From: Candidatus Saccharimonadota bacterium | Lineage (GTDB): Bacteria > Patescibacteriota > Saccharimonadia > Saccharimonadales > Saccharimonadaceae | Assembly: GCA_017480095.1 (NCBI GenBank) | Contig: JAFVBG010000002.1 | Coordinates: 3,728-67,727 of the forward strand | Reading direction: 5' to 3' | DNA length: 64,000 nt | Made by a program: the position numbers and the translations under genes | Shown: positions 1 to 64,000 of the stretch, one piece after another | How the letters are laid out: each line of letters starts with the position of its first letter | How positions within the stretch are numbered: the first letter of the stretch is position 1 | The notes under the pieces: generated by a model | Database searches by the model: none | What the model saw: the letters and a program-made list of their open reading frames with translations, nothing else | What the model was told of the DNA's origin: nothing

Positions 1-35
1 CTGTAGAGACTTCGCTTTCCGCAATCATATTAAAC

Positions 36-1196
36 CTACTCATTTTTTGCCTCCGCTTCTTCGCTGAATAAGTTTAGATATTCTCTATATACCCATTTTT
101 GTGCATACGGCTTATCACCAGTTTTTATTGGCTCCAATATACCCATATCTTTCATGCGATCGATTGCTTTATATACTCCGCTTTGTTGATATCCGGTCCA
201 TTTTTGAATATCGGAAACACCCACGACTGGCATTTTATATAATCCAGTCAATATCTTGAGAGTAGCTTCTGATGCCACACGATTGAGTTTTTGAACTTTC
301 ATCATATCTCTTTCGCGTAGTTTCGTAATTTTTGCGCATGTTACGATGGCGGAATTAGCAATTTCAATTACACCATCAAGGAAGAAGTCAACCCATTCTT
401 CTACTTCGCCATTATGGTAACCGTTAAGCCGAGAGTAATAAACTTCTTGATATTTCTTAAAGTAAGATGACAAGTATAAAACTGGCGATTCTAGTAACTT
501 TTGTTGCCATAAATACATCGCAACAAGCATACGACCGGTTCTACCATTTCCATCATTGAATGGGTGAATGGTCTCAAACTGAGAGTGAATGAGTGCTGTT
601 TTTATTAGTGGTAGATAGTCGTCTTTGTCGGAGTTGATAAATAATTCTAAATCACCAAGTGAGCGTTTCATTTCAACAACGGTTGGTGGAACATATTTAG
701 CGTTATCTGGGCGTGTTCCACTAATCCAGTTTTGTTTTTTGCGAAATTCTCCAGGGTAAGAGAACTGTGTTGATCTTGCACCCTGCATTAGTTTTTCGTG
801 AAGTTCCTTGATAAATCTTAGGCTAAATGGAAATTCCTCGATTCGTTTTAGGCCGTAGTTTAAGGCTTTAATGTAGTGTAAAATATCATCAACGTCTTGT
901 GGAAGATCGACGCTCGGTTCGACATTCTCCCTCTCAATCGAGTCCATCATTGTTGCGTTCGTTCCTTCGATTTGACTTGAAGACGATGCGTCCTTCCTAA
1001 GAAACATTAAGATGAACCAATCTTTATCCGGTAGTAACTCTGTGATGCCGTCGAGTTTACCGAGGACGCGCATAGCTTCTGAATGTTTTTTGATCAGTTG
1101 ATCACTAAAAACAAACTTGTCCTTTGGTGGAAAAGGATCAGGGATAAAAGCCTTGTACCCCTCTGGTTGACTTATGTATTTTCCTACACTATTCAT
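36..1196 (-). CDS. Fic family protein (class II type, N-terminal inhibitory helix, probable C-terminal HTH)
   Basis: Fic motif HPFNDGNGRTGR; inhibitory (S/T)xxxE(G/N) motif SSQIEG. Start moved from 1235 to ATG 1196 because a promoter occupies 1226-1255. Confidence 0.9.
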   Translation of the reverse strand: MNSVGKYISQPEGYKAFIPDPFPPKDKFVFSDQLIKKHSEAMRVLGKLDGITELLPDKDWFILMFLRKDASSSSQIEGTNATMMDSIERENVEPSVDLPQDVDDILHYIKALNYGLKRIEEFPFSLRFIKELHEKLMQGARSTQFSYPGEFRKKQNWISGTRPDNAKYVPPTVVEMKRSLGDLELFINSDKDDYLPLIKTALIHSQFETIHPFNDGNGRTGRMLVAMYLWQQKLLESPVLYLSSYFKKYQEVYYSRLNGYHNGEVEEWVDFFLDGVIEIANSAIVTCAKITKLRERDMMKVQKLNRVASEATLKILTGLYKMPVVGVSDIQKWTGYQQSGVYKAIDRMKDMGILEPIKTGDKPYAQKWVYREYLNLFSEEAEAKNE

Positions 1197-1271
1197 ATCG
1201 TGGAACTTTCTTTTTACTTTTCCACATTTTATCATAAATCGTGGAAGTTTGTCAAGACTTTTCCACGATTT
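1197..1271 (-). promoter_or_regulatory. sigma70 promoter of fic overlapped by two tandem palindromic operators
   Basis: Minus-strand TTGACA (1255-1250), 18 nt, TG-a-TAAAAT (1231-1226). Palindromes ATCGTGGAA-N14-TTCCAC at 1197-1225 and AAATCGTGGAA-N14-TTCCACGATTT at 1236-1271. Confidence 0.65.
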
Positions 1272-1289
1272 TTAACGTAAGAATTATAG

Positions 1290-2486
1290 TCAGATGACAC
1301 TATTTTCTGAAAAGGTAAGCAGTTTGTCGCGGTAATATTCGTATTGTTTATGGCGTGCTTTGATCTCCGCAGGAAGACCAGACACTATGTCGTTAGTTAG
1401 CTTGTCAAATTCGTCTAGCGTCGAGGCAATCTCTTTTTGTTTTTCCAGTGTAGGAATTATAAACGAATACTCCATTATAGCTGCTTTATCGCCTCGTGGC
1501 ATTTTTGAGCCCTTTGACTTACCATCATTGTATTCAAAGAGCTTTTCTGACGACAAAACATGATATAAATACCTACTATTGAGCTGTTCGAAGTCATTAC
1601 GTATAACGAGAACGTCGCCGCTTGCACCACCGGTGTTATTTGCGAACCATATCTTTCTTAGATATGGTCTAATATTGCCAATCAAGATATCTTCTGGCGA
1701 ATATTTTGTCCAATTTCCACTCTCTGGTATATGTTCGGAAGTGGTTTTACCGAGCTTGTTTTGAAGAAGATTGTCTACTCCGACAAAGGTATTTCCATCA
1801 AGCTCGCTAGACGATATCCTGGATTTCGAATATCCCGCAACCAAATTTAGTTGCACTAGAGTGCAACCAAAGATGTACTGGCGTAGCTTAGCTACTCCTC
1901 TCTCTCTCTCGGTGTCGCCGCCGACAGCTGCGTCGAATCTTAGGAGCCTATTACGATAGTACTCGTATTGCTTTTGACGCGCTTCGATCTCGGCAGGGAG
2001 TCCGATATTCAGATCGTTACAGACGGCGTCAAAATTATCTAGGACGTAAACAATGCGCTCTTGAATCTTTTTTGACGGAACCGGAATTGAAATATCTAGA
2101 ATCTCATCTTTTTTAAGGTTAGTCTGGTCGGTTCCGTTGTCGTAACGAAGAAGTTGAGGATTGCGGTTGAGAATGTAAAATAAATACTTATTTATTACTT
2201 TCTCATTATCTTTGTTGGTAAAGGCTCCAATTCGCTGATTAAGCGAATATCGGTCATCTTCGTCGATTAGTCTACACTTTGCGAGAGCTTTCCCGTTAGG
2301 GAGATCGCTCATGACTAGGCAGATGTCATCTTTGAATAGTGGGCAAATTTGAGAATCAGTGTATTTTGCCACTTTTCCATCCGTGGAGATATATTTTGAA
2401 TTTACGACTATGAATTGCCCATCCGGCACAATATTCTTCTCATGGCCTTTGCCATTTCTAAAATCCGCCAATTCACGAAGTGGCAA
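1290..2486 (-). CDS. hsdS: Type I restriction-modification specificity subunit HsdS, TRD2+TRD3 portion (in frame with the upstream TRD1 ORF)
   Basis: Two TRDs, each followed by the conserved helix LPAEIEARQKQYEYYRNRLL / LPAEIKARHKQYEYYRDKLLTF. The TTG start is probably not the ancestral start. Confidence 0.9.
   Translation of the reverse strand: MPLRELADFRNGKGHEKNIVPDGQFIVVNSKYISTDGKVAKYTDSQICPLFKDDICLVMSDLPNGKALAKCRLIDEDDRYSLNQRIGAFTNKDNEKVINKYLFYILNRNPQLLRYDNGTDQTNLKKDEILDISIPVPSKKIQERIVYVLDNFDAVCNDLNIGLPAEIEARQKQYEYYRNRLLRFDAAVGGDTERERGVAKLRQYIFGCTLVQLNLVAGYSKSRISSSELDGNTFVGVDNLLQNKLGKTTSEHIPESGNWTKYSPEDILIGNIRPYLRKIWFANNTGGASGDVLVIRNDFEQLNSRYLYHVLSSEKLFEYNDGKSKGSKMPRGDKAAIMEYSFIIPTLEKQKEIASTLDEFDKLTNDIVSGLPAEIKARHKQYEYYRDKLLTFSENSVI
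1898..1910 (-). repeat. (GA)6G simple sequence repeat at the TRD2/TRD3 junction of hsdS
   Basis: Plus strand CTCTCTCTCTCTC, encodes ERER right after the conserved helix. Confidence 0.8.
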
Positions 2487-2498
2487 CCATTCAACTTG

Positions 2499-2505
2499 CC
2501 CCCCC
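2499..2505 (-). repeat. G7 homopolymer at the TRD1/TRD2 junction of hsdS
   Basis: Plus strand C7; minus GAG GGG GGG CAA, positioned like the GA tract one TRD later. Confidence 0.6.
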
Positions 2506-2555
2506 TCGCCGGCTATATTTTCGAATGAGAGAAGATGGTCACGATAATGCTCGTA

Positions 2556-3086
2556 TTATTGTTTTCTCTTAGCGAGCTCCGCTTCCAGCTCCGTAAAACT
2601 GTTTAACATCCTGACGATTTCTTGCTGAATCTCGAGTGGCGGTACGGGAATTGTGTATTCCTTGCGAATTACACTAGGATGTGCCTTATGCACGTAATCG
2701 AATACTTTCTTACTCCACTCATTAGTGAGCGCAAAATAGAGGTATTTAATATCCATTATTTCTGGTTTGTTTACGGTTAGCCAGCCGCAAACATTCGTAA
2801 CTGAATATTTTGGCGCGTCACGGTAAAAGAATTTTCCGCCGCCATCAATACTCCACGACAGTCGCACATCTTCAAACATATAATCACCGTATGTGCCTAG
2901 TAAACCAGAGCCGACAGCAGAACTTGAATATATGGGATATTCGCCAGGGTTATCCTGAATATCCTTTTTGCTAATTACTTTTCCGCGACCTAGGGTAATT
3001 ACTCCGGAATCTTCCAGTTGCTCTAGAGTCTTATATTCAACGCCATTTGGGCATTTTTCTTTAATCAATTCATCGATTTTATTCAT
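2556..3086 (-). CDS. hsdS: HsdS TRD1 (half subunit), ended by an in-frame TAA inside the conserved helix
   Basis: MNKIDELIKEKCPNGVEYKTL start and IPVPPLEIQQEIV motif. Reading through TAA 2556-2558 gives KRKQ*YEHYRDHLLSFENIAGEGGQVEWLPLRELA with no further stop. Confidence 0.88.
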   Translation of the reverse strand: MNKIDELIKEKCPNGVEYKTLEQLEDSGVITLGRGKVISKKDIQDNPGEYPIYSSSAVGSGLLGTYGDYMFEDVRLSWSIDGGGKFFYRDAPKYSVTNVCGWLTVNKPEIMDIKYLYFALTNEWSKKVFDYVHKAHPSVIRKEYTIPVPPLEIQQEIVRMLNSFTELEAELAKRKQ

Positions 3087-3768
3087 TCCTGATACCTCCA
3101 GTCCTGAATGAAATATGTTTTTCTATAGAGTTATAGGGCTCATGAATAAACCACATTTCGTCATTATTAGCCGCGGAAACAAGTATATATGTTTTGTACT
3201 TATTATGGTCTGGTACCTTATTGATTATGGAAAGCAATTTCGCTTCGTCTATATATGCGAAACTGAACATGAACAGCCAGTATTCTTCAAAAAACTCATA
3301 TTCCGACATTAGCTTTATTTTTTCGGCAATTTTTTTCTCCATAATTTCATAAATGTTTTGAGTATCAAAATCAATAAGCCTACCAACTCCCGCGTCTCTG
3401 ATTTTTCCTGCAAAAATCCCCTTCTTGTCGGCTTTCTTTATGGTTCGCTTGAAGTCTTCGAGATCATTAGTCTTCTTATCTACTTCATCAATAGTTTTTA
3501 GGCTTATCATTTGGTTCTCGTCAATTAATCTTGTAACTTCAATCCCCAAATTAAGATCCTCACTTTGAATGTCCGGCCTCTCGATGTTTTTGCCATGTTT
3601 AAAATACTTTTTCATCATATGTTTACCATAAAGAACTGGTGTAGAAGAAGATGCTACTAGATGCGGGAGTGGTGGTGCATTTTCTATATCGTAAGATAGT
3701 GAGGTTAGAAGCTCGAAAGCTTTGTCTTCTGAATAATCTTTGTCCGTTAGGACTTTGTGCCAATCCAT
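3079..3768 (-). CDS. Hypothetical protein with PD-(D/E)xK-like motif, inserted between hsdM and hsdS
   Basis: AT-rich 230-aa ORF translationally coupled to both neighbours; ERPD-x8-GIEVT resembles a PD-(D/E)xK core. Confidence 0.6.
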   Translation of the reverse strand: MDWHKVLTDKDYSEDKAFELLTSLSYDIENAPPLPHLVASSSTPVLYGKHMMKKYFKHGKNIERPDIQSEDLNLGIEVTRLIDENQMISLKTIDEVDKKTNDLEDFKRTIKKADKKGIFAGKIRDAGVGRLIDFDTQNIYEIMEKKIAEKIKLMSEYEFFEEYWLFMFSFAYIDEAKLLSIINKVPDHNKYKTYILVSAANNDEMWFIHEPYNSIEKHISFRTGGIRNE

Positions 3769-3770
3769 CA

Positions 3771-5336
3771 CTAATCGCCCTCGATTTCTTCGATTATTTT
3801 ATTAATCTTCTGACGGAGTTCGTTCTCGCGAGCGACGATCTCTTTAAGTTCGGCATTGAGTTTCTTGATATCTACTTTTTCGCGAGTGTCTTCTGGTTCG
3901 ACATAGGTAGAAACTGAAAGATTGTAACCTTGTTCGGCTACTTCATCGTTAGGTACTAAACGAACGAGATGGTCGACGTCTTTGCGCTCTTTAACCCATT
4001 CGAGAATCTTCTCAATGTTTGCGTCGGTTAGCTTGTTGCTGTTTGTGACTTTGATAAATTCTTTGCTTGCATCTACGAATAGTGTCGAGTTCTTAGATTT
4101 ATTCTTTCGAAGAACCATGATGCATGTCGCAATGCTGGTACCATAGAACAAATTGTCTGGTAATTGAATAACGGCATCTACAAAGTTGTTATCTACTAAG
4201 TACTTGCGAATCTTTTGCTCAGCGCCACCGCGATACATAATACCTGGGAAACAGACGATTGCGGCCGCACCATTCGTGGCGAGCCAGCTAAGTGAGTGCA
4301 TAATGAACGCAAGATCAGCTTTCGATTTAGGCGCTAAAACACCAGCAGGAGAGAAGCGTTGGTCATTGATGAGAACTGGGTTACTCTCACCTTCCCAGTG
4401 GATTGAGTATGGCGGATTTGATACGATTGCCTCAAACGGTTCATCGTCCCAGTGCTGTGGATCTATGAGCGTGTCGCCGAGTGCGATATCGAACTTATCG
4501 TAGTCAATATCGTGAAGGAACATATTAATGCGGCAAAGGTTATAGGTTGTAATGTTGATTTCTTGGCCATAGAAGCCCTGGCGGACGTTGTCGCGGCCGA
4601 GAACCTTTGCAAATTTAAGGAGAAGTGAGCCTGAGCCACAAGCTGGATCATAAACTTTGTTTACGGATGTTTTACCCATTACTGCGAGCTTCGTAAGAAG
4701 TTCCGATACTTCTTGCGGAGTGTAGAATTCACCACCAGATTTACCGGCGCTTGATGCGTACATGCCCATGAGGAACTCGTAAGCGTCGCCGAATGCGTCG
4801 ATCGTGTTGTCTTGGTAATTACCGAGTCTCATATCGCCAACGCCATCCATAAGCTGAACAAGGTGGTCGTTGCGCTTTGCTACTGAGCTACCGAGCTTAT
4901 TGCTGTTAACGTCGAGGTCGTCAAAGAGACCTTTCATATCGTATTCAGAATCGTGGCCTTTTGCAGAGTCTTCAATGGAGTTTAGAGCTTTTTCGAGTGT
5001 TTCGTTTAAGTTTTCGTCGTTACGTGCGTTCTTACGGACATTCTTAAAAAGTTGGCTTGGCAGAATGAAGAAGCCTTTGGTATCTACCATTTCTTCGCGA
5101 ATCGTTTCGGCCTGTTCGTCCGGAATGCTAGCGTAATCGAAGTTTACATTGCCAGCTTTATGCTCGCCTTCGTTTATGTAATTCGTTAGGTTTTCTGAGA
5201 TAAAACGATAAAAGAGCATGCCAAGGATGTACTGCTTGAAATCCCAACCATCTACCGAACCACGAAGGTCGTTAGCGATATTCCAAATAGTACGATGTAA
5301 TTCTGCGCGCTCCTGTTCTTTTTTAGTGTCGGCCAT
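3771..5336 (-). CDS. hsdM: Type I restriction-modification N6-adenine methyltransferase subunit M
   Basis: [35 protein letters not shown] (motif I), AIVSNPPYS (motif IV). Confidence 0.97.
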
Positions 5337-5376
5337 AAAGTAAACTCCGAGTTAAAATAATAAAAGCTTACTATCT

Positions 5377-5385
5377 ATTATACCA
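5377..5385 (-). promoter_or_regulatory. Extended -10 promoter (TGGTATAAT) of hsdM
   Basis: Plus strand ATTATACCA about 40 nt upstream of the hsdM ATG. Confidence 0.55.
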
Positions 5386-5475
5386 TAAGAACACCTTAAA
5401 ACCCGGCCACTACCGCGAGAAAAGGGGCGCATATAGTGCTACGTTTTCCACAACTATTACATTCTGGTATTTCTG

Positions 5476-5673
5476 CTAAAACTCTCGCCACTCAGTGCTT
5501 TCGCTACTCGGATTCGTTATAGCTATTTGCTTGAATTGACAATCGCCAGGATCTAGGACGAACTCGCCATCCTTGTATTTCTGCTCTGCTGTTTCGTAGG
5601 CCTCATCAGCGCTGTTAGCTTCGATTTCGAAGTCCTTAGCGACGGTTTCTTCTATCGTAATTGTATATTTCAT
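5476..5673 (-). CDS. DpnD/PcfM-like protein
   Basis: MKYTITIEET...EIEANSADEAYETAEQKYKDGEFVLD matches the recognised DpnD/PcfM pattern. Confidence 0.75.
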   Translation of the reverse strand: MKYTITIEETVAKDFEIEANSADEAYETAEQKYKDGEFVLDPGDCQFKQIAITNPSSESTEWREF

Positions 5674-5796
5674 GATCGGATCTTATGATCATTTCGACTA
5701 AAAGTCCACAACAATTTACCATTTCATGTCAAGAAAAAATCCTACCCCTATTTTCTGCACAATAACTTTCAAAACCCGATTGTGTCCAAGTGGATA

Positions 5797-6261
5797 CTAT
5801 CTATTGACTAAATGATAGAATGTTTTGTTAGAATCGTTGCCGTAATGGTTGATATCTTCCGGCTCGGCCCAAAGCGAAAGCTTGTGGACGCGCCATTTGC
5901 CAATGAAAAACATCTGAACTATCGCTTCATTCACGTCGCGGTTATTTAGCGCGCGTGGAATGTATGCGAGGGAAAAGTAGTACCATTTATCGTCTTCGGC
6001 ATCTAACCTCGCAAAAACGCGCTTTCCACGCCCAAAAAGGCGCACATCGAAGCGCTGTGCTAGTGTTTCCAGGGAATAAGTCTTTAATTCGTGTATCGCG
6101 TCGCGGACGGGCGATTCCATTAGTTCCATACGCTCAAACTTATCATAGTCGCGCGAGTTGAACCGGCCGTTATGTTCGAGCATGAAATTTTCAAGTTGTC
6201 GAGCGGTTACCGGTATTGGCTCGCCAGGTTTAGTTTTCTTGAATGGGTGGCGTTTTGCCAT
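5797..6261 (-). CDS. Hypothetical protein
   Basis: 154-aa ORF with AGAGG RBS and an upstream TGATATAAT; no recognised motif. Confidence 0.6.
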   Translation of the reverse strand: MAKRHPFKKTKPGEPIPVTARQLENFMLEHNGRFNSRDYDKFERMELMESPVRDAIHELKTYSLETLAQRFDVRLFGRGKRVFARLDAEDDKWYYFSLAYIPRALNNRDVNEAIVQMFFIGKWRVHKLSLWAEPEDINHYGNDSNKTFYHLVNR

Positions 6262-6401
6262 AATAGCCTCTTTTCTTTAGAGATTGCGCCTGTTTAGGCG
6301 GCGATAGTTTCCAAAGCTATACTTACCAAAATATTTTTGCGTTCTTACATTATATTTTGTATGTATATATAATTATTATATCAAGTAAATAAAGGAGAAT
6401 T

Positions 6402-7184
6402 ATGGAATACAAAGAAAAAGCTCTTGGTACCGGAAAGGTACGCGTCTACACTTTCGGCGACCTAAAATTGCACGCTTACGAAACCGGCGACGGCCTCGCG
6501 GATGAATGCTATGTTATTGAATCTGCTAATGAGCTCGTTGGTATTGAAATCCCGACTTTTGAAGCCAACATTAAAGAATACAAGGATTATATCGATACTA
6601 TCGGCAAACCACTCAATAATGTGTTTATTGATCTGCATCCGGTCGGCGCTAGCTTCTTTGATGGTGTTAAATTCATCGGTACAAAAGGTGCCAAAGAAGC
6701 AATCGCAAACGGCTCTACTCGCGGCACACTCAATGCACTTTCTGGTATTCCGGGTTTCGATAGCAAAGATACTGCAGAAATCTCTGAATTTGTCGATGGT
6801 AAAACTACGATTGACGGTGTTGAGTACGAAATCAAAGATTATGGCGATGAATACGATATCATCATTCCGGCGATGAATGTGGTCTATACCCATATGCTCG
6901 GCTCCATTGTTCATTCTATTGTTGGTGGCGTTGCTGGTGCGGACGCTATGCTCGAGAAACTCAATGGCTACAAAAAGGCTGGTTACGATCTAATCCTAAC
7001 CTCTCACTTTGTTCCGGAAGGTCAAGAAGCGGTTGACGCAAAGATTGCTTATATTGAGAATGAGAAGAAGATTGCAGGCGAGTCCAAGGATGCTGAGGAA
7101 TTTAAGGCTAAGATGAAAGAAGCTTATCCAGATTACCTCGGCGAGAACTATCTTGATATGTCCGCTGGGTTCTTCTTCGCCTAG
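6402..7184 (+). CDS. Metallo-beta-lactamase-fold-like hypothetical protein
   Basis: AAGGAG RBS; degenerate MBL-like segments (VFIDLHP, ILTSHFVPE); resembles a conserved gut-Firmicutes family. Confidence 0.55.
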   Translation: MEYKEKALGTGKVRVYTFGDLKLHAYETGDGLADECYVIESANELVGIEIPTFEANIKEYKDYIDTIGKPLNNVFIDLHPVGASFFDGVKFIGTKGAKEAIANGSTRGTLNALSGIPGFDSKDTAEISEFVDGKTTIDGVEYEIKDYGDEYDIIIPAMNVVYTHMLGSIVHSIVGGVAGADAMLEKLNGYKKAGYDLILTSHFVPEGQEAVDAKIAYIENEKKIAGESKDAEEFKAKMKEAYPDYLGENYLDMSAGFFFA

Positions 7185-8149
7185 GAATGGCGCTCATTAT
7201 TAAATAATGAGGTTAAGGTGTCGTCGGTCTTCGGCGACGCCTTTTTCTTGCCTTTAAGAGCGTTGTCTTTGCGAATCGTAACTATGTCGTGCGGCGTTAG
7301 CTCGCCAATTAGCATAGTTGAATCTGGATTATGGCGGCGCATTTGCTCGTTAATTAGATCTTCATTAAAGTTGGCGTAACAGTATTTACATCGGTGTCCA
7401 CAGGAGTTATATTCGCCAATATCTATCATCTGCACGCAGTGGCATTTACGTTCTTTGCGCGCTGTCCATTCTGGAAAATCTTTGCCAGTTAGCTCTATGG
7501 CTTTAGCGTGTGAAAGGCATTCTTCACCACAAAAACCATATTCAACGAGGTTCCTATCTTCAAAACAAGTCTGGACGGTCTGATTATGCTTTTTGGCCGA
7601 GGCGGAAAATCCCTCGCCAAGAGCTCGATATTCTTTCTCAGTGAATTCATGAAATCCGAGTTCACGTTCGTTCTTGCGGACATTAACGTATAAGTCGATG
7701 AAAGAAACGATAAAATGATTAACGACGCCGTCTAGCTCGGCGCAAAGCTTGTCAAAAGCTTTAAGGTGGTAGTCTAGCGTATATTTATCACTAATAAAGA
7801 TAGGATCGTAGCGAACATACATTCTGTCTGGACCAATCATTTTGGAAATCTTCTTAATATTCTCGATTGTGCGTTTCTTGTCCGGAACGTACGGTTCGAT
7901 ATCTTTTAAATAGCCGGTGAGGGTGACGTGAAAAAGAAAGGGCTGTTTAATTTCTGGCAAAAAGTCGATAATCGGTTCTGGATTTTTAGTGCAAAAGACG
8001 AAAGCGTCGACATCTTTAAACTGGATACGGCTAACTTGTGTAGGATTAAAAGGGTTGCGAACATCGACGAAGCCCTCTTTATAGCGTTTCTTGAACCACT
8101 CCGAATAAAAGGCAATAACGTCGGTGCGGCCAGAAACATTAAGAATCAT
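7181..8149 (-). CDS. DUF1848 domain protein (radical-SAM-like)
   Basis: MILNVSGRTDV.AFYSEWF N-terminus; C-terminal CGHRCKYCYAN (CxxxCxxC). Confidence 0.88.
   Translation of the reverse strand: MILNVSGRTDVIAFYSEWFKKRYKEGFVDVRNPFNPTQVSRIQFKDVDAFVFCTKNPEPIIDFLPEIKQPFLFHVTLTGYLKDIEPYVPDKKRTIENIKKISKMIGPDRMYVRYDPIFISDKYTLDYHLKAFDKLCAELDGVVNHFIVSFIDLYVNVRKNERELGFHEFTEKEYRALGEGFSASAKKHNQTVQTCFEDRNLVEYGFCGEECLSHAKAIELTGKDFPEWTARKERKCHCVQMIDIGEYNSCGHRCKYCYANFNEDLINEQMRRHNPDSTMLIGELTPHDIVTIRKDNALKGKKKASPKTDDTLTSLFNNERHS
7215..7247 (+). terminator. Intrinsic terminator of the MBL-like gene (overlaps the 3' tail of the DUF1848 gene)
   Basis: 12-bp stem AAGGTGTCGTCG/CGGCGACGCCTT followed by a T-run. Confidence 0.7.
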
Positions 8150-8469
8150 AGTTGTTCCTTATAATATTCGCCAAATTTTTTCATCGCTTCGATAGTAGGC
8201 CATAGGGATTTTCCTAGCTCGGTCATACTGTATTCTACCTTTGGGGGAATTTCTGGGTAGACTTTACGCGCTACTAGGCCGTCTTCTTCGAGAGAGCGTA
8301 ACGCGTCTGTTAAAGACTTCTGCGTAGCGCCAAGACTACGTTGTAATTCATTAAAACGCCATGGTCTAGCCATGAGGTTACGGATAATTAGAAGTTTCCA
8401 TTTGCTGCCGACTAATTGAACGGTAGTTGCTACTGGACATTCTGGCAGATCTTTAGCTTTTCTTTTCAT
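8146..8469 (-). CDS. HxlR family winged-helix transcriptional regulator
   Basis: CPVATTVQLVGSKWKLLII...RFNELQRSL...VYPEIPPKVEYSMTELG; ATGA overlap with the DUF1848 gene. Confidence 0.93.
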   Translation of the reverse strand: MKRKAKDLPECPVATTVQLVGSKWKLLIIRNLMARPWRFNELQRSLGATQKSLTDALRSLEEDGLVARKVYPEIPPKVEYSMTELGKSLWPTIEAMKKFGEYYKEQL

Positions 8470-8821
8470 ATATACACTATTTTTGATATGTATATATTAT
8501 ATCATTTTTTCTTAATCTTTAGATTATAATCACTAACTATATCATTGACATTGTACTTCTTTTATTTTCTCCATTGTCATTGTTTTAAGCCTCTGCGGCT
8601 CCAATTGAGCTGTATTTTCTTAAAAGTTCGAATCTCTTTGCCTGTATATGTATACCTCAGAACTCGCACGGCATTAGCACCGGGTAATCTTTCTTAGGTA
8701 TAACCTTAATCTTAGCCGTGTATTCGGGGTGGTCAATACACCAGTCCACCACCATGCAAAGCCGAGCAACAATGTCTGGTCGCCCCTCACCGAATATAGC
8801 GATTATTGAACCCGAGAGGGT

Positions 8822-9034
8822 TTAGCTCTGTTTCAGTCCTTCTATCGTCGCTTTTACTATCTCTACTAGCTTTTCTTTATCATCTACGTCTTCAACTAGA
8901 TACATCGGTTTAGTGCCGTCATAGGGAGTGACCTCAGGCATTTTAAATTGCTTATTCCCTGGCACATTTTTCACAAGCAAGCGATTATCATAAATCCCGC
9001 CGAACAGAAATTGGTTGTTCCATAGAAAATTCCT
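8822..9034 (-). pseudogene. TfoX/Sxy N-terminal-domain family remnant (5' truncated)
   Basis: Own translation: ...FLFGGIYDNRLLVKNVPGNKQFKMPEVTPYDGTKPMYLVEDVDDKEKLVEIVKATIEGLKQS*; no in-frame start codon upstream of the conserved region. Confidence 0.6.
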
Positions 9035-9062
9035 TTATTTAATACTATATCGCTGACACTTT

Positions 9063-9452
9063 TTATTCCCTACCATTAACCAACAAATAGCTTTTCTCAA
9101 CCAGCTCGAATACGGCGTCATTGTCCAACTTTCCGTCCAGCAACACCGAATACCAGTTATTCTTACTCATGTGGTAAGCCGGAAAGAAGTTTTCGTGCGA
9201 AGAAATGAAATCTAATGCTTCGTGCCTATCAAAACGCAAGTTTAGCACCTCGACATCGCCGTCTCGGTCTAGACCGAGCTGTCTTGCGGTTATCTGCGTA
9301 ATCAAGGCAAACCATTTTCTATTGCGGTCGTTCCTAAAAATGCAGAACCCCGGATATTTCTGTCACAAAAACTCCGGCTCGGTGTCATACGCATCCGTAA
9401 TATGGAAAATAACATCTTTCGTCTGCTTTTGCTTATAAATATCTACGCTCAT
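9063..9452 (-). pseudogene. MmcQ/YjbR family DNA-binding protein with an internal TGA
   Basis: AGGAG RBS + ATG 9452. One frame: YDTEPEFL*QKYPGFCIFR...KWFA...PAYHMSKNNWYSVLLDG; TGA at 9363-9365 falls at the family's Trp position. Confidence 0.8.
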
Positions 9453-9728
9453 GGTTACTCCTCTATTATTATATAACAAAATCATGCCAAATCGACGATT
9501 TTCATTCCAAGCGAAGAGATGCCTATAGAACGATGTAAGACCGATTCCTGACGAAGAAGGCATTTTCAATGCCATAATGCCGATGGTTCAGAAAAAGACC
9601 ACGGCTGTAATCATGCATTCTGGTATGGTGACTGGGAAGACACCAGCGAGGAGACACGTGAAGCTTATCGCAAGTTGTTAGACAACCTCTCCTAGCTAAC
9701 TTAGCATCAATGTGTTAAAATAGTAAAT

Positions 9729-10604
9729 ATGAAGAAGCTTCTGAAGAAATTATTTGGTGGGCTGGATTTTACTTGGCCGAGGCTGATTATTTTTGCTGTG
9801 ATTATGGGCATCTATACCGCCCTGGTTGCAATGATTGCGCCGGATGGTAGCTCGTTCCATGACATCGCAGTAACGACGGAGTGGTGGGTCTTGCCCGCAA
9901 TCCTTATCATAGTAAATACTAAAAGCCCGCTTGAATCCGCGCTCAAGACTTTCGTCTTCTTCTTAATCTCTCAGCCGCTGGTTTATCTTTGCCAGGTACC
10001 GTTTAATGACATGGGTTGGGGCTTATTCGGATATTACAGGTATTGGTTCATGGTTACCTTTCTGACTTTTCCGGCAGCCTTCGTTGGTTGGTTTATCAAG
10101 AAAGACAAGTGGTACTCGGCGCTCATTTTATCCGCGATGACGGCACTGCTCGTCTTTACTGGAGTCAACTATGTAATTGGTCTTAAGGACAATTTTCCAA
10201 ATCATCTGCTTTCGATTATCTATTGTTTTGGTATTATTCCTGTTTTCATCTTCGGCATTTTCAAAGAGAAAAAGACGCGAATCATCAGTGCGATTGTTGC
10301 GTTTTTATGTCTAGTCGCAAATCTCGGCGTATATGCCATGAATAAGCCATTTGAGATGTCTAGCAATAGTTTTATCGTAGAAAATAATATCACCTTCGTT
10401 GGCGAACCGTATATTTCGTCGTTTATAAGCGAAGGGCAAGGTAGAGCAGAGTTAGTCGGAAGCAATCCCGACTACGCCGTTAAAATGAGTGGAATCAGTG
10501 GTAAAAACTATTATTTTGAGATCACCGACGACGAGAACACTTACAGTTTTAAGTATTATTATGATAAAACTAGCGGCTCGGTAGTAGTTGAAAAAGTCGA
10601 GTAG
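9729..10604 (+). CDS. Multi-pass membrane protein with a small C-terminal soluble domain
   Basis: About 7 hydrophobic segments in the first 200 aa; polar beta-rich C-terminus. Confidence 0.7.
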   Translation: MKKLLKKLFGGLDFTWPRLIIFAVIMGIYTALVAMIAPDGSSFHDIAVTTEWWVLPAILIIVNTKSPLESALKTFVFFLISQPLVYLCQVPFNDMGWGLFGYYRYWFMVTFLTFPAAFVGWFIKKDKWYSALILSAMTALLVFTGVNYVIGLKDNFPNHLLSIIYCFGIIPVFIFGIFKEKKTRIISAIVAFLCLVANLGVYAMNKPFEMSSNSFIVENNITFVGEPYISSFISEGQGRAELVGSNPDYAVKMSGISGKNYYFEITDDENTYSFKYYYDKTSGSVVVEKVE

Positions 10605-10678
10605 GGGTTTACATTTGTAGCTTATCGCTCCTTAGGGGGGTGTTTTTGATGTCTCTATTGAAATATTCTGCATAATAG

Positions 10679-11071
10679 ACCTGTTATATCATCACGCAAA
10701 ATCTCTACGGCAAGTTGCCAAAAACCATCATCACCGATGAGCGCTTGAAAGAGCGCGATTTTACTGGACTTTATGGCCAGCTGATTCCCCATGATCATTG
10801 GATGGAGCTTTGGGACTATGATTCTCAGCGCGCCGAGCATGATGGCATTGAGCTCTTAGCCGAGATGGATGCAAGAGCAAGCGACTTTCTGCACGAGTTG
10901 AGATATACTCATGAGAAAGACAATCCAAAGAAGCCGGTCAACATCTTAATTGTAGCCCACGCCGGTATCGGATTGGTGTTTCGTGCCATCACCGAAGGGC
11001 ATCCGCTGAACGGACACCTTTTCTCGTATCCAATGCTCGATAACGGTGAATATGTTGAATTGTATTTTTAA
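10679..11071 (+). pseudogene. Histidine phosphatase (PGM-like) fragment lacking the N-terminal RHG motif
   Basis: ITDERLKERDF and ILIVAHAG motifs; frame closed by TAG at 10676 before any RHG. Confidence 0.65.
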
Positions 11072-11107
11072 GACCCCTAATTCCCCATTCCTATTTCAAA
11101 GCCCGAC

Positions 11108-11512
11108 TTAGATGAGTCGGGCGTTTGCTTCATTTGGGGCTAATTCGGAAACTGGAATTATCTCACTTGTGAATGCTGCTGGCGTTGGTGCCCAATTCTC
11201 ACAAACATCACTTGTCATAGATTGCATAGTTTTATAAGCCCCAGCTGAAGCTCCCAAAGCGATCACAATCCCTGGAGCATCATAATCCACCGTAGCATAA
11301 GATATATGCCCGTAGTCTGGTATAGATACAACTGCACTATATGTACCCGGTCTAGTCTGCGCCGGAGCAAGGCAAGAGATAGTAACAGTATCATTTCCTC
11401 CACCCACCTTCGAGACCTGCACATCGGTGCAGTCTAAATCATTAATCTTTACGGAGGCTTGGTTATTTGCAATCGTTCTATCGGTATAGAGCGTAGTAGT
11501 AAAGGATACGTT
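11108..11512 (-). pseudogene. Fragment of a secreted/surface protein (IPT/TIG-like beta domain)
   Basis: Open frame ASVKINDLDCTDVQVS...VTISCLAPAQTRPGTYSAVV...TMQSMTSDVC; no start or signal peptide. Confidence 0.4.
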
Positions 11513-11558
11513 TTATATAAAAAGTCGCGAACTACTATAAACTTTATGCTCTCGCCAT

Positions 11559-12338
11559 CTAATCTGTACCACGGCTGGCTTTGCACAACTTTTTGATTAA
11601 ATCCATCATAAAATCAATCGAAGCCTGCAACTCGGTTTCAGTATATTGACCTGAAGTCTCAGGATGGTCGATATGGTTACGGATAAAGGTCGGCAGGATT
11701 TCATTACAAATGTTCTTAGAATATTTTTTCGCATATCGGTGCACCCGTCAAATTCTGGATATTTCGCAAGAGATAAGTGCTACGAAAGACAATCTGCTTT
11801 TCGCCCGAAGAAAGTGAGTGTAGCTCGATTTCTTGACCGTCTTTTCAAAAATTGGCACAATATTGCGACGCACGGCGAGCGCAATATCATCATTATTTTG
11901 CGAAGATATATCGACGAGAAGCTGCGTAATATCCCGTGCTACATCATCTGATTCTTTCAGTACACCAGAATCCAACACTTCATCAGTCACGCCTGTAACT
12001 GGCCTCTTTGCAATATAATTAATCTCCGTGCTATCCGAATCAGAAGAAGTAATCAGCCTTGCCGTCAATACTCGCTCGCGCGGATTTTCCAGATTGTAAA
12101 AATCTTCGTCGGCAAGATCTAGCTCGATGATGGTCTGACATTCCGTGCGTACAGGGGCATCAACAGTGTATTTAGCTTTTGTGCCATAATAAAGTTCTTC
12201 AACGAGGCGCGTCTTGCCAGCACCATTTTCGCCCGCAAAAACAATTGTATCGGCCACACCTTTACCATTAGTAAAATCAAAAACCGTAGTCTTAAAAATC
12301 GGGTGATTGATAAACTCTATTGAAATAATTTTACACAT
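11559..12338 (-). pseudogene. AAA/ABC-type ATPase (AAA_21/OLD-like), frameshifted and internally deleted
   Basis: Walker A GENGAGKT. After a frameshift at the A4 run near 11842-11845 the frame reads DGQEIELHSLSSGEKQIVFR (ABC signature). Walker B is absent; a C-terminal piece is in ORF 11559-11744. Confidence 0.7.
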
Positions 12339-12394
12339 CTTACAACTATTATAACACAAATTGTGCCAAAAGAATATTGCTTACGCTTACTATC

Positions 12395-15340
12395 TTAAAG
12401 ATATTGGCGTAAGAATTCACCCGTCGGAGAGATATTGCGCTTTGCTAAATCTTCTGGTGTACCTTCGGCGATGATTTGCCCACCGTTCTGACCGCCTTCC
12501 GGCCCCATGTCGATCACCCAGTCGGCAGATTTGATCACGTGGAGGTTGTGTTCAATGATAATCATCGTGTTGCCACCATCCACTAGTCGGTTCAAGATTG
12601 ACAACAATCGCTTCACGTCGTCGGTATGCAAACCTGTAGTCGGCTCGTCAAGAATATAGAGAGTTTTGCCCGTCGAACGGCGCGCTAGCTCGGTCGCCAA
12701 TTTAATACGCTGAGCCTCACCGCCAGAGAAAGTCGTGGCTGGCTGACCGAGACGGATGTAGCCGAGGCCGACCTCTTGAATCGTTTTGAGTTTTGAAATA
12801 ATGTTCGGAATGTTGGCAAAGAACTCGCAAGCCTCATCAATCGTCATATCAAGCACGTCGGCGATACTTTTACCTTTATATTTAATCTCCAACGCTTCAC
12901 GATTATAACGTTTACCATGACAAGCTGGGCAAGCCACATAAACATCTGGCAAGAAGTGCATCTCAATCTTCTGCACACCGTCACCCTGACAAGTTTCGCA
13001 ACGCCCACCTTTAACGTTGAAACTGAAACGTCCAGCCTTATAGCCACGCAGTTCCGCCTCTGGCTGCTCCGCAAACAGTTCGCGAATCTGGTTGAAGACG
13101 CCAGTATAAGTCGCGGCGTTTGAGCGTGGCGTGCGCCCGATTGGCGACTGGTCGATGACGATACATTTATCTAATTCTTCAATCCCCTCGATTTTATCAT
13201 GTGCGCCCGCAACGGTCTGTGCGCGATGGAGGCGAGCCAATAGTTCATTTGCTAGAATAGAATTCACTAGCGTAGATTTGCCAGAGCCAGAAACTCCTGC
13301 CACTACCGTCATTACACCGAGCGGAAAATGCGCATCAATATTTTTCAGATTGTTCTCACGCGCACCGCGCACGACTAGCTCCATGCCTTTTTTCGGCTTA
13401 CGACGCTTCTTCGGCGTCTCGATTTTCTCAATCCCGGCTAAGTAGCGAGCGGTGAGTCCAGCATGACGGACTTTGTCACCCTCATCAGCATTAGCTTCGG
13501 CGCGAGCTTCGGCAATCAACTCTTCTGGCGTGCCCGCGTTGACAACTTGCCCACCATTCACACCCGCACCAGGGCCAATATCGACGATATAATCCGCCGA
13601 GAGCATGGTATCTTCATCATGTTCCACCACTAAGACGGTATTTTTCAAGTCACGCAGATGTTTCAAAGTGGCAATCAACTTATCGTTGTCCCGCTGGTGC
13701 AGGCCAATGGACGGCTCATCGAGAACATACAAGACACCTTGCAAGCCAGAGCCAATTTGCGTGGCTAGGCGGATACGCTGGGCTTCACCACCAGAGAGCG
13801 TATTGGCCGCTCGTCCCAGTTCCATATAGCCGAGACCGACATCTTTCATGAAGCTGACGCGCTCGCGGATTTCTTTCAAAATCGGGGCGGCAATCATATT
13901 CTCAGACTCGCTAAACTCCAAATCACGATTCAAAACTTCAAGCGTAGAATCGACATCAAGATTGCACATATCAACAATGTTCAGACCATGAATGGTGACG
14001 GCGAGGACAGCCGGTTTCAAACGGGCGCCGTGACAAGTCTGACATTCCTTCAGGCGCATAAAACGTTCGATGTCTTTGCGGATGAAATCCGAATCCGTTT
14101 CACGATGGCGACGTTCAAGCGTAGGAATCACGCCTTCATAAGTCGATTGATAGCTGGCACCTTCCTGCCATTTGCCAGAACCAGTAATCTTCACGGTGTA
14201 TTTTTCACTACCAGTGCCGTAGAGAATTAGATGTTTTATTTCGGGGCTAAGCTGTCCAATCGGAGTATGGACACTAAAACCATGTTTCTCACCCACCACC
14301 TGTAACCGCTTCAGCCACCAAGAATCCTGTGAAACACGGTTGAATGGGCGGATGCCACCTTCGGCAATCGTTAAGTTCTCGTTAAACACCAATGCTGGGT
14401 CGATTTCCATGCGCGTACCAAGACCAGTACAAGTCGGACAGGCGCCCTGCGGAGCATTGAAGGAAAAGAGGCGCGGCTCCAACTCCGGAATTAGTTCGTC
14501 TGGATGGTTCGGACAGGCGTAACGCTGAGAAAAAGTATAAGTTTCGTTCTCGGCGGAGCCTTTTTGCTCAATGGCAGTGGAGTTGTCGGTAATTTTAAGC
14601 AATTTGATGATGCCTTGCCCTAGCTCTAAAGCTTGCTCGACGGAGCCAGCAATCCGCGTGCGGAGGTCTGGGCTCAAAATGAAACGGTCCACCACGATTT
14701 CAATATCGTGCTTGACTTGCTTTTCTAGCTCTGGGAACTCATCTAATGCATAGACAATGCCATCCACACGTACGCGCGAGAAACCTTTTGCCGTGTATTG
14801 CTCAGAAATGTGCAAGAATTCACCCTTTTTCTGCTGGACAATCGGGGCGAGAAGCATCAACTTGCTCCCCAGTGGAAGTTTCATTACTTCGTTTACGATG
14901 TCTTCCGGCGTACGGTGGGAGACCTCGGAATGGCAAATTGGACAATGTGGCACACCGACACGGGCAAACAGCAGACGCAAATAATCATAAATCTCGGTCA
15001 CCGTGGCGACGGTCGAGCGTGGGTTGCGCGAAGTGGATTTCTGGTCAATCGAAATCGCTGGCGAGAGACCAGTAATCGTATCGACGTCTGGCTTATCCAT
15101 CACGCCAAGGAACATCCTAGCGTAGCTCGAAAGACTCTCAACATAGCGACGCTGACCTTCAGCATAAATCGTATCAAAAGCCAGCGAAGATTTACCAGAG
15201 CCAGAAAGTCCCGTCAAAACCACCAGCTCATCGCGCGGAATGTCGATGTCGATGTCTTTGAGATTATGCTGACGCGCACCCCGAATCCGAATGTATTTAT
15301 CAGGGTTTTGCTCCGCATCTGCAATCAGGCCTGGTTTCAT
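12395..15340 (-). CDS. uvrA: Excinuclease ABC subunit A
   Basis: Two Walker A ([18 protein letters not shown]), [12 protein letters not shown], zinc fingers. Confidence 0.99.
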
Positions 15341-15457
15341 AACCGCTTAATTATAGCACAAAAGTCGAAAAAAGTCCATACAGAGAGTCCCATTGCAAAA
15401 TGCTTGTTTTTCAAAAATGTTTGTGCTAAAATTAATAGTAGCTATGGGTGGTCAAAA

Positions 15458-17050
15458 ATGAACAAGATTGCAAAATATTTGAATCAGCATTTGACGGGAA
15501 ATGTTTTTGACCGCGAAGAGATTTTGCATAAATATGCCACCGACCGTTCAATTTTGCGAATTATGCCACAGATGGTAGTAATACCTGAGTCCACCAACGA
15601 CGTGCGACGCGTAGTGCGTTTTGTTAACCAGCTCGCAATTAAAGGGGTGAAGCTCGGACTTTACACTAGGGGCTCTGGTCTAGACGCTACGGGTGCCGAC
15701 CTTGGCAAAGATATCGTACTTTCGACCGAAAAACTAAACAAGATTCAAGAGATTGATGAACACGCTCGCCTAGTGCGCGTGCAAGCTGGTTGTACGCTCG
15801 GACAGTTGAATTCTGCACTTTCCCTACTGGGGCTGACGATCCCGATTAAGGCCGACCCGCGCGAAACGATTGGTGGCTTGATTTCCAATTTCAAGTCGGA
15901 TGATTACGGTGGCAAATACAACGGTATTTATTACTTTGTCGATTGTATCGAGACGGTGGTTTCGACGGGCGACATTGTCCAGACGGGGCGCTATTCTAAG
16001 CGCGCGATTGACCGCAAACGTGGTTTGACTTCTTTTGAAGGTTCGATTTATCGGGATTTATCTGGTCTGATTGAAACTCAGTTTGATTTAGTTTCGGACA
16101 TCCGCCGTCGGCGCACGATTGACTCGGCGGGCTATCAAATGGTGACGCAAGTCTTCCGTGAAAAGGGTCGCACCTTTGATTTGATGCCGATTTTCTATGC
16201 CGCACAGGGTACGCTCGGCATCATCACTGAAGTGATTTTACGTTGCGAAGTTTTACCGAGCCACAAGAAGCGTTTTGCCGTGGCTTTTTCTGACGCTAAC
16301 GAGTTGACCAAGTTTGCTCAGACTGCGCAAGGTTTTGACCCGCTAGAGATGAACCTCTACGACGCAAGGATTTTCTCCGCCGCCGCAGAAACTGGTAAAG
16401 ATCCAGCCATCTTCAACAAGAAGTTTGAAAACGGCTATGTGCTTCTGCTTTCTTTCGATAATAACGCACGCAAAAACAAGAAAAAGATTGCAAAGTTGAT
16501 TAAGAGTTTGCCGGAAACCGCCGCCGCAGTAGTCGAGACTGCCGAGAACGAATCTGATTTCGCCCGCATCGACACTGCTATCAAGAGCTACTTGAACGAT
16601 GACGTGCACGGCGAACGGATGCCGCTAGTCGATGATTTTTACGTCTCTGCTCAGAAGTTGCCGGAGTTCCTGGTGAGTTTGCGTGAGCAGGAAGAAGCTT
16701 ATGACATGGCACTACCAATTTCTGGCTCGATTGCAACTGGCAATTACTCCCTCCGCCCAGAGCTCGTGATGAATACTGTCGCGGGTCGCCAGTTCGTCGT
16801 GAAGTTCCTGCGCGAGTTCGACTCCCTGCTCTCCGTCTATGAAGGCTCACTCACGGGTGGCTCGGCGGAAGGCCGCGTAAAAGCGATTGTCACGAATCAA
16901 AATCTCTCCGACGCAGAGTTCGAGCTTTACTCTCGTATCAAGAAAATCTTCGACCCGAACGACATCTTCGCGCCAGACATCAAGCTCGGCACCGAAATCA
17001 AAGCCGTCGTCAAAGCCCTTCGCACCAGCTCGCTAGATGACATAGCATAA
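15458..17050 (+). CDS. FAD-binding oxidoreductase (GlcD/D-lactate dehydrogenase-like)
   Basis: Start MNKIAKYLN at 15458 (the longer ORF is antisense to uvrA); RGSGLDATG, GTLGIITEV, KKIFDPNDIFAP. Confidence 0.85.
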   Translation: MNKIAKYLNQHLTGNVFDREEILHKYATDRSILRIMPQMVVIPESTNDVRRVVRFVNQLAIKGVKLGLYTRGSGLDATGADLGKDIVLSTEKLNKIQEIDEHARLVRVQAGCTLGQLNSALSLLGLTIPIKADPRETIGGLISNFKSDDYGGKYNGIYYFVDCIETVVSTGDIVQTGRYSKRAIDRKRGLTSFEGSIYRDLSGLIETQFDLVSDIRRRRTIDSAGYQMVTQVFREKGRTFDLMPIFYAAQGTLGIITEVILRCEVLPSHKKRFAVAFSDANELTKFAQTAQGFDPLEMNLYDARIFSAAAETGKDPAIFNKKFENGYVLLLSFDNNARKNKKKIAKLIKSLPETAAAVVETAENESDFARIDTAIKSYLNDDVHGERMPLVDDFYVSAQKLPEFLVSLREQEEAYDMALPISGSIATGNYSLRPELVMNTVAGRQFVVKFLREFDSLLSVYEGSLTGGSAEGRVKAIVTNQNLSDAEFELYSRIKKIFDPNDIFAPDIKLGTEIKAVVKALRTSSLDDIA

Positions 17051-17053
17051 CAA

Positions 17054-17087
17054 AAAGCCCCCAGTTGCTTGGTAACACGGGGGCTTT
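17054..17087. terminator. Bidirectional intrinsic terminator
   Basis: AAAGCCCCC...GGGGGCTTT between convergent genes. Confidence 0.75.
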
Positions 17088-17147
17088 AAGATTTACCTTT
17101 TTGCGAGCTAATTATTCAGCTCAAGATAAGGGAGCGGTCTAATTAGC

Positions 17148-18812
17148 CTATTTGCGGCGGCTAGCGATGAAGTAACCGAGAAGGGTTACAATCGAGCCAG
17201 CACCGAGGGCACTCACAGTGACAGGACCAGTAGTTGGAAGCTGTTCTGGAGTTGGATCATCTGGGAACTTGTTCTCAGCGACACAGACGCCATTGACAAG
17301 GGTGTAACCCTCTGGGCAGGTCTGTGGAGTTGGAGTTGGGGTAGTCTTCTTCTTATAGACGTTGGTTACCCAACCGTTCTCATCGATGGTGGTCTTGACC
17401 CAGATGTATTCTGGATAATCGTCACCTTCTTTATCTGGGAAGGAACCCTCAGTCCAATCCTTCAGGACAGTACCGTCTTCGAGGATCCAGCGAGTCTTCA
17501 CGACTTTCTGCTCTTCTTTCTTCTTGTAGATATTGGTAACCCAACCCTGACCGTCGGTGGTGTACTTCACAAAATCGTATTGTGGATAGTCATCACCTTC
17601 TTTGTCTGGGAAAGTACCTTCGGTCCAGTCTTTGAGAACCGTACCATCTTCAAGAATCCAGCGAGTCTTGAGGATTTTTGGCGTCTCACAGGTCTTGTTG
17701 ACTACAACGTCAGCTGAGTCTTGGAGGGTAACCTTAGCTACACCAACCTGAGCCCAGTTACGAAGGGTGTTTTTACCACAGACGAGGTCTTTATCGACCA
17801 CCTTAGCGGTAAAGCGGACATAACCTTCAGCGTTGATACCATAGCCACCAATGCTGACGGCCTTCTTGGTGAAGTCGTCAAGCTTGAGACCATTTTTACC
17901 AGTAGTCTTGTTGTAAAGCACTGGAGCAGAGGCGACTTCCATGTTGGTTGGGAGCGTATCAATTACAGATACGTTCTCAGCAGCAGCCTCAGTAGTGTTC
18001 TTGTAATGAATCTGATATTCAACTACGTCACCGACGTTAGCGGTGAGAGATTCCACGAAGGAATCGGTGGTGCCGGCCTTGCGGACGGTCTTTTCTACGA
18101 TGTAGTTTTCGTCAGTAAAGACTGGCTTAACTTTGATCGTAACGAACTGGGAATACTGGTAACAACCAGGGATTTTCCCATCACCAGCCTTGTCGTAACC
18201 AAGAGTTACACCAGTGCTGGTGATGATGGAATCGGAGAGTTTAGCACCGTTTCCACCTTTGGCATAGCCATTGTTTTCAACTAATGCAGAACCTTCGACA
18301 TAGTCAAGGTAGAATTTCTGACCGTTAGCCGACTTGAAGACAACGCTGTCCCAATACTGAGTTGGAGTAGCATTGCTGGAGTCGATGTAGCCAGTAATTG
18401 CATTAGAAGTAGCGTAGTTCTTCGACAAAGCAAAGGTAGCCTTGACGTTCTGAGCTACGGCATCATAACCCTTCGGGCTGTTGTTGTGGACATAAAGACG
18501 GACGAGGTAAGTCTTGCCACTCTCGACGGTAATCTCGTTGGCATTCCAAACGTTCTCTTTGCCTTTATTCTGTCCATCATCGACGCGAGCGCCGACGAAG
18601 TTACGCTCATCACCAAACGTACCGTCGGTGATAGAGTTGAAGACGATCTTGTTGCCGAGGACACCGGACTCAATCTGAGCCTTAGTGTAACCCGGACGAC
18701 CGCCACCGTTGTCACCCCAAGCCTCAGTACGAGTAGCGTTGAAGGCAACGGTAATCCCTGCTACAGCACCAAGCGCTGCAACTGCAGTGATAGTTTTCTG
18801 AACCTTGTTCAT
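17148..18812 (-). CDS. Cell-surface protein: signal peptide, DUF11-like domain, two 57-aa repeats, LPXTG sorting signal
   Basis: N-terminal signal; GDVVEYQIHYKNT...NVSVIDTLP (DUF11-like); C-terminal LPTTG + hydrophobic segment + SRRK. Confidence 0.82.
   Translation of the reverse strand: MNKVQKTITAVAALGAVAGITVAFNATRTEAWGDNGGGRPGYTKAQIESGVLGNKIVFNSITDGTFGDERNFVGARVDDGQNKGKENVWNANEITVESGKTYLVRLYVHNNSPKGYDAVAQNVKATFALSKNYATSNAITGYIDSSNATPTQYWDSVVFKSANGQKFYLDYVEGSALVENNGYAKGGNGAKLSDSIITSTGVTLGYDKAGDGKIPGCYQYSQFVTIKVKPVFTDENYIVEKTVRKAGTTDSFVESLTANVGDVVEYQIHYKNTTEAAAENVSVIDTLPTNMEVASAPVLYNKTTGKNGLKLDDFTKKAVSIGGYGINAEGYVRFTAKVVDKDLVCGKNTLRNWAQVGVAKVTLQDSADVVVNKTCETPKILKTRWILEDGTVLKDWTEGTFPDKEGDDYPQYDFVKYTTDGQGWVTNIYKKKEEQKVVKTRWILEDGTVLKDWTEGSFPDKEGDDYPEYIWVKTTIDENGWVTNVYKKKTTPTPTPQTCPEGYTLVNGVCVAENKFPDDPTPEQLPTTGPVTVSALGAGSIVTLLGYFIASRRK
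17345..17669 (-). repeat. Two tandem 171-nt (57-aa) repeats KTRWILEDGTVLKDWTEGxFPDKEGDDYP...GWVTNxYKK
   Basis: AAGACTCGC starts at 17669 and 17498; MucBP-like appearance. Confidence 0.85.
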
Positions 18813-18837
18813 AAAACTCCTTTCTTATTTGATATTA

Positions 18838-18865
18838 TAAAAACCGGATCGTCTCAAGGATGAAA
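18838..18865 (+). repeat. Left arm of a 28-bp imperfect inverted repeat (partner 21770-21797)
   Basis: TAAAAACCGGATCGTCTCAAGGATGAAA versus the reverse complement of the partner, TAAAAACCGGATCATCTCAGGGATCAAA (25/28). Confidence 0.8.
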
Positions 18866-18906
18866 TTGGTCTGAAAATCTTGAAATTTTTGGAAAGTTTT
18901 TGGAAA

Positions 18907-18930
18907 GGGAGCCGACCGAAGTCGGCCCCC
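18907..18930 (-). terminator. Intrinsic terminator of the 19006-21539 operon
   Basis: GGGGGCCGAC-TTCG-GTCGGCTCCC then TTTCC on the minus strand. Confidence 0.7.
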
Positions 18931-19005
18931 AGAAGTTTGGGAATTTGTGCTACTGTAGCAGAGGCTTCCCGAAGCCTTAAGGTGCATTGTGCATTTTCAC
19001 CCTTA

Positions 19006-20841
19006 TTAATTTGGCAGCCAGTCAGGAGCGTCATCGCCGTTATCTTCGGCTACGTTCTGATTTGCGCTACCAGCAGCAGTATTCTGCTCTGCCTCGACAG
19101 GTCGAGTTGCGATATTCTCGTTATCAATCTGTTCGAGGGTGGTTGTGGTATTACCACTGGTATCAGTATGCGTCGTTTCAGTGACGACATCCTGAGTATG
19201 ACCACCGTTATCTTCCGTGTGACCGGTCGTCGTGGTGGTTGTAGTGGTTGTGCCAGTGTTATCCTGGTGAGTTTCCGTTACTACGGAGCTGGTACCAGGA
19301 GCCTGAACCTCACTATCACTCGGCCCGACGTGTCCCTGAGTATTCTCAGGCGAACTGTCATGACTATCGTGCGTGCGATCCGGGTCAGCCTGGGGCTGAT
19401 ACTGACTCTGTTGTACGTCGGTGCTATCGCTCTTCGGTACGGTCGGTTCCGGCTCATACGGGCCAGGACTGGGGTCATCGTTGCTGCCACCACCAGTCGG
19501 GGCGTTACCCTGCTCATCCGGTTTCTGAGATTCGTCTTTCGACGGTTTCGGAGTCGGAGTGGGCTGAGGTGTCGGCTGCGGAGTCGGTTGCGGGGTTGGC
19601 TGCGGATCCGGAGTGTTGTCCGGCGTCGGATTGGGATCCGGCGTGTTATCCGGGCTCGGCTGCGGTTGCGGCGTGTTCTGTGGCTTTGGTGTCGGAGTCG
19701 GGTCTGACGTTTTGTCAGGCGCCGGGGTCGTCTTGGTCGGCGTAGCAGTCGGTGCGGGCTGCTGTACCACGCCAGGATGACCTACCCTAAGGTCTCCAAC
19801 GTTGAAGAGTACTACAAAGAGCACTCTGTTACTCTTCGGGTCCTGGAACTGGAATCTAACCCAGTCACCAGTCTCCGACTTGTTGCAACGAGTAGCGCGA
19901 AGCAAGCTTGCGCTCTCGAATGGTAACAGCTCGTAGAACCAATCGGCAGTCACATCAGTGACAAACTCTCTGTCGAAGGCATCCAGCACTTCGCAGAGAC
20001 CGATGGCTACGGTGGCTTGATCCACTCGCCCAGTCTGCGCGTTCACCTCGCTAGAGATGTATTCGCAATTCGGGTCGAGCGTCACTTCGAGACCACGCGG
20101 AGCCTTACCAGCAGCTACCCACTCAGGGTAAATCTGACCGGTCAGGTCCTTGCGATCCACGTTCTTGTAAGCGGCGTTCATATACTTGAGGTAATCTGTC
20201 AGCCAGCTCAGATGTGTTCCGAGCGTCGTGTCGTTCTCGTTGAACTTCACGTCATTCAGATAGTCTGCCAGTTGCAGCGCCTCCAGTGGATTGGTCAAGA
20301 TTACACACTGAATATACAACTTCGCGTAGGTATGGTTAGTACCAATCTCCTTCGGAAGCGCATATTCCGGTGCATTGGATATGACATCCTTCGGGCGTCT
20401 GCCCTCAGTGATACTGCTACGAACGCGGGTTTCCGACTCGCTTTTCAAGCTAGCCGGACGGAACTTAGCGACGAGCTTTCCGTTCTCATTCTGAATCGAG
20501 AAACGGTCCACCCAAGTCTGTCCATCCTGCTTCGCCTGTGCGAGCTGGGTGAGGAAGTTGCCAAGCCAAGAGGCCGGCTCAATTTCTTCCAGGGTCTTCG
20601 GCAAGTCGAGGGTCTGGACGACCTCCTCCATTGTCATGGTAGGGACTGCAGATGCAGCTTCGGTCGTCATTTCCTCAGTTTCGACAGTTGTGGAATCCGG
20701 CAGGATTTCATTGCCAGATGCCAAGGTGATGTCGGCTTCGTCGGCAACGACGGTTTCGGTTTTCGGCGGCATGAATGCGACCACACCAACCGCACCGAGA
20801 CCAATCAGCAGCACGACTGTTAAGGCGATTAATCTCTTCAT
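19006..20841 (-). CDS. Secreted/membrane-anchored hypothetical protein with a Pro/Thr/Gln-rich repeat tail
   Basis: Hydrophobic N-terminus, about 280-aa globular middle, PQPT and PDNTPDP repeats, acidic Thr-rich C-terminus. Confidence 0.75.
   Translation of the reverse strand: MKRLIALTVVLLIGLGAVGVVAFMPPKTETVVADEADITLASGNEILPDSTTVETEEMTTEAASAVPTMTMEEVVQTLDLPKTLEEIEPASWLGNFLTQLAQAKQDGQTWVDRFSIQNENGKLVAKFRPASLKSESETRVRSSITEGRRPKDVISNAPEYALPKEIGTNHTYAKLYIQCVILTNPLEALQLADYLNDVKFNENDTTLGTHLSWLTDYLKYMNAAYKNVDRKDLTGQIYPEWVAAGKAPRGLEVTLDPNCEYISSEVNAQTGRVDQATVAIGLCEVLDAFDREFVTDVTADWFYELLPFESASLLRATRCNKSETGDWVRFQFQDPKSNRVLFVVLFNVGDLRVGHPGVVQQPAPTATPTKTTPAPDKTSDPTPTPKPQNTPQPQPSPDNTPDPNPTPDNTPDPQPTPQPTPQPTPQPTPTPKPSKDESQKPDEQGNAPTGGGSNDDPSPGPYEPEPTVPKSDSTDVQQSQYQPQADPDRTHDSHDSSPENTQGHVGPSDSEVQAPGTSSVVTETHQDNTGTTTTTTTTTGHTEDNGGHTQDVVTETTHTDTSGNTTTTLEQIDNENIATRPVEAEQNTAAGSANQNVAEDNGDDAPDWLPN
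19550..19695 (-). repeat. 12-nt (PQPT) and 24-nt (PDNTPDPx) tandem coding repeats
   Basis: Seen directly in the sequence and the translation. Confidence 0.75.
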
Positions 20842-21539
20842 TTTGATTCCCCTCCTTCTTCGGGTATTTCATCATTATCAGGGTTGCGGCGGAAACGCTC
20901 TTTGAGCGTCTCCTTCTGTCTGCGAATGTCATCCAGCTTGGGTCTGGACACAGGCTTCACTTCTGCGCCGAAGCGCTTGGTAAAGTCGTTCCAGGTGAGG
21001 AACATCTTGACAATCGTCGCGAGGACGACCACCGCGATAACCACGAGGGTTACATAATGTTCCCAGCCCAGCGGTTCTCCAACCATCCTTGAGCCGAAGC
21101 TCAGGAGAAACATCGGAATCACAAAGGCTGCCCAGCCAGCGATCATGCAGACAGCTCTGGTCGGCGGATCGTCGTTCAGGTCTGCGTACTTGTCATTCAA
21201 GAAGGAATTGTTGATTCCCGTCCAGATGTAGTACAGATAAAACATCGAGACAATCCAGTATGCGTAGAGACAAATATTCAATTGTACGTTCTCGCCAATC
21301 TGCAAGCTTCTCGGAAGCAACAGGATGAGGAAGTTAATCCCCACGCGATACAGAATGGCTACCCCATAGGTAGCTTTCTGCAGGTGGAGCTTCTCACCCG
21401 TGCGCTTGTAGAAAATGTAGTCGGCGATTGCGGTGGTGCCGAACGCTGAAATCAGCGCCAGCCCCAGGATGAGCAACAGCGTGGACAAGCCCAGGCTGAT
21501 GCCGCTAACAGTATTGAAATAATTTCTTACAGCTTCCAT
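20838..21539 (-). CDS. Multi-pass membrane hypothetical protein
   Basis: GGAGGTG RBS; about 5 hydrophobic helices; overlaps the next gene's start. Confidence 0.75.
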   Translation of the reverse strand: MEAVRNYFNTVSGISLGLSTLLLILGLALISAFGTTAIADYIFYKRTGEKLHLQKATYGVAILYRVGINFLILLLPRSLQIGENVQLNICLYAYWIVSMFYLYYIWTGINNSFLNDKYADLNDDPPTRAVCMIAGWAAFVIPMFLLSFGSRMVGEPLGWEHYVTLVVIAVVVLATIVKMFLTWNDFTKRFGAEVKPVSRPKLDDIRRQKETLKERFRRNPDNDEIPEEGGESK

Positions 21540-21836
21540 AATTGCACCTCCATAATTGTGCGTCTATTTTGGTCCTAAGCTCATCTTTTTAGACGAGCTT
21601 TTGCTACGAAATATATAAACACAGGAGGTGCACCAACCCCCTGATATAGAAATTGACCGCGCAGGCTTATGGCTCTCAAAACGAACCAGCTCGCTTCTTG
21701 CGCGGGCCCTAAAATTCAGGGACTTCTGTGGGTTTTACCCCACAAAGGGTTAAATGCACTTTCTCAGGGTTTGATCCCTGAGATGATCCGGTTTTTAATG
21801 GTCGTCAGTGTAGGGTTTGCTCCCTTATCATTGACT
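21540..21836 (-). ncRNA. Candidate structured cis-regulatory 5' leader (about 300 nt)
   Basis: Lies between a sigma70 promoter and the ATG; at least 7 hairpins, a terminator-like stem and an anti-SD segment. Confidence 0.45.
21770..21797 (-). repeat. Right arm of the 28-bp inverted repeat (partner 18838-18865)
   Basis: Plus strand TTTGATCCCTGAGATGATCCGGTTTTTA. Confidence 0.8.
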
Positions 21837-21842
21837 GCTTCC

Positions 21843-21871
21843 ATTATAGCACACTTTTGCAAAAAAGTCAA
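21843..21871 (-). promoter_or_regulatory. sigma70 promoter TTGACT-17-TATAAT with extended -10 TG
   Basis: Minus strand TTGACTTTTTTGCAAAAGTGTGCTATAAT. Confidence 0.75.
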
Positions 21872-21956
21872 GCTTTTGCTTATATTTTTGCATAATAGTC
21901 AAGCTTATTTTTTAATGCTTATGGTCTAGGTCGATTTTATCTCTGTTAAAGGCATG

Positions 21957-21986
21957 AAAAATCCCCCACACTGGCTGTGCGGGGGA
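21957..21986 (-). terminator. Intrinsic terminator of gene 22042-23535
   Basis: TCCCCCGCAC-AGCCA-GTGTGGGGGA-TTTTT. Confidence 0.75.
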
Positions 21987-22041
21987 CGGGTCTAGAGACC
22001 CTTTTCGTAGGTGTGGAGGTTGCGGTTGCAGACTGTGGGGT

Positions 22042-23535
22042 TTAGCCGTTGGTAGGCTTGTACCCTTTGTCCTTCATAAACTCGCGAGCGAGCTCATCGG
22101 GGACGCGCTTGCCCAAGCGACCGCCCGGCAGCTCCTCATAGACCGAAATCTTCACGGGAGCGATTTTCAGCTTGCCACCGGTCAGCTCCAGCAGGCGTGC
22201 CTGCTTCGGCGTCAGCTTGCTCATAGCTTCACGGTAGGCGAGGGCCATGGCTTCTTCCTTGGTGAGAGACGGCTGGTCGATGTGATCAACCCAGTAGCCA
22301 AACCTCATCTTCGGCAGGCGAGCCTTGCGGTTCTCCTCAATCTGGAGCTCCATACGCTTGACACGCTCGGAATCCGTACCGACAATCTGGACAAACAGGT
22401 CGCCCAGCTGCGGAGCGACGGTGTGGTCATCGTGCAACTTGTTGAAGTATCTCTTCGCGTTGTGCACGAGTTCCGCACTCACGTTGATGCGCGGTTTCGC
22501 CGCAGTGGGCATACCGTCATAGAGACTGCAGACCCAGTTGCCGTCGGCATCGGCATAGCCTTCTTCCTGAATTACCAAGAGCTCAGTATCGCTACCGTTC
22601 TCCTCCAGGAAGTCCAGCATATCCTTACCGAAGGACAACTTTGCTTCCTCTTTGGTCTTGTAAGCCGGGGAAGCCGGATTTTTCAGGCCATACTCGCCAC
22701 GGGTGAACCAGAACATCTTGCGTTCGTAGGTTACGGGCTTGTAGTTCTTGGCCAGCTTGCGAACTCTGGTGGCCAGCTTTTCATCGCCGGCGCAGACCTG
22801 AATCGCAATGCGTTCCAGGCGGACATCGATGCGATTGGCGTCATGGACGCTCTCGATCATGGAGTCGGAGTCGCGCAGCTCGTTCGCGAGCACCTGAATG
22901 TCGTCCGCAAACGGAGCGATGTTCAGGGTAGCAGAGCTGTTAATCGGCTCGGTTGTCTCGCGAGGTTCCCTTGCAGGGGGCTGCTCAGGAGCCGGCGCAG
23001 AAACACCTTTGTTCCCATCCGGAGCGGGGGCAGAAATGCCTTTGTCACCGTCGGGTTTCTCCGCCTTGGCATCCTTAGCCTTATCGGCTTCGGAGCTGTC
23101 TGCGCCCGTAGGGGCGGGAGTCGGGTTGGAGTCGGCGGGCTTGTCGTCCTTCGGCTCAGTTTTCGGTTCAGCGGAATCGGTCTTGGCCTTGTTGGCTTCC
23201 TCGGACGGTTTATCCTCAGTGGAAGCGTCGGTCTTAGCACCGAGATCGGGCTGCTGCTTGGCGTCCTTGGCTTCGTCAGCCTTGGAATCGTTAGCTTTCG
23301 TGCTGGCAGGGGCGGGAGTCGGGTTGGAGTCGGCGGACTTGTCGTCCTTCGGCTCATCAGCGGGGTCGGATTTCGGCTGCTGAGGCTTGTCGGGATTACC
23401 GAACATCTCAGCGTAGCACTTCATCTCTTCCTCGGAGCGACCCTCAGGGCCACGATTGTTACCCTGTCCCATGACCTCCTGATCATGCTCTTCGAACGGG
23501 GTACGGTTGTAGGGATTACGATTTCTTCTAGACAT
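22042..23535 (-). CDS. Hypothetical protein with an acidic Pro/Ala/Asp/Lys low-complexity N-terminal half
   Basis: GGAGGTG RBS, own promoter and terminator; no signal peptide. Confidence 0.75.
   Translation of the reverse strand: MSRRNRNPYNRTPFEEHDQEVMGQGNNRGPEGRSEEEMKCYAEMFGNPDKPQQPKSDPADEPKDDKSADSNPTPAPASTKANDSKADEAKDAKQQPDLGAKTDASTEDKPSEEANKAKTDSAEPKTEPKDDKPADSNPTPAPTGADSSEADKAKDAKAEKPDGDKGISAPAPDGNKGVSAPAPEQPPAREPRETTEPINSSATLNIAPFADDIQVLANELRDSDSMIESVHDANRIDVRLERIAIQVCAGDEKLATRVRKLAKNYKPVTYERKMFWFTRGEYGLKNPASPAYKTKEEAKLSFGKDMLDFLEENGSDTELLVIQEEGYADADGNWVCSLYDGMPTAAKPRINVSAELVHNAKRYFNKLHDDHTVAPQLGDLFVQIVGTDSERVKRMELQIEENRKARLPKMRFGYWVDHIDQPSLTKEEAMALAYREAMSKLTPKQARLLELTGGKLKIAPVKISVYEELPGGRLGKRVPDELAREFMKDKGYKPTNG
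23110..23356. repeat. 49-bp direct repeat (23110-23158 and 23308-23356, 48/49) encoding EPKDDKxADSNPTPAP
   Basis: Read directly; 198-nt offset. Confidence 0.85.
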
Positions 23536-23604
23536 ATGCTAGCACCTCCTAATGTTCTATTGTTTATGCGCGGACCTTCCGGGCACAGTGACAATGATAC
23601 TTTC

Positions 23605-23633
23605 ATTATAGCACACTTATGCTTTTTTGTCAA
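23605..23633 (-). promoter_or_regulatory. Consensus sigma70 promoter TTGACA-17-TATAAT
   Basis: Minus strand TTGACAAAAAAGCATAAGTGTGCTATAAT. Confidence 0.8.
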
Positions 23634-23681
23634 TAGTTATAACATAAGCTTCGAAGCGGTGAGATATGTTATAATGTAGTT

Positions 23682-24053
23682 ATGGACGAAGCTCACAACT
23701 CTGGAATCATGAAATACTTAATCAACGAGAAAGATGCGGAAAAGTTTTTTCACTCTTCGGGATACGCCAGAGAGGCTTATCATGGCAACATCGGCTCGCA
23801 AAAGCATCCAGCAGATACGTTTGACGCCAGGCAGGAGCTAGAGAATAACCGCCAGTTTATCCGTGGATACAAGGATGCAAAGGTGATTACCGATGCTAGG
23901 AGAAACGTCGCCAAGACTAGGGTGCTTGGTAAGAGCGTAGAGGGGCTAAAAAACAGGTCTAGCTTCGGCGCGACCGGCAAAAGTGAGGCGCCCAGTACAC
24001 CGAGCGGGCCAGCTACACCGCCAGCACGCCGCGTCTCAGGGATTTCGAGGTAA
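23682..24053 (+). CDS. Small basic hypothetical protein
   Basis: TGTTATAAT just upstream; FHSSGYA-containing ORF resembling a family seen in Saccharibacteria. The start could be a downstream Met. Confidence 0.6.
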   Translation: MDEAHNSGIMKYLINEKDAEKFFHSSGYAREAYHGNIGSQKHPADTFDARQELENNRQFIRGYKDAKVITDARRNVAKTRVLGKSVEGLKNRSSFGATGKSEAPSTPSGPATPPARRVSGISR

Positions 24054-24159
24054 AATAGGGTTCCCTTCTTCGGTATTTTATGGTATAATGTTTCTACATG
24101 GCAATAGCGTTTATGCACGTTTTCCATGTGGCGAAGCCTTATAGATTTGGCTTTTACAT

Positions 24160-24237
24160 GGTGGGATTAGCTCAGATGGTTAGAGCGTCTGATTGTGGTC
24201 CAGAAGGTCGTCGGTTCGATCCCGATATCCCACCCCA
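24160..24237 (+). tRNA. tRNA-His (GTG)
   Basis: G-1, acceptor GTGGGAT/ATCCCAC, anticodon loop TTGTGGT, GGTTCGAT, encoded CCA. Confidence 0.95.
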
Positions 24238-24326
24238 TTCAGAACGTGAATCTTGGCATTTTTCCTCGTTCGCTCGCCGAATAGGCGCGTTTCACTCGGA
24301 GAAAATACCAATCTTCGCGCCCTGAA
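24238..24326. repeat. Long imperfect palindromic (REP-like) element between tRNA-His and tRNA-Gly
   Basis: Nested pairings TTCAG/CTGAA, TGGCATTTTT/AGAAAATACCA, CGCC/GGCG. Confidence 0.45.
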
Positions 24327-24340
24327 AAGCAATAACGCCT

Positions 24341-24415
24341 GCGAGTGTAGTACAGCGGTTAGTATGCAAGTTTTCCAAACTTGAGATGAGGTTTCGACTA
24401 CCTCCACTCGCACCA
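24341..24415 (+). tRNA. tRNA-Gly (TCC)
   Basis: GCGAGTG/CACTCGC acceptor; CAAGT-TTTCCAA-ACTTG anticodon arm; CCA. Confidence 0.93.
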
Positions 24416-24428
24416 TTTCCCGAAGCCT

Positions 24429-24505
24429 GCACCCTTAGCTCAGCGGATTAGAGCGTCTGTCTTCGGAACAGAAGGTCGTGGGTTCGAATCCCTCAGGGTG
24501 TACCA
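24429..24505 (+). tRNA. tRNA-Arg (TCG)
   Basis: GCACCCT/AGGGTGT acceptor; TCTGT-CTTCGGA-ACAGA anticodon arm; GGTTCGAAT; CCA. Confidence 0.95.
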
Positions 24506-24540
24506 CAGATTTCAAGACCACAGCGGTCTATTTTTATTTT

Positions 24541-25080
24541 ATGAAGATTTTAAGCGAAAAAGAGATGTTAGACTACGGTCGCCAACTAGGCACTGGATTT
24601 TTGACGCGTCTCAAGAACGGTGAGACCGTAGTGGTGGAACTACTTGGCGACGTCGGAGCTGGAAAAACCACTCTCACACGCGGGATTGCTGAAGGATTAG
24701 GCGTCTCCGCCCCTGTTACTTCGCCAAGTTTTACCATCTCAAAACGCTATGCTTTCCTAGCAGACAACCTAGAGGGGGCTTTGATACATTATGATTTTTA
24801 CCGTCTGCCCGACCCCGGACTAATGAGCGAAGAGCTGGACGAAAGCCTAAACTCGCCCAATACCGTTGTCATTCTAGAGTGGGCGGATTCGGTGGAGGGT
24901 ATTTTGCCAGATAATAGAATTAGAATTGAGATTAAATATCTCGATGACGGTGGGCGCGAAGTGATTACTGGCGGAGCCAAAAGCTTTCATGCCGGGGGTG
25001 AGCATAAAGAGGTGGCAGATAAATCAGGAGATTGCCTTGGCGACGAACGTAAGATTTTTAAGGCTACCGAGGAGAAATAA
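24541..25080 (+). CDS. tsaE: tRNA t6A biosynthesis ATPase TsaE, with a C-terminal extension
   Basis: LLGDVGAGKTT, VTSPSFTI, HYDFYRL, EWAD; ATG at 24541. Confidence 0.95.
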   Translation: MKILSEKEMLDYGRQLGTGFLTRLKNGETVVVELLGDVGAGKTTLTRGIAEGLGVSAPVTSPSFTISKRYAFLADNLEGALIHYDFYRLPDPGLMSEELDESLNSPNTVVILEWADSVEGILPDNRIRIEIKYLDDGGREVITGGAKSFHAGGEHKEVADKSGDCLGDERKIFKATEEK

Positions 25081-25424
25081 TGGAACTCTATCTTGACACT
25101 TCCACCCCAGATTGTATCGTAAAATTAACCGTTGACGGTGAAGTTTTTGAGTATCATGAAGAATTAGGGCGTGACATGGCCGAAAAATTACATGGGTTTT
25201 TACGCAATTTGTTCAAAAAACATGGCAAAACTTGGCAAGATTTAACTAAAATCACCTATTACTCTGGCCCAGGAAGTTTCACTGGTCTCAGGATTGGCGC
25301 CAGCGTAGTAAATACCCTGGCCGACCAGCTAAAAATCCCACTTTATAACCATCACGGCAAAAAAGTACCGCTAATTGTCCCAGATTACGGTCGTCCAGCT
25401 AATATCACGCCACCAAGAAAATAA
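25080..25424 (+). CDS. tsaB: Minimal TsaB (N-terminal domain only)
   Basis: LDTST, GPGSFTGLRIG; only 114 aa. Confidence 0.9.
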   Translation: MELYLDTSTPDCIVKLTVDGEVFEYHEELGRDMAEKLHGFLRNLFKKHGKTWQDLTKITYYSGPGSFTGLRIGASVVNTLADQLKIPLYNHHGKKVPLIVPDYGRPANITPPRK

Positions 25425-25512
25425 CCGCACAGTAACGGCTTTAAACGTTTTACGCGCGTCCTAGACCCCAAAAATAGGCTTAAACAGCCTATTTTTGAGA
25501 CCAAAATCCAAT

Positions 25513-26898
25513 CTAAAGACCAGAGACGGACGAGACACTATCGGCAGAAACCGTAGTATTGGTCGCTGTGACGCTCGTGCCAGTGTAAGTGACTTTGCCA
25601 CCATTACTGCCAGAGCGTCCCCATTCGGAAGTACCCTTAGCCGAGATAAACGGCTGATCTGGGCTGAAATTAGCCGTAACGTTGCTAAGTTTAATGACCG
25701 CATCGGTGTTCGTGATGAAGAAGAACGGAGTAGTCTTATAGACACTAGAGGTGTCGAGAATGGTAAAAGTGGAGTTTTCGGCAGTAAAATTACCCGTACC
25801 GACTGAAGCGTCGCCCGACATACTCTGATAAATCATCACACCAGCATTATCGACGTTATTGCGATTGCCAATCCCATTGGCGGAGAACTGCGAGTTCTTA
25901 ACTGTAATGCTATTTTTACCCTCTACCACCGCAATCTGCGCGCCTGTAGAAGTGCCAGTCGAATCAGAAACAGAGATAGTACCAGTAGAATAAATCAGTG
26001 GTGAGCCACTACCTGCGGTGGAAAGCTTCATGTTGGAAGCCGTCACCACGCCGGCGCCACGGTCGGTAGCAAGCGAAGCACAAGAGCCGCCGAGCGTAGA
26101 GATTTCGGAGTTGGAAATGGTGATTTCCCCCTCATAGGTGGCGTGCATACCGCGAGAATTATCCTTGGTGGTGGCCACGGTGACTTTATCAACCGTGGCT
26201 TTGCCCTTGTTTGTTGCAACTACGGCGTTGGCGCCAGAAACAGTGGTAGAAATCGTGCCGCCGTTCATGGTGAGCGTCGAACCTTCGCCAACTACCACGA
26301 TAGCCGAGTTTGTACCATAGAAGCTATAATTATCACCACGCCCCTGGAAATTTTCGGAGCCAGATTTGCTCACGGTAACATTATTAAGCGTCAATTTACC
26401 ACCATTAATGACGAGAAAAGTATTCTGATCGTCCGAAGTGGAGGCGAACTCGCCATTTTCGATAATAATTTCGGTGCCATCAATGACATAAGCACCATTA
26501 TAAGTGATACTCTTGCCACCAATCGTAGCGGTGACAGTGCCAGAATTGAGAGTTATAACATTACCACTTGCATCTTTGATTGTTGCCTCGCCAGTTGCCG
26601 TATCACTCGAAGAGCTGTCGGAAGAACCGCTAGCGCCTGACCCTTGGCAGTTAGTATCTGAAGAATTGGTTTCACAGTTGTCCTTCTGTTGCCTATCTGA
26701 AAAATATTTTAATCCCCAGACTACGCCACCAGCTAGGACAATGGCGAGCGCAGCAAAAATCAGGGTTAGACCGACGATTTTACTCTTATTTTTGCGAGGT
26801 TGTGCTTCCCCACCCATTACTAGACCATCAGTGACAAGGTTAGCGTCCGCACCGATTGGCACCTGCATCCCATCTGGGATGTTTTTGTCTTCTTCCAT
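25513..26898 (-). CDS. Membrane-anchored Gly/Ser/Thr-rich putative beta-helix/adhesin-like protein
   Basis: Single TM at about aa 40-65, then repetitive beta-strand segments (YGTNSAIVV, ANAVVAT, SLATDRGAG). Confidence 0.65.
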   Translation of the reverse strand: MEEDKNIPDGMQVPIGADANLVTDGLVMGGEAQPRKNKSKIVGLTLIFAALAIVLAGGVVWGLKYFSDRQQKDNCETNSSDTNCQGSGASGSSDSSSSDTATGEATIKDASGNVITLNSGTVTATIGGKSITYNGAYVIDGTEIIIENGEFASTSDDQNTFLVINGGKLTLNNVTVSKSGSENFQGRGDNYSFYGTNSAIVVVGEGSTLTMNGGTISTTVSGANAVVATNKGKATVDKVTVATTKDNSRGMHATYEGEITISNSEISTLGGSCASLATDRGAGVVTASNMKLSTAGSGSPLIYSTGTISVSDSTGTSTGAQIAVVEGKNSITVKNSQFSANGIGNRNNVDNAGVMIYQSMSGDASVGTGNFTAENSTFTILDTSSVYKTTPFFFITNTDAVIKLSNVTANFSPDQPFISAKGTSEWGRSGSNGGKVTYTGTSVTATNTTVSADSVSSVSGL

Positions 26899-26943
26899 AA
26901 ATAAAACTCCTTATGGTTATAATTATAGCACAAGGACTATTTT

Positions 26944-28017
26944 TTAACTACTGATGCGATGAATCTGGTATTGACCGTTCTGCGGGAATAGAGTCAGAGT
27001 AGAGCCAACTGAATATGTGCCAGAATTATAAGCTTTTCCGCCACTAGAACTCGTATTATAGCGCAGAGTTGCATTTGTATCTAAGATAAGTAAGTCGTTC
27101 TCGGTCAGACTATCTGCGGATGTTACCGAAGATTTATATCCAGTAATCACCACAAAATGCCTACTATTTGGCTCAAAACTATAGGCTACCTTGGCAATCA
27201 CTGGCTTACCGGCGTTTATCTGGTTGTAAATCTCTTTTAGCAAGTCTTGCTTACTTGATGTATTGTATGGATTTCCTTGCACAGTGTGACCAGCTCTACC
27301 GGCAGAAGCATCTTTATCACTAGCAACTTTCTCCCCATAGTAGAGATTGGCCAAATAAACACTTGAGAAGTTAAGGCATTTACCATTATCTGGTGATTCC
27401 CTTAGAGTGCTGTAGGTTTGACAATTCCCACTGGCATCGCACGATTTCTTATCTTGAGCAATTTTCTTCTGATAAACATACTGCTGATAGTCTTTTACTG
27501 AGATAGCCGTATCTGCAACACTCCAATTTTCACCCATCAAGCTTAGTGAAGTAGTTTTTCCCTGTGGACCAGAAGGGGTATCTGGAGTGACTGGAGTAGA
27601 TTGTGAAGAATCTGGATCGGCTTGACTACCAGGAGTTGTGCCTGGCGTAGTGCTTTGGCTGCTTGGGGTTTGGCTCGAAGGAGCCTCTTCTACAACTGGG
27701 CAAGAGCTAGTGTTTGACGTAAGATCGGACTGCAAAATGCCACCAGGAATCAAGAACTGCAAGACTGCAAACATGACGCCATAGACCAAAATCCCAATCA
27801 CTACCTGAAAAATACGATTTTTAGCCTTTGCCATTTTCACCTCATTCCCAGAGGAAGTAAGATACATGATGCCGGCAATAGTGATACCTAGTACTGCTAG
27901 TACACCCACGCCAGCGGTTAAGATTTTGATGATGAGGGCTAAAATCTTAAAGACAGAGCCGCCGTCGCAAGAGTCACAGACCTGCCCAAAGAAGATTGTG
28001 TCGATGCAATATTGCAT
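26944..28017 (-). CDS. CPR-type VirB2/TrbC-like pilin domain fused to a C39-like (papain-fold) peptidase domain
   Basis: N-terminal ILTAGVGVLAVLGITIAGIMYLTSSGNEVKMAKAKNRIFQVVIG; Ser/Thr/Pro linker; GKCLNFSS...INAGKPVIA...RHFVVITGY...LILDTN. Confidence 0.7.
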   Translation of the reverse strand: MQYCIDTIFFGQVCDSCDGGSVFKILALIIKILTAGVGVLAVLGITIAGIMYLTSSGNEVKMAKAKNRIFQVVIGILVYGVMFAVLQFLIPGGILQSDLTSNTSSCPVVEEAPSSQTPSSQSTTPGTTPGSQADPDSSQSTPVTPDTPSGPQGKTTSLSLMGENWSVADTAISVKDYQQYVYQKKIAQDKKSCDASGNCQTYSTLRESPDNGKCLNFSSVYLANLYYGEKVASDKDASAGRAGHTVQGNPYNTSSKQDLLKEIYNQINAGKPVIAKVAYSFEPNSRHFVVITGYKSSVTSADSLTENDLLILDTNATLRYNTSSSGGKAYNSGTYSVGSTLTLFPQNGQYQIHRISS

Positions 28018-28019
28018 GA

Positions 28020-28721
28020 TTAATTAGCCTCCGTTTCTAGCGGCGTTAAGACCTTAAATTCTTCAGCTCTGGTCATAGATTCAAAAAGCTCCAGTTTTGT
28101 AACTATATCATATTTATATCCATAAGAGTTCTCTGTATATGGATAGGTATAGTAAAGTGCATCTACCGGACGTCCGCCGTAAACAATAATAGTCTTGCCT
28201 TCAGTGGTGAACGGATAGCCACCTTTAGCATAAATCACAGCAATCTGACCGTTATCTAAATAATAGTTCAAGATATTGGAGTTCATAGCCCAAAGCGTAG
28301 TATAATTATCCCCAATAATCTCAATCTTTCCGTCATCAATTTTGAGGCCAAAGTCCCGAGCAATCTCTTCTGGACTCATATTAGAGTATTTTGACAACTC
28401 CGTATTAGAAACATAATCCGAATGAGGTTCCCCTTTTAACAACGCAGTCAAGTGGGCGTTCAATTCTTCCGTCTGGTTAACAGCATCACTATACCCTGCA
28501 AGGTCAACGGCACCATCTTCGGCAATATTTTCATTATCTGGCTGCTGCTCGGCGAGGAATACCATCGCCACTGCTGTGCCAATAATCACCAAAATACTGA
28601 ACATGAAGACCAGAAACATGGTCGGGGTGCGTTTTTCTGATTGAGAAATCCCTAGCTGGCGCTGATAGGCCTCGGCGCGAGATTCGATAATCGAGACCGG
28701 TGCGGTAGATTGATTCTGCAT
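28020..28721 (-). CDS. Single-TM protein with a degenerate C39-like domain
   Basis: YLDNGQIAVIYAKGGYPFTTEGKTIIVYG resembles L..G.PVI.....FT..GHFIV..G but has K at the catalytic His. Confidence 0.5.
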   Translation of the reverse strand: MQNQSTAPVSIIESRAEAYQRQLGISQSEKRTPTMFLVFMFSILVIIGTAVAMVFLAEQQPDNENIAEDGAVDLAGYSDAVNQTEELNAHLTALLKGEPHSDYVSNTELSKYSNMSPEEIARDFGLKIDDGKIEIIGDNYTTLWAMNSNILNYYLDNGQIAVIYAKGGYPFTTEGKTIIVYGGRPVDALYYTYPYTENSYGYKYDIVTKLELFESMTRAEEFKVLTPLETEAN

Positions 28722-28727
28722 ATTCCC

Positions 28728-29555
28728 CTATTTTTCGTTGTGAATCTTAACCTGCTTAAACGGAATCTCGATTTTACGGGCAGCAAATTCATCAAGAATA
28801 GTTCGGCGTAACATTCGCTGCATCTTGAAGTGTTTGTAAGGCGCACACGGGCATTGAATCCGCCATTTCACGCCATTTTCAGTCAGCCCAGTGATGCCTA
28901 ATACCTTGATTTCACCCCTGGCATCTTCAATCGTACCGTCGAGTTTCTTCTTAACCGCATCGAGCGCCTTCTCAATATCTTTTGAATCGTGTTTATAGGC
29001 CACCTCGACATCAACGATGGCCAGAGTATTGTCCTGGGAATAATTGACCAGAGTACTAAGATTATGGTTAGCAATCACCTTGATTTTACCCCGGAAATTA
29101 CGGATTTTGGTAGTTTTTAGCCCTAAGAAGATGACGCGACCACGAAAACCATCGACTTCAATCAGATCGCCGACCTGAAACTGGTTCTCCGAAAGGATTG
29201 AAATCCCCGCAATAATGTCTTTAGCGAGATCTTGCAAAGCGAGGCCGAGAATAGCAGTGGCAATGCCAAGTCCAGCGAAAATGGAGCTGACATCCACGCC
29301 ATAAACCGCCAAGATAATCAGGATAACGATGAGAGAAATGACGTATTTTAAGATGTTTGAGCCGAGCGTATTGACGGTCTGCAAGCGCTGGTAGTTGGTC
29401 TGCCCCACCTTGTCTGGACTTAAGCGCAGAAAGAGGCGCAAACCGTTTGATAATAGCTTATAGACAAAAAAGCCCAGGATAATGTAAATAATCGGCTTGA
29501 GAATCAAGTTCCAGTCGAAGTATTCAATTCCTAGACTTTTGAGAAAAGAATCCAT
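28728..29555 (-). CDS. mscS: Small-conductance mechanosensitive channel
   Basis: GLALQDLAKDIIAGISILSENQFQVGDLIEV, IGLKTTK-like motif, IEIPF. Confidence 0.92.
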   Translation of the reverse strand: MDSFLKSLGIEYFDWNLILKPIIYIILGFFVYKLLSNGLRLFLRLSPDKVGQTNYQRLQTVNTLGSNILKYVISLIVILIILAVYGVDVSSIFAGLGIATAILGLALQDLAKDIIAGISILSENQFQVGDLIEVDGFRGRVIFLGLKTTKIRNFRGKIKVIANHNLSTLVNYSQDNTLAIVDVEVAYKHDSKDIEKALDAVKKKLDGTIEDARGEIKVLGITGLTENGVKWRIQCPCAPYKHFKMQRMLRRTILDEFAARKIEIPFKQVKIHNEK

Positions 29556-29577
29556 ATTTGCCCACTTTGGACGTTAA

Positions 29578-29658
29578 TTATTTGTTGCGCTTGCGTTTTT
29601 CGCTGTGCTTGTGATTGTTATTACGGTTCAATTTAGCAACTTTTTTAGCTTTTGCCAT
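29578..29658 (-). CDS. 26-aa highly basic small protein (not in the ORF track)
   Basis: AGGAG RBS, upstream TGCTAAAAT; MAKAKKVAKLNRNNNHKHSEKRKRNK*. Confidence 0.55.
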   Translation of the reverse strand: MAKAKKVAKLNRNNNHKHSEKRKRNK

Positions 29659-29859
29659 GAAAATTCTCCTTCAGGTTTAATTTTAGCATATTTTAGCAAA
29701 TTTTTGAAGATGTGAGCTAAAAAGTGTTATCTATCGCCTCACATTCCAGTCTGTAACAGTAATTAGAATATCATCTTGAATAACCGAGTCGTAACTGGTG
29801 GTTATAGAAAATGGACCTTTATTATACTCTTGTTTAAGACTGCCAAATATTTGACTTTG

Positions 29860-30426
29860 TTAGCCGACCAGCTTATGTACGTCGTATTCCGACTGCTCTT
29901 CATATTCGTAAGAAGATTGAATGCCTTTCATATAAACTTCGCGATTGTTTATATCGGAGGTCAAAGCTTTTTCGAGAAGCGTCTTAATTTCAAGATCATT
30001 GATAGGCGACCGCTCCATTGCGGATAAGTATTCCTCTTTTCCGACTTTTGACCAATCCACACATTTACCTATTTTTTTCTTTAAAATCTGATCGAGCCAA
30101 ATCCTAGTTGCACGACCATTCCCCTCTCGAAATGGATGAGCAACGTTCATCTCGACATATTTTTTAATTATCTCGTCATAATTGTCGTCTGGGAGGTTAT
30201 CGATAGTTTTTAGAGTATCATTGAGATATATTACTGGTGCAAAACGAAAATTACTCTTAGCTAAATCTACGTCGCGAATCTTCCCTGCAAAATCAAAGAC
30301 ATCCTGAAAAAGAAAAAGGTGAATCTGTTTTAAGCCTTCAGTAGTTCCAATCTCGAATTCATTTATTTTTCCGCTATCATATAGCTCAATAGCACGTTTC
30401 TTACTCTGGAGCTCTTCGTTTTTCAT
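29860..30426 (-). CDS. fic: Class III Fic protein (NmFic-like)
   Basis: HPFREGNGRATRIWLD; C-terminal SYEYE inhibitory-type helix. Confidence 0.92.
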   Translation of the reverse strand: MKNEELQSKKRAIELYDSGKINEFEIGTTEGLKQIHLFLFQDVFDFAGKIRDVDLAKSNFRFAPVIYLNDTLKTIDNLPDDNYDEIIKKYVEMNVAHPFREGNGRATRIWLDQILKKKIGKCVDWSKVGKEEYLSAMERSPINDLEIKTLLEKALTSDINNREVYMKGIQSSYEYEEQSEYDVHKLVG

Positions 30427-30568
30427 AGCTACATTATATCAAAAACCATGTCATAATAAAAGTACCGAAGCGCTCACGCAACGCCGAAGAACCAAGAATT
30501 TTTATTTTGTAGCTAAATATTCTTCAATGTTTTTTAACATTACACCAAAATATGGTATAATATACCTC

Positions 30569-31558
30569 ATGAATCTCAAAATTGGCATCGTCGGCCTCCC
30601 GAATGTCGGCAAATCTACACTATTTAACGCGCTCACAAACGCTGGTGCCCTGGCGGCAAATTATCCTTTTGCTACCATCGAACCAAATGTTGGCATCGTT
30701 CCCGTCCCAGACCATCGACTAGAAGTCCTGGCTAAGATGTATGAGACCGAAAAAGTTGTTCCCGCCACAGTGGAATTCGTCGATATTGCTGGGCTAGTGA
30801 CTGGCGCTAGCAAAGGTGAGGGGCTCGGCAACAAATTCCTTGCGCATATCCGTGAATGCCATGCGATTTGCCATGTTGTTCGCGCTTTTGTTAATAATGA
30901 CATTGTGCGCGCCGATAGCAAGCCCGAAGAAGACATCCTAAAACAAGCCAAAGACGACATCGACATCATCAACCTTGAACTCCAGCTGGCAGATGACGAG
31001 ACTCGCGCCAAAATTGCCGCTAAGCGCAAAAAAGATCCAAACGACGAGCATATACCATTCTTGACCGATAAGCCGGTGATTTACATGTTCAATGTAGATG
31101 AAAACGGTCTAACCGACGAGAATTTGCAAAAATCTCTACAAGACCTCGTTAGGCCAGCCCAAGCGGTTTTTGTCAATGCCAAACTTGAAGAAGAAATGGC
31201 AGGCATGTCTCGTGATGAGCGTAAGGAGTTCTTGGCGAGCTATGGCGTAGAAAATGATGCTCTCGGAGAACTGATTAAAGCTGCCTATGATACGCTGGGC
31301 TTACAGAGTTTCCTGACTGCCGGCAAAAAAGAATGTCGTGCCTGGACAATCAAACAAGGCGCTACCGCTCCAGAGGCGGCTGGCACTATTCATACTGATT
31401 TTCAACGTGGGTTTATTTCTGCCCAGATTTGCAACTACGATGACTTGGTCGCTAAAGGTTCCGAGAAGGCTGTTCGCGAGGCTGGCTTGATGCGCACGGA
31501 AGGCAAAACTTATGTCATGCAAGATGGCGACGTGGTAGAATTCCGCTTTAATGTCTAG
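30569..31558 (+). CDS. ychF: Redox-regulated ATPase YchF (short form)
   Basis: GIVGLPNVGKST, NYPFATIEPN, DIAGLV, C-terminal TGS QDGDVVEFRFNV; ATG 30569 after TGGTATAAT. Confidence 0.97.
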   Translation: MNLKIGIVGLPNVGKSTLFNALTNAGALAANYPFATIEPNVGIVPVPDHRLEVLAKMYETEKVVPATVEFVDIAGLVTGASKGEGLGNKFLAHIRECHAICHVVRAFVNNDIVRADSKPEEDILKQAKDDIDIINLELQLADDETRAKIAAKRKKDPNDEHIPFLTDKPVIYMFNVDENGLTDENLQKSLQDLVRPAQAVFVNAKLEEEMAGMSRDERKEFLASYGVENDALGELIKAAYDTLGLQSFLTAGKKECRAWTIKQGATAPEAAGTIHTDFQRGFISAQICNYDDLVAKGSEKAVREAGLMRTEGKTYVMQDGDVVEFRFNV

Positions 31559-31615
31559 CCACCTTATTGACGAAGTCAAATATTATACCACAAAAAATAC
31601 CAGAAACTCAATACC

Positions 31616-31634
31616 TGTTGTAAAAATTACAACA
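31616..31634. promoter_or_regulatory. Perfect palindrome TGTTGTAA-AAA-TTACAACA upstream of the comEC promoter
   Basis: Lies 17 nt before TTGACT (31652-31657), which is 18 nt from TATATT. Confidence 0.5.
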
Positions 31635-31689
31635 TTATTATAAAAATTGTCTTGACTTTTTTATATTTTACGACATATATTCTTCGTAA

Positions 31690-33039
31690 ATGAAAAGTCC
31701 ACCCAGAAAGCCACATCTTCCCCATATTTCTTGGTTCGTCGTGTTTTTTGCTATTTTATCTATCATTAGCATAATTTATGCGCAAATAGTCGGGCATTCC
31801 AACACGCAAAAGGCTGTCGAATTTTTGAAGAACTTTGAGAATATGCCCGTAATCATCTCTGGCACAGTTCTAAAAGATCCGACCGAGAGCGAGGGCAAAA
31901 TTGGCTACACTTTGACTAGTCTTAGGCTAGAAGAGCCTGTAACTCAAGAATTGGCAGGTAAAATCTATGTCAGCTTTCGCAACTTAAATACTGAACAGAG
32001 GCCAGAGCGTTCAGATAACCTGACCTTGAGTGGTGAGCTACAAGCAGGGTTTGGCAACTTCGTCGCTTCACTGAGGAGTCCTAAAATTGAGCGGCTAGAG
32101 CCTGGGGATGACGTTTTCTTGCAAATCCGCAATCATTTTGCCGACCAAATCCGCATATACGTCGAAGCTCCAGAGTCTGGTCTCGAATTAGGCTATCTAC
32201 TAGGCATGAAGACCGAAATTGACCCTGAGCTTGAAGAGACATTGCGAGTGGTTGGACTGACACACATGGTAGTGGCTTCTGGTACACATCTCGGTATTCT
32301 GGTAGGTGTAGGGCGAAAGTTATTCGGAAAAATCTCCCGCTTCGCCGGTCTCTTGGCGGCGGGGATAATGATTGTCATCTTCGTCGGAATTACTGGACTC
32401 ACGCCGTCCATGATGCGCGCTGCTTTCGTATCTGGATTAACACTTATAGCCTGGTATTTTGGGCGAGATGCGGACGCCTGGCGAATTTTGCTCTATGCCG
32501 CCGCCGTAACACTTCTGATAAATCCTGACAATCTGACCGATCTCGCGTGGCAGCTTTCGTTCGGTTCGTTTACGGGTCTAATGCTGATTGCTCCGATTTT
32601 AACACGGTTCTTCTACGGCTCCAAAAGCCCAGGCTTCATCGGCTCAAGTATCATCACGTCCGTCTCCACCATTCTCTGTTGCGCGCCGATTTTACTCTAT
32701 TCCTTTGGCTCGCTCTCGATTATTTCGGTCCTGGCCAACATTCTCATCTTGCCAACCCTGGCACCAGTGATGGGGCTGGGTCTCGTAGCTGGAGCTTGCG
32801 GACTGCTCGGAGTGCCACTTCTAGCGCAAATCTGCGGTTTCATTACAACTATAGTCTTGAAATATCACATCTTTACCGTCAACCTGCTAGGGGCGCAATC
32901 CATTTTTCTAGTCGAAGTCGAGAAGAATAATCCCATCGTCTTTCTGCTGTGGCTAATCCCAGTAAGTCTAATAATAATCAAAATATGGCAGACAAAGAAA
33001 CATCAAACTGCCTTCTTGGCAAACGCTCAATCTGGTTAG
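31690..33039 (+). CDS. comEC: ComEC/Rec2 competence DNA-uptake channel (membrane and OB-like parts, no MBL domain)
   Basis: GLTHMVVASGTHL, TPSMMRA, WQLSF; multiple TM helices. Confidence 0.9.
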   Translation: MKSPPRKPHLPHISWFVVFFAILSIISIIYAQIVGHSNTQKAVEFLKNFENMPVIISGTVLKDPTESEGKIGYTLTSLRLEEPVTQELAGKIYVSFRNLNTEQRPERSDNLTLSGELQAGFGNFVASLRSPKIERLEPGDDVFLQIRNHFADQIRIYVEAPESGLELGYLLGMKTEIDPELEETLRVVGLTHMVVASGTHLGILVGVGRKLFGKISRFAGLLAAGIMIVIFVGITGLTPSMMRAAFVSGLTLIAWYFGRDADAWRILLYAAAVTLLINPDNLTDLAWQLSFGSFTGLMLIAPILTRFFYGSKSPGFIGSSIITSVSTILCCAPILLYSFGSLSIISVLANILILPTLAPVMGLGLVAGACGLLGVPLLAQICGFITTIVLKYHIFTVNLLGAQSIFLVEVEKNNPIVFLLWLIPVSLIIIKIWQTKKHQTAFLANAQSG

Positions 33040-33580
33040 TTAGCCTTCGCGCATGAGTGGGAATCTTGTCTTCAATCATCTCGTCAATAGATTGCCAAGC
33101 TTTTAGCTCTTGAATCAGCCTAAAGGTAAAGACATCAAAAAGCTGCTCTTGTGCATTCTGCGTGAGCTTAGGCTGAATTTCGAGCCAACGTTCAATAACT
33201 ACTTGTTTCAAAGTCAGCGCAATCTGGTGAAAATATGAAAAATCCCAATTATCTAATAGTCGCGCATAAAGTTTATGATGTCTCGCAAAATGTGTAAAAA
33301 TCAGATAAAAAAGCATCTCAAAAGAGGCACGCTCCATAATTCGACTTAAAGCTCGTTGTAGTTCGTCTATCGTATGTTCTAGATGTGCCGCAATCGCCTC
33401 TTCAATACCGCTAAAATGGCGATAAAAAGTTGAACGCCTGATCTTTGCCAGGCGACAGATGCCAGAAACAGTTATCTTATCGGAGGAACGCTCCGTTATG
33501 ACCTCTTCTATGGCTCGATAAATCTTGTTCTCAGAATTCTGGTAACGCTGGTCGCGCACTAGATTTCGAGTGAGCTCCAT
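32978..33580 (-). CDS. TetR/AcrR family transcriptional regulator
   Basis: KITVSGICRLAKIRRSTFYRHF HTH; promoter TTGACT-17-TATAAT at 33614-33586. Confidence 0.88.
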   Translation of the reverse strand: MELTRNLVRDQRYQNSENKIYRAIEEVITERSSDKITVSGICRLAKIRRSTFYRHFSGIEEAIAAHLEHTIDELQRALSRIMERASFEMLFYLIFTHFARHHKLYARLLDNWDFSYFHQIALTLKQVVIERWLEIQPKLTQNAQEQLFDVFTFRLIQELKAWQSIDEMIEDKIPTHARRLTNQIERLPRRQFDVSLSAIF

Positions 33581-33631
33581 ACCTTATTATAGCATATTTT
33601 ATCAGAAAAGTCAATACTGCTTATGTAAAAA

Positions 33632-33686
33632 ACGCTAGATATAGCGTATTTTCCTATTGACAGACACTATATATAGCGTGTATAAT
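33632..33686 (+). promoter_or_regulatory. Two tandem NrdR boxes overlapping a TTGACA-18-TATAAT promoter
   Basis: ACGCTAGATATAGCGT (33632-33647) and ACACTATATATAGCGT (33664-33679), 32 bp apart; consensus acaCwAtATaTwGtgt. Confidence 0.8.
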
Positions 33687-33729
33687 CATTAGTAGCATGA
33701 AAATACTAAAGCTAAAATAGAAGGGTGAT

Positions 33730-34164
33730 ATGAAAAACATTATTTATTTCCAACCAGAAGACGTAACAAAATTCGACTTTACACGTTACGAAAAATCTTT
33801 GAACAAATATGGGAAAGTCGCCAAGAAAGACATCGAAGAAGCCTTAAAATCGCTCGATAAATATGAGAATATGCACGTTAGTCTGCTCGTAGAGACAGGG
33901 GTAAAGCTGCTTGAAAAGTCCGCTGGCGATGATGCGGCCAAGAAATATTTTGATGCGCATGGTGAATATTTTGGCGGAAAGTTTGAACGTTTGCGCCGCA
34001 TTACGGGCTATCTCGTCGGCTCTCTAGAACGCTGGAACGACGGCAAACAGGCTGAAGAGGCGGCTCGCGTCAAGCACTCGGTGAACTCCTGCACGGATGA
34101 CCTCGTGCGGGCTGCGAAGTTACAAGATCAGTATCTTGCCCACAATGTAGCCTATGCGGCGTAA
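33730..34164 (+). CDS. Stand-alone NrdD C-terminal glycyl-radical domain protein
   Basis: FERLRRITGYLVGSLERWNDGKQAEEAARVKH is the class III RNR C-terminal motif; only 144 aa. Confidence 0.85.
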   Translation: MKNIIYFQPEDVTKFDFTRYEKSLNKYGKVAKKDIEEALKSLDKYENMHVSLLVETGVKLLEKSAGDDAAKKYFDAHGEYFGGKFERLRRITGYLVGSLERWNDGKQAEEAARVKHSVNSCTDDLVRAAKLQDQYLAHNVAYAA

Positions 34165-34186
34165 GCCTTAGTCTAGAGATGGGAAA

Positions 34187-34215
34187 AGCGCCCTCATCGA
34201 GGGCGCTCTATTTTT
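34187..34215. terminator. Bidirectional intrinsic terminator
   Basis: AGCGCCCTC-ATC-GAGGGCGCT flanked by A/T runs. Confidence 0.75.
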
Positions 34216-34233
34216 GAAAGGGTAAGGGGGTAA

Positions 34234-34899
34234 TCATGGGAGAACTAAGACCCGCGTCTGGCCAACCTTGCAATTCTCATAAATCGCAATCGCCAGGTCA
34301 TCTGGGCAGTTGGTGCAGCCATGCGAACCACTCTTGCGATAGTTCACATCGGAACCGAAACTGCTACGCCAATGCGCGTCGTGGAAACCTTCGCCACCAT
34401 TGTAGGCGCAGAAGTGGTCAACATGGTTATAGGCATTGCCTTTCATGTCGAAATCTCTGCGTTTCTGCGTGATTTTGAAGAGTCCCAGGTCGGTCGGGGT
34501 GGAGTCCTTGCCAGTAACGCAGTCGCCTTCAGCGATGATTTCGCCGTGCTTGAAATAGCGGACGTATTGCTCGTGGATGACTGTAATGATGATATCGTCG
34601 TATTTTTCGGAATATTCCCGAATTTTGACTTCTATATCATCTTCCACCAGGTAATCGGCACACATATAGTTGCCGTTGCTGAGCTTTGCCCAGCCGTCTT
34701 CGACGGATACGACTTCGACACGTTCGTCAGTGTCATGATGGCCGACGATTTTATAGTCGGTGCTAGGACCACTGCGTTCACGGACGTGTTTGGCGGTGAC
34801 TATGTAGGTTGTGTAATCACCTTCCGCAAAAGCGGAGACAGAAACAGACAGGGACAGTACGAGCGCGAGGACGAGGGATACGATGGTGACCTTTTTCAT
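34234..34899 (-). CDS. Secreted SH3b + L,D-transpeptidase (YkuD-like) protein
   Basis: Signal peptide; VRERSGPSTDYKIVG...GWAKL (SH3b); GFHDA...GSHGCTN catalytic motif. Confidence 0.88.
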   Translation of the reverse strand: MKKVTIVSLVLALVLSLSVSVSAFAEGDYTTYIVTAKHVRERSGPSTDYKIVGHHDTDERVEVVSVEDGWAKLSNGNYMCADYLVEDDIEVKIREYSEKYDDIIITVIHEQYVRYFKHGEIIAEGDCVTGKDSTPTDLGLFKITQKRRDFDMKGNAYNHVDHFCAYNGGEGFHDAHWRSSFGSDVNYRKSGSHGCTNCPDDLAIAIYENCKVGQTRVLVLP

Positions 34900-34968
34900 T
34901 TTAGTTACCTCTTTCTCTTTTCTAAGTTTCTTGACTCATTAAGCCTCAAGCATAACGGTCATGTTTTC

Positions 34969-34997
34969 ATTATACCACAAAAAGCATAAAAAGTCAA
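34969..34997 (-). promoter_or_regulatory. sigma70 promoter TTGACT-17-TATAAT (extended -10) of the LDT gene
   Basis: Minus strand TTGACTTTTTATGCTTTTTGTGGTATAAT. Confidence 0.75.
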
Positions 34998-35000
34998 TAT

Positions 35001-37247
35001 CTAATCGTAAACTGGGAGGTCATCTGGGAATGGATCATCTGGGAAAATCTCGTCAAAATTAGAGGAGAAGGGGTCAAAAGTCTTGGTAGCGCGAGTGTGG
35101 CCTTCGTGTTTAGAATATCCACCCGTGCGAAAGTCGGCATCACCAACCTTGGTCGAGAAGCTTACATCAGTAAAACCATCACCATCATAGTCCGAAGCAT
35201 CATCGTAATCGGTAGAGCCGTAGGGGTTATAGCCTAGCTCTAAGAGAAAACGAGACGGAGTAGGGTAGGCGCGCTGACCAAAGCTAAAGCGTGATTTAGC
35301 ATAGGTCATAATCAGTACTTCCCTGGCACGTGTCATACCGACATAAGCCAGACGACGTTCTTCCTCAATGTCCGCTTCCTCTAAAGAGCGAGAACTTGGA
35401 AAAAGCCCATCTTCCATACCGACGATAAAGACAACTGGGAACTCTAGCCCCTTGGCCGCGTGAAGGGTCATCAGAGTGACGGAGTGTTCAGAGCTATCTT
35501 CGTCTGCCGAAGACATCAGAGCAGCATCTTCGAGAAAGGCGTTAAGAGTTTCATACGGAGCGGCATTACCAGCGAGAGCAGTGAGGTTTGCCAACCTATC
35601 TTCGCTATCTGGAGTGCCGTCATTGTAAATCGCCGCGAAGTCAAAGTAGGCAATCAAATCCTCGATAATAGCAGACGGCGTGGCTTGGGTCTCAGCCTCG
35701 GCGTTATACTTGCGGATAAAGTTTTGGAGACGGTCGTAAGACTTCGCTGCTCGCCCAGTCAGAGGTAAACCTGCTCGTAGCTTATTAAAGCTGGCGTCGC
35801 CGATACCAGAGAGTACATTTTTACAAACGCGTTCCAATGAGACCATATCGAGCGGGTTGACAATCACCCGTAGAATCGCCAACGCGTCTTTGACCTCTTT
35901 ACGATCGTAGAAACGAACGCCGCCAACAATCTTGTAAGGGATATGAGCCGAGATGAAAGCTTTTTCAAAAGTAAGCGATTGGGCATTTGTGCGATACAGA
36001 ATTGCAAAATCATGAAAATCGCGTGGGTGGTCAGTATTAGCAGCATGAGCAATTTCCAGGGAAATGCGCGAAGCCACCCAAGTCGCCTCTTGAGTCTCAT
36101 CGGCAAGGGCCTCAATTTCGACTGGTGCGCCATCACCTTCTTCAGTAAAGAGCTCTTTATCGGTGCGGTCTTTATTCTCGCGGATAATCTTTTGCGAAGC
36201 TTTCAAGATATTGCCAGTGGAGCGATAATTTTGTTCCAATTTAATCACTTTTGCCCCTGGAAAATCGCGTTCAAAATGGAGAATATTCGTATAATCTGCA
36301 CCACGCCAAGAGTAAATTGACTGCCAGTCGTCCCCCACTACACAAAGATTACGTTGCTCATTCACCAGAGCCTTGACTAGGCGATACTGGATATTGTTGG
36401 TGTCCTGATACTCATCAATCAAGATATACTGAAAACGCTCACGCCACTTCTGACAAACTTCGGGATTTTCACGAAACATTTTAACCGTGCGCAAGAGTAG
36501 GTCATCAAAATCGAGCGCACCAGCCTTCTCTTTTTCTTCTTCATAAAGGTGGTAGAGCTTGGCGATTATCTTCTGATTTGGATAATAAGCGTCAGCGGCA
36601 TATTCATCGGGCATAATCCCCTGGTTCTTATTGGTGGAGATAACCGAAATGACGGATTTGGGCTTGATTTGCTTGTTATTGATTTTTTGGTCACGGATGA
36701 TACGACGAAGTAGTGCAGCCTGGTCGTCGGTATCGTAAATCACAAAATTCGGCTCTAGACTAGCAGCGACGTGCTCCATGTGCAAGATGCGCACGCAGAT
36801 GCCGTGAAAAGTACCCATGTAAGGCATGAACGACCTGGGGGCTGGCGGGTGACACGTTGAGTAAGTGTGACCCTGCGAACGTGCCGACGTACGAGGAGGT
36901 ATAGCGCAGCTCCGCCCATGACGATGGGCCGGAGCAAGCGGTTCGCACGGGTCACCTTGCTCAATCGTGGCAGGACCCACCAACCCCCAGAGGCGTTCAC
37001 GCATTTCACGGGCGGCTTTGTTGGTGAAGGTGACGGCGAGGATACGGTTCTCGGCTACGCCATGCGCAATCAGATTAGCAATGCGATGTGTAAGCGTTTT
37101 GGTTTTGCCCGACCCTGCGCCAGCCAGAATGAGTAGCGGACCTTCTAATGTCTGTACTGCTTCCTTTTGAGCTGGGTTTAAGCCATCAAAAATTACAAGA
37201 TTATCAGGGGTGGAGTTGGCATTCGAAATGATTTCGGGATTATCCAT
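35001..37247 (-). CDS. pcrA: ATP-dependent DNA helicase PcrA/UvrD with an in-frame insertion
   Basis: LAGAGSGKT, VTFTNKAA, IDEYQDTN, VGDDWQSIYSWRGA, TLHAAKGLEF; start MDNPEII at 37247. Confidence 0.96.
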   Translation of the reverse strand: MDNPEIISNANSTPDNLVIFDGLNPAQKEAVQTLEGPLLILAGAGSGKTKTLTHRIANLIAHGVAENRILAVTFTNKAAREMRERLWGLVGPATIEQGDPCEPLAPAHRHGRSCAIPPRTSARSQGHTYSTCHPPAPRSFMPYMGTFHGICVRILHMEHVAASLEPNFVIYDTDDQAALLRRIIRDQKINNKQIKPKSVISVISTNKNQGIMPDEYAADAYYPNQKIIAKLYHLYEEEKEKAGALDFDDLLLRTVKMFRENPEVCQKWRERFQYILIDEYQDTNNIQYRLVKALVNEQRNLCVVGDDWQSIYSWRGADYTNILHFERDFPGAKVIKLEQNYRSTGNILKASQKIIRENKDRTDKELFTEEGDGAPVEIEALADETQEATWVASRISLEIAHAANTDHPRDFHDFAILYRTNAQSLTFEKAFISAHIPYKIVGGVRFYDRKEVKDALAILRVIVNPLDMVSLERVCKNVLSGIGDASFNKLRAGLPLTGRAAKSYDRLQNFIRKYNAEAETQATPSAIIEDLIAYFDFAAIYNDGTPDSEDRLANLTALAGNAAPYETLNAFLEDAALMSSADEDSSEHSVTLMTLHAAKGLEFPVVFIVGMEDGLFPSSRSLEEADIEEERRLAYVGMTRAREVLIMTYAKSRFSFGQRAYPTPSRFLLELGYNPYGSTDYDDASDYDGDGFTDVSFSTKVGDADFRTGGYSKHEGHTRATKTFDPFSSNFDEIFPDDPFPDDLPVYD
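36854..36968. mobile_element. Palindromic (RPE/MITE-like) element inserted in frame within pcrA
   Basis: Arms TTGAGTAAGTGTGACCCTGCGAAC / GTTCGCACGGGTCACCTTGCTCAA enclose the hairpin GCTCCGCCCAT-GACG-ATGGGCCGGAGC. Confidence 0.6.
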
Positions 37248-37363
37248 ATCTACTATTTTAGCATAAAAGTTTTGAAAGAGTTGAAAAAAGCCTGAAAAAT
37301 TAGCTAATAGCACTTTCTTTTTTGGCAAAAATTTGGTATAGTATAGACAACAAGGAGTTTTTA

Positions 37364-38569
37364 ATGGCAAAAAACGATAATAACAGATTAATTCTTATTA
37401 CCAACCCAGGTAGTAGTTCTCGTAAATACGCTCTCTATAAAGGTAGTGAGGTAGTCTGTAATTTACATTTTGAATATGAAGGTAAGACGGTGGTCTGCAC
37501 TCTGAAAAAGGCTGATGGCTCGAAAAAGGTCCTGAAGCAAAGTTTCAAAGAGCTAACTTCGACCGTGGCAAATTTGGAACGCATTTTAACCGAAGAAGGT
37601 ATCCTCGGTGGCATGACTAAGATTGATGCTATCCTCGCGCGCATCGTGGCCCCTGGAACTTATTTCTCAGAAGATCACCTCGTAGATGAAGAGTGTTTGA
37701 AGCAGCTTGAAATCGCCAAGAAGCGTGCTCCGCTCCATGTCCCAGTGGTGGCTGGCGAGATTGAGCACTTAGTCAAGAGTTTCAAGGGTACACCAGTAAT
37801 CGCGATTTCCGACTCTGAGTTCCATAACACTCGCCCAGATTTAATGAAGTATTATGCCATCGACACAGAAGTAGCCGACAAGGCAGATATTAAGCGTTTT
37901 GGCTTCCACGGTCTCTCCGTTGGCTCAGTAGTGCGGTACATGAAAGAGCAGGATATTCTCCCAGAGAAGTTAATTGTCTGCCATCTTGGCTCTGGCTCTT
38001 CCGTTACAGCCGTGTTTGACGGCAAATCTCTCGACACCTCGATGGGCTACACTCCGCTACCTGGTTTGATGATGGCTACCCGTTGTGGTGATATTGACGT
38101 GGCGGCAGCACTTCGCCTCAAACATTATCTCGGTTATGAGAGTGATGATAGTCTTGAGAAGTATCTCAATAAACAATCTGGTCTGCTGGGTGTATCTGGT
38201 CAGACGGATGATATGCGTGAGATTTTGAAACTTCGTGACGAGGGCGACAAGCGTGGTACGCTTGCTCATGCGATGTTCGTCTATAAAGTCCAGGGGCAGA
38301 TTGGTCAGATGGCAGCCTCACTCGGTGGCGTAGATGCAATCGTCTTCACTGCTACCATTGGCGAGCGTAGTGATGAGATTCGTCGCACAGTTACGCAGAA
38401 GCTTAACTACCTCGGATTCGCATTGGACGATGCAAAAAACATCGCCGATATGCCAGAACGGCACACCAATATCGCTGCGGACGGTTCAAAGCCGGTTTAC
38501 GTCATCCGTACAGATGAGACTGATGAGATGATTCGCCAAGCCTCTGCTATCCTAGACGAGCTAAAATAG
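37364..38569 (+). CDS. ackA: Acetate kinase
   Basis: NPGSSSRKY, RFGFHGLS, CHLGSGSS, GYTPLPGLMMATRCGD, FTATIGE; AAGGAG RBS. Confidence 0.93.
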   Translation: MAKNDNNRLILITNPGSSSRKYALYKGSEVVCNLHFEYEGKTVVCTLKKADGSKKVLKQSFKELTSTVANLERILTEEGILGGMTKIDAILARIVAPGTYFSEDHLVDEECLKQLEIAKKRAPLHVPVVAGEIEHLVKSFKGTPVIAISDSEFHNTRPDLMKYYAIDTEVADKADIKRFGFHGLSVGSVVRYMKEQDILPEKLIVCHLGSGSSVTAVFDGKSLDTSMGYTPLPGLMMATRCGDIDVAAALRLKHYLGYESDDSLEKYLNKQSGLLGVSGQTDDMREILKLRDEGDKRGTLAHAMFVYKVQGQIGQMAASLGGVDAIVFTATIGERSDEIRRTVTQKLNYLGFALDDAKNIADMPERHTNIAADGSKPVYVIRTDETDEMIRQASAILDELK

Positions 38570-38603
38570 CACTCTTGACTATCGAGTGCTAAAAGCGTAT
38601 AAT
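38566..38603 (+). promoter_or_regulatory. CIRCE element (HrcA operator) overlapping the dnaJ promoter
   Basis: ATAGCACTC-N9-GAGTGCTAA (38566-38592); TTGACT-17-TATAAT (38575-38603). Confidence 0.9.
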
Positions 38604-38610
38604 AGGTGAT

Positions 38611-39540
38611 ATGGCAAAACGCGACTATTATGAAGTGCTAGGCGTAGCAAAAAACGCCTCTGATGATGAAATCAAGAAAGCTTATCGCAAATTAGCGATT
38701 AAGTATCATCCCGATAAAAATCCAGGTGATAAAGAGGCTGAAGCGAAGTTTAAGGAAGTTTCTGAGGCCCACGAAGTGCTTTCTGACAAACAAAAACGGG
38801 CGCGTTATGATCAGTTTGGCTTTGCTGGGGTTGGCAACGGGCCAATGGGGGGTGGAGGTTCAGCCTATGGCAATCCGTTTGGCGGGCAGAATGGTTCGTT
38901 TAATTTCAATGGCCAAGAGTTCCATTTTGACTTCGGCGGCGGTAGCGGCGACCCTTTGGGCGATATTCTTGGTTCAATGTTCGGCTTTGGCGGTGGCAGA
39001 GCACGTCGCCCCGCGAGAGGTGCGGATTTGCAGACTTCAGTTCTCATAGATTTCAAAGAGGCGATTTTTGGCACCACTAAGAGCGTTGTATTCCAAAATC
39101 AGGAGATTAAACTCAAAATTCCAGCGGGAATTGATGATGGACAGATGATTCGCTTGTCTGGGCGAGGTCAGCCTGCACCAACCAAAGATGGTCAGCCGGG
39201 CGACCTTTATATTCAAGTGCGCGTACGTCCGCATCGTCGCCTCACGCGCGAGGGGGTAATTATCCTCTCCGAAGAACACGTTGATATGGTGGATGCGGCG
39301 CTAGGTACTGAGGTGGAAGTAGAAACAGTGGATGGCAAGATGATTATGAAAGTCCCAGCTGGTACTCAGTCTGGCACTCCATTCAAGCTCTCTGGACACG
39401 GTGTACCATTCCGTGCTGATGGCGACCGTGGTCCACACATTGTCACAATTATCGTTGATACTCCGAAGAAGCTCAGCAAAAAGCAACGTGAACTCTTAGA
39501 GGAATTTCAGAAAACTAAGAAAAAAGGTCTATTTCGCTAG
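38611..39540 (+). CDS. dnaJ: DnaJ-family chaperone without zinc fingers (class B)
   Basis: J domain with HPD, G/F-rich region, C-terminal domains; no CxxCxGxG. Confidence 0.92.
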
Positions 39541-39547
39541 AATTGCT

Positions 39548-39578
39548 AACCGCCTCCGCTTGAGCAGGGGCGGTTTTT
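39548..39578 (+). terminator. Intrinsic terminator after dnaJ
   Basis: AACCGCCTC...GGGGCGGTT-TTT. Confidence 0.7.
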
Positions 39579-39595
39579 AGTGTATAATTATAGAC

Positions 39596-40126
39596 ATGAA
39601 AAGGTTTCAGCGAGGACTTTCAATCGGATTATTCGGTCTAGGCTTAGTTTTTGGTACTCACCTAACTACTAGGTTAGTGTCGGCCGATGATGTTGTTTTA
39701 TCCGATGAGCAGCGTGGCGCAATCTCGACAAACTGCGACAGCTTAAAATCCACCCTGAAAAACCTTCAGCGCGTAGATTCTCGCACGCGAAGCTTCTTGG
39801 GCGCAGCTTATGATAAGTTTCTTTCGAGCTATATTTCCCCGCTCAGCTTGCGGATGGTAGCGAACAACAGATTAAGCACTAGTCTGACTGGTATCCACTC
39901 TGGAATTTTGAACTCGCGCGAAGTGTTTGTAGCTCAGTTTACTAGCTATTCGCAGAGTTTTGAAGAGCTACTTCAGGTTGACTGCAAAACTCAGCCAGAG
40001 GAATTTTATCGCAAATTGGTCGCGACTCGTAAAAAGCGCACAATGCTAGAATCTACGGTGACGAGCCTACGTTCGGCATTGGGAAATCACTATACAGCAG
40101 TCGAGAAGTTTAGGAGTGAAATGTAA
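39596..40126 (+). CDS. Secreted helical hypothetical protein
   Basis: Signal peptide; two Cys; coupled to the next gene. Confidence 0.7.
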   Translation: MKRFQRGLSIGLFGLGLVFGTHLTTRLVSADDVVLSDEQRGAISTNCDSLKSTLKNLQRVDSRTRSFLGAAYDKFLSSYISPLSLRMVANNRLSTSLTGIHSGILNSREVFVAQFTSYSQSFEELLQVDCKTQPEEFYRKLVATRKKRTMLESTVTSLRSALGNHYTAVEKFRSEM

Positions 40127-40461
40127 TGAACCGTAATCTATTAATCTTAGGAGTAGCATCCATGGGGATTGCCGTAGCCACGACCTCTATTTCCCTGGTT
40201 GCTTACCATGATTCTGGCGATATTTATCTAGACCGGTCTCGCCCTGGATTTTTGCCAGACGAAGATGAAATAGATCAACAACAGGGGCAGAAAAAGGACT
40301 ATTCTTTTGACTCAAGCGGAGACTTGAACCCTGATATTCTACAGACTTATCTGAATAATTATCAAGAGCAGCTAGATAGCCTAGATAAGCTCGAAAAACC
40401 ATTTTCTACCGCTCCACTCAGCGACGAGTCGCTGGGGATTACGCTAAAAAGTTCTGAATAG
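40126..40461 (+). CDS. Small membrane-anchored hypothetical protein
   Basis: N-terminal TM, then YLDRSRPGFLP; TAATG overlap. Confidence 0.7.
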   Translation: MNRNLLILGVASMGIAVATTSISLVAYHDSGDIYLDRSRPGFLPDEDEIDQQQGQKKDYSFDSSGDLNPDILQTYLNNYQEQLDSLDKLEKPFSTAPLSDESLGITLKSSE

Positions 40462-40520
40462 CCTTTACTTTTTACTCTGTTAGCGGTAGAATAGAGTAAA
40501 ACAAGTGGAGGTTATTTTTT

Positions 40521-40718
40521 ATGAGCAGACTAGATGAGGTTTTGCAGGCTATTTTACAGAGCGAAGGCGGTATGTCTAGAATTGAAGGTAGTTTACTATC
40601 TGATAACTTAGTCATCCGAAATAAAGATGGCTGGGTGACGCATCGCATCGAAAAGGGAGTCTTTGGCGATTTAATCGTCCGTAACGTTTCAACAGGGATG
40701 GCAATCCGAGCGGCCTAG
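40521..40718 (+). CDS. Small hypothetical protein
   Basis: GGAGG RBS and GGTAGAAT upstream. Confidence 0.55.
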   Translation: MSRLDEVLQAILQSEGGMSRIEGSLLSDNLVIRNKDGWVTHRIEKGVFGDLIVRNVSTGMAIRAA

Positions 40719-40719
40719 G

Positions 40720-41949
40720 CTAATCTGTCGTCTCGGTGATGACGTGGACGTTTCGGTTAACGAAGTCTAAATCTTGATTAAATTGTGCGACGTCAGAATG
40801 ATGCAGAATCACAACCGCCGCCATTTTGTAACCATCGGATGATTTGCCGATATAAGCGCCCGGCGCAGGCTTCACCGAAAGATATTCTAACGACTGCAAC
40901 TGTTCCAGCTCTTTTTGGTGGGCAATACCGGCAAAATTACCAGGAACTTTCGGGAAAAGCTCTAATACTGCGATTGGTTCGTGTTTCTGGGCGACAATCT
41001 CTGGCTGCTGACCGAGCCAAACTTTCAGAGCATTCTCGGTAGTGTTGATACCACAAGCAAGACGATACATCCGTTCGCGGTAACCTCCGTTACGAGCACC
41101 AATCTCAACAATGCGTGGACCTTTGGCAGTCATAATGATTTCAATATGTGCTGGAGAGTTCTTCATCCCAAGCGCGCGACACCCTAGCTCCGCACAGTGC
41201 AAAAACTTTGCCTGCTCTTCATCAGATAGTTTTGATGGCATAATCCGACTATAGTGGAAGTTGTCATCATAACCGACGTCATAGCCCGTCTGGTAGTCAA
41301 CGATTTCTTTCATGACGTGCGGAGTACCGTCATTGTCGACAAAAGCGTCAACTGAGTGCACAGTGCCTTCTAGAAACTCTTCAATCACAATCTTCGGCTG
41401 TCGATCTGGCGCATACTGTGCATAAACAGCGTTGATATGCTCGACTGTACGCTGGTAGTTTTCAATTAACTCTGGCAAATTGCTGGATTTTGTCACCAGT
41501 AAGCTTTTAGCTAGGTTAGCAGGTTTCAAAATGAGTGGAAAATCATGTTTTGCCGCAAAATCTTTAACAACCTCTAAGCTGGTAGCCTCGGCAAAATCTG
41601 GCGAGATAGGCTCTGGGGCTTTAGCAAAGAGCGAGCGCATGAGATATTTATCGGTGCAAGCTTCTGCCGAAGCGACTGGCATGCCGGGCAAGCCGTAATA
41701 CTCACAAATAATCGCGGCCGGCAAGACATAGTTCTCATAGATGGTGGCACAAGCGTCTGGTTGCCAAGGTAAGCTTTCGAGTGCAGCCAAGATAGTCTCT
41801 CGACTTGAAAAATCCGCATAGACATATTTGTCCTTTTCCTTGCCAACCTTGGTCAGTTTTTTATCTCGTAAGATACAGTAATTGGCACCAATAGATTTAA
41901 TATGGTCAATCAGGCCAGTGAATTCTCGTCCAACAATCAAAATATTCAT
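40720..41949 (-). CDS. ATP-grasp domain protein (L-amino-acid-ligase-like)
   Basis: CTDKYLMRSLF, PLILKP, VIEEFLEG, AHIEI...PRIVEIGARNGG. Confidence 0.88.
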   Translation of the reverse strand: MNILIVGREFTGLIDHIKSIGANYCILRDKKLTKVGKEKDKYVYADFSSRETILAALESLPWQPDACATIYENYVLPAAIICEYYGLPGMPVASAEACTDKYLMRSLFAKAPEPISPDFAEATSLEVVKDFAAKHDFPLILKPANLAKSLLVTKSSNLPELIENYQRTVEHINAVYAQYAPDRQPKIVIEEFLEGTVHSVDAFVDNDGTPHVMKEIVDYQTGYDVGYDDNFHYSRIMPSKLSDEEQAKFLHCAELGCRALGMKNSPAHIEIIMTAKGPRIVEIGARNGGYRERMYRLACGINTTENALKVWLGQQPEIVAQKHEPIAVLELFPKVPGNFAGIAHQKELEQLQSLEYLSVKPAPGAYIGKSSDGYKMAAVVILHHSDVAQFNQDLDFVNRNVHVITETTD

Positions 41950-42003
41950 AGGTTTATTATATCATATCTTGACAATTTTGGAATATCGTAGTATAATAAG
42001 GTT

Positions 42004-42507
42004 ATGGTAACTTCAAATTTACCCATTATTGGGAGTATTGAGTATGTCAAAATAAAAGATGAAGACATCCAAATCCCAGCCAAGACCGACACCGGAGCCG
42101 ACGCTTCGGCAATTTGGGCGTCGGACTTTAAGATTGAAGAGGACGGTAGATTATCTTTCGTGTTCTTCGACAAAGAATCTGAGCTTTATAGTGGTAAGCG
42201 CCACTTCGCCAGCAATTATAAAGTCTCACACGTACGTTCCAGCAATGGCCAGTCTCAAATTCGCTACTGCGTTCCACTCGAAATGACGGTTTGCGGTCAA
42301 ACTTTCATAGCAGACTTCAACCTGAGCGATCGCAGTAAGGGGCGTTTCCCTATTTTGATTGGTCGCTACGCCTTGAAAAACCGATTCTTAGTCGATGTGG
42401 CGCGAGAGGCGTTTGAACGTCCAAAAAACAAAGCTAAATCTCTAGCATTAACCGAGGAATTAAAACAAGATCCACAAGCATTTCATGAAAAGTATATGAC
42501 AAACTAG
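42004..42507 (+). CDS. RimK-associated retropepsin-like (ATP-dependent Zn protease family) protein
   Basis: IPAKTDTGADAS, FNLSDRS...FPILIGR. Confidence 0.88.
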   Translation: MVTSNLPIIGSIEYVKIKDEDIQIPAKTDTGADASAIWASDFKIEEDGRLSFVFFDKESELYSGKRHFASNYKVSHVRSSNGQSQIRYCVPLEMTVCGQTFIADFNLSDRSKGRFPILIGRYALKNRFLVDVAREAFERPKNKAKSLALTEELKQDPQAFHEKYMTN

Positions 42508-42534
42508 TATATTTATTGATTCAGGAAAACCATT

Positions 42535-43443
42535 ATGAAAATTGCGATTTTATCTAATAATCCAAATCTAGTTAGCACTTCTCGCTTGGTCGAGGAGGCT
42601 AGTAAGCGTGGTCACGAGGTAGAGGTAATCCGCTATCGCGATTGTTATCTTACTCTTGACGATAAACACCCCTATGTCTTCTACGAAGGTCGCAAACTCA
42701 CCGATTACGATGCGATTATCCCTCGGATTTCTAACACCATGACTAAGTACGGCTGTGCCGTGGTACGACAGTTTGAGATGCAGGGGATATGGACACTTTC
42801 CAGCTCAATTTCGATTGCCCGTTCGCGCGATAAGTTGCGCGCGGCACAAATTCTAGCCAAGGCCGGCATTGATATGCCAAAAACGCTAGTTTCACGCTCT
42901 CCAGCCGACATTGATATTTTGCTAGAGCAACTTGAACTACCAGTCGTGATTAAGCTAGCCACTGGTACCCACGGCAACGGCGTAGTATTGGCAGAGACGA
43001 AGAAAGCGGCCAAATCTGCGCTTCAGGCACTCTATATTTACAATGATGATGGCACCAACATCCTCTTGCAGGAATATATTAAGGAATCTGCAGGGACTGA
43101 CATCCGAGCCTTTGTGGTGGGTGGCAAGGTGGTGGCTTCAATGCAACGCCAATCTCTAGATGACGATTTTCGCTCTAACCTGCACAAAGGCGGATCTGGC
43201 ACAGCAATCAAGCTAACTGACGAAGAGAAGAAAGTGGCAATTCGCTCAGCGAAGGCGATGGGTATGCACGTTTGTGGCGTAGATTTAATGCGCTCAGAGC
43301 GTGGTCCACTTGTACTGGAAGTAAATGCTTCCCCAGGATTCGGCATCGAGAAAGTCACTAATCGCAATGTGGCAGAGAAGATTATCGAGTATGTCGAGCA
43401 TAACGCTGCCCGTAAAAATTCTAAAGACCGCGTTGGTGCATAA
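42535..43443 (+). CDS. rimK: RimK family alpha-L-glutamate ligase
   Basis: DAIIPRI, SRDKLRAAQ, GTHGNGVVL, DIRAFVVGG, FRSNLHKGG, LEVNASPG. Confidence 0.93.
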   Translation: MKIAILSNNPNLVSTSRLVEEASKRGHEVEVIRYRDCYLTLDDKHPYVFYEGRKLTDYDAIIPRISNTMTKYGCAVVRQFEMQGIWTLSSSISIARSRDKLRAAQILAKAGIDMPKTLVSRSPADIDILLEQLELPVVIKLATGTHGNGVVLAETKKAAKSALQALYIYNDDGTNILLQEYIKESAGTDIRAFVVGGKVVASMQRQSLDDDFRSNLHKGGSGTAIKLTDEEKKVAIRSAKAMGMHVCGVDLMRSERGPLVLEVNASPGFGIEKVTNRNVAEKIIEYVEHNAARKNSKDRVGA

Positions 43444-43444
43444 T

Positions 43445-43475
43445 AAAATCCCCCTCCTTAAAGAGGGGGATTTTT
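43445..43475. terminator. Bidirectional intrinsic terminator
   Basis: AAAATCCCCCTC...GAGGGGGATTTT. Confidence 0.8.
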
Positions 43476-43489
43476 GATGCCTTATTTGA

Positions 43490-45031
43490 TTATTCTGGGA
43501 GTTGGACGGGGGTAGAGCCGTCATTTGCTGGAGCTTCACTTTCAGTAGGTGATTCACTCGCTGGGGCTTCGCCGTCAGCTGGTGGTTCTGGAGCGTCGGC
43601 TGGAGCTTCGCCACCTTCGACAGGAGTAGCTGGGGTTTCACCCGAAGATGAATCGGCGTCAGTCGAAGTGTCAGATGAGGCGTCGGATGGGATGGAGTTC
43701 TCTACCTTGCCATCAGTATGTTCGCAGGTGTAGCCACCTTTCTTATAGGTAGCCTCAATCGAGTCGATGTCATCCACGAGACGGTTGCTTTCGACAGCGA
43801 TGGCAAAGATGCTAGCGTTTTCAGTCGTCAGTTCTTCATAAGTGGCGAGATGAGTGACCGTGGCGCGAGTGCCAGAAACTGGATAATTACTACTGAATGG
43901 ATCGGAGTTGATACCAAGCGCATTCAGGCGACGCATATAGTCTGAGCGGCTACGCTGGGCGGCACTAGTAGCGGCTTCGGAGGTGGTATATTCGTAAACC
44001 GCCGTAGTCGAGATGTCAACTAGAGCATTATTATAATAGTTAGCAATCAGTTTGATACTATAGTCCGTCAGACCTTCATATTGCGCGAGAGCTTCAGCGG
44101 TTGGCTTATAGGTACAGACTAGACCGACTTCATCCACGATGGCTGGAGTAGTGTTGCCATTTTCGGTGGTTTTAGAGGTGCTTTTATTGCTATTCAAGAT
44201 ATAAAGCACGCCAATCACCAGGGCGGCGACCAAGGCGAGGGCCAGGATAATTGCGAGGATTGGACCAAGCTTACCTTTTTTCTTGGCTGGTTCGACAATC
44301 GAGCCTGGCATAGTAGTCTCATCCATGACGGAGTTCAACGCGCTATCGAGAGTAGGGGCATTGTCAACTGGCGCAGCACCGTAAGCAGCGGCGGCCACTA
44401 GTGGGTCAGTGGAACTAAGGCTTGTATCTGGAGCGGGTTCAGCCGAGAAATCCATAGATGGCTCATCTGTAGTGACACCGCCAAGACCCGCTAAGCGGTC
44501 TGCAGTGGTTGGCTCAGCCAATGGCTCAGGGGTAAAATCTGGCGTAGATTCTGGAGTCGGCTCTGAGACTGATTCTTCAGCTGGGATATTAGTTGGTTCA
44601 GCGGCTAGCTCTGGAGTGGGAGCCGGCTCTTCGACTGGAGCAGTTGGAGCGGCGGATGCAGCTGGATTTTCCTGAACTGGTGCAGGTTCAGCCGGAGCTG
44701 GAGTAGGCACGAGAGCAGGATTTGGAGTAGGAGCCTGAACCGATGCAGGTTCAACTGGCGCGGGAGCTGGAGCTGCAGCAGTTGGCGCAGGTTCAGCGGC
44801 TGTAGCGACTTCTGTCGGCGCGGACATTTCAGGACCAGCGTGGATACTACTGGCGGTAATCGGCGCAGATTCAACCGGAGTTGGAGCTGGGGCAGGTGCG
44901 GTAGTCGCAGGCTTAGCAGTGGGAGTTGACTGAACTGGCGCAGGATTTGGAGCTGGCGGAGTAGTTGGGGCTGGGGATGGCGTTGGCGCCGGATTAGTAG
45001 GGTTTGCTGGGTTGTTTGGATCCGCGTTCAT
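43490..45031 (-). CDS. Pro/Ala/Glu-rich single-TM membrane protein
   Basis: About 250-aa Pro/Ala-rich cytoplasmic part, KKK + TM, Cys-flanked extracellular domain, acidic Pro-rich tail. Confidence 0.75.
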   Translation of the reverse strand: MNADPNNPANPTNPAPTPSPAPTTPPAPNPAPVQSTPTAKPATTAPAPAPTPVESAPITASSIHAGPEMSAPTEVATAAEPAPTAAAPAPAPVEPASVQAPTPNPALVPTPAPAEPAPVQENPAASAAPTAPVEEPAPTPELAAEPTNIPAEESVSEPTPESTPDFTPEPLAEPTTADRLAGLGGVTTDEPSMDFSAEPAPDTSLSSTDPLVAAAAYGAAPVDNAPTLDSALNSVMDETTMPGSIVEPAKKKGKLGPILAIILALALVAALVIGVLYILNSNKSTSKTTENGNTTPAIVDEVGLVCTYKPTAEALAQYEGLTDYSIKLIANYYNNALVDISTTAVYEYTTSEAATSAAQRSRSDYMRRLNALGINSDPFSSNYPVSGTRATVTHLATYEELTTENASIFAIAVESNRLVDDIDSIEATYKKGGYTCEHTDGKVENSIPSDASSDTSTDADSSSGETPATPVEGGEAPADAPEPPADGEAPASESPTESEAPANDGSTPVQLPE

Positions 45032-45122
45032 TAAAAATATGCTCCGTTTTTAGTTATAATCATATCTAATTATAACTGCTTATGCTTTAAAAATCAAGCA
45101 AAATATGATACAATGAGTAAGT

Positions 45123-46196
45123 ATGAGACTACCGCTAGACAAGCGACAGTTGCTTCTTGGCCTAGCCGGAGTATTGGCTATTGGCGGTGTTTTTGGTGCT
45201 TTAGCACGTTTCTCCACTCGCGCACGAGCCACCGACGAGACAAGCGAACAGATTTCAAGCGTAGAACAAGCCGAGCATTTTGTAACCTTTTATGTCGATG
45301 GGCGAAAATTAACCGTAAAAACTGCCGCCGTGACCGTGGGCGAAGCATTATCGCGAGCAAATATCACCTTGAATGAGGGGGATAAAACCGACCCTGGCGT
45401 CTCCGAACAGATTACGAGTGATTTTAATATCAATGTCTATCGCGCCCAGCCAGTCATGATTATAGATGGAGCTACACATAGCTTCATTATGACTGCGGCT
45501 GGAGATGCCAAGAGCGCCGCAGCGGATGCTGGCCTGATAGTTTATGACGGTGACGAAATTGTGCCAATAAGAAATGCTAATTTCCGGGAAATTGGTGACG
45601 CCACGGTTTACCAGATTACTAGAAACGGCGGTAGATTATTGACGCTTGAAACAGATATCCCGTATGAGACGAAGAACGTGCGCGATTCTGCCGTGGCAGA
45701 GGGCAAAGAGGTTATCAAAGAGGCGGGTGAAGTTGGGCGCATGAAGCAAGTTTATCAGGTGAACTTCGTAAATGGGGTCGAAGCCGAGCGAATTTTGGTA
45801 TCTGAGGAAGTCATTAAAGAGCCGGTGGCGCGCGTGGTAGCAACCGGGACTTTGCAATCTATCCGCCCAGAATGGTCGCAGTGTGCGGAGTGGGTGAAAC
45901 AAGCTGGCGTTTCAGATGCCAATCTCGAAGCGGCGCTGACTTTGATTTATCACGAATCTGGCTGTCGTGTTACTGCGACTAATGCCTCTAGTGGGGCTTA
46001 TGGTATCCCACAATCTCTACCTGGCAACAAAATGGCCTCGATGGGGGCGGATTGGGAAACCAATCCAGTCACCCAGATCAAATGGATGGCGCAATATGTC
46101 ACCAAACGCTATGGCGGTTGGCAAGAAGCACTAGATTTCTGGTGGTGCACAGGCGAGTGTCGCGGTGTGAAAAATAAAGGCGGACACTGGTACTAA
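45123..46196 (+). CDS. DUF348/G5 domain protein with a lytic-transglycosylase-like C-terminus (RpfB/YabE-like)
   Basis: Ubiquitin-like repeats, G5 (KEPVARVVATGT), LIYHESG...GAYGIPQSLP; sits upstream of rsmA as in the conserved synteny. Confidence 0.85.
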   Translation: MRLPLDKRQLLLGLAGVLAIGGVFGALARFSTRARATDETSEQISSVEQAEHFVTFYVDGRKLTVKTAAVTVGEALSRANITLNEGDKTDPGVSEQITSDFNINVYRAQPVMIIDGATHSFIMTAAGDAKSAAADAGLIVYDGDEIVPIRNANFREIGDATVYQITRNGGRLLTLETDIPYETKNVRDSAVAEGKEVIKEAGEVGRMKQVYQVNFVNGVEAERILVSEEVIKEPVARVVATGTLQSIRPEWSQCAEWVKQAGVSDANLEAALTLIYHESGCRVTATNASSGAYGIPQSLPGNKMASMGADWETNPVTQIKWMAQYVTKRYGGWQEALDFWWCTGECRGVKNKGGHWY

Positions 46197-46197
46197 A

Positions 46198-47028
46198 ATG
46201 GCTTTGCAGAATAATAAATCCCTCGGTCAACATTGGTTAAAAGACCGAGCCATACTCGATGAAATCGCCGAGCTCTCGGTGCCAGAAATGACTGAGCCAG
46301 ATAGTGAATTACCGCTTTGCCTGGAGATCGGGCCAGGACTAGGGACGCTGACTAGTTCACTTTTAAGGATTTATCCAAAAGTCATGGCGGTGGAGTTTGA
46401 CCAGAAACTCGCTGAGAATTTGCCAAAATCTTTCCCCGGCAAAAATCTAGACGTGATAAACGCTGATTTTATGGACTGCGATCTAGACGATTTACCGAAA
46501 GGATACGTCGTCGCCGCCAACATTCCCTACTACATCACTTCACCAATCATCATGAAGCTCCTGACCGAGAAAAATCTCCCAGCAAAGATTGTATTATTGA
46601 TTCAAAAAGAAGTAGCCGAGCGGATTGTAGCTGGAGCTGCACGAGTTCAGAATCTTACGTCGCAAAATAATTCCGAAGTTACGCAAGCTGCCTATCCTGG
46701 CAAACAGACCCAACTTTCGCTCTTTGTGCAAAACCGCGCCAAAGTAACACTTGGCCCAGTAGTAGAGAGGGAGTATTTTACTCCGCCGCCAAAAGTAGAC
46801 TCGCAAGTGCTAATTCTAGAACCGCACGCACCGATTGTTCCAGATGAAGTGATGGAGCTAATCCGCCGTGGCTTTTCCAGTCCGCGCAAGAAACTAATTA
46901 AAAATCTGGGTGGCTTGACCCAAAAGGATTTAGGCATTATATTTGCCGGGCTTGGGATTTCGCCCGATGCTAGGCCAGGAGATTTGAGGCTGGCAGATTG
47001 GCACAGGCTGTTTGAAAAATTAAAATAA
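46198..47028 (+). CDS. rsmA: 16S rRNA dimethyladenosine transferase
   Basis: KSLGQHWL, EIGPGLGTLT, ANIPYYITSP, FTPPPKVDS. Confidence 0.96.
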   Translation: MALQNNKSLGQHWLKDRAILDEIAELSVPEMTEPDSELPLCLEIGPGLGTLTSSLLRIYPKVMAVEFDQKLAENLPKSFPGKNLDVINADFMDCDLDDLPKGYVVAANIPYYITSPIIMKLLTEKNLPAKIVLLIQKEVAERIVAGAARVQNLTSQNNSEVTQAAYPGKQTQLSLFVQNRAKVTLGPVVEREYFTPPPKVDSQVLILEPHAPIVPDEVMELIRRGFSSPRKKLIKNLGGLTQKDLGIIFAGLGISPDARPGDLRLADWHRLFEKLK

Positions 47029-47053
47029 GCCTCATGGAAGAGGCTTATTTTTA
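47022..47053. terminator. Bidirectional intrinsic terminator
   Basis: AAAATAAGCCTC...GAGGCTTATTTT. Confidence 0.75.
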
Positions 47054-47066
47054 GGCCCTAAAGTTT

Positions 47067-47891
47067 TTATTCTTCAGCTTTTGGCGCTTCTTTTGTTTCT
47101 AAATTCTCGGCAATCGCTAGAACGCCGCGCAAGGCAAAAGCAGTATCATGGTGGTCATGGACGGTGATAGTGTCGATGCCCATCTCGACCACTGGATAAT
47201 CATTGCCGCCCGGTTGAGTCATGTCTCCAAAATACTGAATTTCTTCCTTTTGGACGGCTAGCTCTTCTAGCAAGTGAGTCATACCGAAGACCTTGTTCAT
47301 GCCAGGCACAATAGCATTGATGGAGGTAGTGCCGCCGATTTCGTAATCAAATTCTGGAGCGAGCTCCTTGCAACGGGCAACGATTTTCTTACGCTTTTCA
47401 GTGTCTGGATCCCAAGCGTATTTAGCCTCAGTGCCAGCCATCTGGCCGAGAGCCGAGAAAGTAACCTGTGAGAGACGGTTTTCAATAATCTGGTCACCTT
47501 CAGCAAGTTTATCTGCCTCCCAATAGCCGAGCTCCTGCGCGGCCTGCTCTAGGGTCTTGGTAATCTTTAGTACCTGATCCGGTGTGAGTGGGTAGTTATA
47601 AACTTGCTGCCAGTTGTTTTCATCATACATATCAGAAGTTGGGAAGTATTTATAATACTGTGTCCCCTGTGCTACAAAGAGGTGGAGATGAGTAAGCTGT
47701 TTATTAGTCACACCACGGTCTCGCAAACGGTTGACAATTTGAATCAGGAATTGATCGAACTTCTGACCAGAGATTGGTGCAACTTCAAAATGATCCAAAC
47801 AACGAATCAGCAAATCCGCAATTTCATCCGTAATGGGGGTTTTGGCGACATTGAGGGTTTGGTCGATGTCGAATGCTAAAACTTTCTTCAT
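47067..47891 (-). CDS. HAD-IIB hydrolase (phosphomannomutase-like)
   Basis: AFDIDQTL, ISG, GGTTSI, YFGDMTQPGGNDYPV. Confidence 0.88.
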   Translation of the reverse strand: MKKVLAFDIDQTLNVAKTPITDEIADLLIRCLDHFEVAPISGQKFDQFLIQIVNRLRDRGVTNKQLTHLHLFVAQGTQYYKYFPTSDMYDENNWQQVYNYPLTPDQVLKITKTLEQAAQELGYWEADKLAEGDQIIENRLSQVTFSALGQMAGTEAKYAWDPDTEKRKKIVARCKELAPEFDYEIGGTTSINAIVPGMNKVFGMTHLLEELAVQKEEIQYFGDMTQPGGNDYPVVEMGIDTITVHDHHDTAFALRGVLAIAENLETKEAPKAEE

Positions 47892-47926
47892 AAAAAACTC
47901 CTTTTCTTAATTATAACATAGAGGGG

Positions 47927-49180
47927 CTATTTTACTACGGCAAACTTGTTTTTACCACGCTTCAGCAAAGTTGGACGGTCGATAATTGTCTCAGCTTCGG
48001 TTAGCTTCGAGGTGACAGAATCGGACTCGCTTGGCTGGATAGCAGAAATTGCGCCTGATTTCAGGAAAGTCTTAGCCTCCTTTTTACTTGAAGCGAGACC
48101 AGATTCAACGATGGCATCCACAGCAGTTAAACCTTGGCGCACGACTGAGAAGTTTTCTGACGCCACTTCAAGATCTTCTAATGTAAAAATGGCATCCTTA
48201 CCGAACAACTTCGCAGTAAGCTCGGCTACGCCCTTAGCGGCCGCTTCGCCATGTACGACTGAAGTCGCACCAAACGCCAAGGCTTTTTGGGCTTCGCGGA
48301 GTTCTGGATGCTCAGCATGGCGTTTCAAAATGTCTTCGACTTCGGTTTTATCATAAACCGTGTAGATTTTCATCAGGTATTCAACGGAAGTATCAGGTTG
48401 GTTGAGCCAGAACTGGTAGAAGTCGAACACGGAAGTGTAGTTCCCAGAGCCATTGTCTTTACTGGCGAGCCAGATAGCATTACCTTCAGACTTGCCAAAT
48501 TTGCGACCAGTCACGGGGTCAATCACTAGCGGAGTAGACCAGACATCGGCAGTATGATTCTCAAACTTGCGAATCAATGTGATGCCAGTCGAGGCATTAC
48601 CGTATTGGTCGGCACCGCAGAGCTGCAGGTCGATACCATATTTGCGGAAAAGGTGGAGAAAATCGTAACCCTGAATCAAGGTGTAACTAAACTCGGCATA
48701 AGAAATGCCTGAACCACCCTCGCCCATGCGACTTTGGATGAACTTGCGATCCATCAGTTGAGTCATGGAGAAAGCTTTGCCAACTGTGCGCAGAAAGTCT
48801 AGATATTTGAAGTCCTTGAACCAATCATAGTTATCAACCATGACGACATCGTCGGTGTTGATAGTACGACGGATTTGCTCCTTGATGCACTTTTTATTAT
48901 GTTCGACTTCTTCAAGGGGCTTTAGTTCGCGCTCGCCGGTATCTTTTGGGTCGCCAATCTGACCAGTAGCGCCACCAACGAGGAGATAAGGTTTATAGCC
49001 GTGACGGACGAAGCAGGCGCACATCATCAGGGCAGCGAGGTTGCCAATTGTTAGCGAATCGGCAGAAGGGTCGGCACCCCAATAGAACTGCTTAGACTCT
49101 CGATTATCAAGGGTAGTAGGGTCTTTTACCGTGGTCTCGGCCATGAAGCCGCGCCACATCAGTTCTTCAGATAGTTTCAT
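47927..49180 (-). CDS. tyrS: Tyrosine--tRNA ligase
   Basis: GADPSADSLTIGN, QGYDF, KFGKS, C-terminal S4-like domain. Confidence 0.97.
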   Translation of the reverse strand: MKLSEELMWRGFMAETTVKDPTTLDNRESKQFYWGADPSADSLTIGNLAALMMCACFVRHGYKPYLLVGGATGQIGDPKDTGERELKPLEEVEHNKKCIKEQIRRTINTDDVVMVDNYDWFKDFKYLDFLRTVGKAFSMTQLMDRKFIQSRMGEGGSGISYAEFSYTLIQGYDFLHLFRKYGIDLQLCGADQYGNASTGITLIRKFENHTADVWSTPLVIDPVTGRKFGKSEGNAIWLASKDNGSGNYTSVFDFYQFWLNQPDTSVEYLMKIYTVYDKTEVEDILKRHAEHPELREAQKALAFGATSVVHGEAAAKGVAELTAKLFGKDAIFTLEDLEVASENFSVVRQGLTAVDAIVESGLASSKKEAKTFLKSGAISAIQPSESDSVTSKLTEAETIIDRPTLLKRGKNKFAVVK

Positions 49181-49336
49181 GATATATATTATACCACATC
49201 TTCAGGGGATTCGCCAATGATTAAGTCATCTAAACGTTTCTGTTCACAGATGGAGCAGAACGTGGATTCACTTGGCAAAAGCCGTATGCCGCAATCAATA
49301 CAAAGTGGTTCAGATGGGGTTTGTTTCCAAAGCATA

Positions 49337-49681
49337 CTACTCCTTTCCGATTTGCTTGGCACAGAAGTCGCGGAGTTCTGGGATGTCGTCGTTCACCGTA
49401 TTCCACATTCGTTCGACATCAATCTTCCCATAATCGTGAGTCAATATATTTCTAAAACCGATAATGGCATGCCAAGGAATATCCGGGTAAGCATCTTTTA
49501 GATTCTGGCTTAAGCTGTTTACTAGCTCGCCAACTTGAATGACACGGAATGCACATACTTCTTGGAAATCTAAATCCTCGGTAAATCTCTGCAAGTCACC
49601 ATTATTTCGCACAATAGTGCTAGCAATGCGATCACACAGGTCAATAATTCCCTCCAGTAAGAATACGTCTCTAGCTTCCAT
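49337..49681 (-). CDS. HepT-like (DUF86/HEPN) RNase toxin
   Basis: IPWHAIIGFRNILTHDYGKID (Rx4H). Confidence 0.9.
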   Translation of the reverse strand: MEARDVFLLEGIIDLCDRIASTIVRNNGDLQRFTEDLDFQEVCAFRVIQVGELVNSLSQNLKDAYPDIPWHAIIGFRNILTHDYGKIDVERMWNTVNDDIPELRDFCAKQIGKE

Positions 49682-49961
49682 AAACTAAAATCCTGTCATT
49701 TTTTATAAATTCGAAGAACTTTGGATGGACGCCATCATCTGTTAATACATCTACATCCTTTCCTAATTCATCGATCAATTCAACTCTGAACCCACTTAAA
49801 CCTAAATAGCTACGAATTTTTCCGGCATCAATAATTACATCTACATCACTATCCTCATTAGCTTCTCCTCTAGCATAAGAACCAAAAAGGTAGGCATTTT
49901 TAATGCCATATTTCTTACCGACTTTAGTGACAGCAGCTTCGATTTCATCAATGGTGAGCAT
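49671..49961 (-). CDS. MntA-like minimal nucleotidyltransferase antitoxin
   Basis: LFGSYARGEANEDSDVD (GSx10DxD); overlaps hepT. Confidence 0.9.
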   Translation of the reverse strand: MLTIDEIEAAVTKVGKKYGIKNAYLFGSYARGEANEDSDVDVIIDAGKIRSYLGLSGFRVELIDELGKDVDVLTDDGVHPKFFEFIKNDRILVYGS

Positions 49962-50070
49962 AGTGGTTTTACTCCTTATGAACATTATATCATATTTTGA
50001 CTATGCCAGCAAAGTTATAATAGTTCCCTAATAATTTAGATTGGTGTATGCAGCATGAGATCACAGGGGG

Positions 50071-50964
50071 GTTCAATTATACGATTGTTTTACACGATTC
50101 TCAAACCTCATCAAATAAATCGGCTCGAATTGTGCGGTTCAATTATACGATTGTTTTACACGATTCTCAAACAACCCAAGTTCATTCGCACAAGGGTTTG
50201 ATGTTCAATTATACGATTGTTTTACACGATTCTCAAACTCTGGTGATGTGGTGGTGTAGCACTCGATGGTTCAATTATACGATTGTTTTACACGATTCTC
50301 AAACATTGGAGGTAACATGGTAAAACGTAACGATGTTCAATTATACGATTGTTTTACACGATTCTCAAACCGGCGGCTGGCGTAATCTGTGCCCACAAGT
50401 GTTCAATTATACGATTGTTTTACACGATTCTCAAACCAGAGACTCGTGAATAGATTATTAAAAGACGTTCAATTATACGATTGTTTTACACGATTCTCAA
50501 ACAGGTGCTGGTGTTCCATAACGGTCGTGTCCGTTCAATTATACGATTGTTTTACACGATTCTCAAACGCCTTGCCTTTACTCACACCCTTGACAATCGT
50601 TCAATTATACGATTGTTTTACACGATTCTCAAACTGTGATGGCTCGATTATTTAAAACTCGCCAGTTCAATTATACGATTGTTTTACACGATTCTCAAAC
50701 AGAAATGGTTCAGCAATCACATCGCATTCTGTTCAATTATACGATTGTTTTACACGATTCTCAAACGGATTGACATTGAAGCAAGTCGGAAGGTTGGTTC
50801 AATTATACGATTGTTTTACACGATTCTCAAACGCACACAGGCTAAATGTAATTGTTTTTGGTGTTCAATTATACGATTGTTTTACACGATTCTCAAACTA
50901 TGCAATTGATAAAAGCCACTAGACCCGCGTTCAATTATACGATTGTTTTACACGATTCTCAAAC
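50071..50964 (-). CRISPR. Type II-A CRISPR array: 14 identical 36-nt repeats, 13 spacers of 30 nt
   Basis: Repeat on the minus strand GTTTGAGAATCGTGTAAAACAATCGTATAATTGAAC with a 66-nt period from 50071 to 50929. Confidence 0.99.
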
Positions 50965-51100
50965 CTCAATTCATGCTTTGAGAAGAGCGAAACGGCCGAT
51001 AACACCGATAACATCGCTTGAACTTAACTTGATTATACCACGTTTAGCATAAAAAGCTAGACCTAAAGCTAGGTAAAATTCAGTATTTTTACCGCTAAAA
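50965..51100 (-). promoter_or_regulatory. CRISPR leader
   Basis: TGGTATAAT near 51030-51038 (minus); leader end AATTGAG next to the first repeat resembles the II-A ATTTGAG motif. Confidence 0.75.
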
Positions 51101-51775
51101 TCATATTTCACAGAAGTCTTTATCCACCATAATACGGTTGAATTCTGGAAATTTAGCACGAGCTTGATTCTCTATAAACAAAATATTGAACTGGTGATTT
51201 AATACATTCTTGATTAATTGTTCAGTCTCTTTTTCAGCAATATACGATCGTAAATTGACGAATACGAATAGCTTAATTCCTGCCAATTCTGTCATAGCTT
51301 CCATATAATCAGTCAGTAGTTCAATATAATCGTCCTCATCGCCAACAACATGGAGATTTACAGCCTTCGCAATTTGGTCAAGCGTAAAATCATCTGCTAC
51401 AACTTCAAAACCAAATCCTTCTGTGTCTATTAACTCACCCAGATATTTAATGATTTTAGTTTTGAACTTATTTGTTTCTAAATAAAACTCCTCAGAGTTG
51501 GATGTTTTTACCAATAACTTCAATAGTGTTGACGTTGCCTTTCGATTGTTGAAGCTCAGCTTTGTTGGATTAAAAACTGCTTCAATCTCATTGGAAAAGT
51601 TTAGCGTCTTGGTTCCTTCAATAAAATTAAGTCCCACGCCATCGCTAGTTTCCTCGTTCAAATCTCTACTTACCTCTCTAAAAAGAGTTGGGACTTCAAT
51701 CACAAGTTCACCAATATGGCTATTCTCCGTCCATTCTATTGTGTTCTGCAAATCTGAATGTGTCATTCGAATCAT
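51101..51775 (-). CDS. csn2: CRISPR-associated Csn2 (short type)
   Basis: 224 aa after cas2; KLFVFVNLRSY, FNRIMVDKDFCEI. Confidence 0.92.
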   Translation of the reverse strand: MIRMTHSDLQNTIEWTENSHIGELVIEVPTLFREVSRDLNEETSDGVGLNFIEGTKTLNFSNEIEAVFNPTKLSFNNRKATSTLLKLLVKTSNSEEFYLETNKFKTKIIKYLGELIDTEGFGFEVVADDFTLDQIAKAVNLHVVGDEDDYIELLTDYMEAMTELAGIKLFVFVNLRSYIAEKETEQLIKNVLNHQFNILFIENQARAKFPEFNRIMVDKDFCEI

Positions 51776-52092
51776 AAAACTACCATTCTTTCGTCAGTTT
51801 GAATTGCGTCTGAAGCGTCTTCCCCCACTACAAATCGCATACTAGCAAACTGCCTCTCCGTCACAACCATAAGCTGGACAATTCCTTTTGGCGGCTTATT
51901 CTTTTGAATTAATTGTTCAACTTTATCCACAGCGTGAGCATTGATACATATTTTCGTATAGATTGATTCTTGCATCATTATAAAACCTTCGTTTATTAAA
52001 AACTTACGAAACCAACGATAATGCCTTCTGTCCATTGAGGTTTCTGTTGGCAAATCAAACATCACTACAACGCGCATAAATCTATAGCTCAT
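51772..52092 (-). CDS. cas2: CRISPR-associated endoribonuclease Cas2
   Basis: MSYRFMRVVVMFDLPTET...GFIMMQESIY. Confidence 0.96.
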   Translation of the reverse strand: MSYRFMRVVVMFDLPTETSMDRRHYRWFRKFLINEGFIMMQESIYTKICINAHAVDKVEQLIQKNKPPKGIVQLMVVTERQFASMRFVVGEDASDAIQTDERMVVL

Positions 52093-52957
52093 ACCAGTTC
52101 AATATTTTAGATGGATCCTTTTCTTCCAAGGCCAGAAATATACTACGTACATAAATTCCAATTGCGTTATTTAAATATTGCTTGGAATCGACGATTTTCA
52201 CCTGCGAGTTTAGAAGATTCACCACTTGAATCTTTTCCTCTTTTTCAAATATAGTAAAATCACATTTGTAGGCGAAGTAGTCAATGATAGGGCGAAAACT
52301 TTCCATCAAGTCGGAGCCAAGATTAAAAGGGTTGCTAACACTATTGTGCCAAATCCCAATTTGCGTAAGGTATCCGGACGCAGAAATCTCTCGATTAAAA
52401 CATGACAGCAAAACTGTGTAACCATAGTTTAATACCGCATTGCGTATATCATCGGAGTTCCTATAAAAGTCTTCGTCAAAAAGCGCATTAAAATATACTT
52501 TTGCGGCATGCCCTTCGCGGTTAGTAGAGTCTCCAGGTTGCACCTCTGCGGTATATTTCATTAATTGTTCTGCTTTTGCATCTTGCCCAACCTTCTGCAG
52601 AACTTTAGCCTGGTTAGTTATTTTTTGAATGATAATTTTTTGCCAAATTTTTTCTTTAATATCTTGCGACCATGCAATCTGATCTCGGATTTTTCCACTT
52701 GAATCATAACTACCATGTACCGGCATCAATTCTGAGACGGGATTATGATTGGTATCACAAAAGATAACTTTAACTTTTTGCGCAATTAGTTCAGACAACA
52801 AGTATGCCGTAATTGAAATTGCAGTTGTTTCACAAATAAGAACTGAAATGTCTCCCAAGTGAATCCGTTTTTCTCCATCTTCACTACGAACAACCAAGAA
52901 GCCCATCTTATAGTCTAATTTTGACCGGCTCGACACCACCACTACGCGCCAAGACAT
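52082..52957 (-). CDS. cas1: CRISPR-associated endonuclease Cas1 (type II)
   Basis: MSWRVVVVSSRSKLDYK, NREGHAAKVYF, LNYGY, DLMESFRP. Confidence 0.97.
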   Translation of the reverse strand: MSWRVVVVSSRSKLDYKMGFLVVRSEDGEKRIHLGDISVLICETTAISITAYLLSELIAQKVKVIFCDTNHNPVSELMPVHGSYDSSGKIRDQIAWSQDIKEKIWQKIIIQKITNQAKVLQKVGQDAKAEQLMKYTAEVQPGDSTNREGHAAKVYFNALFDEDFYRNSDDIRNAVLNYGYTVLLSCFNREISASGYLTQIGIWHNSVSNPFNLGSDLMESFRPIIDYFAYKCDFTIFEKEEKIQVVNLLNSQVKIVDSKQYLNNAIGIYVRSIFLALEEKDPSKILNWYEL

Positions 52958-52958
52958 T

Positions 52959-55900
52959 TTATTTTCTCGGTTTGCAAGTTTTTAGATCAATGACCTCTTC
53001 AAAAAGTCCAGTCGGAGATTGATTGATGAGAAAGGCGGAATCATATCTAAAAACATTATCGTTGAATTTGCCTTTACCAACAGTTCCAGCCTTAGGCACA
53101 AATTTAGAAAGATCAGCAGTGGTTGGGCCACAATTAAACACGTTAAGGAAATTATGCAATGTGAGCACTTGATCCTTTATTTCTAGCTCTTTAAAATCTT
53201 GAGCATGTGCTTGTATTTCATCAATCTTTCCTCCAAGCTCCGGCATTTTTCTGTATGCTTCTAATTTCTTTAGAAAAACATTAAGAAGTTCTTCATTTTT
53301 AGCCTTAGTTATGCCATCGCGTTTCTCATCAATGCAATATTTTCCTCGTAGTTCGATATCTTTCTTGGCCACACTTTCAATCTTTTTGACATAGGCACAC
53401 TCGTTTGCATTGAATATGACCTGGACCGCATGATAGAATCCTATTGCAACATCGCTCCCCTTACGTGAAATATGCAATGGAAAACCGTTTATTCTCATTA
53501 GTGATTTATAACCAATTACTGGAATAATGACCCTCCCATCTTTATAGTTTCTAGCGATATATTTGTCTAGTTCGTATTGATTGATTTGTGGGATTGGGAC
53601 AATTCTACGCTCAATGATACCTTTTCTCCCTACGCGTTCAATCAAGGAGAAGTGTGCACCTTTAAGCGAGTTATATCCACCGTATTTCTTCGGGTCCATA
53701 CCCTTTTTAGCCGGTAAAATGCCTTCGACGTTATCCGCCTTACGGACTAATTGCAAATCTGAAATTGCCCCCGATTCAACATAGTTCATTCTCGTCCAAA
53801 GAATGTCGTTGCGCTTCAGCGTATTGCTTACAATTTTAATTGTATCGGCATAATTCCAGCCATACATAATTGGCCCATTGCCCGGCTTATCCCGCCAAAG
53901 CACCCATGGATTAACTGACCAGTTTGCTTTTTGCTCTTCTTGGTTTCGAATCCACTTGTAAGGGTCAGCCGTAAACGTCTCATGTAACGCATTTCCAACA
54001 ACAATGTTTAAATACGCGTCCTTGGCGTGATGAAGGTCGTTGATCGCGCGCACTTTAATAAATTCCGGCATTTCTGGATGCAACAATCTATTCCCATCAT
54101 ATTTATCATACTGTTCTTTAGAGAACCAATGACGAAATTCCGAAACCTGCGATGCTTTACTCATTACTACTTTTGTATGTGGGTAGGCCTGCTGGAGTAA
54201 ATCTCGTATGGCTTTAATTGATTGGCTAGTTTCTACTAGCTGCCGCGCAGCAAAATTGCCCAGTTCTTCAGGCGTGAGTGGATTTGCGCGCGTTAGTCGA
54301 AGATACTTTTCTTTCGTAATGAGTTGATTACCAAGCAGTAATCCCCAGAAGCCATGTTGATTGCTGCGAATGCTATCTGATATAGGATAAGTGTTTGTTT
54401 TCTCCCGGTTTAATTCTGCCTTGACGAGAACCAAATTGCGCGTAATGCTATCATCCTTGGTTTTTGAGCGTGGATAGATGTGATCAATATCATACAAGGT
54501 TGTATTATTCAAATCTTCCAGGTTGATTGGCGTGCCACTGTAGGCGCATTTACCGAGCTGGGTAAAATACAAGTAAAGTTTCTTACTTTGCAAATCACGA
54601 TCTTCGTAACTATTTAATTCTTTTAAAAGTTCATCATATTCACCGTCTTTATTGATAGACTTATACAAATCCTCTAATTGAGTTTTACGGGACAGCTTAT
54701 AATTCCCTTTTTCCTTGGCGTCCTCACCGCGAGTAACCTCCAAGAAGATTTTCTTTGGTGCGGTTTTCTCGACCTTGACAAGTTCATTGACAATTTTAAT
54801 GGTCTGCCATACTGTGCGCTTGACGGCCGGTGAGCAATATAGATTGTTAACGTCTTGGTATGTAATTTTGGTTTCTTTGGATTTTTTCGGTGCATTAAAC
54901 TCATCTACAGCCTCAAAGAATCCAGCGCCTAGTAGTTCCATTAGATTCATATTTGTTTCATAAAGCGCCTCAATAATTGTATAATCAATACCGTTGATTT
55001 TTGCACGGATCCCGTTTAAGAATGTGCCAGAAAACTTTCCCCAGTCTTTTAGCGATAGCTTAGCTAGTTTCTTGGCCTCTTCCGTCGAGCATCCTAATAC
55101 CTCTTCAATTTTAGGTGATAAAATTTTTCGTTCTTCGCCAAGCACCGTGATTAAATTAATGGCTTCTTCAAGACTCTTCTGAGAATACTTCTTTGTATAA
55201 TCATCACCAAGAATCTTCCTAAAAGACAGATGCGTGGAAAGTTTGGGTAAAATCTTAACTTCTGATGTGCCAGCCAGTTCATCCTCTGGCGAAATGATAG
55301 AGTTTGCCACCAGAATATTGCGCAATTTCTTCAAAGTAATATTTCCTGACACTTCACCACTGGCAAAAATTTGGTCAAAGATGCGTTGCTTCAGCTGGGC
55401 ATCTTCGATCCGGTAGCCATTAATTTTGAGATTGTTAATCTCGTTTAGCACCATATTTTTTTGATAGAGTAGAGATGACTTCGGTAGTACATCTTCGCCA
55501 ATTAGATAGGTACACTGATTAGCCATACGCTGGATAAAGTTATTTGCTCTGGCATCCAACCCCACAAGCTGATTAAAATTCCATGGATAAATAAGTTCTT
55601 TAATCTCCTCGTCTGCCCATGAAAACTCACTTTTACCCCCTTCTACAATTGCACCATCCTTATTAAACTTGCGCTTGACGAGTGGACCACAATAGTACGG
55701 GATTTTAAAACTGTGTATACTCTCAATCTTTTTAGAAATCGTGTTATGTCTTTCGTCTTCGTTTTTATTGATTGCCCCAAACGCAGGGTAGTCATTTTCC
55801 AGCCTATTTAGAATCTGGCGTAGTTCATTGTAATGTAGCTGTTGCGGAATTGTACCTTTCGCCTGGCCACGCTGTTTTGGCAGAAGTTCAAAATCCTCCG

Positions 55901-57158
55901 CTCGTTCTATTAAGGATTTGATTTCAGGTGATTCTGGCAATGTTTCAAGTATTCTTTTGATTTCTTTGTTTATATCTTCTTGATTAACTGGCTTGGCAGA
56001 TTTTTGTCGCCCGCTCTTTTCCGTCGTGAACGCTTTGCCAATATACGCATTGTAATTTATCGTTTCGCCATTAGCTTTAAATATTCGTGCAAATAACTCT
56101 GGGTAAGGCTTTAAAATCTCCTTCAAATCTTTTAAATCTTTTTGGTGTTGATCATAGTTAGCAACCATTGCTTCGGAAATAGTTTTATGACTGCTCAATA
56201 AATTCGAGAGGATGCCATAATCATATATTTGCTTAGCCGAAATGATTAGATCCATACAACTCGTATCGCCAAGATCCTGTTCAATATCCGGTTGCTTTTC
56301 TTCAAAACTTCCGTTATCGAACGAATACTTCATTGCATCCTCATTTGGCTCGTCCACAAAGATTTTTTGAAGTGTGACGTTTGAGCCGACAAGAAGGCCG
56401 CATAGTTCGTCTTGACGCTTAGCTAGACTTTCTTCCATCTCATCGTCCTCAATAAAAATGAGCTCTTTTAGTTCTTTTCGTTTATCGCGTTTGCCTTTTC
56501 TCTTGTCTTTAACGATTTGTTCGACTTTCTCGGATACAGCATCAGAAATTCTAAAACCGAAGTTCTGCGCAATATTTATAAAGTCATCGAAAAGTAGATT
56601 AAAATCCGTATTACCGTCTTTGAGAGAACCTTCTATTAAAAAGTGCCCGCGATGTTTTAGAATATGATGGACCGCTAAGAAATAGAGCCGCAAGTCAAAA
56701 TGCTCTCCGTCGCAAAATTCAGTTTTTTCTGCATTACCCTTAATAATCGCATCCCTAAGATGCCAAATAGTTGGAAAAGCTTTATAGTATTCTTTATCCG
56801 TAAAAGTAGGTTCATTAAAAAGCGTATACTTATGCTGATTGATTTTTTCAGGACGATCTTCCAAAAGCAACATAGATTTACTGAGGCGCAGATAAAAATC
56901 TGGGTCAATTTTTGCCATTTCTGGTGCAAAAAGTTCCTCAAGAAGTTTTAGTCGAGCATGAGCGCGATGCCCGCGGCGACGGGCCGACCGGTGAGCGCGA
57001 CGCTCGGCCGCAGTATCAGCCTCGTCGAAGAGACGAGCACCCCAAAGAGTCTTACCTTTGGCCCGAAGAAGGTTATAGTTTTCATCAGTAACTGCCCAAC
57101 CCACGGATGATGTTCCGCAGTCTAGGCCAATATAATAATCTCTTGCACTTTTTGACAT
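52959..57158 (-). CDS. cas9: Type II-A Cas9, 1399 aa
   Basis: RuvC-I IGLDCGTSSVGWA, Arg-rich bridge helix, RuvC-II IFLEVTR, HNH DIDHIYPRS, RuvC-III HHAKDAYL. Confidence 0.98.
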   Translation of the reverse strand: MSKSARDYYIGLDCGTSSVGWAVTDENYNLLRAKGKTLWGARLFDEADTAAERRAHRSARRRGHRAHARLKLLEELFAPEMAKIDPDFYLRLSKSMLLLEDRPEKINQHKYTLFNEPTFTDKEYYKAFPTIWHLRDAIIKGNAEKTEFCDGEHFDLRLYFLAVHHILKHRGHFLIEGSLKDGNTDFNLLFDDFINIAQNFGFRISDAVSEKVEQIVKDKRKGKRDKRKELKELIFIEDDEMEESLAKRQDELCGLLVGSNVTLQKIFVDEPNEDAMKYSFDNGSFEEKQPDIEQDLGDTSCMDLIISAKQIYDYGILSNLLSSHKTISEAMVANYDQHQKDLKDLKEILKPYPELFARIFKANGETINYNAYIGKAFTTEKSGRQKSAKPVNQEDINKEIKRILETLPESPEIKSLIERAEDFELLPKQRGQAKGTIPQQLHYNELRQILNRLENDYPAFGAINKNEDERHNTISKKIESIHSFKIPYYCGPLVKRKFNKDGAIVEGGKSEFSWADEEIKELIYPWNFNQLVGLDARANNFIQRMANQCTYLIGEDVLPKSSLLYQKNMVLNEINNLKINGYRIEDAQLKQRIFDQIFASGEVSGNITLKKLRNILVANSIISPEDELAGTSEVKILPKLSTHLSFRKILGDDYTKKYSQKSLEEAINLITVLGEERKILSPKIEEVLGCSTEEAKKLAKLSLKDWGKFSGTFLNGIRAKINGIDYTIIEALYETNMNLMELLGAGFFEAVDEFNAPKKSKETKITYQDVNNLYCSPAVKRTVWQTIKIVNELVKVEKTAPKKIFLEVTRGEDAKEKGNYKLSRKTQLEDLYKSINKDGEYDELLKELNSYEDRDLQSKKLYLYFTQLGKCAYSGTPINLEDLNNTTLYDIDHIYPRSKTKDDSITRNLVLVKAELNREKTNTYPISDSIRSNQHGFWGLLLGNQLITKEKYLRLTRANPLTPEELGNFAARQLVETSQSIKAIRDLLQQAYPHTKVVMSKASQVSEFRHWFSKEQYDKYDGNRLLHPEMPEFIKVRAINDLHHAKDAYLNIVVGNALHETFTADPYKWIRNQEEQKANWSVNPWVLWRDKPGNGPIMYGWNYADTIKIVSNTLKRNDILWTRMNYVESGAISDLQLVRKADNVEGILPAKKGMDPKKYGGYNSLKGAHFSLIERVGRKGIIERRIVPIPQINQYELDKYIARNYKDGRVIIPVIGYKSLMRINGFPLHISRKGSDVAIGFYHAVQVIFNANECAYVKKIESVAKKDIELRGKYCIDEKRDGITKAKNEELLNVFLKKLEAYRKMPELGGKIDEIQAHAQDFKELEIKDQVLTLHNFLNVFNCGPTTADLSKFVPKAGTVGKGKFNDNVFRYDSAFLINQSPTGLFEEVIDLKTCKPRK

Positions 57159-57217
57159 TTACGCCTCTCTTTAGAATCTACTTGTATTTTATCACGTAAT
57201 GATGTATATTGGAAGTA

Positions 57218-57347
57218 TTCAATATACGATTGGATACACGATAAGTTCAAATAAGCGCCGTTTAAGCGTAAACGGTTTAGCGAAATCACCTCGTTTTGAG
57301 GAGCCCATTGTGGGCATCACAAAAACTCCCCTCGTGGGGAGGTTTTT
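57218..57347 (+). ncRNA. tracrRNA
   Basis: Anti-repeat TTCAATATACGATTGGATACACGAT-AAG-TTCAAAT pairs with the repeat; promoter TTGTAT-17-TATATT (57182-57210); 3' hairpins and terminator AAAAACTCCCC/GGGGAGGTTTTT. Confidence 0.88.
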
Positions 57348-57357
57348 ATAGTGCCTA

Positions 57358-57386
57358 TTGACAAATCACATAAAGTGTGCTATAAT
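57358..57386 (+). promoter_or_regulatory. Perfect sigma70 promoter (TTGACA-17-TATAAT, extended -10) with no downstream gene
   Basis: TTGACAAATCACATAAAGTGTGCTATAAT facing the convergent metG end. Confidence 0.65.
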
Positions 57387-57464
57387 AGGAATTATGCCCC
57401 CAGCGGGGAGTTTTTAATCTCCTCCCCTATTAACTGGATTATGAAGCTATTAATGCTAAAGTTT

Positions 57465-58886
57465 TTAACCCTTCGGAAACAGTGGTACTTCTGGTGGGAG
57501 GATTTTTTCAGCAGTGAAAATGGAGAGAATCTTAGCAGAAGTATCCGGCAGGAATGGTGCAATCAAAGCATTAGCTGCTAGAAGCTGCTCGACTAACTCT
57601 TTGAGGACTTTTTCTAGCTTCTCTTGGTCACCCTCTTTTGCAATCATCCAAGGCTTTGTTCCATCAATCGCTTTGTTTACATCCTGGACTTTACTCCATG
57701 CTACATCGAAAGCACGCGAGGAGTAAAACTCATCCATCAACTTTTTGTATTCTGCATCCAGCTTCGGTGTTTCAAACTTGATACCAGAGAGGTCGGCTTT
57801 TTTGCACAGTGTAGCAAGACGTTGCACGAGGTTGCCTAAGTCATTCGCCAACTCACCAGCGTAAGCGCGTTCAAAATCGTCCCAGGTAAAATCTGAGTCG
57901 AGAAAAGTATCGCAGTGTCGCAGGAAATAATAGCGAAAAGCAGTCAGACCGTGCCTTTCAACCACTTCAAGTGGGTCAACCACATTACCTATACTCTTGC
58001 TCATCTTTGCGCCATTTGCCAAAATGTGACCATGAGAGTGTAAAACTTTTGGCAGAGGTAAACCTAATCCGAGTAAGATTGCCGGCCAGATGATAGCATG
58101 GAAACGTAAAATATCCTTACCAACAAACTGTACCTCAGCCGGCCAGAAATCGGAAATGTCTTGTTCTGGATAACCTAAAACCGTGATGTAATTTGCCAAA
58201 GCGTCCACCCAAACGTACATCACCTGAGATGGATCATCTGGAACTGGCACACCCCAAGAAAGATGCTCGGTCGGGCGAGAAATTGAAACATCTGGAGTAT
58301 CTTCCAATAATTTCAAAACTTCATTCTTGCGAAAATCTGGCAAAACCAACATTTCCCCGCTCTCGATTTTTTGAGCGATTTCAGCCTTAAAATCTGAGAT
58401 GCGAAGGTAATAATTCTCCTCCTCCAGCTTCTCGTATGGTTTCTGATGGTCTGGACAAATTCCGCCGTTTTCTTCAACTTCCTTCTCAGTGATAAAACGT
58501 TCACAACCTTCACAGTACCAACCTTCGTAGCTGTTTTTATAAATATGGGCGCTCAGACGGCGCCAAATCTCCTGGCAGCGACGCACATGCTCTTTATCAG
58601 AGGTGCGAATGAAGTCTGTGTTCTCTACGCCAAGCTTCTTGATGAAATCCTGAAATTTCCGAGCATTCGTATCGACGTATTCCTGGACTGGAACATTCAG
58701 CTCCTTCGCCTTCTTAAAAATTTTGTTACCGTGTTCATCAGTACCAGCTTGAAAGCGTACATTATTGCCAAGTGATTTTTGGTAGCGCGCATAAGTATCT
58801 GCCAAAAGATAATCCATAGCATGCCCAATGTGCGGAGCACCATTAACATACGGAATAGCAGTGGTCAGATACACATTTTTACTCAT
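57465..58886 (-). CDS. metG: Methionine--tRNA ligase
   Basis: YVNGAPHIGH, GTDEHG, KMSKS; start MSKNVYLTT at 58886. Confidence 0.97.
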   Translation of the reverse strand: MSKNVYLTTAIPYVNGAPHIGHAMDYLLADTYARYQKSLGNNVRFQAGTDEHGNKIFKKAKELNVPVQEYVDTNARKFQDFIKKLGVENTDFIRTSDKEHVRRCQEIWRRLSAHIYKNSYEGWYCEGCERFITEKEVEENGGICPDHQKPYEKLEEENYYLRISDFKAEIAQKIESGEMLVLPDFRKNEVLKLLEDTPDVSISRPTEHLSWGVPVPDDPSQVMYVWVDALANYITVLGYPEQDISDFWPAEVQFVGKDILRFHAIIWPAILLGLGLPLPKVLHSHGHILANGAKMSKSIGNVVDPLEVVERHGLTAFRYYFLRHCDTFLDSDFTWDDFERAYAGELANDLGNLVQRLATLCKKADLSGIKFETPKLDAEYKKLMDEFYSSRAFDVAWSKVQDVNKAIDGTKPWMIAKEGDQEKLEKVLKELVEQLLAANALIAPFLPDTSAKILSIFTAEKILPPEVPLFPKG

Positions 58887-58964
58887 AATATATATTATAT
58901 ACCATAAAATCAGAGGTTTTTCAAGAAAAATGCCAGTCCAATAAGTGACCAGCTTTTTCAAGTT

Positions 58965-59195
58965 TTACCACAAAATCATCATGGTGAGCGAGGCGCCAGC
59001 GAGGATAATTAAAATAGCCCAAATCCAGGCATGATTACCAGTTTTCTTTAAGTCTTTAACATAGTCAGAATCTTCCACGCCGTCTGGATCATCACCAAGA
59101 TTCGCCGTCTTAGAAGCACGAGCGCGAAGATCGGCAGAAATGCGTTCATTTAGTTTTGAGTTGAATTCGGTATCTTTCGTGACGAGTACGCCCAT
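58965..59195 (-). CDS. Small C-terminally anchored membrane protein
   Basis: GGAGG RBS; C-terminal TM. Confidence 0.65.
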   Translation of the reverse strand: MGVLVTKDTEFNSKLNERISADLRARASKTANLGDDPDGVEDSDYVKDLKKTGNHAWIWAILIILAGASLTMMILW

Positions 59196-59316
59196 GAACC
59201 TCCTTATATTACGTTTATTCTATTATAACATAGAAAAATTAGTTTTATAGCTTTTCTCTTGCACAAATAGCATAATCGTGGTATCATAAACCTAATAATT
59301 ATTATTAAGGAGGTTT

Positions 59317-60279
59317 ATGGCAAAAAATAAATCTAAGAAGGGCGCAAAAAAGACGTCCAAGCCAGCTGAGCCACAGGTGAAGACCGAGAAAATCGAGAAA
59401 GTCGAAGCCGTCAAAACCGAAGAGGTAAAAGCTGAAAAGGAGGAAAAAGTCACGACGGTGATTGCCTCTGAAGGCAAAAAATGTGGCAACCCATTCAAAG
59501 GGTTCTTTGCCGCAAAACACGATAAGTCTGAGAACATTCTTACCGTATTCAAGACTCCACGTATCTGGGGTGCAGTGATTGGTGAAGTCATTGGCACGAT
59601 GATGCTTTCGATGTTCTTCTTGGCAGTTGGTTTGTATCAGCCACTATACTTAGTTTTCGCAATGCTCGCTGCAACTGCGATTACTTATAAACTCTCTGGT
59701 GCACATCTCAACCCAGCGATTACCGTTGGTATGATGGCGTCTCGTCGCATCTCTGCTATCCGTGGCGTACTTTACATCCTCGCTCAGGTGCTTGGCGCCT
59801 GGCTTGGTTTGCTAATCTTGAATGCCTTCATCTCTGCGGGTGGTGCTGCAACCGAACTTCCAAAGATGACTGAGGTTGCCTCTGAAGATTTCTGGGTGGT
59901 ATCAATGGTCGAGTTCTTCGGCGCCGCTCTGCTCGGTTATGTCTTCTGCCGTGCACAAGATTACAAGAAGAATCCACTCGCTATCGCCGCCATCATCGGC
60001 ACTGGCGCATGTATGGTTTATCTCTTCGTAGTCTTGATTTCTTCAAGCTTCCTGGGCTTGCAGAATAACTTCATGATTAATCCAGCTATTGCTCTGATGT
60101 ATCAAATCCTCCCAACTGGCGGTGAGAACTTTGGCGAGCTCTTTGGTCAGACCATGCTTGCACTTTGCACTTACTGCATCTTCCCAATGGTTGGCGCGGT
60201 AATCGGTTTTACCTTCTCTGACATCGCTAAGAAGCTCGTTGGCGAATGTTGTTGCGAGGATTGCTGCTGCAAGAAGTAA
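59317..60279 (+). CDS. MIP/aquaporin family channel
   Basis: GAHLNPAIT and INPAIA motifs; six TM; basic N-terminal tail; Cys-rich C-terminus. Confidence 0.88.
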   Translation: MAKNKSKKGAKKTSKPAEPQVKTEKIEKVEAVKTEEVKAEKEEKVTTVIASEGKKCGNPFKGFFAAKHDKSENILTVFKTPRIWGAVIGEVIGTMMLSMFFLAVGLYQPLYLVFAMLAATAITYKLSGAHLNPAITVGMMASRRISAIRGVLYILAQVLGAWLGLLILNAFISAGGAATELPKMTEVASEDFWVVSMVEFFGAALLGYVFCRAQDYKKNPLAIAAIIGTGACMVYLFVVLISSSFLGLQNNFMINPAIALMYQILPTGGENFGELFGQTMLALCTYCIFPMVGAVIGFTFSDIAKKLVGECCCEDCCCKK

Positions 60280-60510
60280 GGGATAAAACAGCAAATATTT
60301 CAAAGATGGTGAACCCACTTTGTAAAAAATTACAACACCAGTTCGGTGTTGTAATTTTTACGTGAGGTTCAGCCTAGTGAAAATTCTAGTTATTAACTAG
60401 AATTTTCACGTCTATTCTTTGAAATATTTCTGTTTTATCCTTCTTCATGGTGGCACTCCTTGGCAAAAAGCCAAACTAGAATCCCACCATCTTTGAGATA
60501 TTGTTATCTT
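60278..60510. repeat. Branched nested inverted-repeat element between the MIP gene and pheS
   Basis: Outer IR 60278-60306/60416-60442; two perfect 15-bp hairpins (60325-60359, 60377-60409); alternative partner 60485-60501. Confidence 0.8.
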
Positions 60511-60599
60511 ACTTCTCTCATAGTATTCTTTGGAATAGTATTGTTTTATTCCTTTATACGGTAGCAATCTCTGTAATAATATGGTATAATTAGCTTGTT

Positions 60600-61550
60600 A
60601 TGCCAGAGAAAATTGAAGAGATTAGACAGCAAATTAAGGCATTAAATGCTGAATATGCCAAAATCAAAACTTTACCAGTCGAGGAACGCAAGGCTTTTGG
60701 TCAAAAGATTAACCATCAACGCCAAGCTTTAGAGCAGCAACTATTAGCTGCGGAAGCTGAGGCAGAGGACGCCGCAGTAGAGCCAATCGACATCACTGCG
60801 CCAGGCGCCGCTAATAAAGCTTTGCCAAAAATCAAGCGTGGCTCAAAACATCCTTTGATGACCGAGCTTTCTCGCCTGTTAGACATCTATTCGCGCATGG
60901 GCTTTGACATTATCGAAGCCAGACAGCTTGATGATGAGTTCCACATGTTTGAATCTCTCAATTTCCCTGAAGGTCATCCAGCACGCGATGGTTATGATAC
61001 TTTTCGCACGGAGGAGGGTTTTATCCCGCCAGCCCACACCTCGACCATGCAATATCGTGCCCTTACTCGTTTCAAGTCTAATCTAGACAAGGGTGGACAA
61101 ATCGCCGTAGTGATTCCTGGTCGCGTCTTCCGTAATGAGGATGTAGATGCGACGCATGAGCACACTTTTTATCAGTGCGAAGGTGTATTCGTCTCAAAAG
61201 ACGCTAACATGGGACAGATGCTCGGAGTTCTAAAACAAGTATTTGAAGTCTATTATGGGCAGGAATTAAACATTAAGACTCAGCCGGGATATTTCCCTTT
61301 TACTGAGCCTTCGGTAGAGATGCTAATTGAGAAGCCAAAGGCGCTGGGTGGCAAAGGTGACGGTTGGCTAGAGATGCTAGGCATGGGGATGATTCATCCG
61401 AATGTCTTGAAGACTGCGGGAATCGACCCGACCGAATATCGCGGGTTTGCTTGGGGTGGTGGTATCGACCGCCTAGCGATGCTAAAACATCAGCTGACCG
61501 ACGTGCGCTACTTTGAAAGTGGTAAATTAGAGTTTTTGGAGAAGTTTTAG
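60600..61550 (+). CDS. pheS: Phenylalanine--tRNA ligase alpha subunit (short N-terminus)
   Basis: FESLNFPEGHPARD, HTSTMQ, YFPFTEPS, GGGIDRLAML. Confidence 0.97.
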   Translation: MPEKIEEIRQQIKALNAEYAKIKTLPVEERKAFGQKINHQRQALEQQLLAAEAEAEDAAVEPIDITAPGAANKALPKIKRGSKHPLMTELSRLLDIYSRMGFDIIEARQLDDEFHMFESLNFPEGHPARDGYDTFRTEEGFIPPAHTSTMQYRALTRFKSNLDKGGQIAVVIPGRVFRNEDVDATHEHTFYQCEGVFVSKDANMGQMLGVLKQVFEVYYGQELNIKTQPGYFPFTEPSVEMLIEKPKALGGKGDGWLEMLGMGMIHPNVLKTAGIDPTEYRGFAWGGGIDRLAMLKHQLTDVRYFESGKLEFLEKF

Positions 61551-61601
61551 GGTAATCTTCTTTTTATAATAAGTAGTATAGAAAAGTCAAGAGGAAGAGC
61601 G

Positions 61602-64000
61602 ATGAGAATATCATTAAACGAAATTAAGAAGCTGGTACCAGCCGCAACAAAAGTCGAGACAAGCGAGCTAATCAAGCTAATCGGTGCAAGGCTAGTTGAG
61701 GTCGAGGGTAGTTTTGATTGGGGAGAAAAATACAAAAACATCTTCGTCGTAAAAGTGCTTTCAGCGGAGGCAATCCCAGAAACGCATTTGCATCTTTGCC
61801 AGATTGATGCTGGTAGCGAGCCAGTCCAGGTAGTCTGTGGCGCACCAAACGTACATGAAGGGATGCTGGCGGCTTGGATTAAGCCGGGGGCGATTGTGCC
61901 GGCGACTTATGACACAGCGGAGCCATTTGAAATTGGCGCTCGGAAGCTCCGTGGCTATGATAGTAATGGCATGCTTGCTGCGGCAGACGAACTCGATCTC
62001 GGTGACGATCACGCGGGAATCATTGAGATTAACCCAGAAATGGTGACTGACGACGGCAGGCAAGTTGCGCCAGGCATGACTTTAGCTGAAGCTTTTGGTC
62101 TTGATGATATTATCCTCGACATCGAAAACAAATCATTGACACACCGCCCAGATTGTTTCGGGTTAATCGGCTTTGCGCGTGAGGTGGCGGGTATCTTGGG
62201 CGAAAAATTTGAAGAGCCAACCATCTTCGAGATGCTAAAGAGAGTTGAAAATGGCGACACTGATTCTGGAGTCTTAGCCGAGACTGGCACGCTCGACATC
62301 CAGATTACCGACCAGACGCTCTGCCCACGCTATTCTGCGGCCGTTTTTGAGTTTAACGACGTGCCAAAATCCTCAAAATATTTCACCAAGACTGCCGTCT
62401 TCTTGGCCAAGGCAGGGATGAGAGCAATTTCACCAATCGTAGATTTGACCAACGTCTTAATGCTCGAAACAGGTCAGCCACTACACGCTTTTGATTATGA
62501 TAAGTTCAAGATTGTGGGCGGCGGCGAAGCCAGAATCATTGTACGTACCGCCAGAAAGGGCGAAGAATTGACGCTGCTGGATGGTAAAGTGGTCAAGCTG
62601 AACGAAAACGATATTTTAATCACTTCTAATGACCGTCCAGTCGCACTAGCTGGCGCAATGGGTGGCGCAAATACCGAAATAGACGATACGACTAAGAAAA
62701 TCATTCTTGAGTCGGCGACTTTCTCACTCTATAATCTACGCAAGACTCAGATGGCGCATGGTATTTTCTCGGAGGCGATTACTCGCTTCACTAAGGGGCA
62801 ACCTGCCAGCCTAACCCTGCCAGTATTGACGGAAGCGGCAAAACGTTTGAGCCTCACTCCAGTCGAGGTGGCAGATTGCCGACCAACCGCAAAGGCCATG
62901 GCGCCAATCAATCTCACTACTGCGCAAGTAAACAATATCCTCGGCACACAATATAGTATTGACGAGATGACTCGGACGCTAGAGAACGTCGGATTTACCG
63001 TAAAAACTGACGGCGATAATCTTTCCGTCTCAGTTCCAGCCTGGCGTACGGATGTCCATATCCCTGAAGATGTGGTCGAGGAAATTGGACGTTTGCTAGG
63101 CTATGACAATATCCCGCTCCAGTTGCCGATGCGACCATTTACCGGCGCAAAACAAGACAATCTCTTAACTCTCAAAAATAATCTCCGGGATATTTTGTCG
63201 GATCGGCTCAATATGAACGAAGTCTTGACTTATTCCTTCGTAAGTAGTAAGTTACAAGAAATAGTAGGGGAAGATCCAAAAGATTCTTATGCTATCGTGA
63301 ACTCAATCTCACCTGAATTGCAACGTTTCCGCCAGACAATCGCGCCGTCTCTACTCGACAAGATGCACGATAATCTGAAAACTGGGTTCTCGGACTTTGC
63401 ACTATACGAAATCAATCAGATTACAAGACATTCGCTCGGCCTAAACACCGAGAATGTACCAGAGATGAAAACTCATCTTGCGGTAGCGATGGTGGGTGAC
63501 TTCTACGATGCGAAGAATATCTTCAACAACATGATGATGGAATTAGGCCTCGCCAGGCCAGAGTATCATACGGCAGAGGATACGCCAGCCTATTACGAGA
63601 AATCTCATTCAGCAATAGCCAAAGCTGGCGACGCCACGCTCGGCGTAGTGGGCGAAGTAAAAGGTCGCGTCCTGCGTGCGCTGAAGATTGAAGTGCCAGT
63701 CGCGATTTTTGAGATTGACCTTGAAGAGCTATTAAAAGCGCCAGTAAGAGCAGTGGTTTCACTCAAACTCTCGAAGTTCCCTACCGTCTCGCGCGACTTG
63801 ACCGTCCAGGTCAAAGCCGAGCAAGAGTTTAGCGCAATCCAAGAGACGATTGAGAATGGGCTTATCGAACTAATCGCAACCGTCGAGCCAGTATCCATCT
63901 ACCAGAAAGAATCTGAGACGAAGAATCTTTCTTTCCACCTCAGCTTTTCTCACCCGGAGAAGACCTTGAACTCAGAAGAAATCTCTGATATAATGGTGAA
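61602..64000 (+). CDS. pheT: Phenylalanine--tRNA ligase beta subunit (runs off the window end)
   Basis: Own translation from ATG 61602: MRISLNEIKKLV...VVCGAPNV...LTHRPDCFG...GQPLHAFDYD...SKFPTVSRDL; open to 64000, so missing from the ORF track. Confidence 0.96.
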   Translation, partial: MRISLNEIKKLVPAATKVETSELIKLIGARLVEVEGSFDWGEKYKNIFVVKVLSAEAIPETHLHLCQIDAGSEPVQVVCGAPNVHEGMLAAWIKPGAIVPATYDTAEPFEIGARKLRGYDSNGMLAAADELDLGDDHAGIIEINPEMVTDDGRQVAPGMTLAEAFGLDDIILDIENKSLTHRPDCFGLIGFAREVAGILGEKFEEPTIFEMLKRVENGDTDSGVLAETGTLDIQITDQTLCPRYSAAVFEFNDVPKSSKYFTKTAVFLAKAGMRAISPIVDLTNVLMLETGQPLHAFDYDKFKIVGGGEARIIVRTARKGEELTLLDGKVVKLNENDILITSNDRPVALAGAMGGANTEIDDTTKKIILESATFSLYNLRKTQMAHGIFSEAITRFTKGQPASLTLPVLTEAAKRLSLTPVEVADCRPTAKAMAPINLTTAQVNNILGTQYSIDEMTRTLENVGFTVKTDGDNLSVSVPAWRTDVHIPEDVVEEIGRLLGYDNIPLQLPMRPFTGAKQDNLLTLKNNLRDILSDRLNMNEVLTYSFVSSKLQEIVGEDPKDSYAIVNSISPELQRFRQTIAPSLLDKMHDNLKTGFSDFALYEINQITRHSLGLNTENVPEMKTHLAVAMVGDFYDAKNIFNNMMMELGLARPEYHTAEDTPAYYEKSHSAIAKAGDATLGVVGEVKGRVLRALKIEVPVAIFEIDLEELLKAPVRAVVSLKLSKFPTVSRDLTVQVKAEQEFSAIQETIENGLIELIATVEPVSIYQKESETKNLSFHLSFSHPEKTLNSEEISDIMV

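What the first reader, a model, noticed from the sequence alone, without database searches (positions are those of the whole stretch)
1290..3086. Three-TRD hsdS with a slippage tract at each TRD junction and one in-frame stop
Seen: the two hsdS ORFs share one frame (599 codons) broken only by TAA at 2556-2558 (KRKQ*YEHYRD, probably CAA>TAA). A G7 tract follows TRD1 and a (GA)6G tract follows TRD2, each just after the conserved helix. Known: SSRs between TRDs switch HsdS between truncated and full-length specificities (e.g. NgoAV); normal HsdS has two TRDs. Inference: a multi-state switch giving 1-, 2- or 3-TRD proteins, currently locked to TRD1 (a symmetric site) unless TRD2-3 reinitiates.
Basis: partly seen in the sequence, partly recalled or inferred. 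Interest (0 to 1): 0.7.

Follow-up and report, generated by a model that had tools for sequence, protein, structure and literature searches.

The report
Phase-variable three-domain hsdS, here broken
This is the DNA-specificity gene of a Type I restriction-modification system in a ruminant-gut Saccharibacteria genome: it has three recognition domains, a hypervariable GA repeat that switches it between two- and three-domain proteins (a design already described in other bacteria), and, in this strain only, a stop-codon mutation.

Summary
On the minus strand, 3086..1290 is one 599-codon frame with three Methylase_S domains. It is broken only by TAA (2558-2556). A G7 tract follows TRD1/CR1 and a (GA)6G tract follows TRD2/CR2.

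- **Stop codon.** At least 17 other samples or assemblies carrying near-identical or related alleles read CAA. TAA is therefore a lineage-specific nonsense mutation seen only in one study.
- **GA tract.** It is a real hypervariable switch. Related alleles carry 6, 7, 8, 9, 10, 11 or 12 units. About half are out of frame, and those end 2-3 codons after the tract, giving a canonical ~400-aa two-TRD HsdS with an intact TRD3 in another frame.
- **G7 tract.** It is not supported as a regular switch. It occurs no more often than chance predicts, is interrupted in 7 lineages, and shows a length change in only one 2.7x contig.
- **Prior description.** Three-TRD "extended" hsdS genes with a repeat between TRD2 and TRD3 were described by Atack et al. 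(FASEB J 2020).

I also found the same architecture in at least 22 species-level genomes of several phyla, with about ten different repeat units. Verdict: a new member of a known kind, in a Candidatus Saccharibacteria genome and carrying a nonsense mutation here. Interest is moderate.

The parts
3771..5336 (-). hsdM (521 aa), N6-adenine methyltransferase subunit
   Evidence: Pfam N6_Mtase 2.3e-115 and HsdM_N 5.6e-23
3079..3771 (-). ORF230, an unknown gene inserted between hsdM and hsdS. It overlaps both neighbours by a few bases. Relatives carry a RhuM-family gene in this slot.
   Evidence: No Pfam or PADLOC hit; RhuM in L004-L006
2556..3086 (-). hsdS 5' ORF (176 aa): TRD1 (about 2655-3086) plus the first 32 residues of the 45-residue CR1 segment, ending at the TAA
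   Evidence: module boundaries
2556..2558 (-). In-frame TAA stop inside CR1. It is CAA (Gln) in all related alleles outside study P1.
2575..2592 (-). 12-nt repeat (AGCTCCGCTTCC on the + strand; encodes the ELEA unit of the CR1 helix). The window has 1.5 copies; most relatives have one more copy (...TELEAELEAELT...).
   Evidence: 12-nt insertion after 2574 in X2, X3, X4, X8, X10, X14, X16, X25 and in L004-L006
2499..2505 (-). G7 tract in the CR1-TRD2 linker (codons GAG GGG GGG). It is not conserved as a tract.
1290..2486 (-). hsdS 3' ORF (398 aa from TTG 2486): TRD2 (about 2097-2519), CR2 (1932-2096), linker + TRD3 (1473-1931), CR3 (1293-1472), stop 1290-1292
   Evidence: gene callers also call it as a separate 398-aa gene
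1898..1910 (-). (GA)6G simple sequence repeat in the CR2-TRD3 linker (encodes ERER). It is the 2-TRD/3-TRD frame switch. TAG and TAA lie in the two alternative frames immediately downstream.
   Evidence: and the allele series
36..1235 (-). fic gene (SoFic-type) between hsdS and hsdR. hsdR (1033 aa, EcoR124_C domain) lies just beyond window position 1.
   Evidence: Pfam Fic and Fic_N; PADLOC SoFic 1.3e-106; hsdR seen in L001

Best explanation
The region is the specificity gene of a Type IC (EcoR124-like) restriction-modification operon: hsdM - ORF230 - hsdS - fic - hsdR. The host is a ruminant-gut Candidatus Saccharibacteria genome.

The gene belongs to the "extended", three-TRD class of phase-variable hsdS. 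TRD1-CR1-TRD2-CR2 is a complete canonical HsdS. A linker carrying a GA dinucleotide repeat joins it to an add-on module, TRD3-CR3.

Slippage of the GA tract sets the frame. With 6, 9 or 12 units a ~600-aa three-TRD protein is made. With 7, 8, 10 or 11 units translation stops 2-3 codons after the tract and a canonical ~400-aa two-TRD protein is made. By analogy with Mannheimia haemolytica, the two proteins should give the M2S methyltransferase and the R2M2S nuclease different target sequences, with TRD3/CR3 displacing TRD2/CR2. That step is inferred, not shown here. A separate 12-nt (ELEA) repeat in CR1 varies in copy number and should change the spacer length, as in EcoR124I versus EcoR124II (also inferred).

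In this particular strain the gene has in addition a CAA>TAA nonsense mutation in CR1 and one fewer ELEA repeat. The annotated pair of ORFs (176 aa + 398 aa) is therefore a recently broken three-TRD gene, not a designed pair. The specificity subunit is most likely defective or altered in this lineage. The G7 tract is probably an ordinary Gly-Gly codon run and not a second switch.
For: **Architecture**
- Three Methylase_S stretches lie in one frame.
- Residues 114-384 align end-to-end with EcoR124II HsdS residues 112-396 of 404.
- A structure model of the intact relative P0002 best matches EcoR124I HsdS 7bst_A, TM 0.68.
- HsdR carries the EcoR124_C domain.

**GA switch**
- Tract lengths: 6 (window, X1, X5), 7 (X30), 8 (X8, X19, X29), 9 (X3, X15, X18), 10 (X13), 11 (L004, X25), 12 (L005, L006). 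Contigs break inside the tract in X2, X7, X14 and X28.
- L004 has the same TRD1 and TRD2 (95% and 99% aa identity). It carries (GA)11, ends ...TERERERERSS*, and keeps TRD3 intact in the +1 frame.
- Simulation shows that every out-of-frame length ends in EE* or RSS*, giving 396-404 aa.

**Generality**
- Many 585-625-aa relatives cover 99% of the query.
- Among the 80 GTDB (species-representative genome collection) loci, 15 have an intact three-TRD ORF and 6 are split 2+1 exactly at a non-triplet repeat. L004 is a further split example and L005/L006 a further intact one. Repeat units seen are GA/AG, ACAG/CAGA/GACA/AGAC, GAAC, AAGAC, CAGAA, ACAGT, GCACGCC, GCAGACA, CTGCAAG and C9.

**Literature**
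- Atack et al. (PMC7383803) describe the same design in M. haemolytica (G[n]; TRD1+2a gives CAACN4GT, TRD1+2a+2b gives CAACN5TC) and in F. nucleatum (AAGAC[n]).

**Nonsense mutation**
- TAA is found only in study P1; CAA everywhere else.

**Organism**
- UvrA is 99% identical to a protein named Candidatus Saccharibacteria bacterium.
Against: - No raw reads were available, only assembled contigs. Tract variation is shown between samples, not within a clone.
- No methylome or protein data exist, so the change of specificity is inferred from other species.
- The window's own tract, (GA)6, is the shortest seen, so its slippage rate may be low.
- The structure model is of moderate confidence (pLDDT 69, pTM 0.45) and cannot show which helices pair.
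- One sample (X11) does show G8, so rare slippage at the G tract is not excluded.
- Whether the 176-aa fragment or a product re-initiated at TTG 2486 has any activity is unknown.
Confidence: 0.8

Rival explanations
1. One reading: a three-state switch. G-tract slippage gives a TRD1-only half-HsdS that homodimerises on a palindromic site. GA-tract slippage gives the 2- or 3-TRD forms.
For: - G7 sits in the CR1-TRD2 linker, where SSR tracts in hsdS genes generally lie (between TRDs; PMC7383803).
- In silico, G8 or G5 gives a 197-198-aa product that keeps the entire CR1, like the functional EcoR124I S(NT) 1-215 (PMC3320862).
- One sample (X11) has G8.
- Atack et al. note that G[7] tracts can phase-vary.
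Against: - G7 is not more frequent than chance.
- The tract is broken by substitutions in 7 lineages (L004 GGT; X7, X9, X10, X13, X14, X20 GAG) and is 3 nt shorter in P0004.
- At least 11 samples keep exactly G7 while the GA tract differs in almost every one.
- The G8 call rests on one 151-nt contig at 2.7x.
- None of the other three-TRD genes has a non-triplet repeat at this junction.
Confidence: 0.1
2. In this strain the two ORFs work as a designed split system. The 176-aa TRD1 fragment acts as a half-S. A 398-aa TRD2-TRD3 protein, started at TTG 2486 and using the G-rich run as its ribosome-binding site, acts as a second, complete S subunit. Together they give new specificities.
For: - The downstream ORF is otherwise intact, and gene callers call it.
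- GAGGGGGGG lies 12 nt upstream of the TTG.
- Separately expressed N- and C-terminal halves of EcoDXXI HsdS reassemble, and one CR helix can replace another (PMC3874165).
- CR2 and CR3 are the same type (47% identical).
Against: - The stop is derived and confined to one study.
- The 176-aa product lacks the nearly invariant QYExYRDxLL end of the helix.
- The TTG start removes the start of the TRD2 module (QVEW), the counterpart of the segment that precedes TRD1 (CPNGVEY).
- The 12-nt spacing to the TTG is longer than the spacing I recall as usual for ribosome-binding sites (own knowledge, not tested here), and there is no expression evidence.
Confidence: 0.15
3. Assembly artefact: two separate hsdS genes (or alleles) collapsed or chimerically joined, with the stop codon a sequencing error.
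For: The metagenome contains other hsdS genes sharing the conserved-region sequence: contigs with 24-48-nt partial matches and apparent "joints" 1974>2575 in X1, X5 and X6.
Against: - A contig from a different assembler (Logan, 6870 nt, depth 19.6) matches this region with no differences.
- The 176-aa ORF is recovered exactly in an independent sample (L003), and another run of the study (X6) matches 2488-2896, which includes the stop, with no differences.
- Relatives L004-L006 and many 585-625-aa database proteins have the same three-module order.
- The "joints" are short matches to conserved helices of unrelated hsdS genes, not deletion alleles.
Confidence: 0.02

Closest known systems
Extended three-TRD phase-variable hsdS of Mannheimia haemolytica (G[n]) and Fusobacterium nucleatum (AAGAC[n]); Atack et al., FASEB J 2020, PMC7383803
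   Same: - Order TRD1 - TRD2(a) - SSR - TRD3(2b) in one gene.
- A non-triplet SSR sits exactly between the second and third TRD.
- The out-of-frame state gives a full-length two-TRD HsdS; the in-frame state gives a three-TRD HsdS.
- Tract length differs between strains.
- TRD1 and TRD2 are more diverse than TRD3. Here TRD3 is 76-80% conserved among close relatives, while TRD1 and TRD2 are swapped (23-34%) in P0002, P0004 and P0005.
   Different: - The repeat unit is a GA dinucleotide.
- The host is a Candidatus Saccharibacteria (CPR) bacterium from ruminant gut, not a pathogen.
- Extra genes (ORF230 or RhuM, SoFic) are embedded in the operon.
- This copy also carries a nonsense mutation in CR1.
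- No methylation specificities are known here.
EcoR124I / EcoR124II (Type IC) HsdS
   Same: - Closest solved structure and sequence.
- The central helix carries a 12-nt / 4-residue repeat whose copy number differs between alleles (TAEL x2 versus x3 there; ELEA-type units here).
- HsdR has the EcoR124_C domain.
   Different: EcoR124 HsdS ends after CR2 (404 aa). Here a linker, a third TRD and a third helix follow.
NgoAV (Neisseria gonorrhoeae) hsdS and engineered half-S proteins (EcoR124I delta50 and S(NT), EcoDXXI::Tn5)
   Same: Truncation after TRD1 can give a homodimeric S that recognises a palindrome. The G7 tract here lies between TRD1 and TRD2, where SSR tracts in hsdS genes generally lie (PMC7383803). 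That the NgoAV tract itself is a homopolymer at this position is from my own recall, not from a paper read here.
   Different: - The tract here is not conserved and shows almost no length variation.
- The actual truncation in this genome is a point nonsense mutation inside CR1 that removes the end of the dimerisation helix. EcoR124I S(NT) spans 1-215 including the whole central conserved region, and the EcoDXXI Tn5 insertion lay in the C-TRD, so both retain that helix.
Helicobacter pylori JHP1422 three-TRD HsdS (Krebes et al. 2014, PMC3936762)
   Same: A single S subunit with three TRDs, each followed by a helical connector. In H. pylori different TRD pairs were shown to give two specificities.
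   Different: JHP1422 arose by duplication (TRD2 = TRD3), and no SSR switch is mentioned in the passages I read. Here the three TRDs are unrelated (20-22% identity) and an SSR controls inclusion of the third.

Membership tests
Type IC restriction-modification system (EcoR124 family) | HsdR with the EcoR124-type C-terminal domain, plus hsdM and hsdS in one operon | tested here: met
   L001 (the contig that holds the window) encodes HsdR of 1033 aa with HSDR_N, ResIII, T1R_D3-like and EcoR124_C domains downstream of fic. HsdM N6_Mtase 2.3e-115.
Type IC restriction-modification system (EcoR124 family) | HsdS homologous to EcoR124 HsdS, with a 4-residue repeat in the central conserved helix | tested here: met
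   phmmer against PDB: best hit EcoR124II HsdS, 1.1e-27, query 114-384 = chain 112-396. Foldseek best hit 7bst_A. 12-nt repeat copy-number polymorphism.
Type IC restriction-modification system (EcoR124 family) | Subunit complementation with other Type IC systems | not testable with these tools
   Requires genetics.
Extended (three-TRD) SSR-switched hsdS (Atack et al. 2020) | Three TRDs encoded in one reading frame | tested here: met
   Three Methylase_S stretches in the 599-codon frame. The frame is fully open in relatives P0002, P0004 and P0005.
Extended (three-TRD) SSR-switched hsdS (Atack et al. 2020) | Non-triplet SSR located between TRD2 and TRD3, long enough by the authors' criterion (at least 5 dinucleotide units) | tested here: met
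   (GA)6G at 1898-1910. Criterion quoted.
Extended (three-TRD) SSR-switched hsdS (Atack et al. 2020) | Tract length differs between strains, and both in-frame and out-of-frame alleles exist | tested here: met
   6, 7, 8, 9, 10, 11 and 12 units. Seven samples are out of frame.
Extended (three-TRD) SSR-switched hsdS (Atack et al. 2020) | The out-of-frame state yields a complete two-TRD HsdS | tested here: met
   L004 product of 406 aa ending RSS*. Simulation gives 396-404 aa for all out-of-frame lengths.
Extended (three-TRD) SSR-switched hsdS (Atack et al. 2020) | The two protein forms give different methylation specificities; switching occurs within a clonal population | not testable with these tools
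   Only assembled contigs were available, with no raw reads and no methylome.
NgoAV-type truncation switch (SSR between TRD1 and TRD2) | Length-variable homopolymer between TRD1 and TRD2 | tested here: inconclusive
   G7 is present. G8 appears once at 2.7x (X11). The tract is unchanged in at least 11 samples, interrupted in 7 lineages and not beyond chance.
Recombinational hsdS shufflon / inverton (SpnD39III-like) | Several hsdS copies or half-genes with inverted repeats and a nearby recombinase | tested here: not met
   Only the CR2 and CR3 motifs of this gene are found in a six-frame scan of the 64 kb. No recombinase appears among the operon genes.
JHP1422-type three-TRD HsdS by internal duplication | Two of the three TRDs are identical duplicates | tested here: not met
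   TRD pairs are 20-22% identical.

The most novel reading that the evidence does not exclude
The locus might combine three independent length-variable elements in one specificity gene of a reduced-genome episymbiont (Saccharibacteria). These would be the GA tract (2 versus 3 TRDs), the ELEA 12-nt repeat (spacer length) and, rarely, the G tract (TRD1-only half-S). Together they could give six or more methylation/restriction specificities from a single gene.

More broadly, an SSR in the CR2-TRD3 linker would be a widespread design across at least six phyla, arising repeatedly with unrelated repeat units. That would be far more common than the two species in which it was described.
Probability: 0.15. 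Interest if true: 0.65.

Novelty: new member of a known kind. Interest (0 to 1): 0.4.

Why it matters
Phase-variable Type I systems change both phage defence and genome-wide methylation (phasevarions). The extended three-TRD form has been reported in two pathogens, and how three TRDs resolve into one bipartite specificity is still open.

This locus adds three things:
- a natural allele series (GA 6-12 units; ELEA x2 or x3; swapped TRD1 and TRD2; one nonsense allele) in uncultured ruminant Saccharibacteria;
- evidence that about half of the sampled populations sit in each phase;
- a survey hint that the same linker SSR design recurs in Firmicutes, Bacteroidota, Fibrobacter, Spirochaetes, Actinobacteria and Proteobacteria, with about ten different repeat units.

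For annotation, adjacent "hsdS" ORFs of ~400 aa + ~210 aa, or 176 aa + 398 aa, should be read as states of one gene.

Tried and rejected
- **Assembly collapse.** Rejected, because independent assemblies agree.
- **Apparent deletion joints** (1349>2536 and 1974>2575) in X1, X5 and X6. These are 22-28-nt matches of other hsdS genes' conserved helices on unrelated contigs, not alleles of this gene.
- **Within-sample heterogeneity.** All 40 runs found are kept only as contigs, so read-level tract distributions could not be measured. Contig breaks inside the tract (X2, X7, X14, X28) fit either long or mixed tracts and cannot be told apart.
- **Structure prediction.** The AlphaFold2 model of the intact relative P0002 has pLDDT 69 and pTM 0.45.
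- **Second SSR at the CR1-TRD2 junction** in 15 other three-TRD genes: no non-triplet repeat was found.
- **Shufflon.** There are no further hsdS fragments in the window.
- **Follow-up papers** on extended hsdS: only Atack et al. was found.
- **Metatranscriptome X38.** One 341-nt contig lies over TRD2 and the intact G7. It is too little to say anything about expression.
Full report
**1. What is in the sequence**

The feature lies on the minus strand. Translating 3086..1290 gives 599 codons in one frame with a single internal stop...ELAKRKQ*YEHYRD..., TAA at 2558-2556. ORF listing splits it into a 176-aa ORF (2556-3086) and a 398-aa ORF that starts at TTG 2486.

Pfam Methylase_S matches three separate stretches of the read-through (E 5.8e-51). 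Using the conserved QYEYYR helix motif as landmarks, the modules are:

| Module | Window coordinates |
|---|---|
| TRD1 | 2655-3086 |
| CR1 | 2520-2654 |
| TRD2 | 2097-2519 |
| CR2 | 1932-2096 |
| linker + TRD3 | 1473-1931 |
| CR3 | 1293-1472 |

The three TRDs are 20-22% identical to one another. CR2 and CR3 are of the same "C-terminal" type (...GLPAEIxARxKQYEYYRxxLLxF, 47% identical). CR1 is the "central" type with a 4-residue repeat.

The G7 tract (+ strand C7, 2499-2505) lies in the CR1-TRD2 linker (GEGGQ). The (GA)6G tract (1898-1910) lies in the CR2-TRD3 linker (TERERG). The GA tract is unique in the 64 kb, with 0 expected by chance. A G7 tract is expected about twice by chance.

**2. Context and organism**

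The operon on the minus strand is:
- a DpnD/PcfM-like gene;
- hsdM (3771-5336);
- ORF230, unknown (3079-3771);
- hsdS;
- a Fic protein of the SoFic defence family (36-1235; PADLOC 1.3e-106);
- just beyond the window start, hsdR with an EcoR124_C domain.

The closest solved HsdS is EcoR124II. Query residues 114-384 align with residues 112-396 of its 404. So TRD1-CR1-TRD2-CR2 is already a complete Type IC HsdS, and TRD3-CR3 is an add-on.

UvrA in the window is 99% identical to a protein named Candidatus Saccharibacteria bacterium. The runs that hold the sequence are sheep, goat, bovine and other gut metagenomes.

**3. The stop codon**

On contigs of other public runs, position 2558 reads G on the + strand, that is CAA on the coding strand. 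This holds in X2, X3, X4, X7, X8, X9, X10, X13, X14, X25, X28, X29 and X30 and in the fetched relatives L004, L005 and L006.

TAA is present only in the window's own study: X1 and X6, and L001-L003, which come from at least two samples and two assemblers. It is therefore a real, derived, lineage-specific nonsense mutation.

The same lineage also has one fewer copy of a 12-nt repeat in CR1 (window ...TELEAELAK...; relatives ...TELEAELEAELTK...). By the EcoR124I/II precedent, such a change alters the spacer of the recognition site by one base pair (PMC3874165). That is inference here.

**4. The GA tract is a real frame switch**

In alleles that are otherwise 90-99% identical in the flanks, the tract lengths are:

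| GA units | Where | Frame relative to TRD3 |
|---|---|---|
| 6 | window, X1, X5 | in frame |
| 7 | X30 (14x depth, 26-kb contig) | out of frame |
| 8 | X8, X19, X29 | out of frame |
| 9 | X3, X15, X18 | in frame |
| 10 | X13 | out of frame |
| 11 | L004, X25 | out of frame |
| 12 | L005, L006 | in frame |

Contigs also break inside the tract in X2, X7, X14 and X28.

L004 is the clearest case. Its TRD1 and TRD2 are 95% and 99% identical to the window's. With (GA)11 the frame ends ...TERERERERSS*, giving a 406-aa two-TRD product (P0001, a cluster of 13 sequences). TRD3-CR3 continues intact in the +1 frame and is called as a separate 210-aa gene.

A simulation on the window sequence shows that every out-of-frame length stops 2-3 codons after the tract (EE* or RSS*). 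The products are 396-404 aa, the size of a canonical HsdS. So about half of the sampled populations are in the "two-TRD" phase and half in the "three-TRD" phase. In-frame lengths simply add or remove Glu-Arg pairs in a linker that the structure model predicts with low confidence.

**5. The G7 tract is not supported as a switch**

- It is replaced by GAGGGTGGG in L004.
- It carries a G>A substitution (GGG>GAG) in X7, X9, X10, X13, X14 and X20.
- It is one Gly codon shorter in P0004.
- It is exactly G7 in at least 11 other samples, although the GA tract differs in almost every one of them.
- The only frame-shifting variant is G8, in one 151-nt contig at 2.7x depth (X11).
- None of 15 other three-TRD genes has a non-triplet repeat at this junction.

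In silico, G8 or G5 would give a 197-198-aa TRD1 + full CR1 protein. The idea is therefore mechanistically possible, but the evidence is thin.

**6. The architecture is widespread and already described**

A protein search with the read-through returned many 585-625-aa HsdS proteins covering 99% of the query. They include a Streptococcus mitis protein and clusters seen on up to 91 contigs.

A scan of one genome per GTDB (species-representative genome collection) species returned 80 loci.
- 15 of them have an intact three-TRD ORF. The hosts are Erysipelotrichaceae, Eubacteriaceae, Lactobacillus, Acutalibacteraceae, Peptoniphilus x3, Fibrobacter, Spirochaetia, Negativicutes, Limimorpha, Streptococcus x3 and Lachnospiraceae.
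- Six more are split 2+1 exactly at a repeat: Faecalibacterium (AGAC)11, Paratractidigestivibacter (CAGAA)11, Lachnoanaerobaculum (CAGA)11, a horse Lachnospiraceae (GACA)14, Succinivibrio (CTGCAAG)7 and Coprovivens (AAGAC)22.
- The earlier-fetched relatives L005/L006 (intact) and L004 (split) are further examples.
- In the intact genes the CR2-TRD3 linker carries (ACAG)12-16, (GAAC)7, (GCACGCC)3-6, (GCAGACA)6, (AG)8 or C9. Only three of them (Fibrobacter and two Streptococcus) lack a repeat.

Atack et al. (FASEB J 2020, PMC7383803) described exactly this "extended hsdS" design.
- In Mannheimia haemolytica the repeat is G[n]. REBASE methylomes give TRD1+2a = CAACN4GT and TRD1+2a+2b = CAACN5TC.
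- In Fusobacterium nucleatum the repeat is AAGAC[n].
- They suggested that the third TRD displaces the second, and they called for a survey of its extent.

Krebes et al. (PMC3936762) showed a three-TRD HsdS with dual specificity in H. pylori. In the searchable library I found no later survey.

**7. What the broken allele in this window probably does**

The 176-aa product keeps TRD1 and 32 residues of the 45-residue CR1 segment. It lacks YEHYRDHLLSF, whose counterparts are invariant or nearly so in 40 relatives.

Functional half-S proteins in the literature retain the whole central helix: EcoR124I S(NT) 1-215, and EcoDXXI with Tn5 inserted in the C-TRD. Delta50 is also described there as a truncated S whose helix dimerises with itself (PMC3320862; PMC3874165). 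So "locked to a symmetric TRD1 site" is possible but unproven.

The downstream ORF could re-initiate at TTG 2486, which has GAGGGGGGG 12 nt upstream. That would give a TRD2-TRD3 protein with two C-terminal-type helices. There is precedent for helices substituting for each other, but no evidence here.

The simplest reading is a recent loss or alteration of the S subunit in one lineage. Such a loss is harmless to the cell because it abolishes both restriction and modification. The rest of the operon is intact.

**8. Verdict**

G7 as a switch is weak, and "three TRDs are abnormal" is outdated.
- The feature is a new member of a known kind, an extended SSR-switched hsdS. Its specifics are a GA dinucleotide repeat, a Saccharibacteria host, a CR1 repeat polymorphism and a lineage-specific nonsense mutation.
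- The most useful by-product is the indication that the linker SSR design is much more widespread than reported.

Noticed in passing
window 36-1235 (-): The Fic-domain gene sitting between hsdS and hsdR matches the SoFic anti-phage defence family (PADLOC 1.3e-106). The same fic insertion is present in relatives L004-L006.
   Followed up: partly
window 3079-3771 (-): A 230-aa ORF is wedged between hsdM and hsdS and overlaps both. It has no Pfam or PADLOC hit. Relatives carry a RhuM-family gene in exactly this slot, so the slot looks like a swappable cargo position inside the Type I operon.
   Followed up: partly
window 2575-2592 (-): 12-nt repeat in the CR1 helix (ELEA unit): 1.5 copies here and 2.5 copies in most relatives. 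Contigs break at the repeat in X7. This is analogous to the TAEL repeat that sets spacer length in EcoR124I/II.
   Followed up: partly
L005 about 4765-4775 and L006 (hsdM): hsdM of these relatives is called as 448 + 85 aa, because TGGG is TGGGG (+1 G) relative to L004. The change is seen in two independent assemblies, so it may be a real frameshift that inactivates the methyltransferase.
   Followed up: no
window 52959-57158 (-), 7181-8149 (-), 5476-5673 (-): Other defence-related genes lie in the same 64 kb of this Saccharibacteria genome: a 1399-aa Cas9, a DUF1848 protein (PADLOC RTasDUF1848, 1.2e-33) and a DpnD/PcfM-like small protein next to hsdM.
   Followed up: no
window 1865-1910, run X28: In X28 several contigs end in the GA tract and depth rises to about 42. 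One 692-nt contig shares 1865-1908 and then continues into unrelated sequence. Another TRD3 allele, or another hsdS gene, seems to share the tract and its flank.
   Followed up: no
window 2498-2505, run X11: A single 151-nt contig (2.7x) carries G8 instead of G7. This would truncate HsdS after a complete CR1 (198 aa).
   Followed up: partly
window 2194-2534, run X38: A metatranscriptome contig (341 nt, 5 mismatches) covers TRD2 and the intact G7 tract. This is weak evidence that a close relative's hsdS is transcribed.
   Followed up: no

What the first reader, a model, noticed from the sequence alone, without database searches (positions are those of the whole stretch)
21540..21836. About 300-nt riboswitch-like leader with three GGG-NNNAAA-CCC hairpins and a terminator/anti-SD switch
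Seen on the transcript: AGGG-AGCAAA-CCCU, UCUCAGGG-AUCAAA-CCCUGAGA and UGUGGG-GUAAAA-CCCACA in series; a CCGCGCA/UGCGCGG multistem; a 10-bp AAGCUCGUCU/AGAUGAGCUU stem; and CAGGGGGU/ACCUCCUG followed by a U-rich run. The 3' arm of that last stem (UGCACCUCC) is also a 9-nt complement of the RBS (GGAGGUGCA), so the two pairings are mutually exclusive. It does not match riboswitches I can recognise. Inference: a novel cis-regulatory RNA or a protein-binding array.
Basis: partly seen in the sequence, partly recalled or inferred. Interest (0 to 1): 0.7.

Follow-up and report, generated by a model that had tools for sequence, protein, structure and literature searches.

The report
Novel structured leader RNA in Saccharibacteria
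A roughly 300-nt folded RNA leader, matching no catalogued RNA family, sits in front of a cell-surface-protein operon in gut/rumen Saccharibacteria (tiny parasitic bacteria) and probably switches translation on or off by hiding the ribosome-binding site.

Summary
On the minus strand, a strong promoter (21871-21843) is followed by a ~297-nt, strongly structured leader (z = -7.2) before a 233-aa membrane-protein gene. The organism is a gut/rumen Saccharibacteria (TM7). No Rfam family matches.

Homologous leaders lie in front of the same three-gene envelope/surface operon in five further loci. The proteins there have drifted to 25-34% identity, yet a ~31-nt stretch of the leader is invariant.

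Compensatory changes support helices P3, P5 and P6. The 9-bp anti-SD:SD pairing is kept in all four long leaders and is extended by lineage-specific complementarity (-21 to -25 kcal/mol, against -12 to -14 for P6). A third competing helix (GUGCAU-AACC with the P6 arm/loop) is also conserved.

- The GGG-NNNAAA-CCC motif is not conserved: loops vary and hairpin 3 is optional.
- The U-tract is lost in one lineage.
- The 10-bp stem is local.

One finding is new. The invariant module has an inverted, co-varying partner about 25 nt upstream of gene 3's SD, 3 kb downstream on the same probable mRNA.

Verdict: a new cis-regulatory leader family acting by SD sequestration. Its sensor is unknown; long-range RNA pairing is my leading guess.

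The parts
21843..21871 (-). Promoter: -35 TTGACT (21871-21866), 17-nt spacer, extended -10 TGcTATAAT (21851-21843). Predicted start is near A21836.
   Evidence: 11 of 12 matches with TG. The -35 and AAGTGTGnTATAATGG are conserved in all five loci, then 4 variable nt, then conservation resumes at AGUCAAUG. The 35-nt promoter also matches many unrelated contigs, so it is a generic clade promoter.
21804..21835 (-). P1. Outer stem GUCAAUG (21835-21829) with CACUGAC (21810-21804), one A.C mismatch. It encloses hairpin 1, AGGG-AGCAAA-CCCU (21825-21812).
   Evidence: MFE. The 5' strand is invariant. The hairpin-1 stem is kept and its loop is variable. There is no covariation, so this is neutral evidence.
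21776..21806 (-). Invariant ~31-nt module GACGACCAUUAAAAACCGGAUCAUCUCAGGG. The 20-mer M, AAAAACCGGAUCAUCUCAGG, is 21796-21777. Its 3' end forms the 5' arm of P2.
   Evidence: Identical in the window, L002, L041/L042 and L043. L044 has one change (G to A). The downstream proteins are only 25-34% identical. An ORF from the conserved AUG reads the module in different frames in different loci, so it is not coding (sequences). The same 31 nt occur in other contigs with different flanks.
21762..21783 (-).
   Evidence: The stem is present in all five leaders. The loop is not conserved: AUCAAA, UUGAAU, AUUAAGC.
21747..21759 (-). J2/3: conserved GUGCAU(UU)AACCC. It is complementary to the P6 5' arm and loop (the alternative helix) and it mimics the GUGCA that follows the SD.
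   Evidence: GUGCAU is invariant in all five leaders. Duplex with GGGUUGGUGCAC is -14 to -21 kcal/mol; shuffles reaching this number 0/500, 0/500, 2/500 and 54/500. AACCC:GGGUU becomes AAACC:GGUUU in L041.
21727..21744 (-). This is an optional, variable hairpin.
   Evidence: Replaced by UGCGACC-GCAA-GGUCGCA (L002) and UGCAACC-CCUAAAAA-GGUUGCG (L041). Absent in L043 and L044.
21707..21721 (-). P4: CCCU-GAAUUUU-AGGG.
   Evidence: CCC...GGG is kept in the four long leaders and never varies.
21657..21705 (-). P5: CCGCGCA/UGCGCGG closing a variable insert that contains UGGUUC/GAGCCA (21688-21683 / 21675-21670).
   Evidence: CCAUACA/UGUAUGG in L041 and CCACGC/GCGUGG with only a triloop in L043. Three pairs change on both sides.
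21622..21643 (-). P6: CAGGGGGU-UGGUGC-ACCUCCUG. Terminator-like in the window. Its 3' arm plus loop is the anti-SD (UGCACCUCC, 21632-21624), with an extension UGUGUUUAU (21623-21615).
   Evidence: terminator-like. Two stem positions show double changes in L041/L043. The hairpin is -12 to -14 kcal/mol. The U-tract is absent in L041.
21577..21600 (-). 10-bp hairpin AAGCUCGUCU-AAAA-AGAUGAGCUU between P6 and the SD. It is lineage-specific.
   Evidence: Present in the window and L002, with one G.U to A-U change. There is no equivalent in L043. L041 has an unrelated small hairpin.
21537..21567 (-). Gene-1 translation initiation region: AUAGACGCA (21567-21559, pairs with the anti-SD extension), SD plus flank GGAGGUGCA (21551-21543), and AUG (21539-21537).
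   Evidence: GGAGGUGCAA is conserved in all long leaders. The anti-SD:SD duplex is -21 to -25 kcal/mol, and its extension is maintained by different sequences in each lineage. The SD is paired in every full-length MFE.
20838..21539 (-). Gene 1: 233-aa multi-pass membrane protein of unknown function, the regulated gene.
   Evidence: No Pfam or NCBIfam hit. There are 6 relatives among 1.8 billion representatives. The AF2 model is helical and has no fold match.
17148..20841 (-). Gene 2 (19006-20841): 611 aa, N-terminal TM/signal segment, globular domain, Pro/Thr-rich tail. Gene 3 (17148-18812): 554 aa, SSSPR-51 plus DUF11 surface-repeat protein.
   Evidence: The same gene order occurs in L041/L042, L043 and L044.
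18838..18866 (-). M'c: the complement of the module, on the operon mRNA. The plus strand reads AAAAACCGGATCGTCTCAAG at 18839-18858. It lies about 25 nt upstream of gene 3's SD (18817-20 on the plus strand). Its 3' half, UCCGGUUUUUAU, is predicted to pair with the gene-3 SD region.
   Evidence: It is the only <=2-mismatch repeat of any leader 20-mer in the window. It is conserved at the same place and orientation in L041, L042, L044 and the X16 contig, with the same G to A change as M in the L044/X16 lineage. There is no promoter-like or terminator-like site on this strand in the spacer.

Best explanation
This is a previously undescribed, lineage-restricted, structured 5' leader RNA (about 297 nt, 21836 to 21540, minus strand). 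It belongs to a three-gene envelope/surface-protein operon of gut/rumen Saccharibacteria.

It has two parts.

(1) A 5' core found in every copy: P1, an invariant ~31-nt stretch, P2, and GUGCAUAACC.

(2) In the long versions, a 3' expression platform in which one segment (GGGUUGGUGCACCUCC) has three mutually exclusive partners:
- its own 5' arm (hairpin P6);
- the upstream GUGCAU-AACC element;
- the ribosome-binding site of gene 1 (GGAGGUGCA).

The SD-sequestered fold is the most stable, so the default state is 'translation off'. The other two pairings free the SD. Termination at P6 is at most an accessory in some lineages.

What sets the switch is not known. My leading inference is that the invariant module is read by base-pairing with its conserved complement (M'c). 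M'c lies 3 kb downstream on the same mRNA, where it otherwise masks gene 3's SD, so the pairing could couple expression of gene 1 and gene 3.

Shown: the structure, its conservation, the covariation, the competing complementarities, and the co-varying M/M' pair.
Inferred: the transcription start, co-transcription of the three genes, the direction of regulation, and the M:M'c pairing in vivo.
For: - Promoter and strong fold.
- No Rfam family.
- Leaders homologous by covariance model (88-108 bits) precede gene-1 homologues that are 80%, 34%, 27% and 25% identical, within the same operon.
- 90% of proposed pairs form, against 25-41% when partners are slid. P5 has 3 double-sided changes.
- P3 and P6 show compensatory changes.
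- The anti-SD:SD core is kept in 4 of 4 long leaders, with lineage-specific extensions; -21 to -25 against -12 to -14 kcal/mol for P6.
- The SD is paired in all full-length MFE folds.
- The J2/3:P6 alternative helix is conserved, with one compensatory change.
- M' is at the same place and orientation in 4 loci and co-varies with M (G/G or A/A).
- M'c is predicted to pair with gene 3's SD region in 3 of 3 loci.
- There is no promoter or terminator consensus between genes 2 and 3.
Against: - There is no transcript data: the RNA runs offered hold no reads, so the start site, the 3' ends and co-transcription are all predictions.
- Only five distinct sequences exist, two of them nearly identical, so covariation statistics are weak.
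- P1 and P2 never vary.
- L044 and the X16 contig lack the whole P4-P6 platform yet keep the core. SD sequestration by P6's arm therefore cannot be the universal output.
- The M:M'c duplex carries a conserved A.C mismatch.
- The G/A co-variation is a single event, shared by two related contigs.
- The module also occurs in other contigs without a visible M' partner.
- A related, more abundant gene-3 region lacks M'.
Confidence: 0.55

Rival explanations
1. A protein-dependent leader. The invariant module, which overlaps the 5' arm of the next hairpin, is the binding site of a dedicated RNA-binding regulator or of one of the operon's own products. Binding decides which downstream helices form. 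This would resemble RAT/BglG-type, PyrR-type or ribosomal-protein-leader control.
For: - A ~31-nt stretch invariant across lineages whose proteins are 25-34% identical is typical of a macromolecular recognition site.
- The module always overlaps the 5' arm of the following hairpin. In another contig that hairpin is followed by UUUUU (CAGGUAC-AAAU-GUACCUG-UUUUU), the classic antiterminator-target arrangement.
- A conserved ~500-aa gene of unknown function is always immediately upstream.
Against: - No RNA-binding domain (CAT/PRD, ANTAR, PyrR, KH, S1 and so on) is recognisable in the neighbours. The upstream protein and gene 1 have no Pfam, PDB or fold relatives.
- The loops do not fit the ANTAR rule.
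- This model does not by itself explain the inverted, co-varying M' copy.
Confidence: 0.2
2. A metabolite- or ion-sensing riboswitch of a new class. The 5' core (P1, invariant junction, P2, GUGCAUA) is the aptamer, and P6/anti-SD is the expression platform.
For: - Invariant unpaired nucleotides are flanked by helices.
- The variable-length, covarying peripheral stems (P3, P5) and the three-way competing expression platform are riboswitch-like.
- Gene 1 is a membrane protein that could be a transporter.
Against: - The core is a string of hairpins, with no enclosing helix or junction linking it to the platform.
- It is tied to one operon type of surface proteins in a narrow clade, not to a metabolic regulon.
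- Gene 1 has no transporter fold match.
- The short version goes straight to the SD without a platform.
- The module has a complementary partner in the same operon.
Confidence: 0.15
3. The M/M' pair acts on DNA, not RNA. One version: they are the inverted repeats of an invertible ~2.9-kb segment (genes 1-2 plus most of the leader), giving phase variation of surface proteins. The other version: they are two operators of one DNA-binding regulator.
For: - About 25-28-bp inverted repeats flank a segment next to surface-protein genes, and both copies carry the same substitution in one lineage, as recombination sites or co-evolving operators would.
- Saccharibacteria are reported among taxa with inverting hsdS loci (PMC7672463, found, not read in detail), and this window has a full plus a half hsdS.
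Against: - No recombinase domain was found in any ORF of >=150 aa in the 64 kb that was scanned, nor in the other loci.
- The promoter lies outside the segment, and the inverted orientation would expose no gene.
- All six assemblies, and the contigs of four runs, have one orientation with no strand-change joints. Contigs cannot show minority forms, however.
- M and M' keep two fixed differences in all lineages.
- There is no promoter consensus at M' for an operator to control.
- This model leaves the covarying RNA helices unexplained.
Confidence: 0.1
4. A stand-alone small RNA of about 215 nt that ends at the P6 terminator, or merely a stabilising structured 5' UTR with no switching function.
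For: - There is a strong promoter, a 5'-terminal hairpin at +2, and a terminator-like P6 with a partial U run in the window and a good one in L043.
- Other contigs seem to carry the module followed directly by a terminator hairpin, which would give a ~75-nt RNA.
Against: - The U-tract is absent in L041 and weakened in a natural variant, and P6 is absent in L044.
- The anti-SD:SD complementarity and its lineage-specific extensions show selection on the link to gene 1.
- The leader is always directly upstream of gene 1 and in the same orientation.
Confidence: 0.07

Closest known systems
Translational riboswitch / RNA-switch expression platforms (SD, anti-SD, anti-anti-SD), as in thiM TPP or SAM-II-type control
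   Same: - A long, structured 5' leader.
- A pyrimidine-rich segment complementary to the SD.
- Mutually exclusive helices that free or hide the SD.
- Variable peripheral stems with covariation and invariant unpaired stretches.
   Different: - No match to any of 4227 Rfam models.
- No known ligand, and no junction-type aptamer.
- One operon type in one narrow clade.
- Some copies lack the platform entirely.
Protein-dependent antitermination/attenuation targets (RAT sites of BglG/SacY/LicT, ANTAR two-hairpin targets, PyrR and TRAP leaders)
   Same: A conserved ~30-nt RNA element overlaps the 5' arm of the next hairpin, which in some copies looks like a terminator.
   Different: - The sequence is unrelated.
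- The hexaloops lack the ANTAR A1/G4 signature and are not conserved.
- No cognate regulator gene is recognisable nearby.
Anti-antisense translational activation (DsrA/RprA with rpoS, RNAIII with hla) and long-distance intramolecular RNA interactions (MS2/Q-beta phage RNAs; rRNA processing stalks that pair across 1.5-3 kb). This comparison rests on my own knowledge.
   Same: - A segment upstream of a cistron masks its SD (M'c with the gene-3 SD, predicted).
- A second RNA segment complementary to the masking strand exists (M).
- The two lie about 3 kb apart, flanking two cistrons, like a processing stalk.
   Different: - Here the 'activator' would be the 5' leader of the same mRNA.
- Nothing has been shown experimentally.
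- The duplex has a fixed A.C mismatch.
Invertible DNA switches for surface-protein phase variation (fimS, Hin/hix, Bacteroides invertons)
   Same: Inverted repeats of about 25 bp next to surface-protein genes, with both copies changing together.
   Different: - No recombinase was found.
- The promoter is outside the segment.
- Only one orientation is seen in every assembly.
- The repeats are not dyad-symmetric core sites.
T-box leaders
   Same: The length (~300 nt), a series of stems, a terminal hairpin with a UGGUGC loop, and translational (SD-sequestering) variants all exist in T-boxes.
   Different: - No hit to the T-box model even at E<=10.
- No specifier loop or T-box sequence.
- The downstream genes are not aminoacyl-tRNA related.

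Membership tests
Any Rfam 15 family | Score at or near the family's gathering threshold with its covariance model | tested here: not met
   Nothing appears in 21540-21836 at gathering threshold or at E<=10 on the leader strand. Nothing appears in the leaders of L002, L041, L043 or L044 at E<=1.
Metabolite riboswitch (generic) | Conserved aptamer: covarying helices around invariant unpaired nucleotides | tested here: inconclusive
   The invariant 31-nt stretch and GUGCAU are flanked by helices, but the core helices P1 and P2 never vary. Covariation is confined to P3, P5 and P6. Only 5 distinct sequences are available.
Metabolite riboswitch (generic) | Expression platform with mutually exclusive structures | tested here: met
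   P6, J2/3:P6 and anti-SD:SD share nucleotides in all four long leaders. This is prediction only.
Metabolite riboswitch (generic) | Direct, specific ligand binding | not testable with these tools
   This needs in-line probing, ITC or SHAPE.
Metabolite riboswitch (generic) | Association with genes of one metabolic or transport theme, usually in several operons or taxa | tested here: not met
   All full copies precede the same orphan membrane/surface-protein operon in one Saccharibacteria clade. Gene 1 has no transporter fold match.
Intrinsic-terminator attenuator | G+C-rich hairpin immediately followed by a U-tract, conserved among homologues | tested here: not met
   Window: UGUUUAUAUAUUU passes a lax scan. 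L043 has UUUUUAU. L041 has UGAAAAUAUAG with no U-tract. A natural variant reads UGUAAAUAU. L044 has no P6.
T-box | T-box covariance model, specifier loop and T-box sequence; aminoacyl-tRNA-related downstream gene | tested here: not met
   No RF00230 hit at E<=10. The downstream genes are envelope proteins.
ANTAR target | Two adjacent hairpins with hexaloops carrying A at position 1 and G at position 4, the second overlapping a terminator | tested here: not met
   The loops AGCAAA and AUCAAA have A, not G, at position 4, and they change freely in homologues. The rule itself is taken from my own knowledge.
Invertible DNA switch | Inverted repeats flanking the segment | tested here: met
   M at 21796-21777 (-) and M' at 18839-18858 (+), 18 of 20 identical and about 25 of 28 when extended. 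Conserved in 4 loci.
Invertible DNA switch | Site-specific recombinase encoded nearby | tested here: not met
   No resolvase, invertase or integrase domain was found in the scanned ORFs of the 64-kb window or in the called genes of the related loci. A recombinase acting in trans is not excluded.
Invertible DNA switch | Both orientations present in a population | tested here: inconclusive
   Contigs from four runs and all assemblies are colinear, with no joints. Contigs drop minority variants, and no raw-read run holds the organism.
Long-range RNA-RNA pairing / anti-antisense control | Complementary segments on one transcript, with compensatory change | tested here: inconclusive
   The complementarity and the same-strand arrangement are shown. 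There is no promoter or terminator consensus between genes 2 and 3. There is one co-variation event, G-C to A-U in L044/X16. Co-transcription and pairing in vivo are not shown.

The most novel reading that the evidence does not exclude
The leader is the sensor end of an intra-operon RNA relay. Its invariant 31-nt module base-pairs with a conserved complement 3 kb downstream on the same polycistronic mRNA. That pairing unmasks the ribosome-binding site of the surface-protein gene (gene 3). By releasing the P2 3' arm and the GUGCAU element, it also resets the P6/anti-SD switch of gene 1. The result would be a long-distance, self-contained mRNA switch that sets the ratio of envelope proteins in an ultrasmall episymbiont. 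Alternatively, the pairing could form an RNase III-type processing stalk around genes 1-2.
Probability: 0.3. Interest if true: 0.8.

Novelty: new variant of a known kind. Interest (0 to 1): 0.62.

Why it matters
Regulatory RNAs of Patescibacteria/CPR are almost unknown. My literature searches found no description of any Saccharibacteria leader RNA.

These organisms live attached to host bacteria, and their surface proteins are the likely interface with the host. Here, a conserved RNA switch sits in front of an operon of a membrane protein, a Pro/Thr-rich secreted protein and an SSSPR-51/DUF11 surface protein. That would be a handle on how an episymbiont with very few transcription factors controls its envelope.

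The RNA is also an unusually clean case for study. It has a 31-nt invariant element, covarying peripheral helices, three competing helices around one segment, a natural minimal version (L044), and a co-varying complementary partner 3 kb away. Each of these is directly testable with reporter fusions and compensatory mutations.

Tried and rejected
- Rfam at gathering and permissive thresholds, on the window and on four homologous loci: nothing.
- T-box idea (UGGUGC loop): no model hit, and the genes are wrong for it.
- ANTAR or a repeated protein-binding hairpin array: the loops are not conserved.
- Genome-collection scan with two GGGAKCAAACCC hairpins: 33 hits, all unrelated (periodic CRISPR-like arrays, coding G-A-N-P-Y repeats, one 2-copy repeat).
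- JGI metagenome scans: 0 hits, then 1 chance-like hit, L046.
- Viral-contig scans for M and M': 0 hits.
- blastn against plasmids and phages: none.
- uvrA as a synteny anchor: the neighbourhood is not conserved, and the orphan operon is specific to this lineage.
- Coding or leader-peptide reading of the module: the conserved AUG opens ORFs of 8-23 codons in different frames, so this is rejected.
- Shufflon idea from L044's 'opposite-strand genes': these are mis-calls across a scaffold gap, and the real gene is a gene-2 homologue on the operon strand.
- Own promoter for gene 3 overlapping M': no consensus.
- RNA-seq: the only RNA runs offered hold no reads.
- Function of gene 1 by AF2 plus Foldseek: no significant match.
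- The 233-aa ORF at 28020-28721 is not a paralogue of gene 1.
Full report
**What is there.** The feature lies on the minus strand. A terminator of the upstream gene (21987-21961) is followed by a near-consensus promoter: TTGACT, a 17-nt spacer, then TGcTATAAT (21871-21843). The next ORF starts at 21539 (20838-21539, 233 aa).

GGGNNNAAACCC occurs four times in the 64-kb window, three of them within 95 nt here. The chance expectation is 0.31, and 0 of 100 shuffles reach 4. The stretch folds at -113 kcal/mol, z = -7.2 against dinucleotide shuffles.

**Organism and genes.** Downstream lie three genes:
- a 233-aa multi-pass membrane protein;
- a 611-aa protein with an N-terminal hydrophobic segment and a long Pro/Thr-rich tail;
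- a 554-aa SSSPR-51/DUF11 surface-repeat protein.

These are followed by uvrA. Gene 2's only close relative, and the uvrA relatives, are annotated Candidatus Saccharibacteria. The runs that hold the sequence are gut, goat-gut and wildlife metagenomes. The window is therefore from a gut/rumen TM7 genome, which explains why the proteins are near-orphans: 2 relatives among 5.8 billion by word search and 6 by exhaustive HMMER.

**Not a known RNA.** Rfam 15 gives nothing in the leader at gathering threshold. It gives nothing on the leader strand at E<=10, and nothing in four homologous leaders at E<=1. blastn against phage and plasmid collections finds nothing. Literature searches found no Saccharibacteria leader or riboswitch description.

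**Homologues.** The decisive material came from the contigs that encode relatives of gene 1.
- L002 (protein 80% identical) has a leader almost identical from the -35 box to hairpin P6. Its upstream spacer and the proteins have diverged.
- L041/L042 (34%), L043 (27%) and L044 (25%) have the same operon order and a diverged copy of the leader.
- A 5.6-kb contig in run X16 carries an L044-like copy.
- A covariance model of the 5' core scores 88-108 bits on these copies. It finds no other full copy in about 200 kb of related DNA.

**What is conserved and what is not.** The following are invariant or nearly so:
- the promoter;
- AGUCAAUG at the predicted 5' end;
- the hairpin-1 stem;
- a ~31-nt stretch, GACGACCAUUAAAAACCGGAUCAUCUCAGGG (21806-21776), whose 3' end is the 5' arm of P2;
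- the P2 stem;
- GUGCAU-AACC (21759-21747);
- CCC...GGG (P4);
- the P6 arm and loop, CAGGGGG-UUGGUGC-ACCUCC;
- GGAGGUGCAA at the start site.

The conserved AUG in AGUCAAUG opens ORFs of 8, 23, 19 and 22 codons that read the invariant stretch in different frames. The constraint is therefore on nucleotides, not on a peptide (sequences).

The following are not conserved:
- The loops of hairpins 1 and 2. AGCAAA becomes AGCAAAACA, AGCUAC or GCGAAU. AUCAAA becomes UUGAAU or AUUAAGC.
- Hairpin 3, which is replaced by unrelated hairpins in L002 and L041 and is absent in L043 and L044.
- The interior of P5, which is 35 nt in the window and a triloop in L043.
- The 10-bp stem, present only in the window and L002.
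- The U run after P6, which is absent in L041 (UGAAAAUAUAG) and weakened in a natural variant (UGUAAAUAU).

So the 'three GGG-NNNAAA-CCC hairpins' are a local coincidence of G-C-clamped hairpins, not a functional repeat. The 'terminator' is at best an optional extra.

**Covariation.** On the MAFFT alignment, 89.9% of the cells of P1, P2, P4 and P5 form standard pairs, against 25-41% when partners are slid by 1-3 columns. P5 has three pairs changed on both sides: CCGCGCA/UGCGCGG becomes CCAUACA/UGUAUGG or CCACGC/GCGUGG. P1, P2 and P4 never vary, so they say nothing either way.

With hand-registered arms, P6 has two positions with double changes and P3 has several. With five distinct sequences, two of them close, this is good qualitative support but not a statistical proof.

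**The switch.** In all four long leaders, UGCACCUCC (UGCGCCUC in L043) is complementary to the SD and its 3' flank, GGAGGUGCA. The duplex is lengthened by complementarity that differs in each lineage:
- window: UGUGUUUAU with AUAGACGCA;
- L043: UCUGUUUU with AAAACAGG;
- L002 and L041: other sequences.

This gives -21 to -25 kcal/mol, against -12 to -14 for hairpin P6, which uses the same nucleotides. The SD is paired in every full-length minimum-energy fold.

A third partner for the same segment is the invariant GUGCAU-AACC, which pairs with GGGUU-GGUGCAC. This helix is -14 to -21 kcal/mol. The number of J2/3 shuffles out of 500 that do as well is 0, 0, 2 and 54 in the four lineages. AACCC:GGGUU in the window becomes AAACC:GGUUU in L041.

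This explains why GUGCAU is conserved. It mimics the GUGCA that follows the SD and can compete with the SD for the anti-SD. One segment thus has three mutually exclusive partners. The default state is 'SD hidden', and the other two states free the SD.

**The short version.** L044 and the X16 contig keep the promoter, P1, the invariant stretch, P2 and GUGCAUAAC. They then run directly into the SD, about 40 nt later, with no P4-P6. The 5' core is therefore the essential part of the family. The P6 platform is an elaboration, which limits how general the SD-sequestration model can be.

**An unexpected partner.** The only <=2-mismatch repeat of any leader 20-mer in the 64-kb window is an inverted copy of the module's core. 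On the plus strand it reads AAAAACCGGATCGTCTCAAG at 18839-18858. It sits in the spacer between genes 2 and 3, about 25 nt upstream of gene 3's SD.

The same inverted copy lies at the same place in L041, L042, L044 and the X16 contig. Where the leader copy has CCGAAUC instead of CCGGAUC (L044), the partner has the same change. The window and L041/L042 are G/G; L044 and the X16 partner copy are A.

On the operon strand this element (M'c) is the complement of the module: 13 contiguous pairs, a fixed A.C mismatch, then more pairs. No promoter-like or terminator-like consensus lies on that strand in the spacer, so genes 1-3 are probably one transcript. In three of three loci the local fold pairs the 3' half of M'c (UCCGGUUUUUAU) with gene 3's SD region (AUAAGAAAGGA). 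The leader module could therefore act as an anti-sequestrator for gene 3.

When the module is blocked in silico, the freed P2 3' arm pairs with the P6 5' arm, and the SD of gene 1 stays hidden. This suggests, but does not show, a relay that links the two start sites.

**DNA-level alternatives.** The same pair could be inverted repeats of an invertible 2.9-kb segment, or two operators. Several points argue against this:
- no recombinase domain in the scanned ORFs of the window or of the related loci;
- the promoter lies outside the segment;
- the inverted orientation exposes no gene. The apparent opposite-strand genes in L044 are mis-calls across a scaffold gap;
- every assembly, and the contigs of four runs, show a single orientation without joints;
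- there is no promoter at M'.

Contigs cannot show minority orientations, and no raw-read run holds the organism. Inversion is therefore unlikely but not excluded.

**Other loci with the module.** Contigs in runs X1, X5 and X7 share the 31 nt but have other flanks. One reads CAUAAU-AGGGAAAGG(C/U)AAAGA(G/A)CAAUUUUG-[module]-UACAAAUGUACCUG-UUUUU, that is, a -10-like box, the module, then a terminator-like hairpin that uses the module's 3' end as its 5' arm. I could not retrieve these contigs.

They show that the module is a portable unit that always leads into a hairpin. That fits recognition by a trans-acting partner, whether RNA or protein.

**The neighbours give no lead to the signal.**
- Gene 1's model (pLDDT 70, pTM 0.56) has no significant structural relative; the best E is 0.6.
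- The always-adjacent upstream ~500-aa protein has a disordered acidic N-terminus and a conserved ~300-aa C-domain, with no Pfam or PDB relative.

**Verdict.** This is a real, conserved and previously uncatalogued cis-regulatory leader RNA family, restricted so far to one clade of animal-gut Saccharibacteria and to one envelope/surface-protein operon.

My confidence in each claim:
- It is a functional structured leader: about 0.85.
- The long form controls gene 1 by SD sequestration through three competing helices: about 0.6.
- The invariant module works by pairing with M'c: about 0.3-0.4.
- A protein partner: about 0.2.
- A small-molecule ligand: about 0.15.
- A DNA-level role for M/M': about 0.1.

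Noticed in passing
whole window: The window comes from a gut/rumen Candidatus Saccharibacteria (TM7, Patescibacteria) genome. The closest proteins are annotated as such. The runs holding the sequence are gut, goat-gut and wildlife metagenomes. The species was not hit in the GTDB representative collection with a pattern that the window itself satisfies.
   Followed up: partly
window 21836-21871 (-); also 23633 (-) and 33614 (-): The 35-nt promoter TTGACTTTTTTGCAAAAGTGTGCTATAATGG matches many unrelated contigs, at 10-20 times the depth of the genome in several metagenomes. Looser relatives lie upstream of two other genes in the window. It looks like a clade-wide, near-identical strong-promoter consensus.
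   Followed up: partly
window 21885-21905 (-): There is a second -35-like box with the same following sequence (AGCTTGACTATTATGCAAAAA), 31 nt upstream of the real -35. It is conserved in L041 and L043 (AGCTTGACCTTTTTGCAAAAA, CCTTGACCTTTTTGCAAAAA). It could be a tandem promoter remnant or an activator/UP-like site.
   Followed up: no
contigs in runs X1, X5, X7 (not retrievable); match window 21777-21807: The invariant 31-nt module occurs in other, sometimes more abundant, contigs behind a different 5' flank (CATAAT-AGGGAAAGGCAAAGAGCAATTTTG). It is followed by CAGGTAC-AAAT-GTACCTG-TTTTT. This could be a ~75-nt small RNA or a minimal attenuator that shares the module.
   Followed up: partly
window 18790-18866 (-); L041 ~5690-5775; L044 ~4410-4500: The gene-3 initiation region is conserved at the nucleotide level between loci whose proteins are about 30% identical. 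The conserved stretch covers M'c, an AU-rich spacer, the SD AAGGAG, the AUG and the first ~20 nt of coding sequence. That suggests an RNA-level constraint there too. A strong UUCG-type hairpin (18907-18930) precedes it in all loci.
   Followed up: partly
window 1290-5336 (-): A type I restriction-modification locus: hsdM (3771-5336), one full hsdS (1290-2486) and a half-length hsdS (2556-3086), with a 230-aa Pfam-less ORF between them (3079-3771). This arrangement is typical of phase-variable hsdS shuffling, but no invertase was recognised (cf. PMC7672463).
   Followed up: no
window 50070-57158: A type II-A CRISPR-Cas locus: cas9 (52959-57158), cas1 (52082-52957) and csn2 (51101-51775). The array has about 13 copies of a 36-nt repeat, GTTCAATTATACGATTGTTTTACACGATTCTCAAAC, at 50070-50964.
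   Followed up: partly
window 36-1235 (-), 29860-30426 (-): Two Fic/DOC-family genes. Also present are a ComEC competence protein (31690-33039), a TetR-family regulator (32978-33580), and a cluster with a C39-like peptidase/T4SS-pilin-like protein next to an MscS channel (26944-29555).
   Followed up: no
window 61016-61027 (-): The fourth GGGNNNAAACCC match (GGGATAAAACCC) lies inside the pheS coding region (60600-61550) on the opposite strand. I take it as chance.
   Followed up: yes
L044 2444-4304: The pipeline's gene calls on the opposite strand (190 aa, 90 aa) and a 74-aa ORF are artefacts of a Pro/Thr-rich gene interrupted by a run of N. The real gene is a gene-2 homologue on the operon strand.
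   Followed up: yes
window 24161-24502 (+), 24478-25080 (+): There is a cluster of three tRNA genes. The TsaE ORF, as listed from a GTG start, overlaps the last tRNA, so its true start is probably further downstream.
   Followed up: no

Follow-up and report, generated by a model that had tools for sequence, protein, structure and literature searches.

The stretch of DNA analyzed here (64 kb, referred to below as the window) carries on its minus strand two adjacent genes, geneA and geneB, flanked by mscS and tsaB/tsaE. The pair belongs to a Saccharibacterium of the gut or rumen, a very small bacterium with a probable epibiotic life on other bacteria; identical or near-identical geneB proteins are labeled 'C39 family peptidase' in GenBank, with Candidatus Saccharibacteria as the source given in the cluster names. 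The features of the locus, in the direction of transcription, are as follows.

28728-29555, minus strand: mscS, small-conductance mechanosensitive channel (Pfam and NCBIfam), given as context and outside the module
28020-28721, minus strand: geneA, 233 aa (open reading frame call)
28028-28032, minus strand: putative ribosome-binding site of geneB, GGAGG, within the 3' end of geneA (read from the sequence)
26944-28017, minus strand: geneB, 357 aa (open reading frame, with Pfam Peptidase_C39_2 and T4SS_pilin)
27697-28017, minus strand: pilin-like module, geneB aa 1-107 (near-invariance across paralogues, T4SS_pilin matches)
27562-27696, minus strand: disordered S/T/P/Q-rich linker, geneB aa 108-152 (pLDDT, composition, alignment break)
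26947-27561, minus strand: C39_2-like papain-fold domain, geneB aa 153-357 (Pfam, alignment, AlphaFold model)
27376-27378, minus strand: catalytic codon Cys214
27157-27159, minus strand: catalytic codon His287
27079-27081, minus strand: catalytic codon Asp313

The stop codon of geneA (28020-28022) is separated from the ATG of geneB (28015-28017) by a gap of 2 nt, and no terminator-like site was found in the sequence of the intergenic junction. Together with the GGAGG inside the end of geneA, this arrangement bears out the coupling to an upstream gene that had been proposed for geneB, and on sequence grounds geneA is translationally coupled to it; among RNA-seq runs, none was found to contain the locus. 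Homologous geneA/geneB pairs elsewhere overlap by 4-11 nt. The stop of mscS lies 6 nt ahead of the geneA start, so that mscS is probably on the same transcript as the pair; the mscS-pair order is repeated in locus L001 and is not found in the other loci.

The N-terminal module of geneB consists of an acidic, Cys-rich tail (C4, C14, C17), helix 1, a K/R-rich loop and helix 2, in that order, and is closed after helix 2 by a PGG motif followed by SSCP (C106). According to the AlphaFold model and the sequence, hydrophobic helices at about aa 21-54 and 59-91 (20-54 and 59-89 as read from the model) surround the Lys/Arg-rich loop, whose basic residues (K61, K64, K66, and R68) have acidic flanks; P91, G92, and G93, just ahead of the stalk, are invariant. 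The score of geneB itself against Pfam T4SS_pilin (PF18895) is 20.6 bits (E 4.7e-4), below the 26.6-bit cutoff, and its match to the NCBIfam Mbov_0395 pilin-like model has an E of 1.6e-4. Paralogues with a near-identical module reach 26.4-30.2 bits, several of them at or above the Pfam cutoff, and T4SS_pilin is matched at E <= 1e-3 by 104 of the 140 nearest relatives (best E 1.8e-37). The VirB2/TrbC-like pilin hairpin of the initial annotation is thus upheld by two helices with a basic loop, by a sub-cutoff score of geneB and by the matches of its relatives. In all, 5071 proteins are matched by geneB with an E of 1e-3 or lower, and for almost every one of the best 150 the match runs through aa 4-100; 90 of the 151 nearest relatives begin with the module and continue for at least 120 aa beyond it. 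The module is near-invariant among paralogues that bear different heads.

Relatives carry a signal peptide immediately before the module, indicating that the N-terminus of the module lies outside, and the predicted topology is N-out/C-out with a cytoplasmic basic loop. A signal peptide is absent from geneB itself, and export of its N-tail is therefore an assumption. The Cys residues of the N-tail and the one after helix 2 were also considered as a general disulfide mimic of pilin cyclisation, a proposal that was rejected since all four are present in only 39 of 150 relatives.

The flexible linker noted initially was likewise recovered: composition is S/T/P/Q-rich from around aa 95 to 152, and pLDDT falls below 50 over aa 91-152 of the geneB model. 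It is at this linker that the alignment of relatives breaks, marking the point at which heads are switched. In L003, two fusion genes are 100% identical in DNA for the first ~350 nt and unrelated thereafter (random identity). The alternative heads found on the same module include esterase, esterase plus C39-like, NlpC/P60-like, NAGPA, GDSL, ELLD, Phage_lysozyme2, VanY, Amidase_6, GH114, and CHAP domains; in most close relatives the module carries such other envelope hydrolases, and there are pilin-only relatives as well as further fusions lacking the C39-like head. As judged from the alignments, a constant N-terminal carrier is thus combined with C-terminal heads that can be exchanged, as in polymorphic toxins.

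The head of geneB matches Peptidase_C39_2 (PF13529) at 30.0 bits (E 9.2e-7; cutoff 24), aligned only over the His region (aa 252-297), and its relatives score 24-30 bits. The motifs KCLNF (C214), RHFVV (H287), and ILDTN (D313) are all present; across seven diverse relatives the Cys and the Arg-His are invariant, while D, N, or E occupies the third position. The AlphaFold model has Cys214 opening the helix 211-227, His287 situated in the strand 282-295 and Asp313 following the strand 309-312, positions that are canonical for a papain fold. A Pfam score above cutoff, conserved catalytic residues and their placement in the modeled secondary structure agree with the papain-fold domain with an intact Cys/His/Asp that had been described. 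The head probably also contains a C193-C199 disulfide loop. A Foldseek search of the PDB with the geneB model returned IdeS, Cpe1 (probability 0.85), IdeC, staphopain, bleomycin hydrolase, and PCAT1 as top matches, all at E >= 0.07. No relevant PDB sequence or profile match was obtained for geneB or geneA, leaving the head with no sequence relative in the PDB. The geneB model gave noise only against the BFVD viral structures (Foldseek), phage and plasmid collections searched with the head by tblastn were without a match, no relative of it appeared in the viral-contig scan, and a region-restricted word search for the head yielded a single close homologue.

The same head is found in other settings. 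In L011 a C39-like domain is fused to Phage_lysozyme2 without the pilin module, and in P0037 C39-like head, Phage_lysozyme2, and pilin module are joined in one protein. The domain also ends long helical Firmicute proteins (P0132 and P0160; 42-44% identity, E about 1e-19) that do not have the pilin module and whose contigs also carry SpoIIP. No LXG profile match was found; P0132 is preceded by two upstream genes in L018 with WXG100/ESAT-6/YwqH-like matches that are sub-threshold, and it is on these sub-threshold matches that the assignment of the Firmicute proteins as, probably, T7SS-type toxins rests.

These contexts bear on what the head cuts. An extracytoplasmic enzyme attacking envelopes, as originally suggested, gains support from context, namely the sister hydrolase heads and the Phage_lysozyme2 fusions of L011 and P0037, and would fit the listing of Peptidase_C39_2 as one of the catalytic domains used by lysins of phages that infect Gram-positive hosts (PMC8223927). 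The head resembles those lysin domains in matching the Pfam family above cutoff, in its Cys/His chemistry and in its association with lysozyme-type domains, but differs from them in having no relative in the phage, plasmid, or viral-contig collections. Pilin maturation, the other function initially suggested, appears unlikely, because the C39-like head is one of many interchangeable heads and also occurs free of the pilin in L011, P0132, and P0160.

A broader form of the same idea is that the head cleaves proteins and not peptidoglycan, its substrates being host surface proteins or the Pro-Gly-Gly site of the pilin family after helix 2. Classical C39 domains cleave after Gly-Gly, the Pro-Gly-Gly residues are invariant right before the stalk, and the nearest fold matches include the protein-cleaving IdeS and Cpe1 and the C39 domain of PCAT. 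Against this, no match of geneB to the classical (double-glycine) C39 profile was found in Pfam at E <= 1, and no ABC exporter adjoins the pair; the fusion to a phage-tail lysozyme points at the wall, and the head is one hydrolase among many alternatives, missing from pilin-only relatives and from other fusions and itself also encountered without a pilin. We regard protein cleavage as quite improbable.

The geneA product is predicted to be a single-pass membrane protein: a cytoplasmic N-tail leads into one TM helix at aa 34-58 (nt 28548-28622), beyond which an alpha/beta domain (aa ~75-233) lies outside the membrane, and its homologues share the conserved motif NSNILNYYLDNG. No known family was matched in Pfam or NCBIfam, and no peptidase family was detected with Pfam (E <= 10) in six diverse homologues, among them the long forms of L008, L011, and L012. 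The protein has no Cys in its 233 aa, both of its His vary within the family and there is no invariant nucleophile candidate. With no Cys and no conserved His, activity of geneA as a Cys peptidase is certainly excluded. The initial annotation, in which Lys replaced the catalytic His, was therefore right that the protein is catalytically dead and understated what is missing.

Whether geneA shares the fold of the head, as was also claimed, is answered differently by structure and by profiles. About 33 of the top 50 PDB matches of its model (pLDDT 73.6) in Foldseek are papain-like proteases, a consistent but weak resemblance, since all have E >= 0.05 and the matches of neither model are significant; Cpe1 is the best-probability fold match for the geneA and geneB models alike, and the order of secondary-structure elements in geneA is co-linear with that of the geneB head. 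On the other hand, hhalign of the geneA family against the C39 head gave a probability of 0.1% (7+7 sequences, then 14+27), the only aligned piece being LDNGQIAVIY with INAGKPVIAK, and neither Pfam nor PDB profiles provided a link. The fold of geneA is possibly a degenerate one derived from a papain-like protease, going by these models.

A geneA homologue adjoins the C39-like copy in 14 of 14 pairs at 13 distinct loci, comprising every copy of the Saccharibacterial subfamily that could be examined, and the pairs were found reciprocally in searches started from either gene. Gene order varies, with geneA first in 10 pairs and geneB first in four, and L020 holds two convergent pairs. No geneA homologue was seen beside the pilin-esterase fusion (of which the upstream side only was visible), beside the pilin-NAGPA fusions or as a neighbor of the toxin-like Firmicute proteins that share this head. 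Across nine loci, pairwise identities of geneA correlate with those of the C39 domain (Mantel test, r = 0.57, p about 0.002) and not with those of the pilin module (r = 0.12, p = 0.26); mean identity is ~35% for head and partner and 55% for the anchor. These comparisons indicate that it is the C39 domain, and not the hairpin, that geneA tracks and evolves with.

Because geneA follows the C39 domain, would share the outer side of the membrane with it and co-evolves with it, an inhibitor or immunity role fits best. The regulator foreseen for the inactive partner is in this way plausible and can be sharpened to an inhibitor, and its alternative role as a receptor found no support. Adjacency and co-evolution would nonetheless be expected equally of a dead paralogue that activates the enzyme, and these two facts fit either role. 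In the activating version geneA would be a pseudo-enzyme, a papain-like paralogue without activity that serves the active head as activator or scaffold by positioning it or switching it on; dead LytM factors, EnvC and NlpD, activate amidases in this manner. The papain-like proteases at the top of the fold matches, the co-linear secondary structure and the strict adjacency, translational coupling, and co-evolution would all suit an obligate complex, and the position of the partner gene, mostly upstream, is unusual for immunity genes. We nevertheless consider an activator unlikely, given a weak fold assignment for geneA with no profile-level homology, a head that owns a complete triad and the occurrence of that head without geneA in the Firmicute toxin-like proteins.

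No T4SS gene was found within the 64-kb window. In L003, however, a paralogous pair sits between genes for a VirD4-type coupling protein and a relaxase on one side and a TrbL_3/VirB6-like gene on the other, so that the T4SS-cluster setting typical of VirB1-type hydrolases is seen for these paralogues but not for the window copy. In the sole genetically tested Saccharibacterium, the T4SS and an array of VirB2-like pilins are essential for epibiotic growth, and the surroundings of virB4 in Patescibacteria mostly lack a classical VirB1 homologue (PMC12102498; PMC12857230). Known T4SS wall hydrolases combine a glycosidase with a Cys-peptidase (PMC12102498). Like PrgK of pCF10, TraG of pIP501, and CwlT of ICEBs1, geneB joins an N-terminal membrane anchor to a probable extracytoplasmic Cys-peptidase, and the lysozyme added in P0037 and L011 reproduces their two-enzyme layout (PMC12102498). 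They differ from geneB in that a simple TM helix anchors them and that their enzymes are CHAP or NlpC/P60 domains together with an SLT or a muramidase domain. No protein of the PrgK/TraG/CwlT type is known to be anchored by a pilin-type module, to bear a head of C39_2 type, to have a dead cognate partner, or to exchange its heads as cassettes.

The L003 setting, the shared layout and the scarcity of classical VirB1 homologues would all accommodate a housekeeping autolysin of the VirB1/CwlT type, which would not be directed at other cells but would open the wall of its own cell during growth or the assembly of a T4SS or pilus, with geneA limiting self-damage. Yet the window copy lies far from T4SS genes, between mscS and tsaB/tsaE, and head and partner have diverged to about 35% identity against 55% for the anchor, with heads that behave as cassettes and one that is common to toxin-like proteins. 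Fast divergence, swapping of heads, and sharing with toxin-like proteins are features of conflict systems, not of housekeeping, and an autolysin of this kind seems to us improbable.

Among described systems, geneB shares with the VirB2-like pilins of Patescibacteria (PF18895; PMC12102498; PMC12857230) the two-helix hairpin, the basic loop, recognition by the Pfam family at the level of its relatives, and occurrence in Saccharibacteria, and, in the case of its paralogues only, location within a cluster of T4SS or mobile-element genes. Known pilins of this kind stand alone and are small, usually have a signal peptide and are encoded near virB4, whereas geneB is 357 aa long, lacks a signal peptide, has four extra invariant Cys and a stalk with a 200-aa enzyme, and lies, in the window copy, away from T4SS genes. 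Enzyme fusions of Patescibacterial T4SS pilins are not mentioned in PMC12102498 or PMC12857230, and a pilin-hydrolase fusion was not described in the literature searched. With polymorphic toxin/immunity systems, such as the papain-like Cpe1-Cpi1 (bioRxiv 10.1101/2024.12.30.630690; PDB 9L5U) and the T7SS LXG toxins, geneB has in common a constant carrier with exchangeable C-terminal heads, the use of one head by several delivery systems and an adjoining, fast-evolving partner gene that co-evolves with it. The carrier differs, being a T4SS pilin-like membrane hairpin here and PAAR, Rhs, CdiA, or LXG in polymorphic toxins. Cpe1 targets the cytoplasmic GyrB and ParE, while the predicted site of action of the geneB head is extracytoplasmic; in most Cpe1-type toxins the immunity gene follows the toxin, while here the partner is usually upstream and membrane-anchored.

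Taken together, the sequence comparisons give somewhat better than even support to a polymorphic peptidase of the cell wall that is anchored by a pilin module and paired with its own inhibitor or immunity protein. The VirB2/T4SS_pilin-type hairpin would span the membrane, its two ends outside and the Lys/Arg loop inside, and a stalk of roughly 45 S/T/P-rich residues would keep the C39_2-like head off the membrane. The head would most likely cut peptidoglycan peptides or another peptide bond of the envelope, in the wall of the neighboring (host) cell or, locally, in that of the producer. The hairpin may serve as a conserved carrier and delivery module, with recombination at the stalk swapping one hydrolase head for another. 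The ectodomain of geneA is predicted to lie in the same compartment as the head, which it most likely binds and restrains, sparing the producer's own wall. A more ambitious version, which we put forward as a rather doubtful one, is an 'armed' VirB2-type filament or T4SS platform in which minor pilins with swappable hydrolase heads would be built in by way of their matching hairpins and attack the wall of the host at the site of contact, while a head-specific, membrane-bound dead-protease partner would protect the producer.

Were such an armed filament or platform to prove correct, it would amount to a polymorphic effector/immunity system borne on T4SS pilins, and the essential T4SS and pilin arrays of Patescibacteria would gain a concrete cargo. 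Proteins in which a pilin module carries swappable envelope-degrading heads are candidates for the wall-hydrolase activity missing from Patescibacterial T4SS loci, and the C39-like head with its own co-evolving partner would make this a new type of carrier for polymorphic effectors. The same head ties Saccharibacteria to toxin-like proteins of gut Firmicutes, suggesting that both draw on a shared pool of weapons in rumen and gut communities.

The strongest result of the analysis is the pairing of geneA with the C39-like head of the fusion protein encoded by its neighbor, geneB. The genes concerned are as follows:

28728-29555, mscS, identified with Pfam and NCBIfam; 6 nt from its end to geneA
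28020-28721, minus strand, geneA, 233-aa ORF
26944-28017, minus strand, geneB, 357-aa ORF

The geneA stop and the geneB ATG are separated by 2 nt, and a GGAGG lies inside geneA, 10 nt upstream of that ATG. No terminator-like sites were found between mscS, geneA, and geneB, and the only extended -10 promoter-like site detected was upstream of mscS; the three genes are predicted to be co-transcribed. The pair comes from an uncultured Candidatus Saccharibacteria of gut or rumen; in the 64-kb window it sits between mscS and tsaB/tsaE (an arrangement also seen in the syntenic locus L001), with no T4SS genes detected around it. Related loci come from MAGs of sheep jejunum and buffalo rumen, and near-identical proteins are labeled 'C39 family peptidase' or 'hypothetical protein' in GenBank. 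A 461-aa protein encoded 45 nt downstream of the pair (25513-26898), with a single TM helix and a repetitive strand region rich in Ser/Thr/Gly, matched no family; its L001 counterpart is 66% identical, and the other geneA/geneB loci lack it. At two loci from rumen/gut MAGs, L006 and L007, the second gene downstream of the pair encodes a large secreted protein in which ricin-type lectin domains are repeated (10378-11832 and 9752-11956, respectively). Elsewhere in the window, a CRISPR array (50070-50964; period 66, about 13.6 copies, repeat containing GTTCAATTATACGATTGTTTTACACGATTCTCAAAC) is adjoined by Cas1 (52082-52957) and a 1399-aa Cas9 (52959-57158), indicating a type II system in this Saccharibacterium.

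The N-terminal module of geneB (aa 1-107) consists of helices 20-54 and 59-89 either side of a Lys/Arg-rich loop, with an acidic N-tail and post-helix-2 segment. Its match to Pfam T4SS_pilin (20.6 bits, E 4.7e-4) falls below the 26.6 cutoff, but paralogues with a 60-80% identical module score 26.4-30.2 bits, T4SS_pilin matches 104 of the 140 nearest relatives (best E 1.8e-37), and an NCBIfam pilin-like conjugal transfer family matches geneB itself at E 1.6e-4. An exhaustive search returned 5071 proteins at E <= 1e-3, nearly all of the best 150 matching through aa 4-100. The pilin likeness, proposed in the initial annotation, is firm at family level; an archaeal conjugative pilin was also a Foldseek PDB match to the hairpin, at E >= 0.07. 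Many relatives carry a classical signal peptide immediately before the module, which places its N-terminus outside the membrane, as in VirB2, although none was found in the geneB subfamily. This orientation, in which the basic loop faces inward, would make the geneB stalk and head extracytoplasmic. Four Cys residues invariant in the subfamily (C4, C14, and C17, 27967-28008; C106, 27700-27702) fall on the predicted outer side, where they could act as disulfide staples joining the N-tail to the post-helix-2 segment; the full set of four is present in 39 of 150 relatives.

The nearest homologues retain the hairpin and differ in the head, which is an esterase in P0006, an esterase plus C39-like domain in P0004, and NlpC/P60-like in P0007. 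Of 151 close relatives, 90 carry the module N-terminally, followed by at least 120 aa, 20 carry it C-terminally, and 34 consist of the pilin alone. Where a head could be recognized, it is nearly always an envelope hydrolase (C39_2, NAGPA, GDSL and other esterases, ELLD, Phage_lysozyme2, VanY, Amidase_6, GH114, NlpC/P60, and CHAP). At locus L003, the opening ~350 nt (6222-6570 and 8001-8350) are 100% identical between two pilin-fusion genes, one with an NlpC/P60-like head and the other with an esterase plus a C39-like domain. From the stalk onward the two genes are unrelated, as are their upstream 100 nt. Such a breakpoint, exactly at the stalk, is the mark of cassettes exchanged by recombination or gene conversion. 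These genes are flanked by a VirD4-type coupling protein and relaxase and by a TrbL_3/VirB6-like gene; within the same cluster, just upstream of the fusions, lies a 172-aa type IV pilin-like protein with a prepilin N-terminal methylation motif (5468-5986).

The flexible linker noted initially corresponds to an S/T/P/Q-rich stalk (aa 108-152) that is disordered in the model. The head (aa 153-357) exceeds the Peptidase_C39_2 cutoff (30 bits against 24), the alignment covering only the His region, and contains the proposed Cys/His/Asp motifs KCLNF (C214), RHFVV (H287), and ILDTN (D313). Across seven relatives with identity down to 23%, the Cys and the Arg-His do not vary and D, N, or E fills the third position, a pattern tolerated by a papain-type triad. 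In the AlphaFold model (core pLDDT 75-94, overall 64), Cys214 lies at a helix N-terminus, His287 in a strand, and Asp313 right after the next strand; the top Foldseek PDB matches were IdeS, Cpe1 (probability 0.85), IdeC, staphopain, bleomycin hydrolase, and the PCAT1 C39 domain, all at E >= 0.07.

Domain company points to the envelope, most likely peptidoglycan, as the target of the head. The C39-like domain is joined to Phage_lysozyme2 in L011, without a pilin module, and to pilin and lysozyme in P0037, the same glycosidase plus Cys-peptidase layout as in VirB1-type wall hydrolases of Gram-positive conjugation systems (PMC12102498). Peptidase_C39_2 is also listed as a catalytic domain in lysins of phages that infect Gram-positive bacteria (PMC8223927). 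The C39-like domain of geneB further recurs (42-44% identity, E about 1e-19) at the end of two long helical proteins on AT-rich contigs, L018 (2791-4697; SpoIIP on the same contig) and L019 (1-2377). Two small genes precede the former, with consistent, sub-threshold WXG100/ESAT-6/YwqH-like matches, and in the latter the genes lie in tandem with a differently headed paralogue. Neither protein matched the LXG profile and neither locus has a geneA-like gene; by sequence, these are probably T7SS-type polymorphic toxins. A role in pilin maturation, suggested initially, is unlikely, since members of the family can lack the head and the head also occurs without any pilin.

geneA starts with a predicted cytoplasmic N-tail ending in Lys-Arg, crosses the membrane once (TM helix 34-58), and continues as an alpha/beta ectodomain in which the NSNILNYYLDNG motif is strongly conserved. 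It lacks cysteine and any conserved histidine and so is not an active member of the head's peptidase class, in keeping with the earlier description of a dead C39-like protein. The C39-like part of that description is plausible, the fold likeness being weak: Pfam, NCBIfam, and PDB profile methods assigned no family, hhalign against the head gave a probability of 0.1%, and the roughly 33 of the 50 top Foldseek matches to the model (pLDDT 73.6) that are papain-like proteases (Cpe1, PCAT C39 domain, CHAP, interpain, phytochelatin synthase, papain, AvrRpt2, and cathepsins among them) all have E >= 0.05. Secondary-structure order is co-linear with the head, and the sole piece aligned by hhalign (LDNGQIAVIY with INAGKPVIAK), the helix-strand junction preceding the His strand, sets Lys176 opposite His287, which may be the origin of the 'Lys for His' first reported. 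A degenerate papain-like fold is, on balance, somewhat favored.

Independent searches from geneB and geneA yielded 13 distinct loci with 14 C39-like genes of the subfamily. All 14 have a directly adjacent geneA homologue, usually with a few-base overlap, geneA being first in 10 pairs and geneB in 4. A geneA homologue accompanies the pilin-less lysozyme-C39 protein of L011; none was found beside a pilin-NAGPA fusion or upstream of a pilin-esterase fusion, for which only the upstream side is visible. geneA thus tracks the head and not the anchor. In Mantel tests over nine loci, pairwise identities of the geneA ectodomain correlate with those of the head (r = 0.57, p about 0.002; r = 0.42 with the closest pair removed) and not with the anchor values (r = 0.12, p = 0.26). 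Divergence is slower in the anchor, at 55% mean identity, than in the head and the partner, at about 35%. In L021 (3351-5605), a pilin-NlpC/P60-like-esterase fusion is translationally coupled to a 158-aa single-pass partner whose likeness to geneA is confined to the N-tail and TM part, a hint that partners, like heads, are modular.

These results fit the logic of polymorphic effector/immunity systems: hydrolase heads are exchanged on a conserved carrier, here a T4SS-pilin-type membrane hairpin, and the C39-like head has its own co-evolving partner, predicted to be exposed in the same compartment. The fusion may be a minor pilin built into a filament or may simply be tethered at the membrane or T4SS, and it may act on the wall of the host or of the producer. 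geneA is accordingly favored as a predicted inhibitor or immunity protein. Were it instead a dead-paralogue activator of the head, the same genomic signals would be expected, and this role is kept as a rival. The initial observation was essentially right; its interpretation as a pilus-displayed enzyme with a receptor or regulator should shift to a putative pilin-anchored polymorphic wall peptidase with a cognate inhibitor-type partner. The papers searched cover Patescibacterial T4SS, VirB2-like pilin arrays, and scarce VirB1 homologues (PMC12102498, PMC12857230); enzyme-bearing pilin modules are not described in them. Locus L020 (1181-5907) has two neighboring, convergent geneA/C39-like pairs, in one of which the head also carries Phage_lysozyme2; they provide a natural cognate-versus-crossed test set. 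The known kinds involved are T4SS wall hydrolases and polymorphic effector/immunity pairs, and the geneA/geneB design is recurrent in Saccharibacteria and readily testable.
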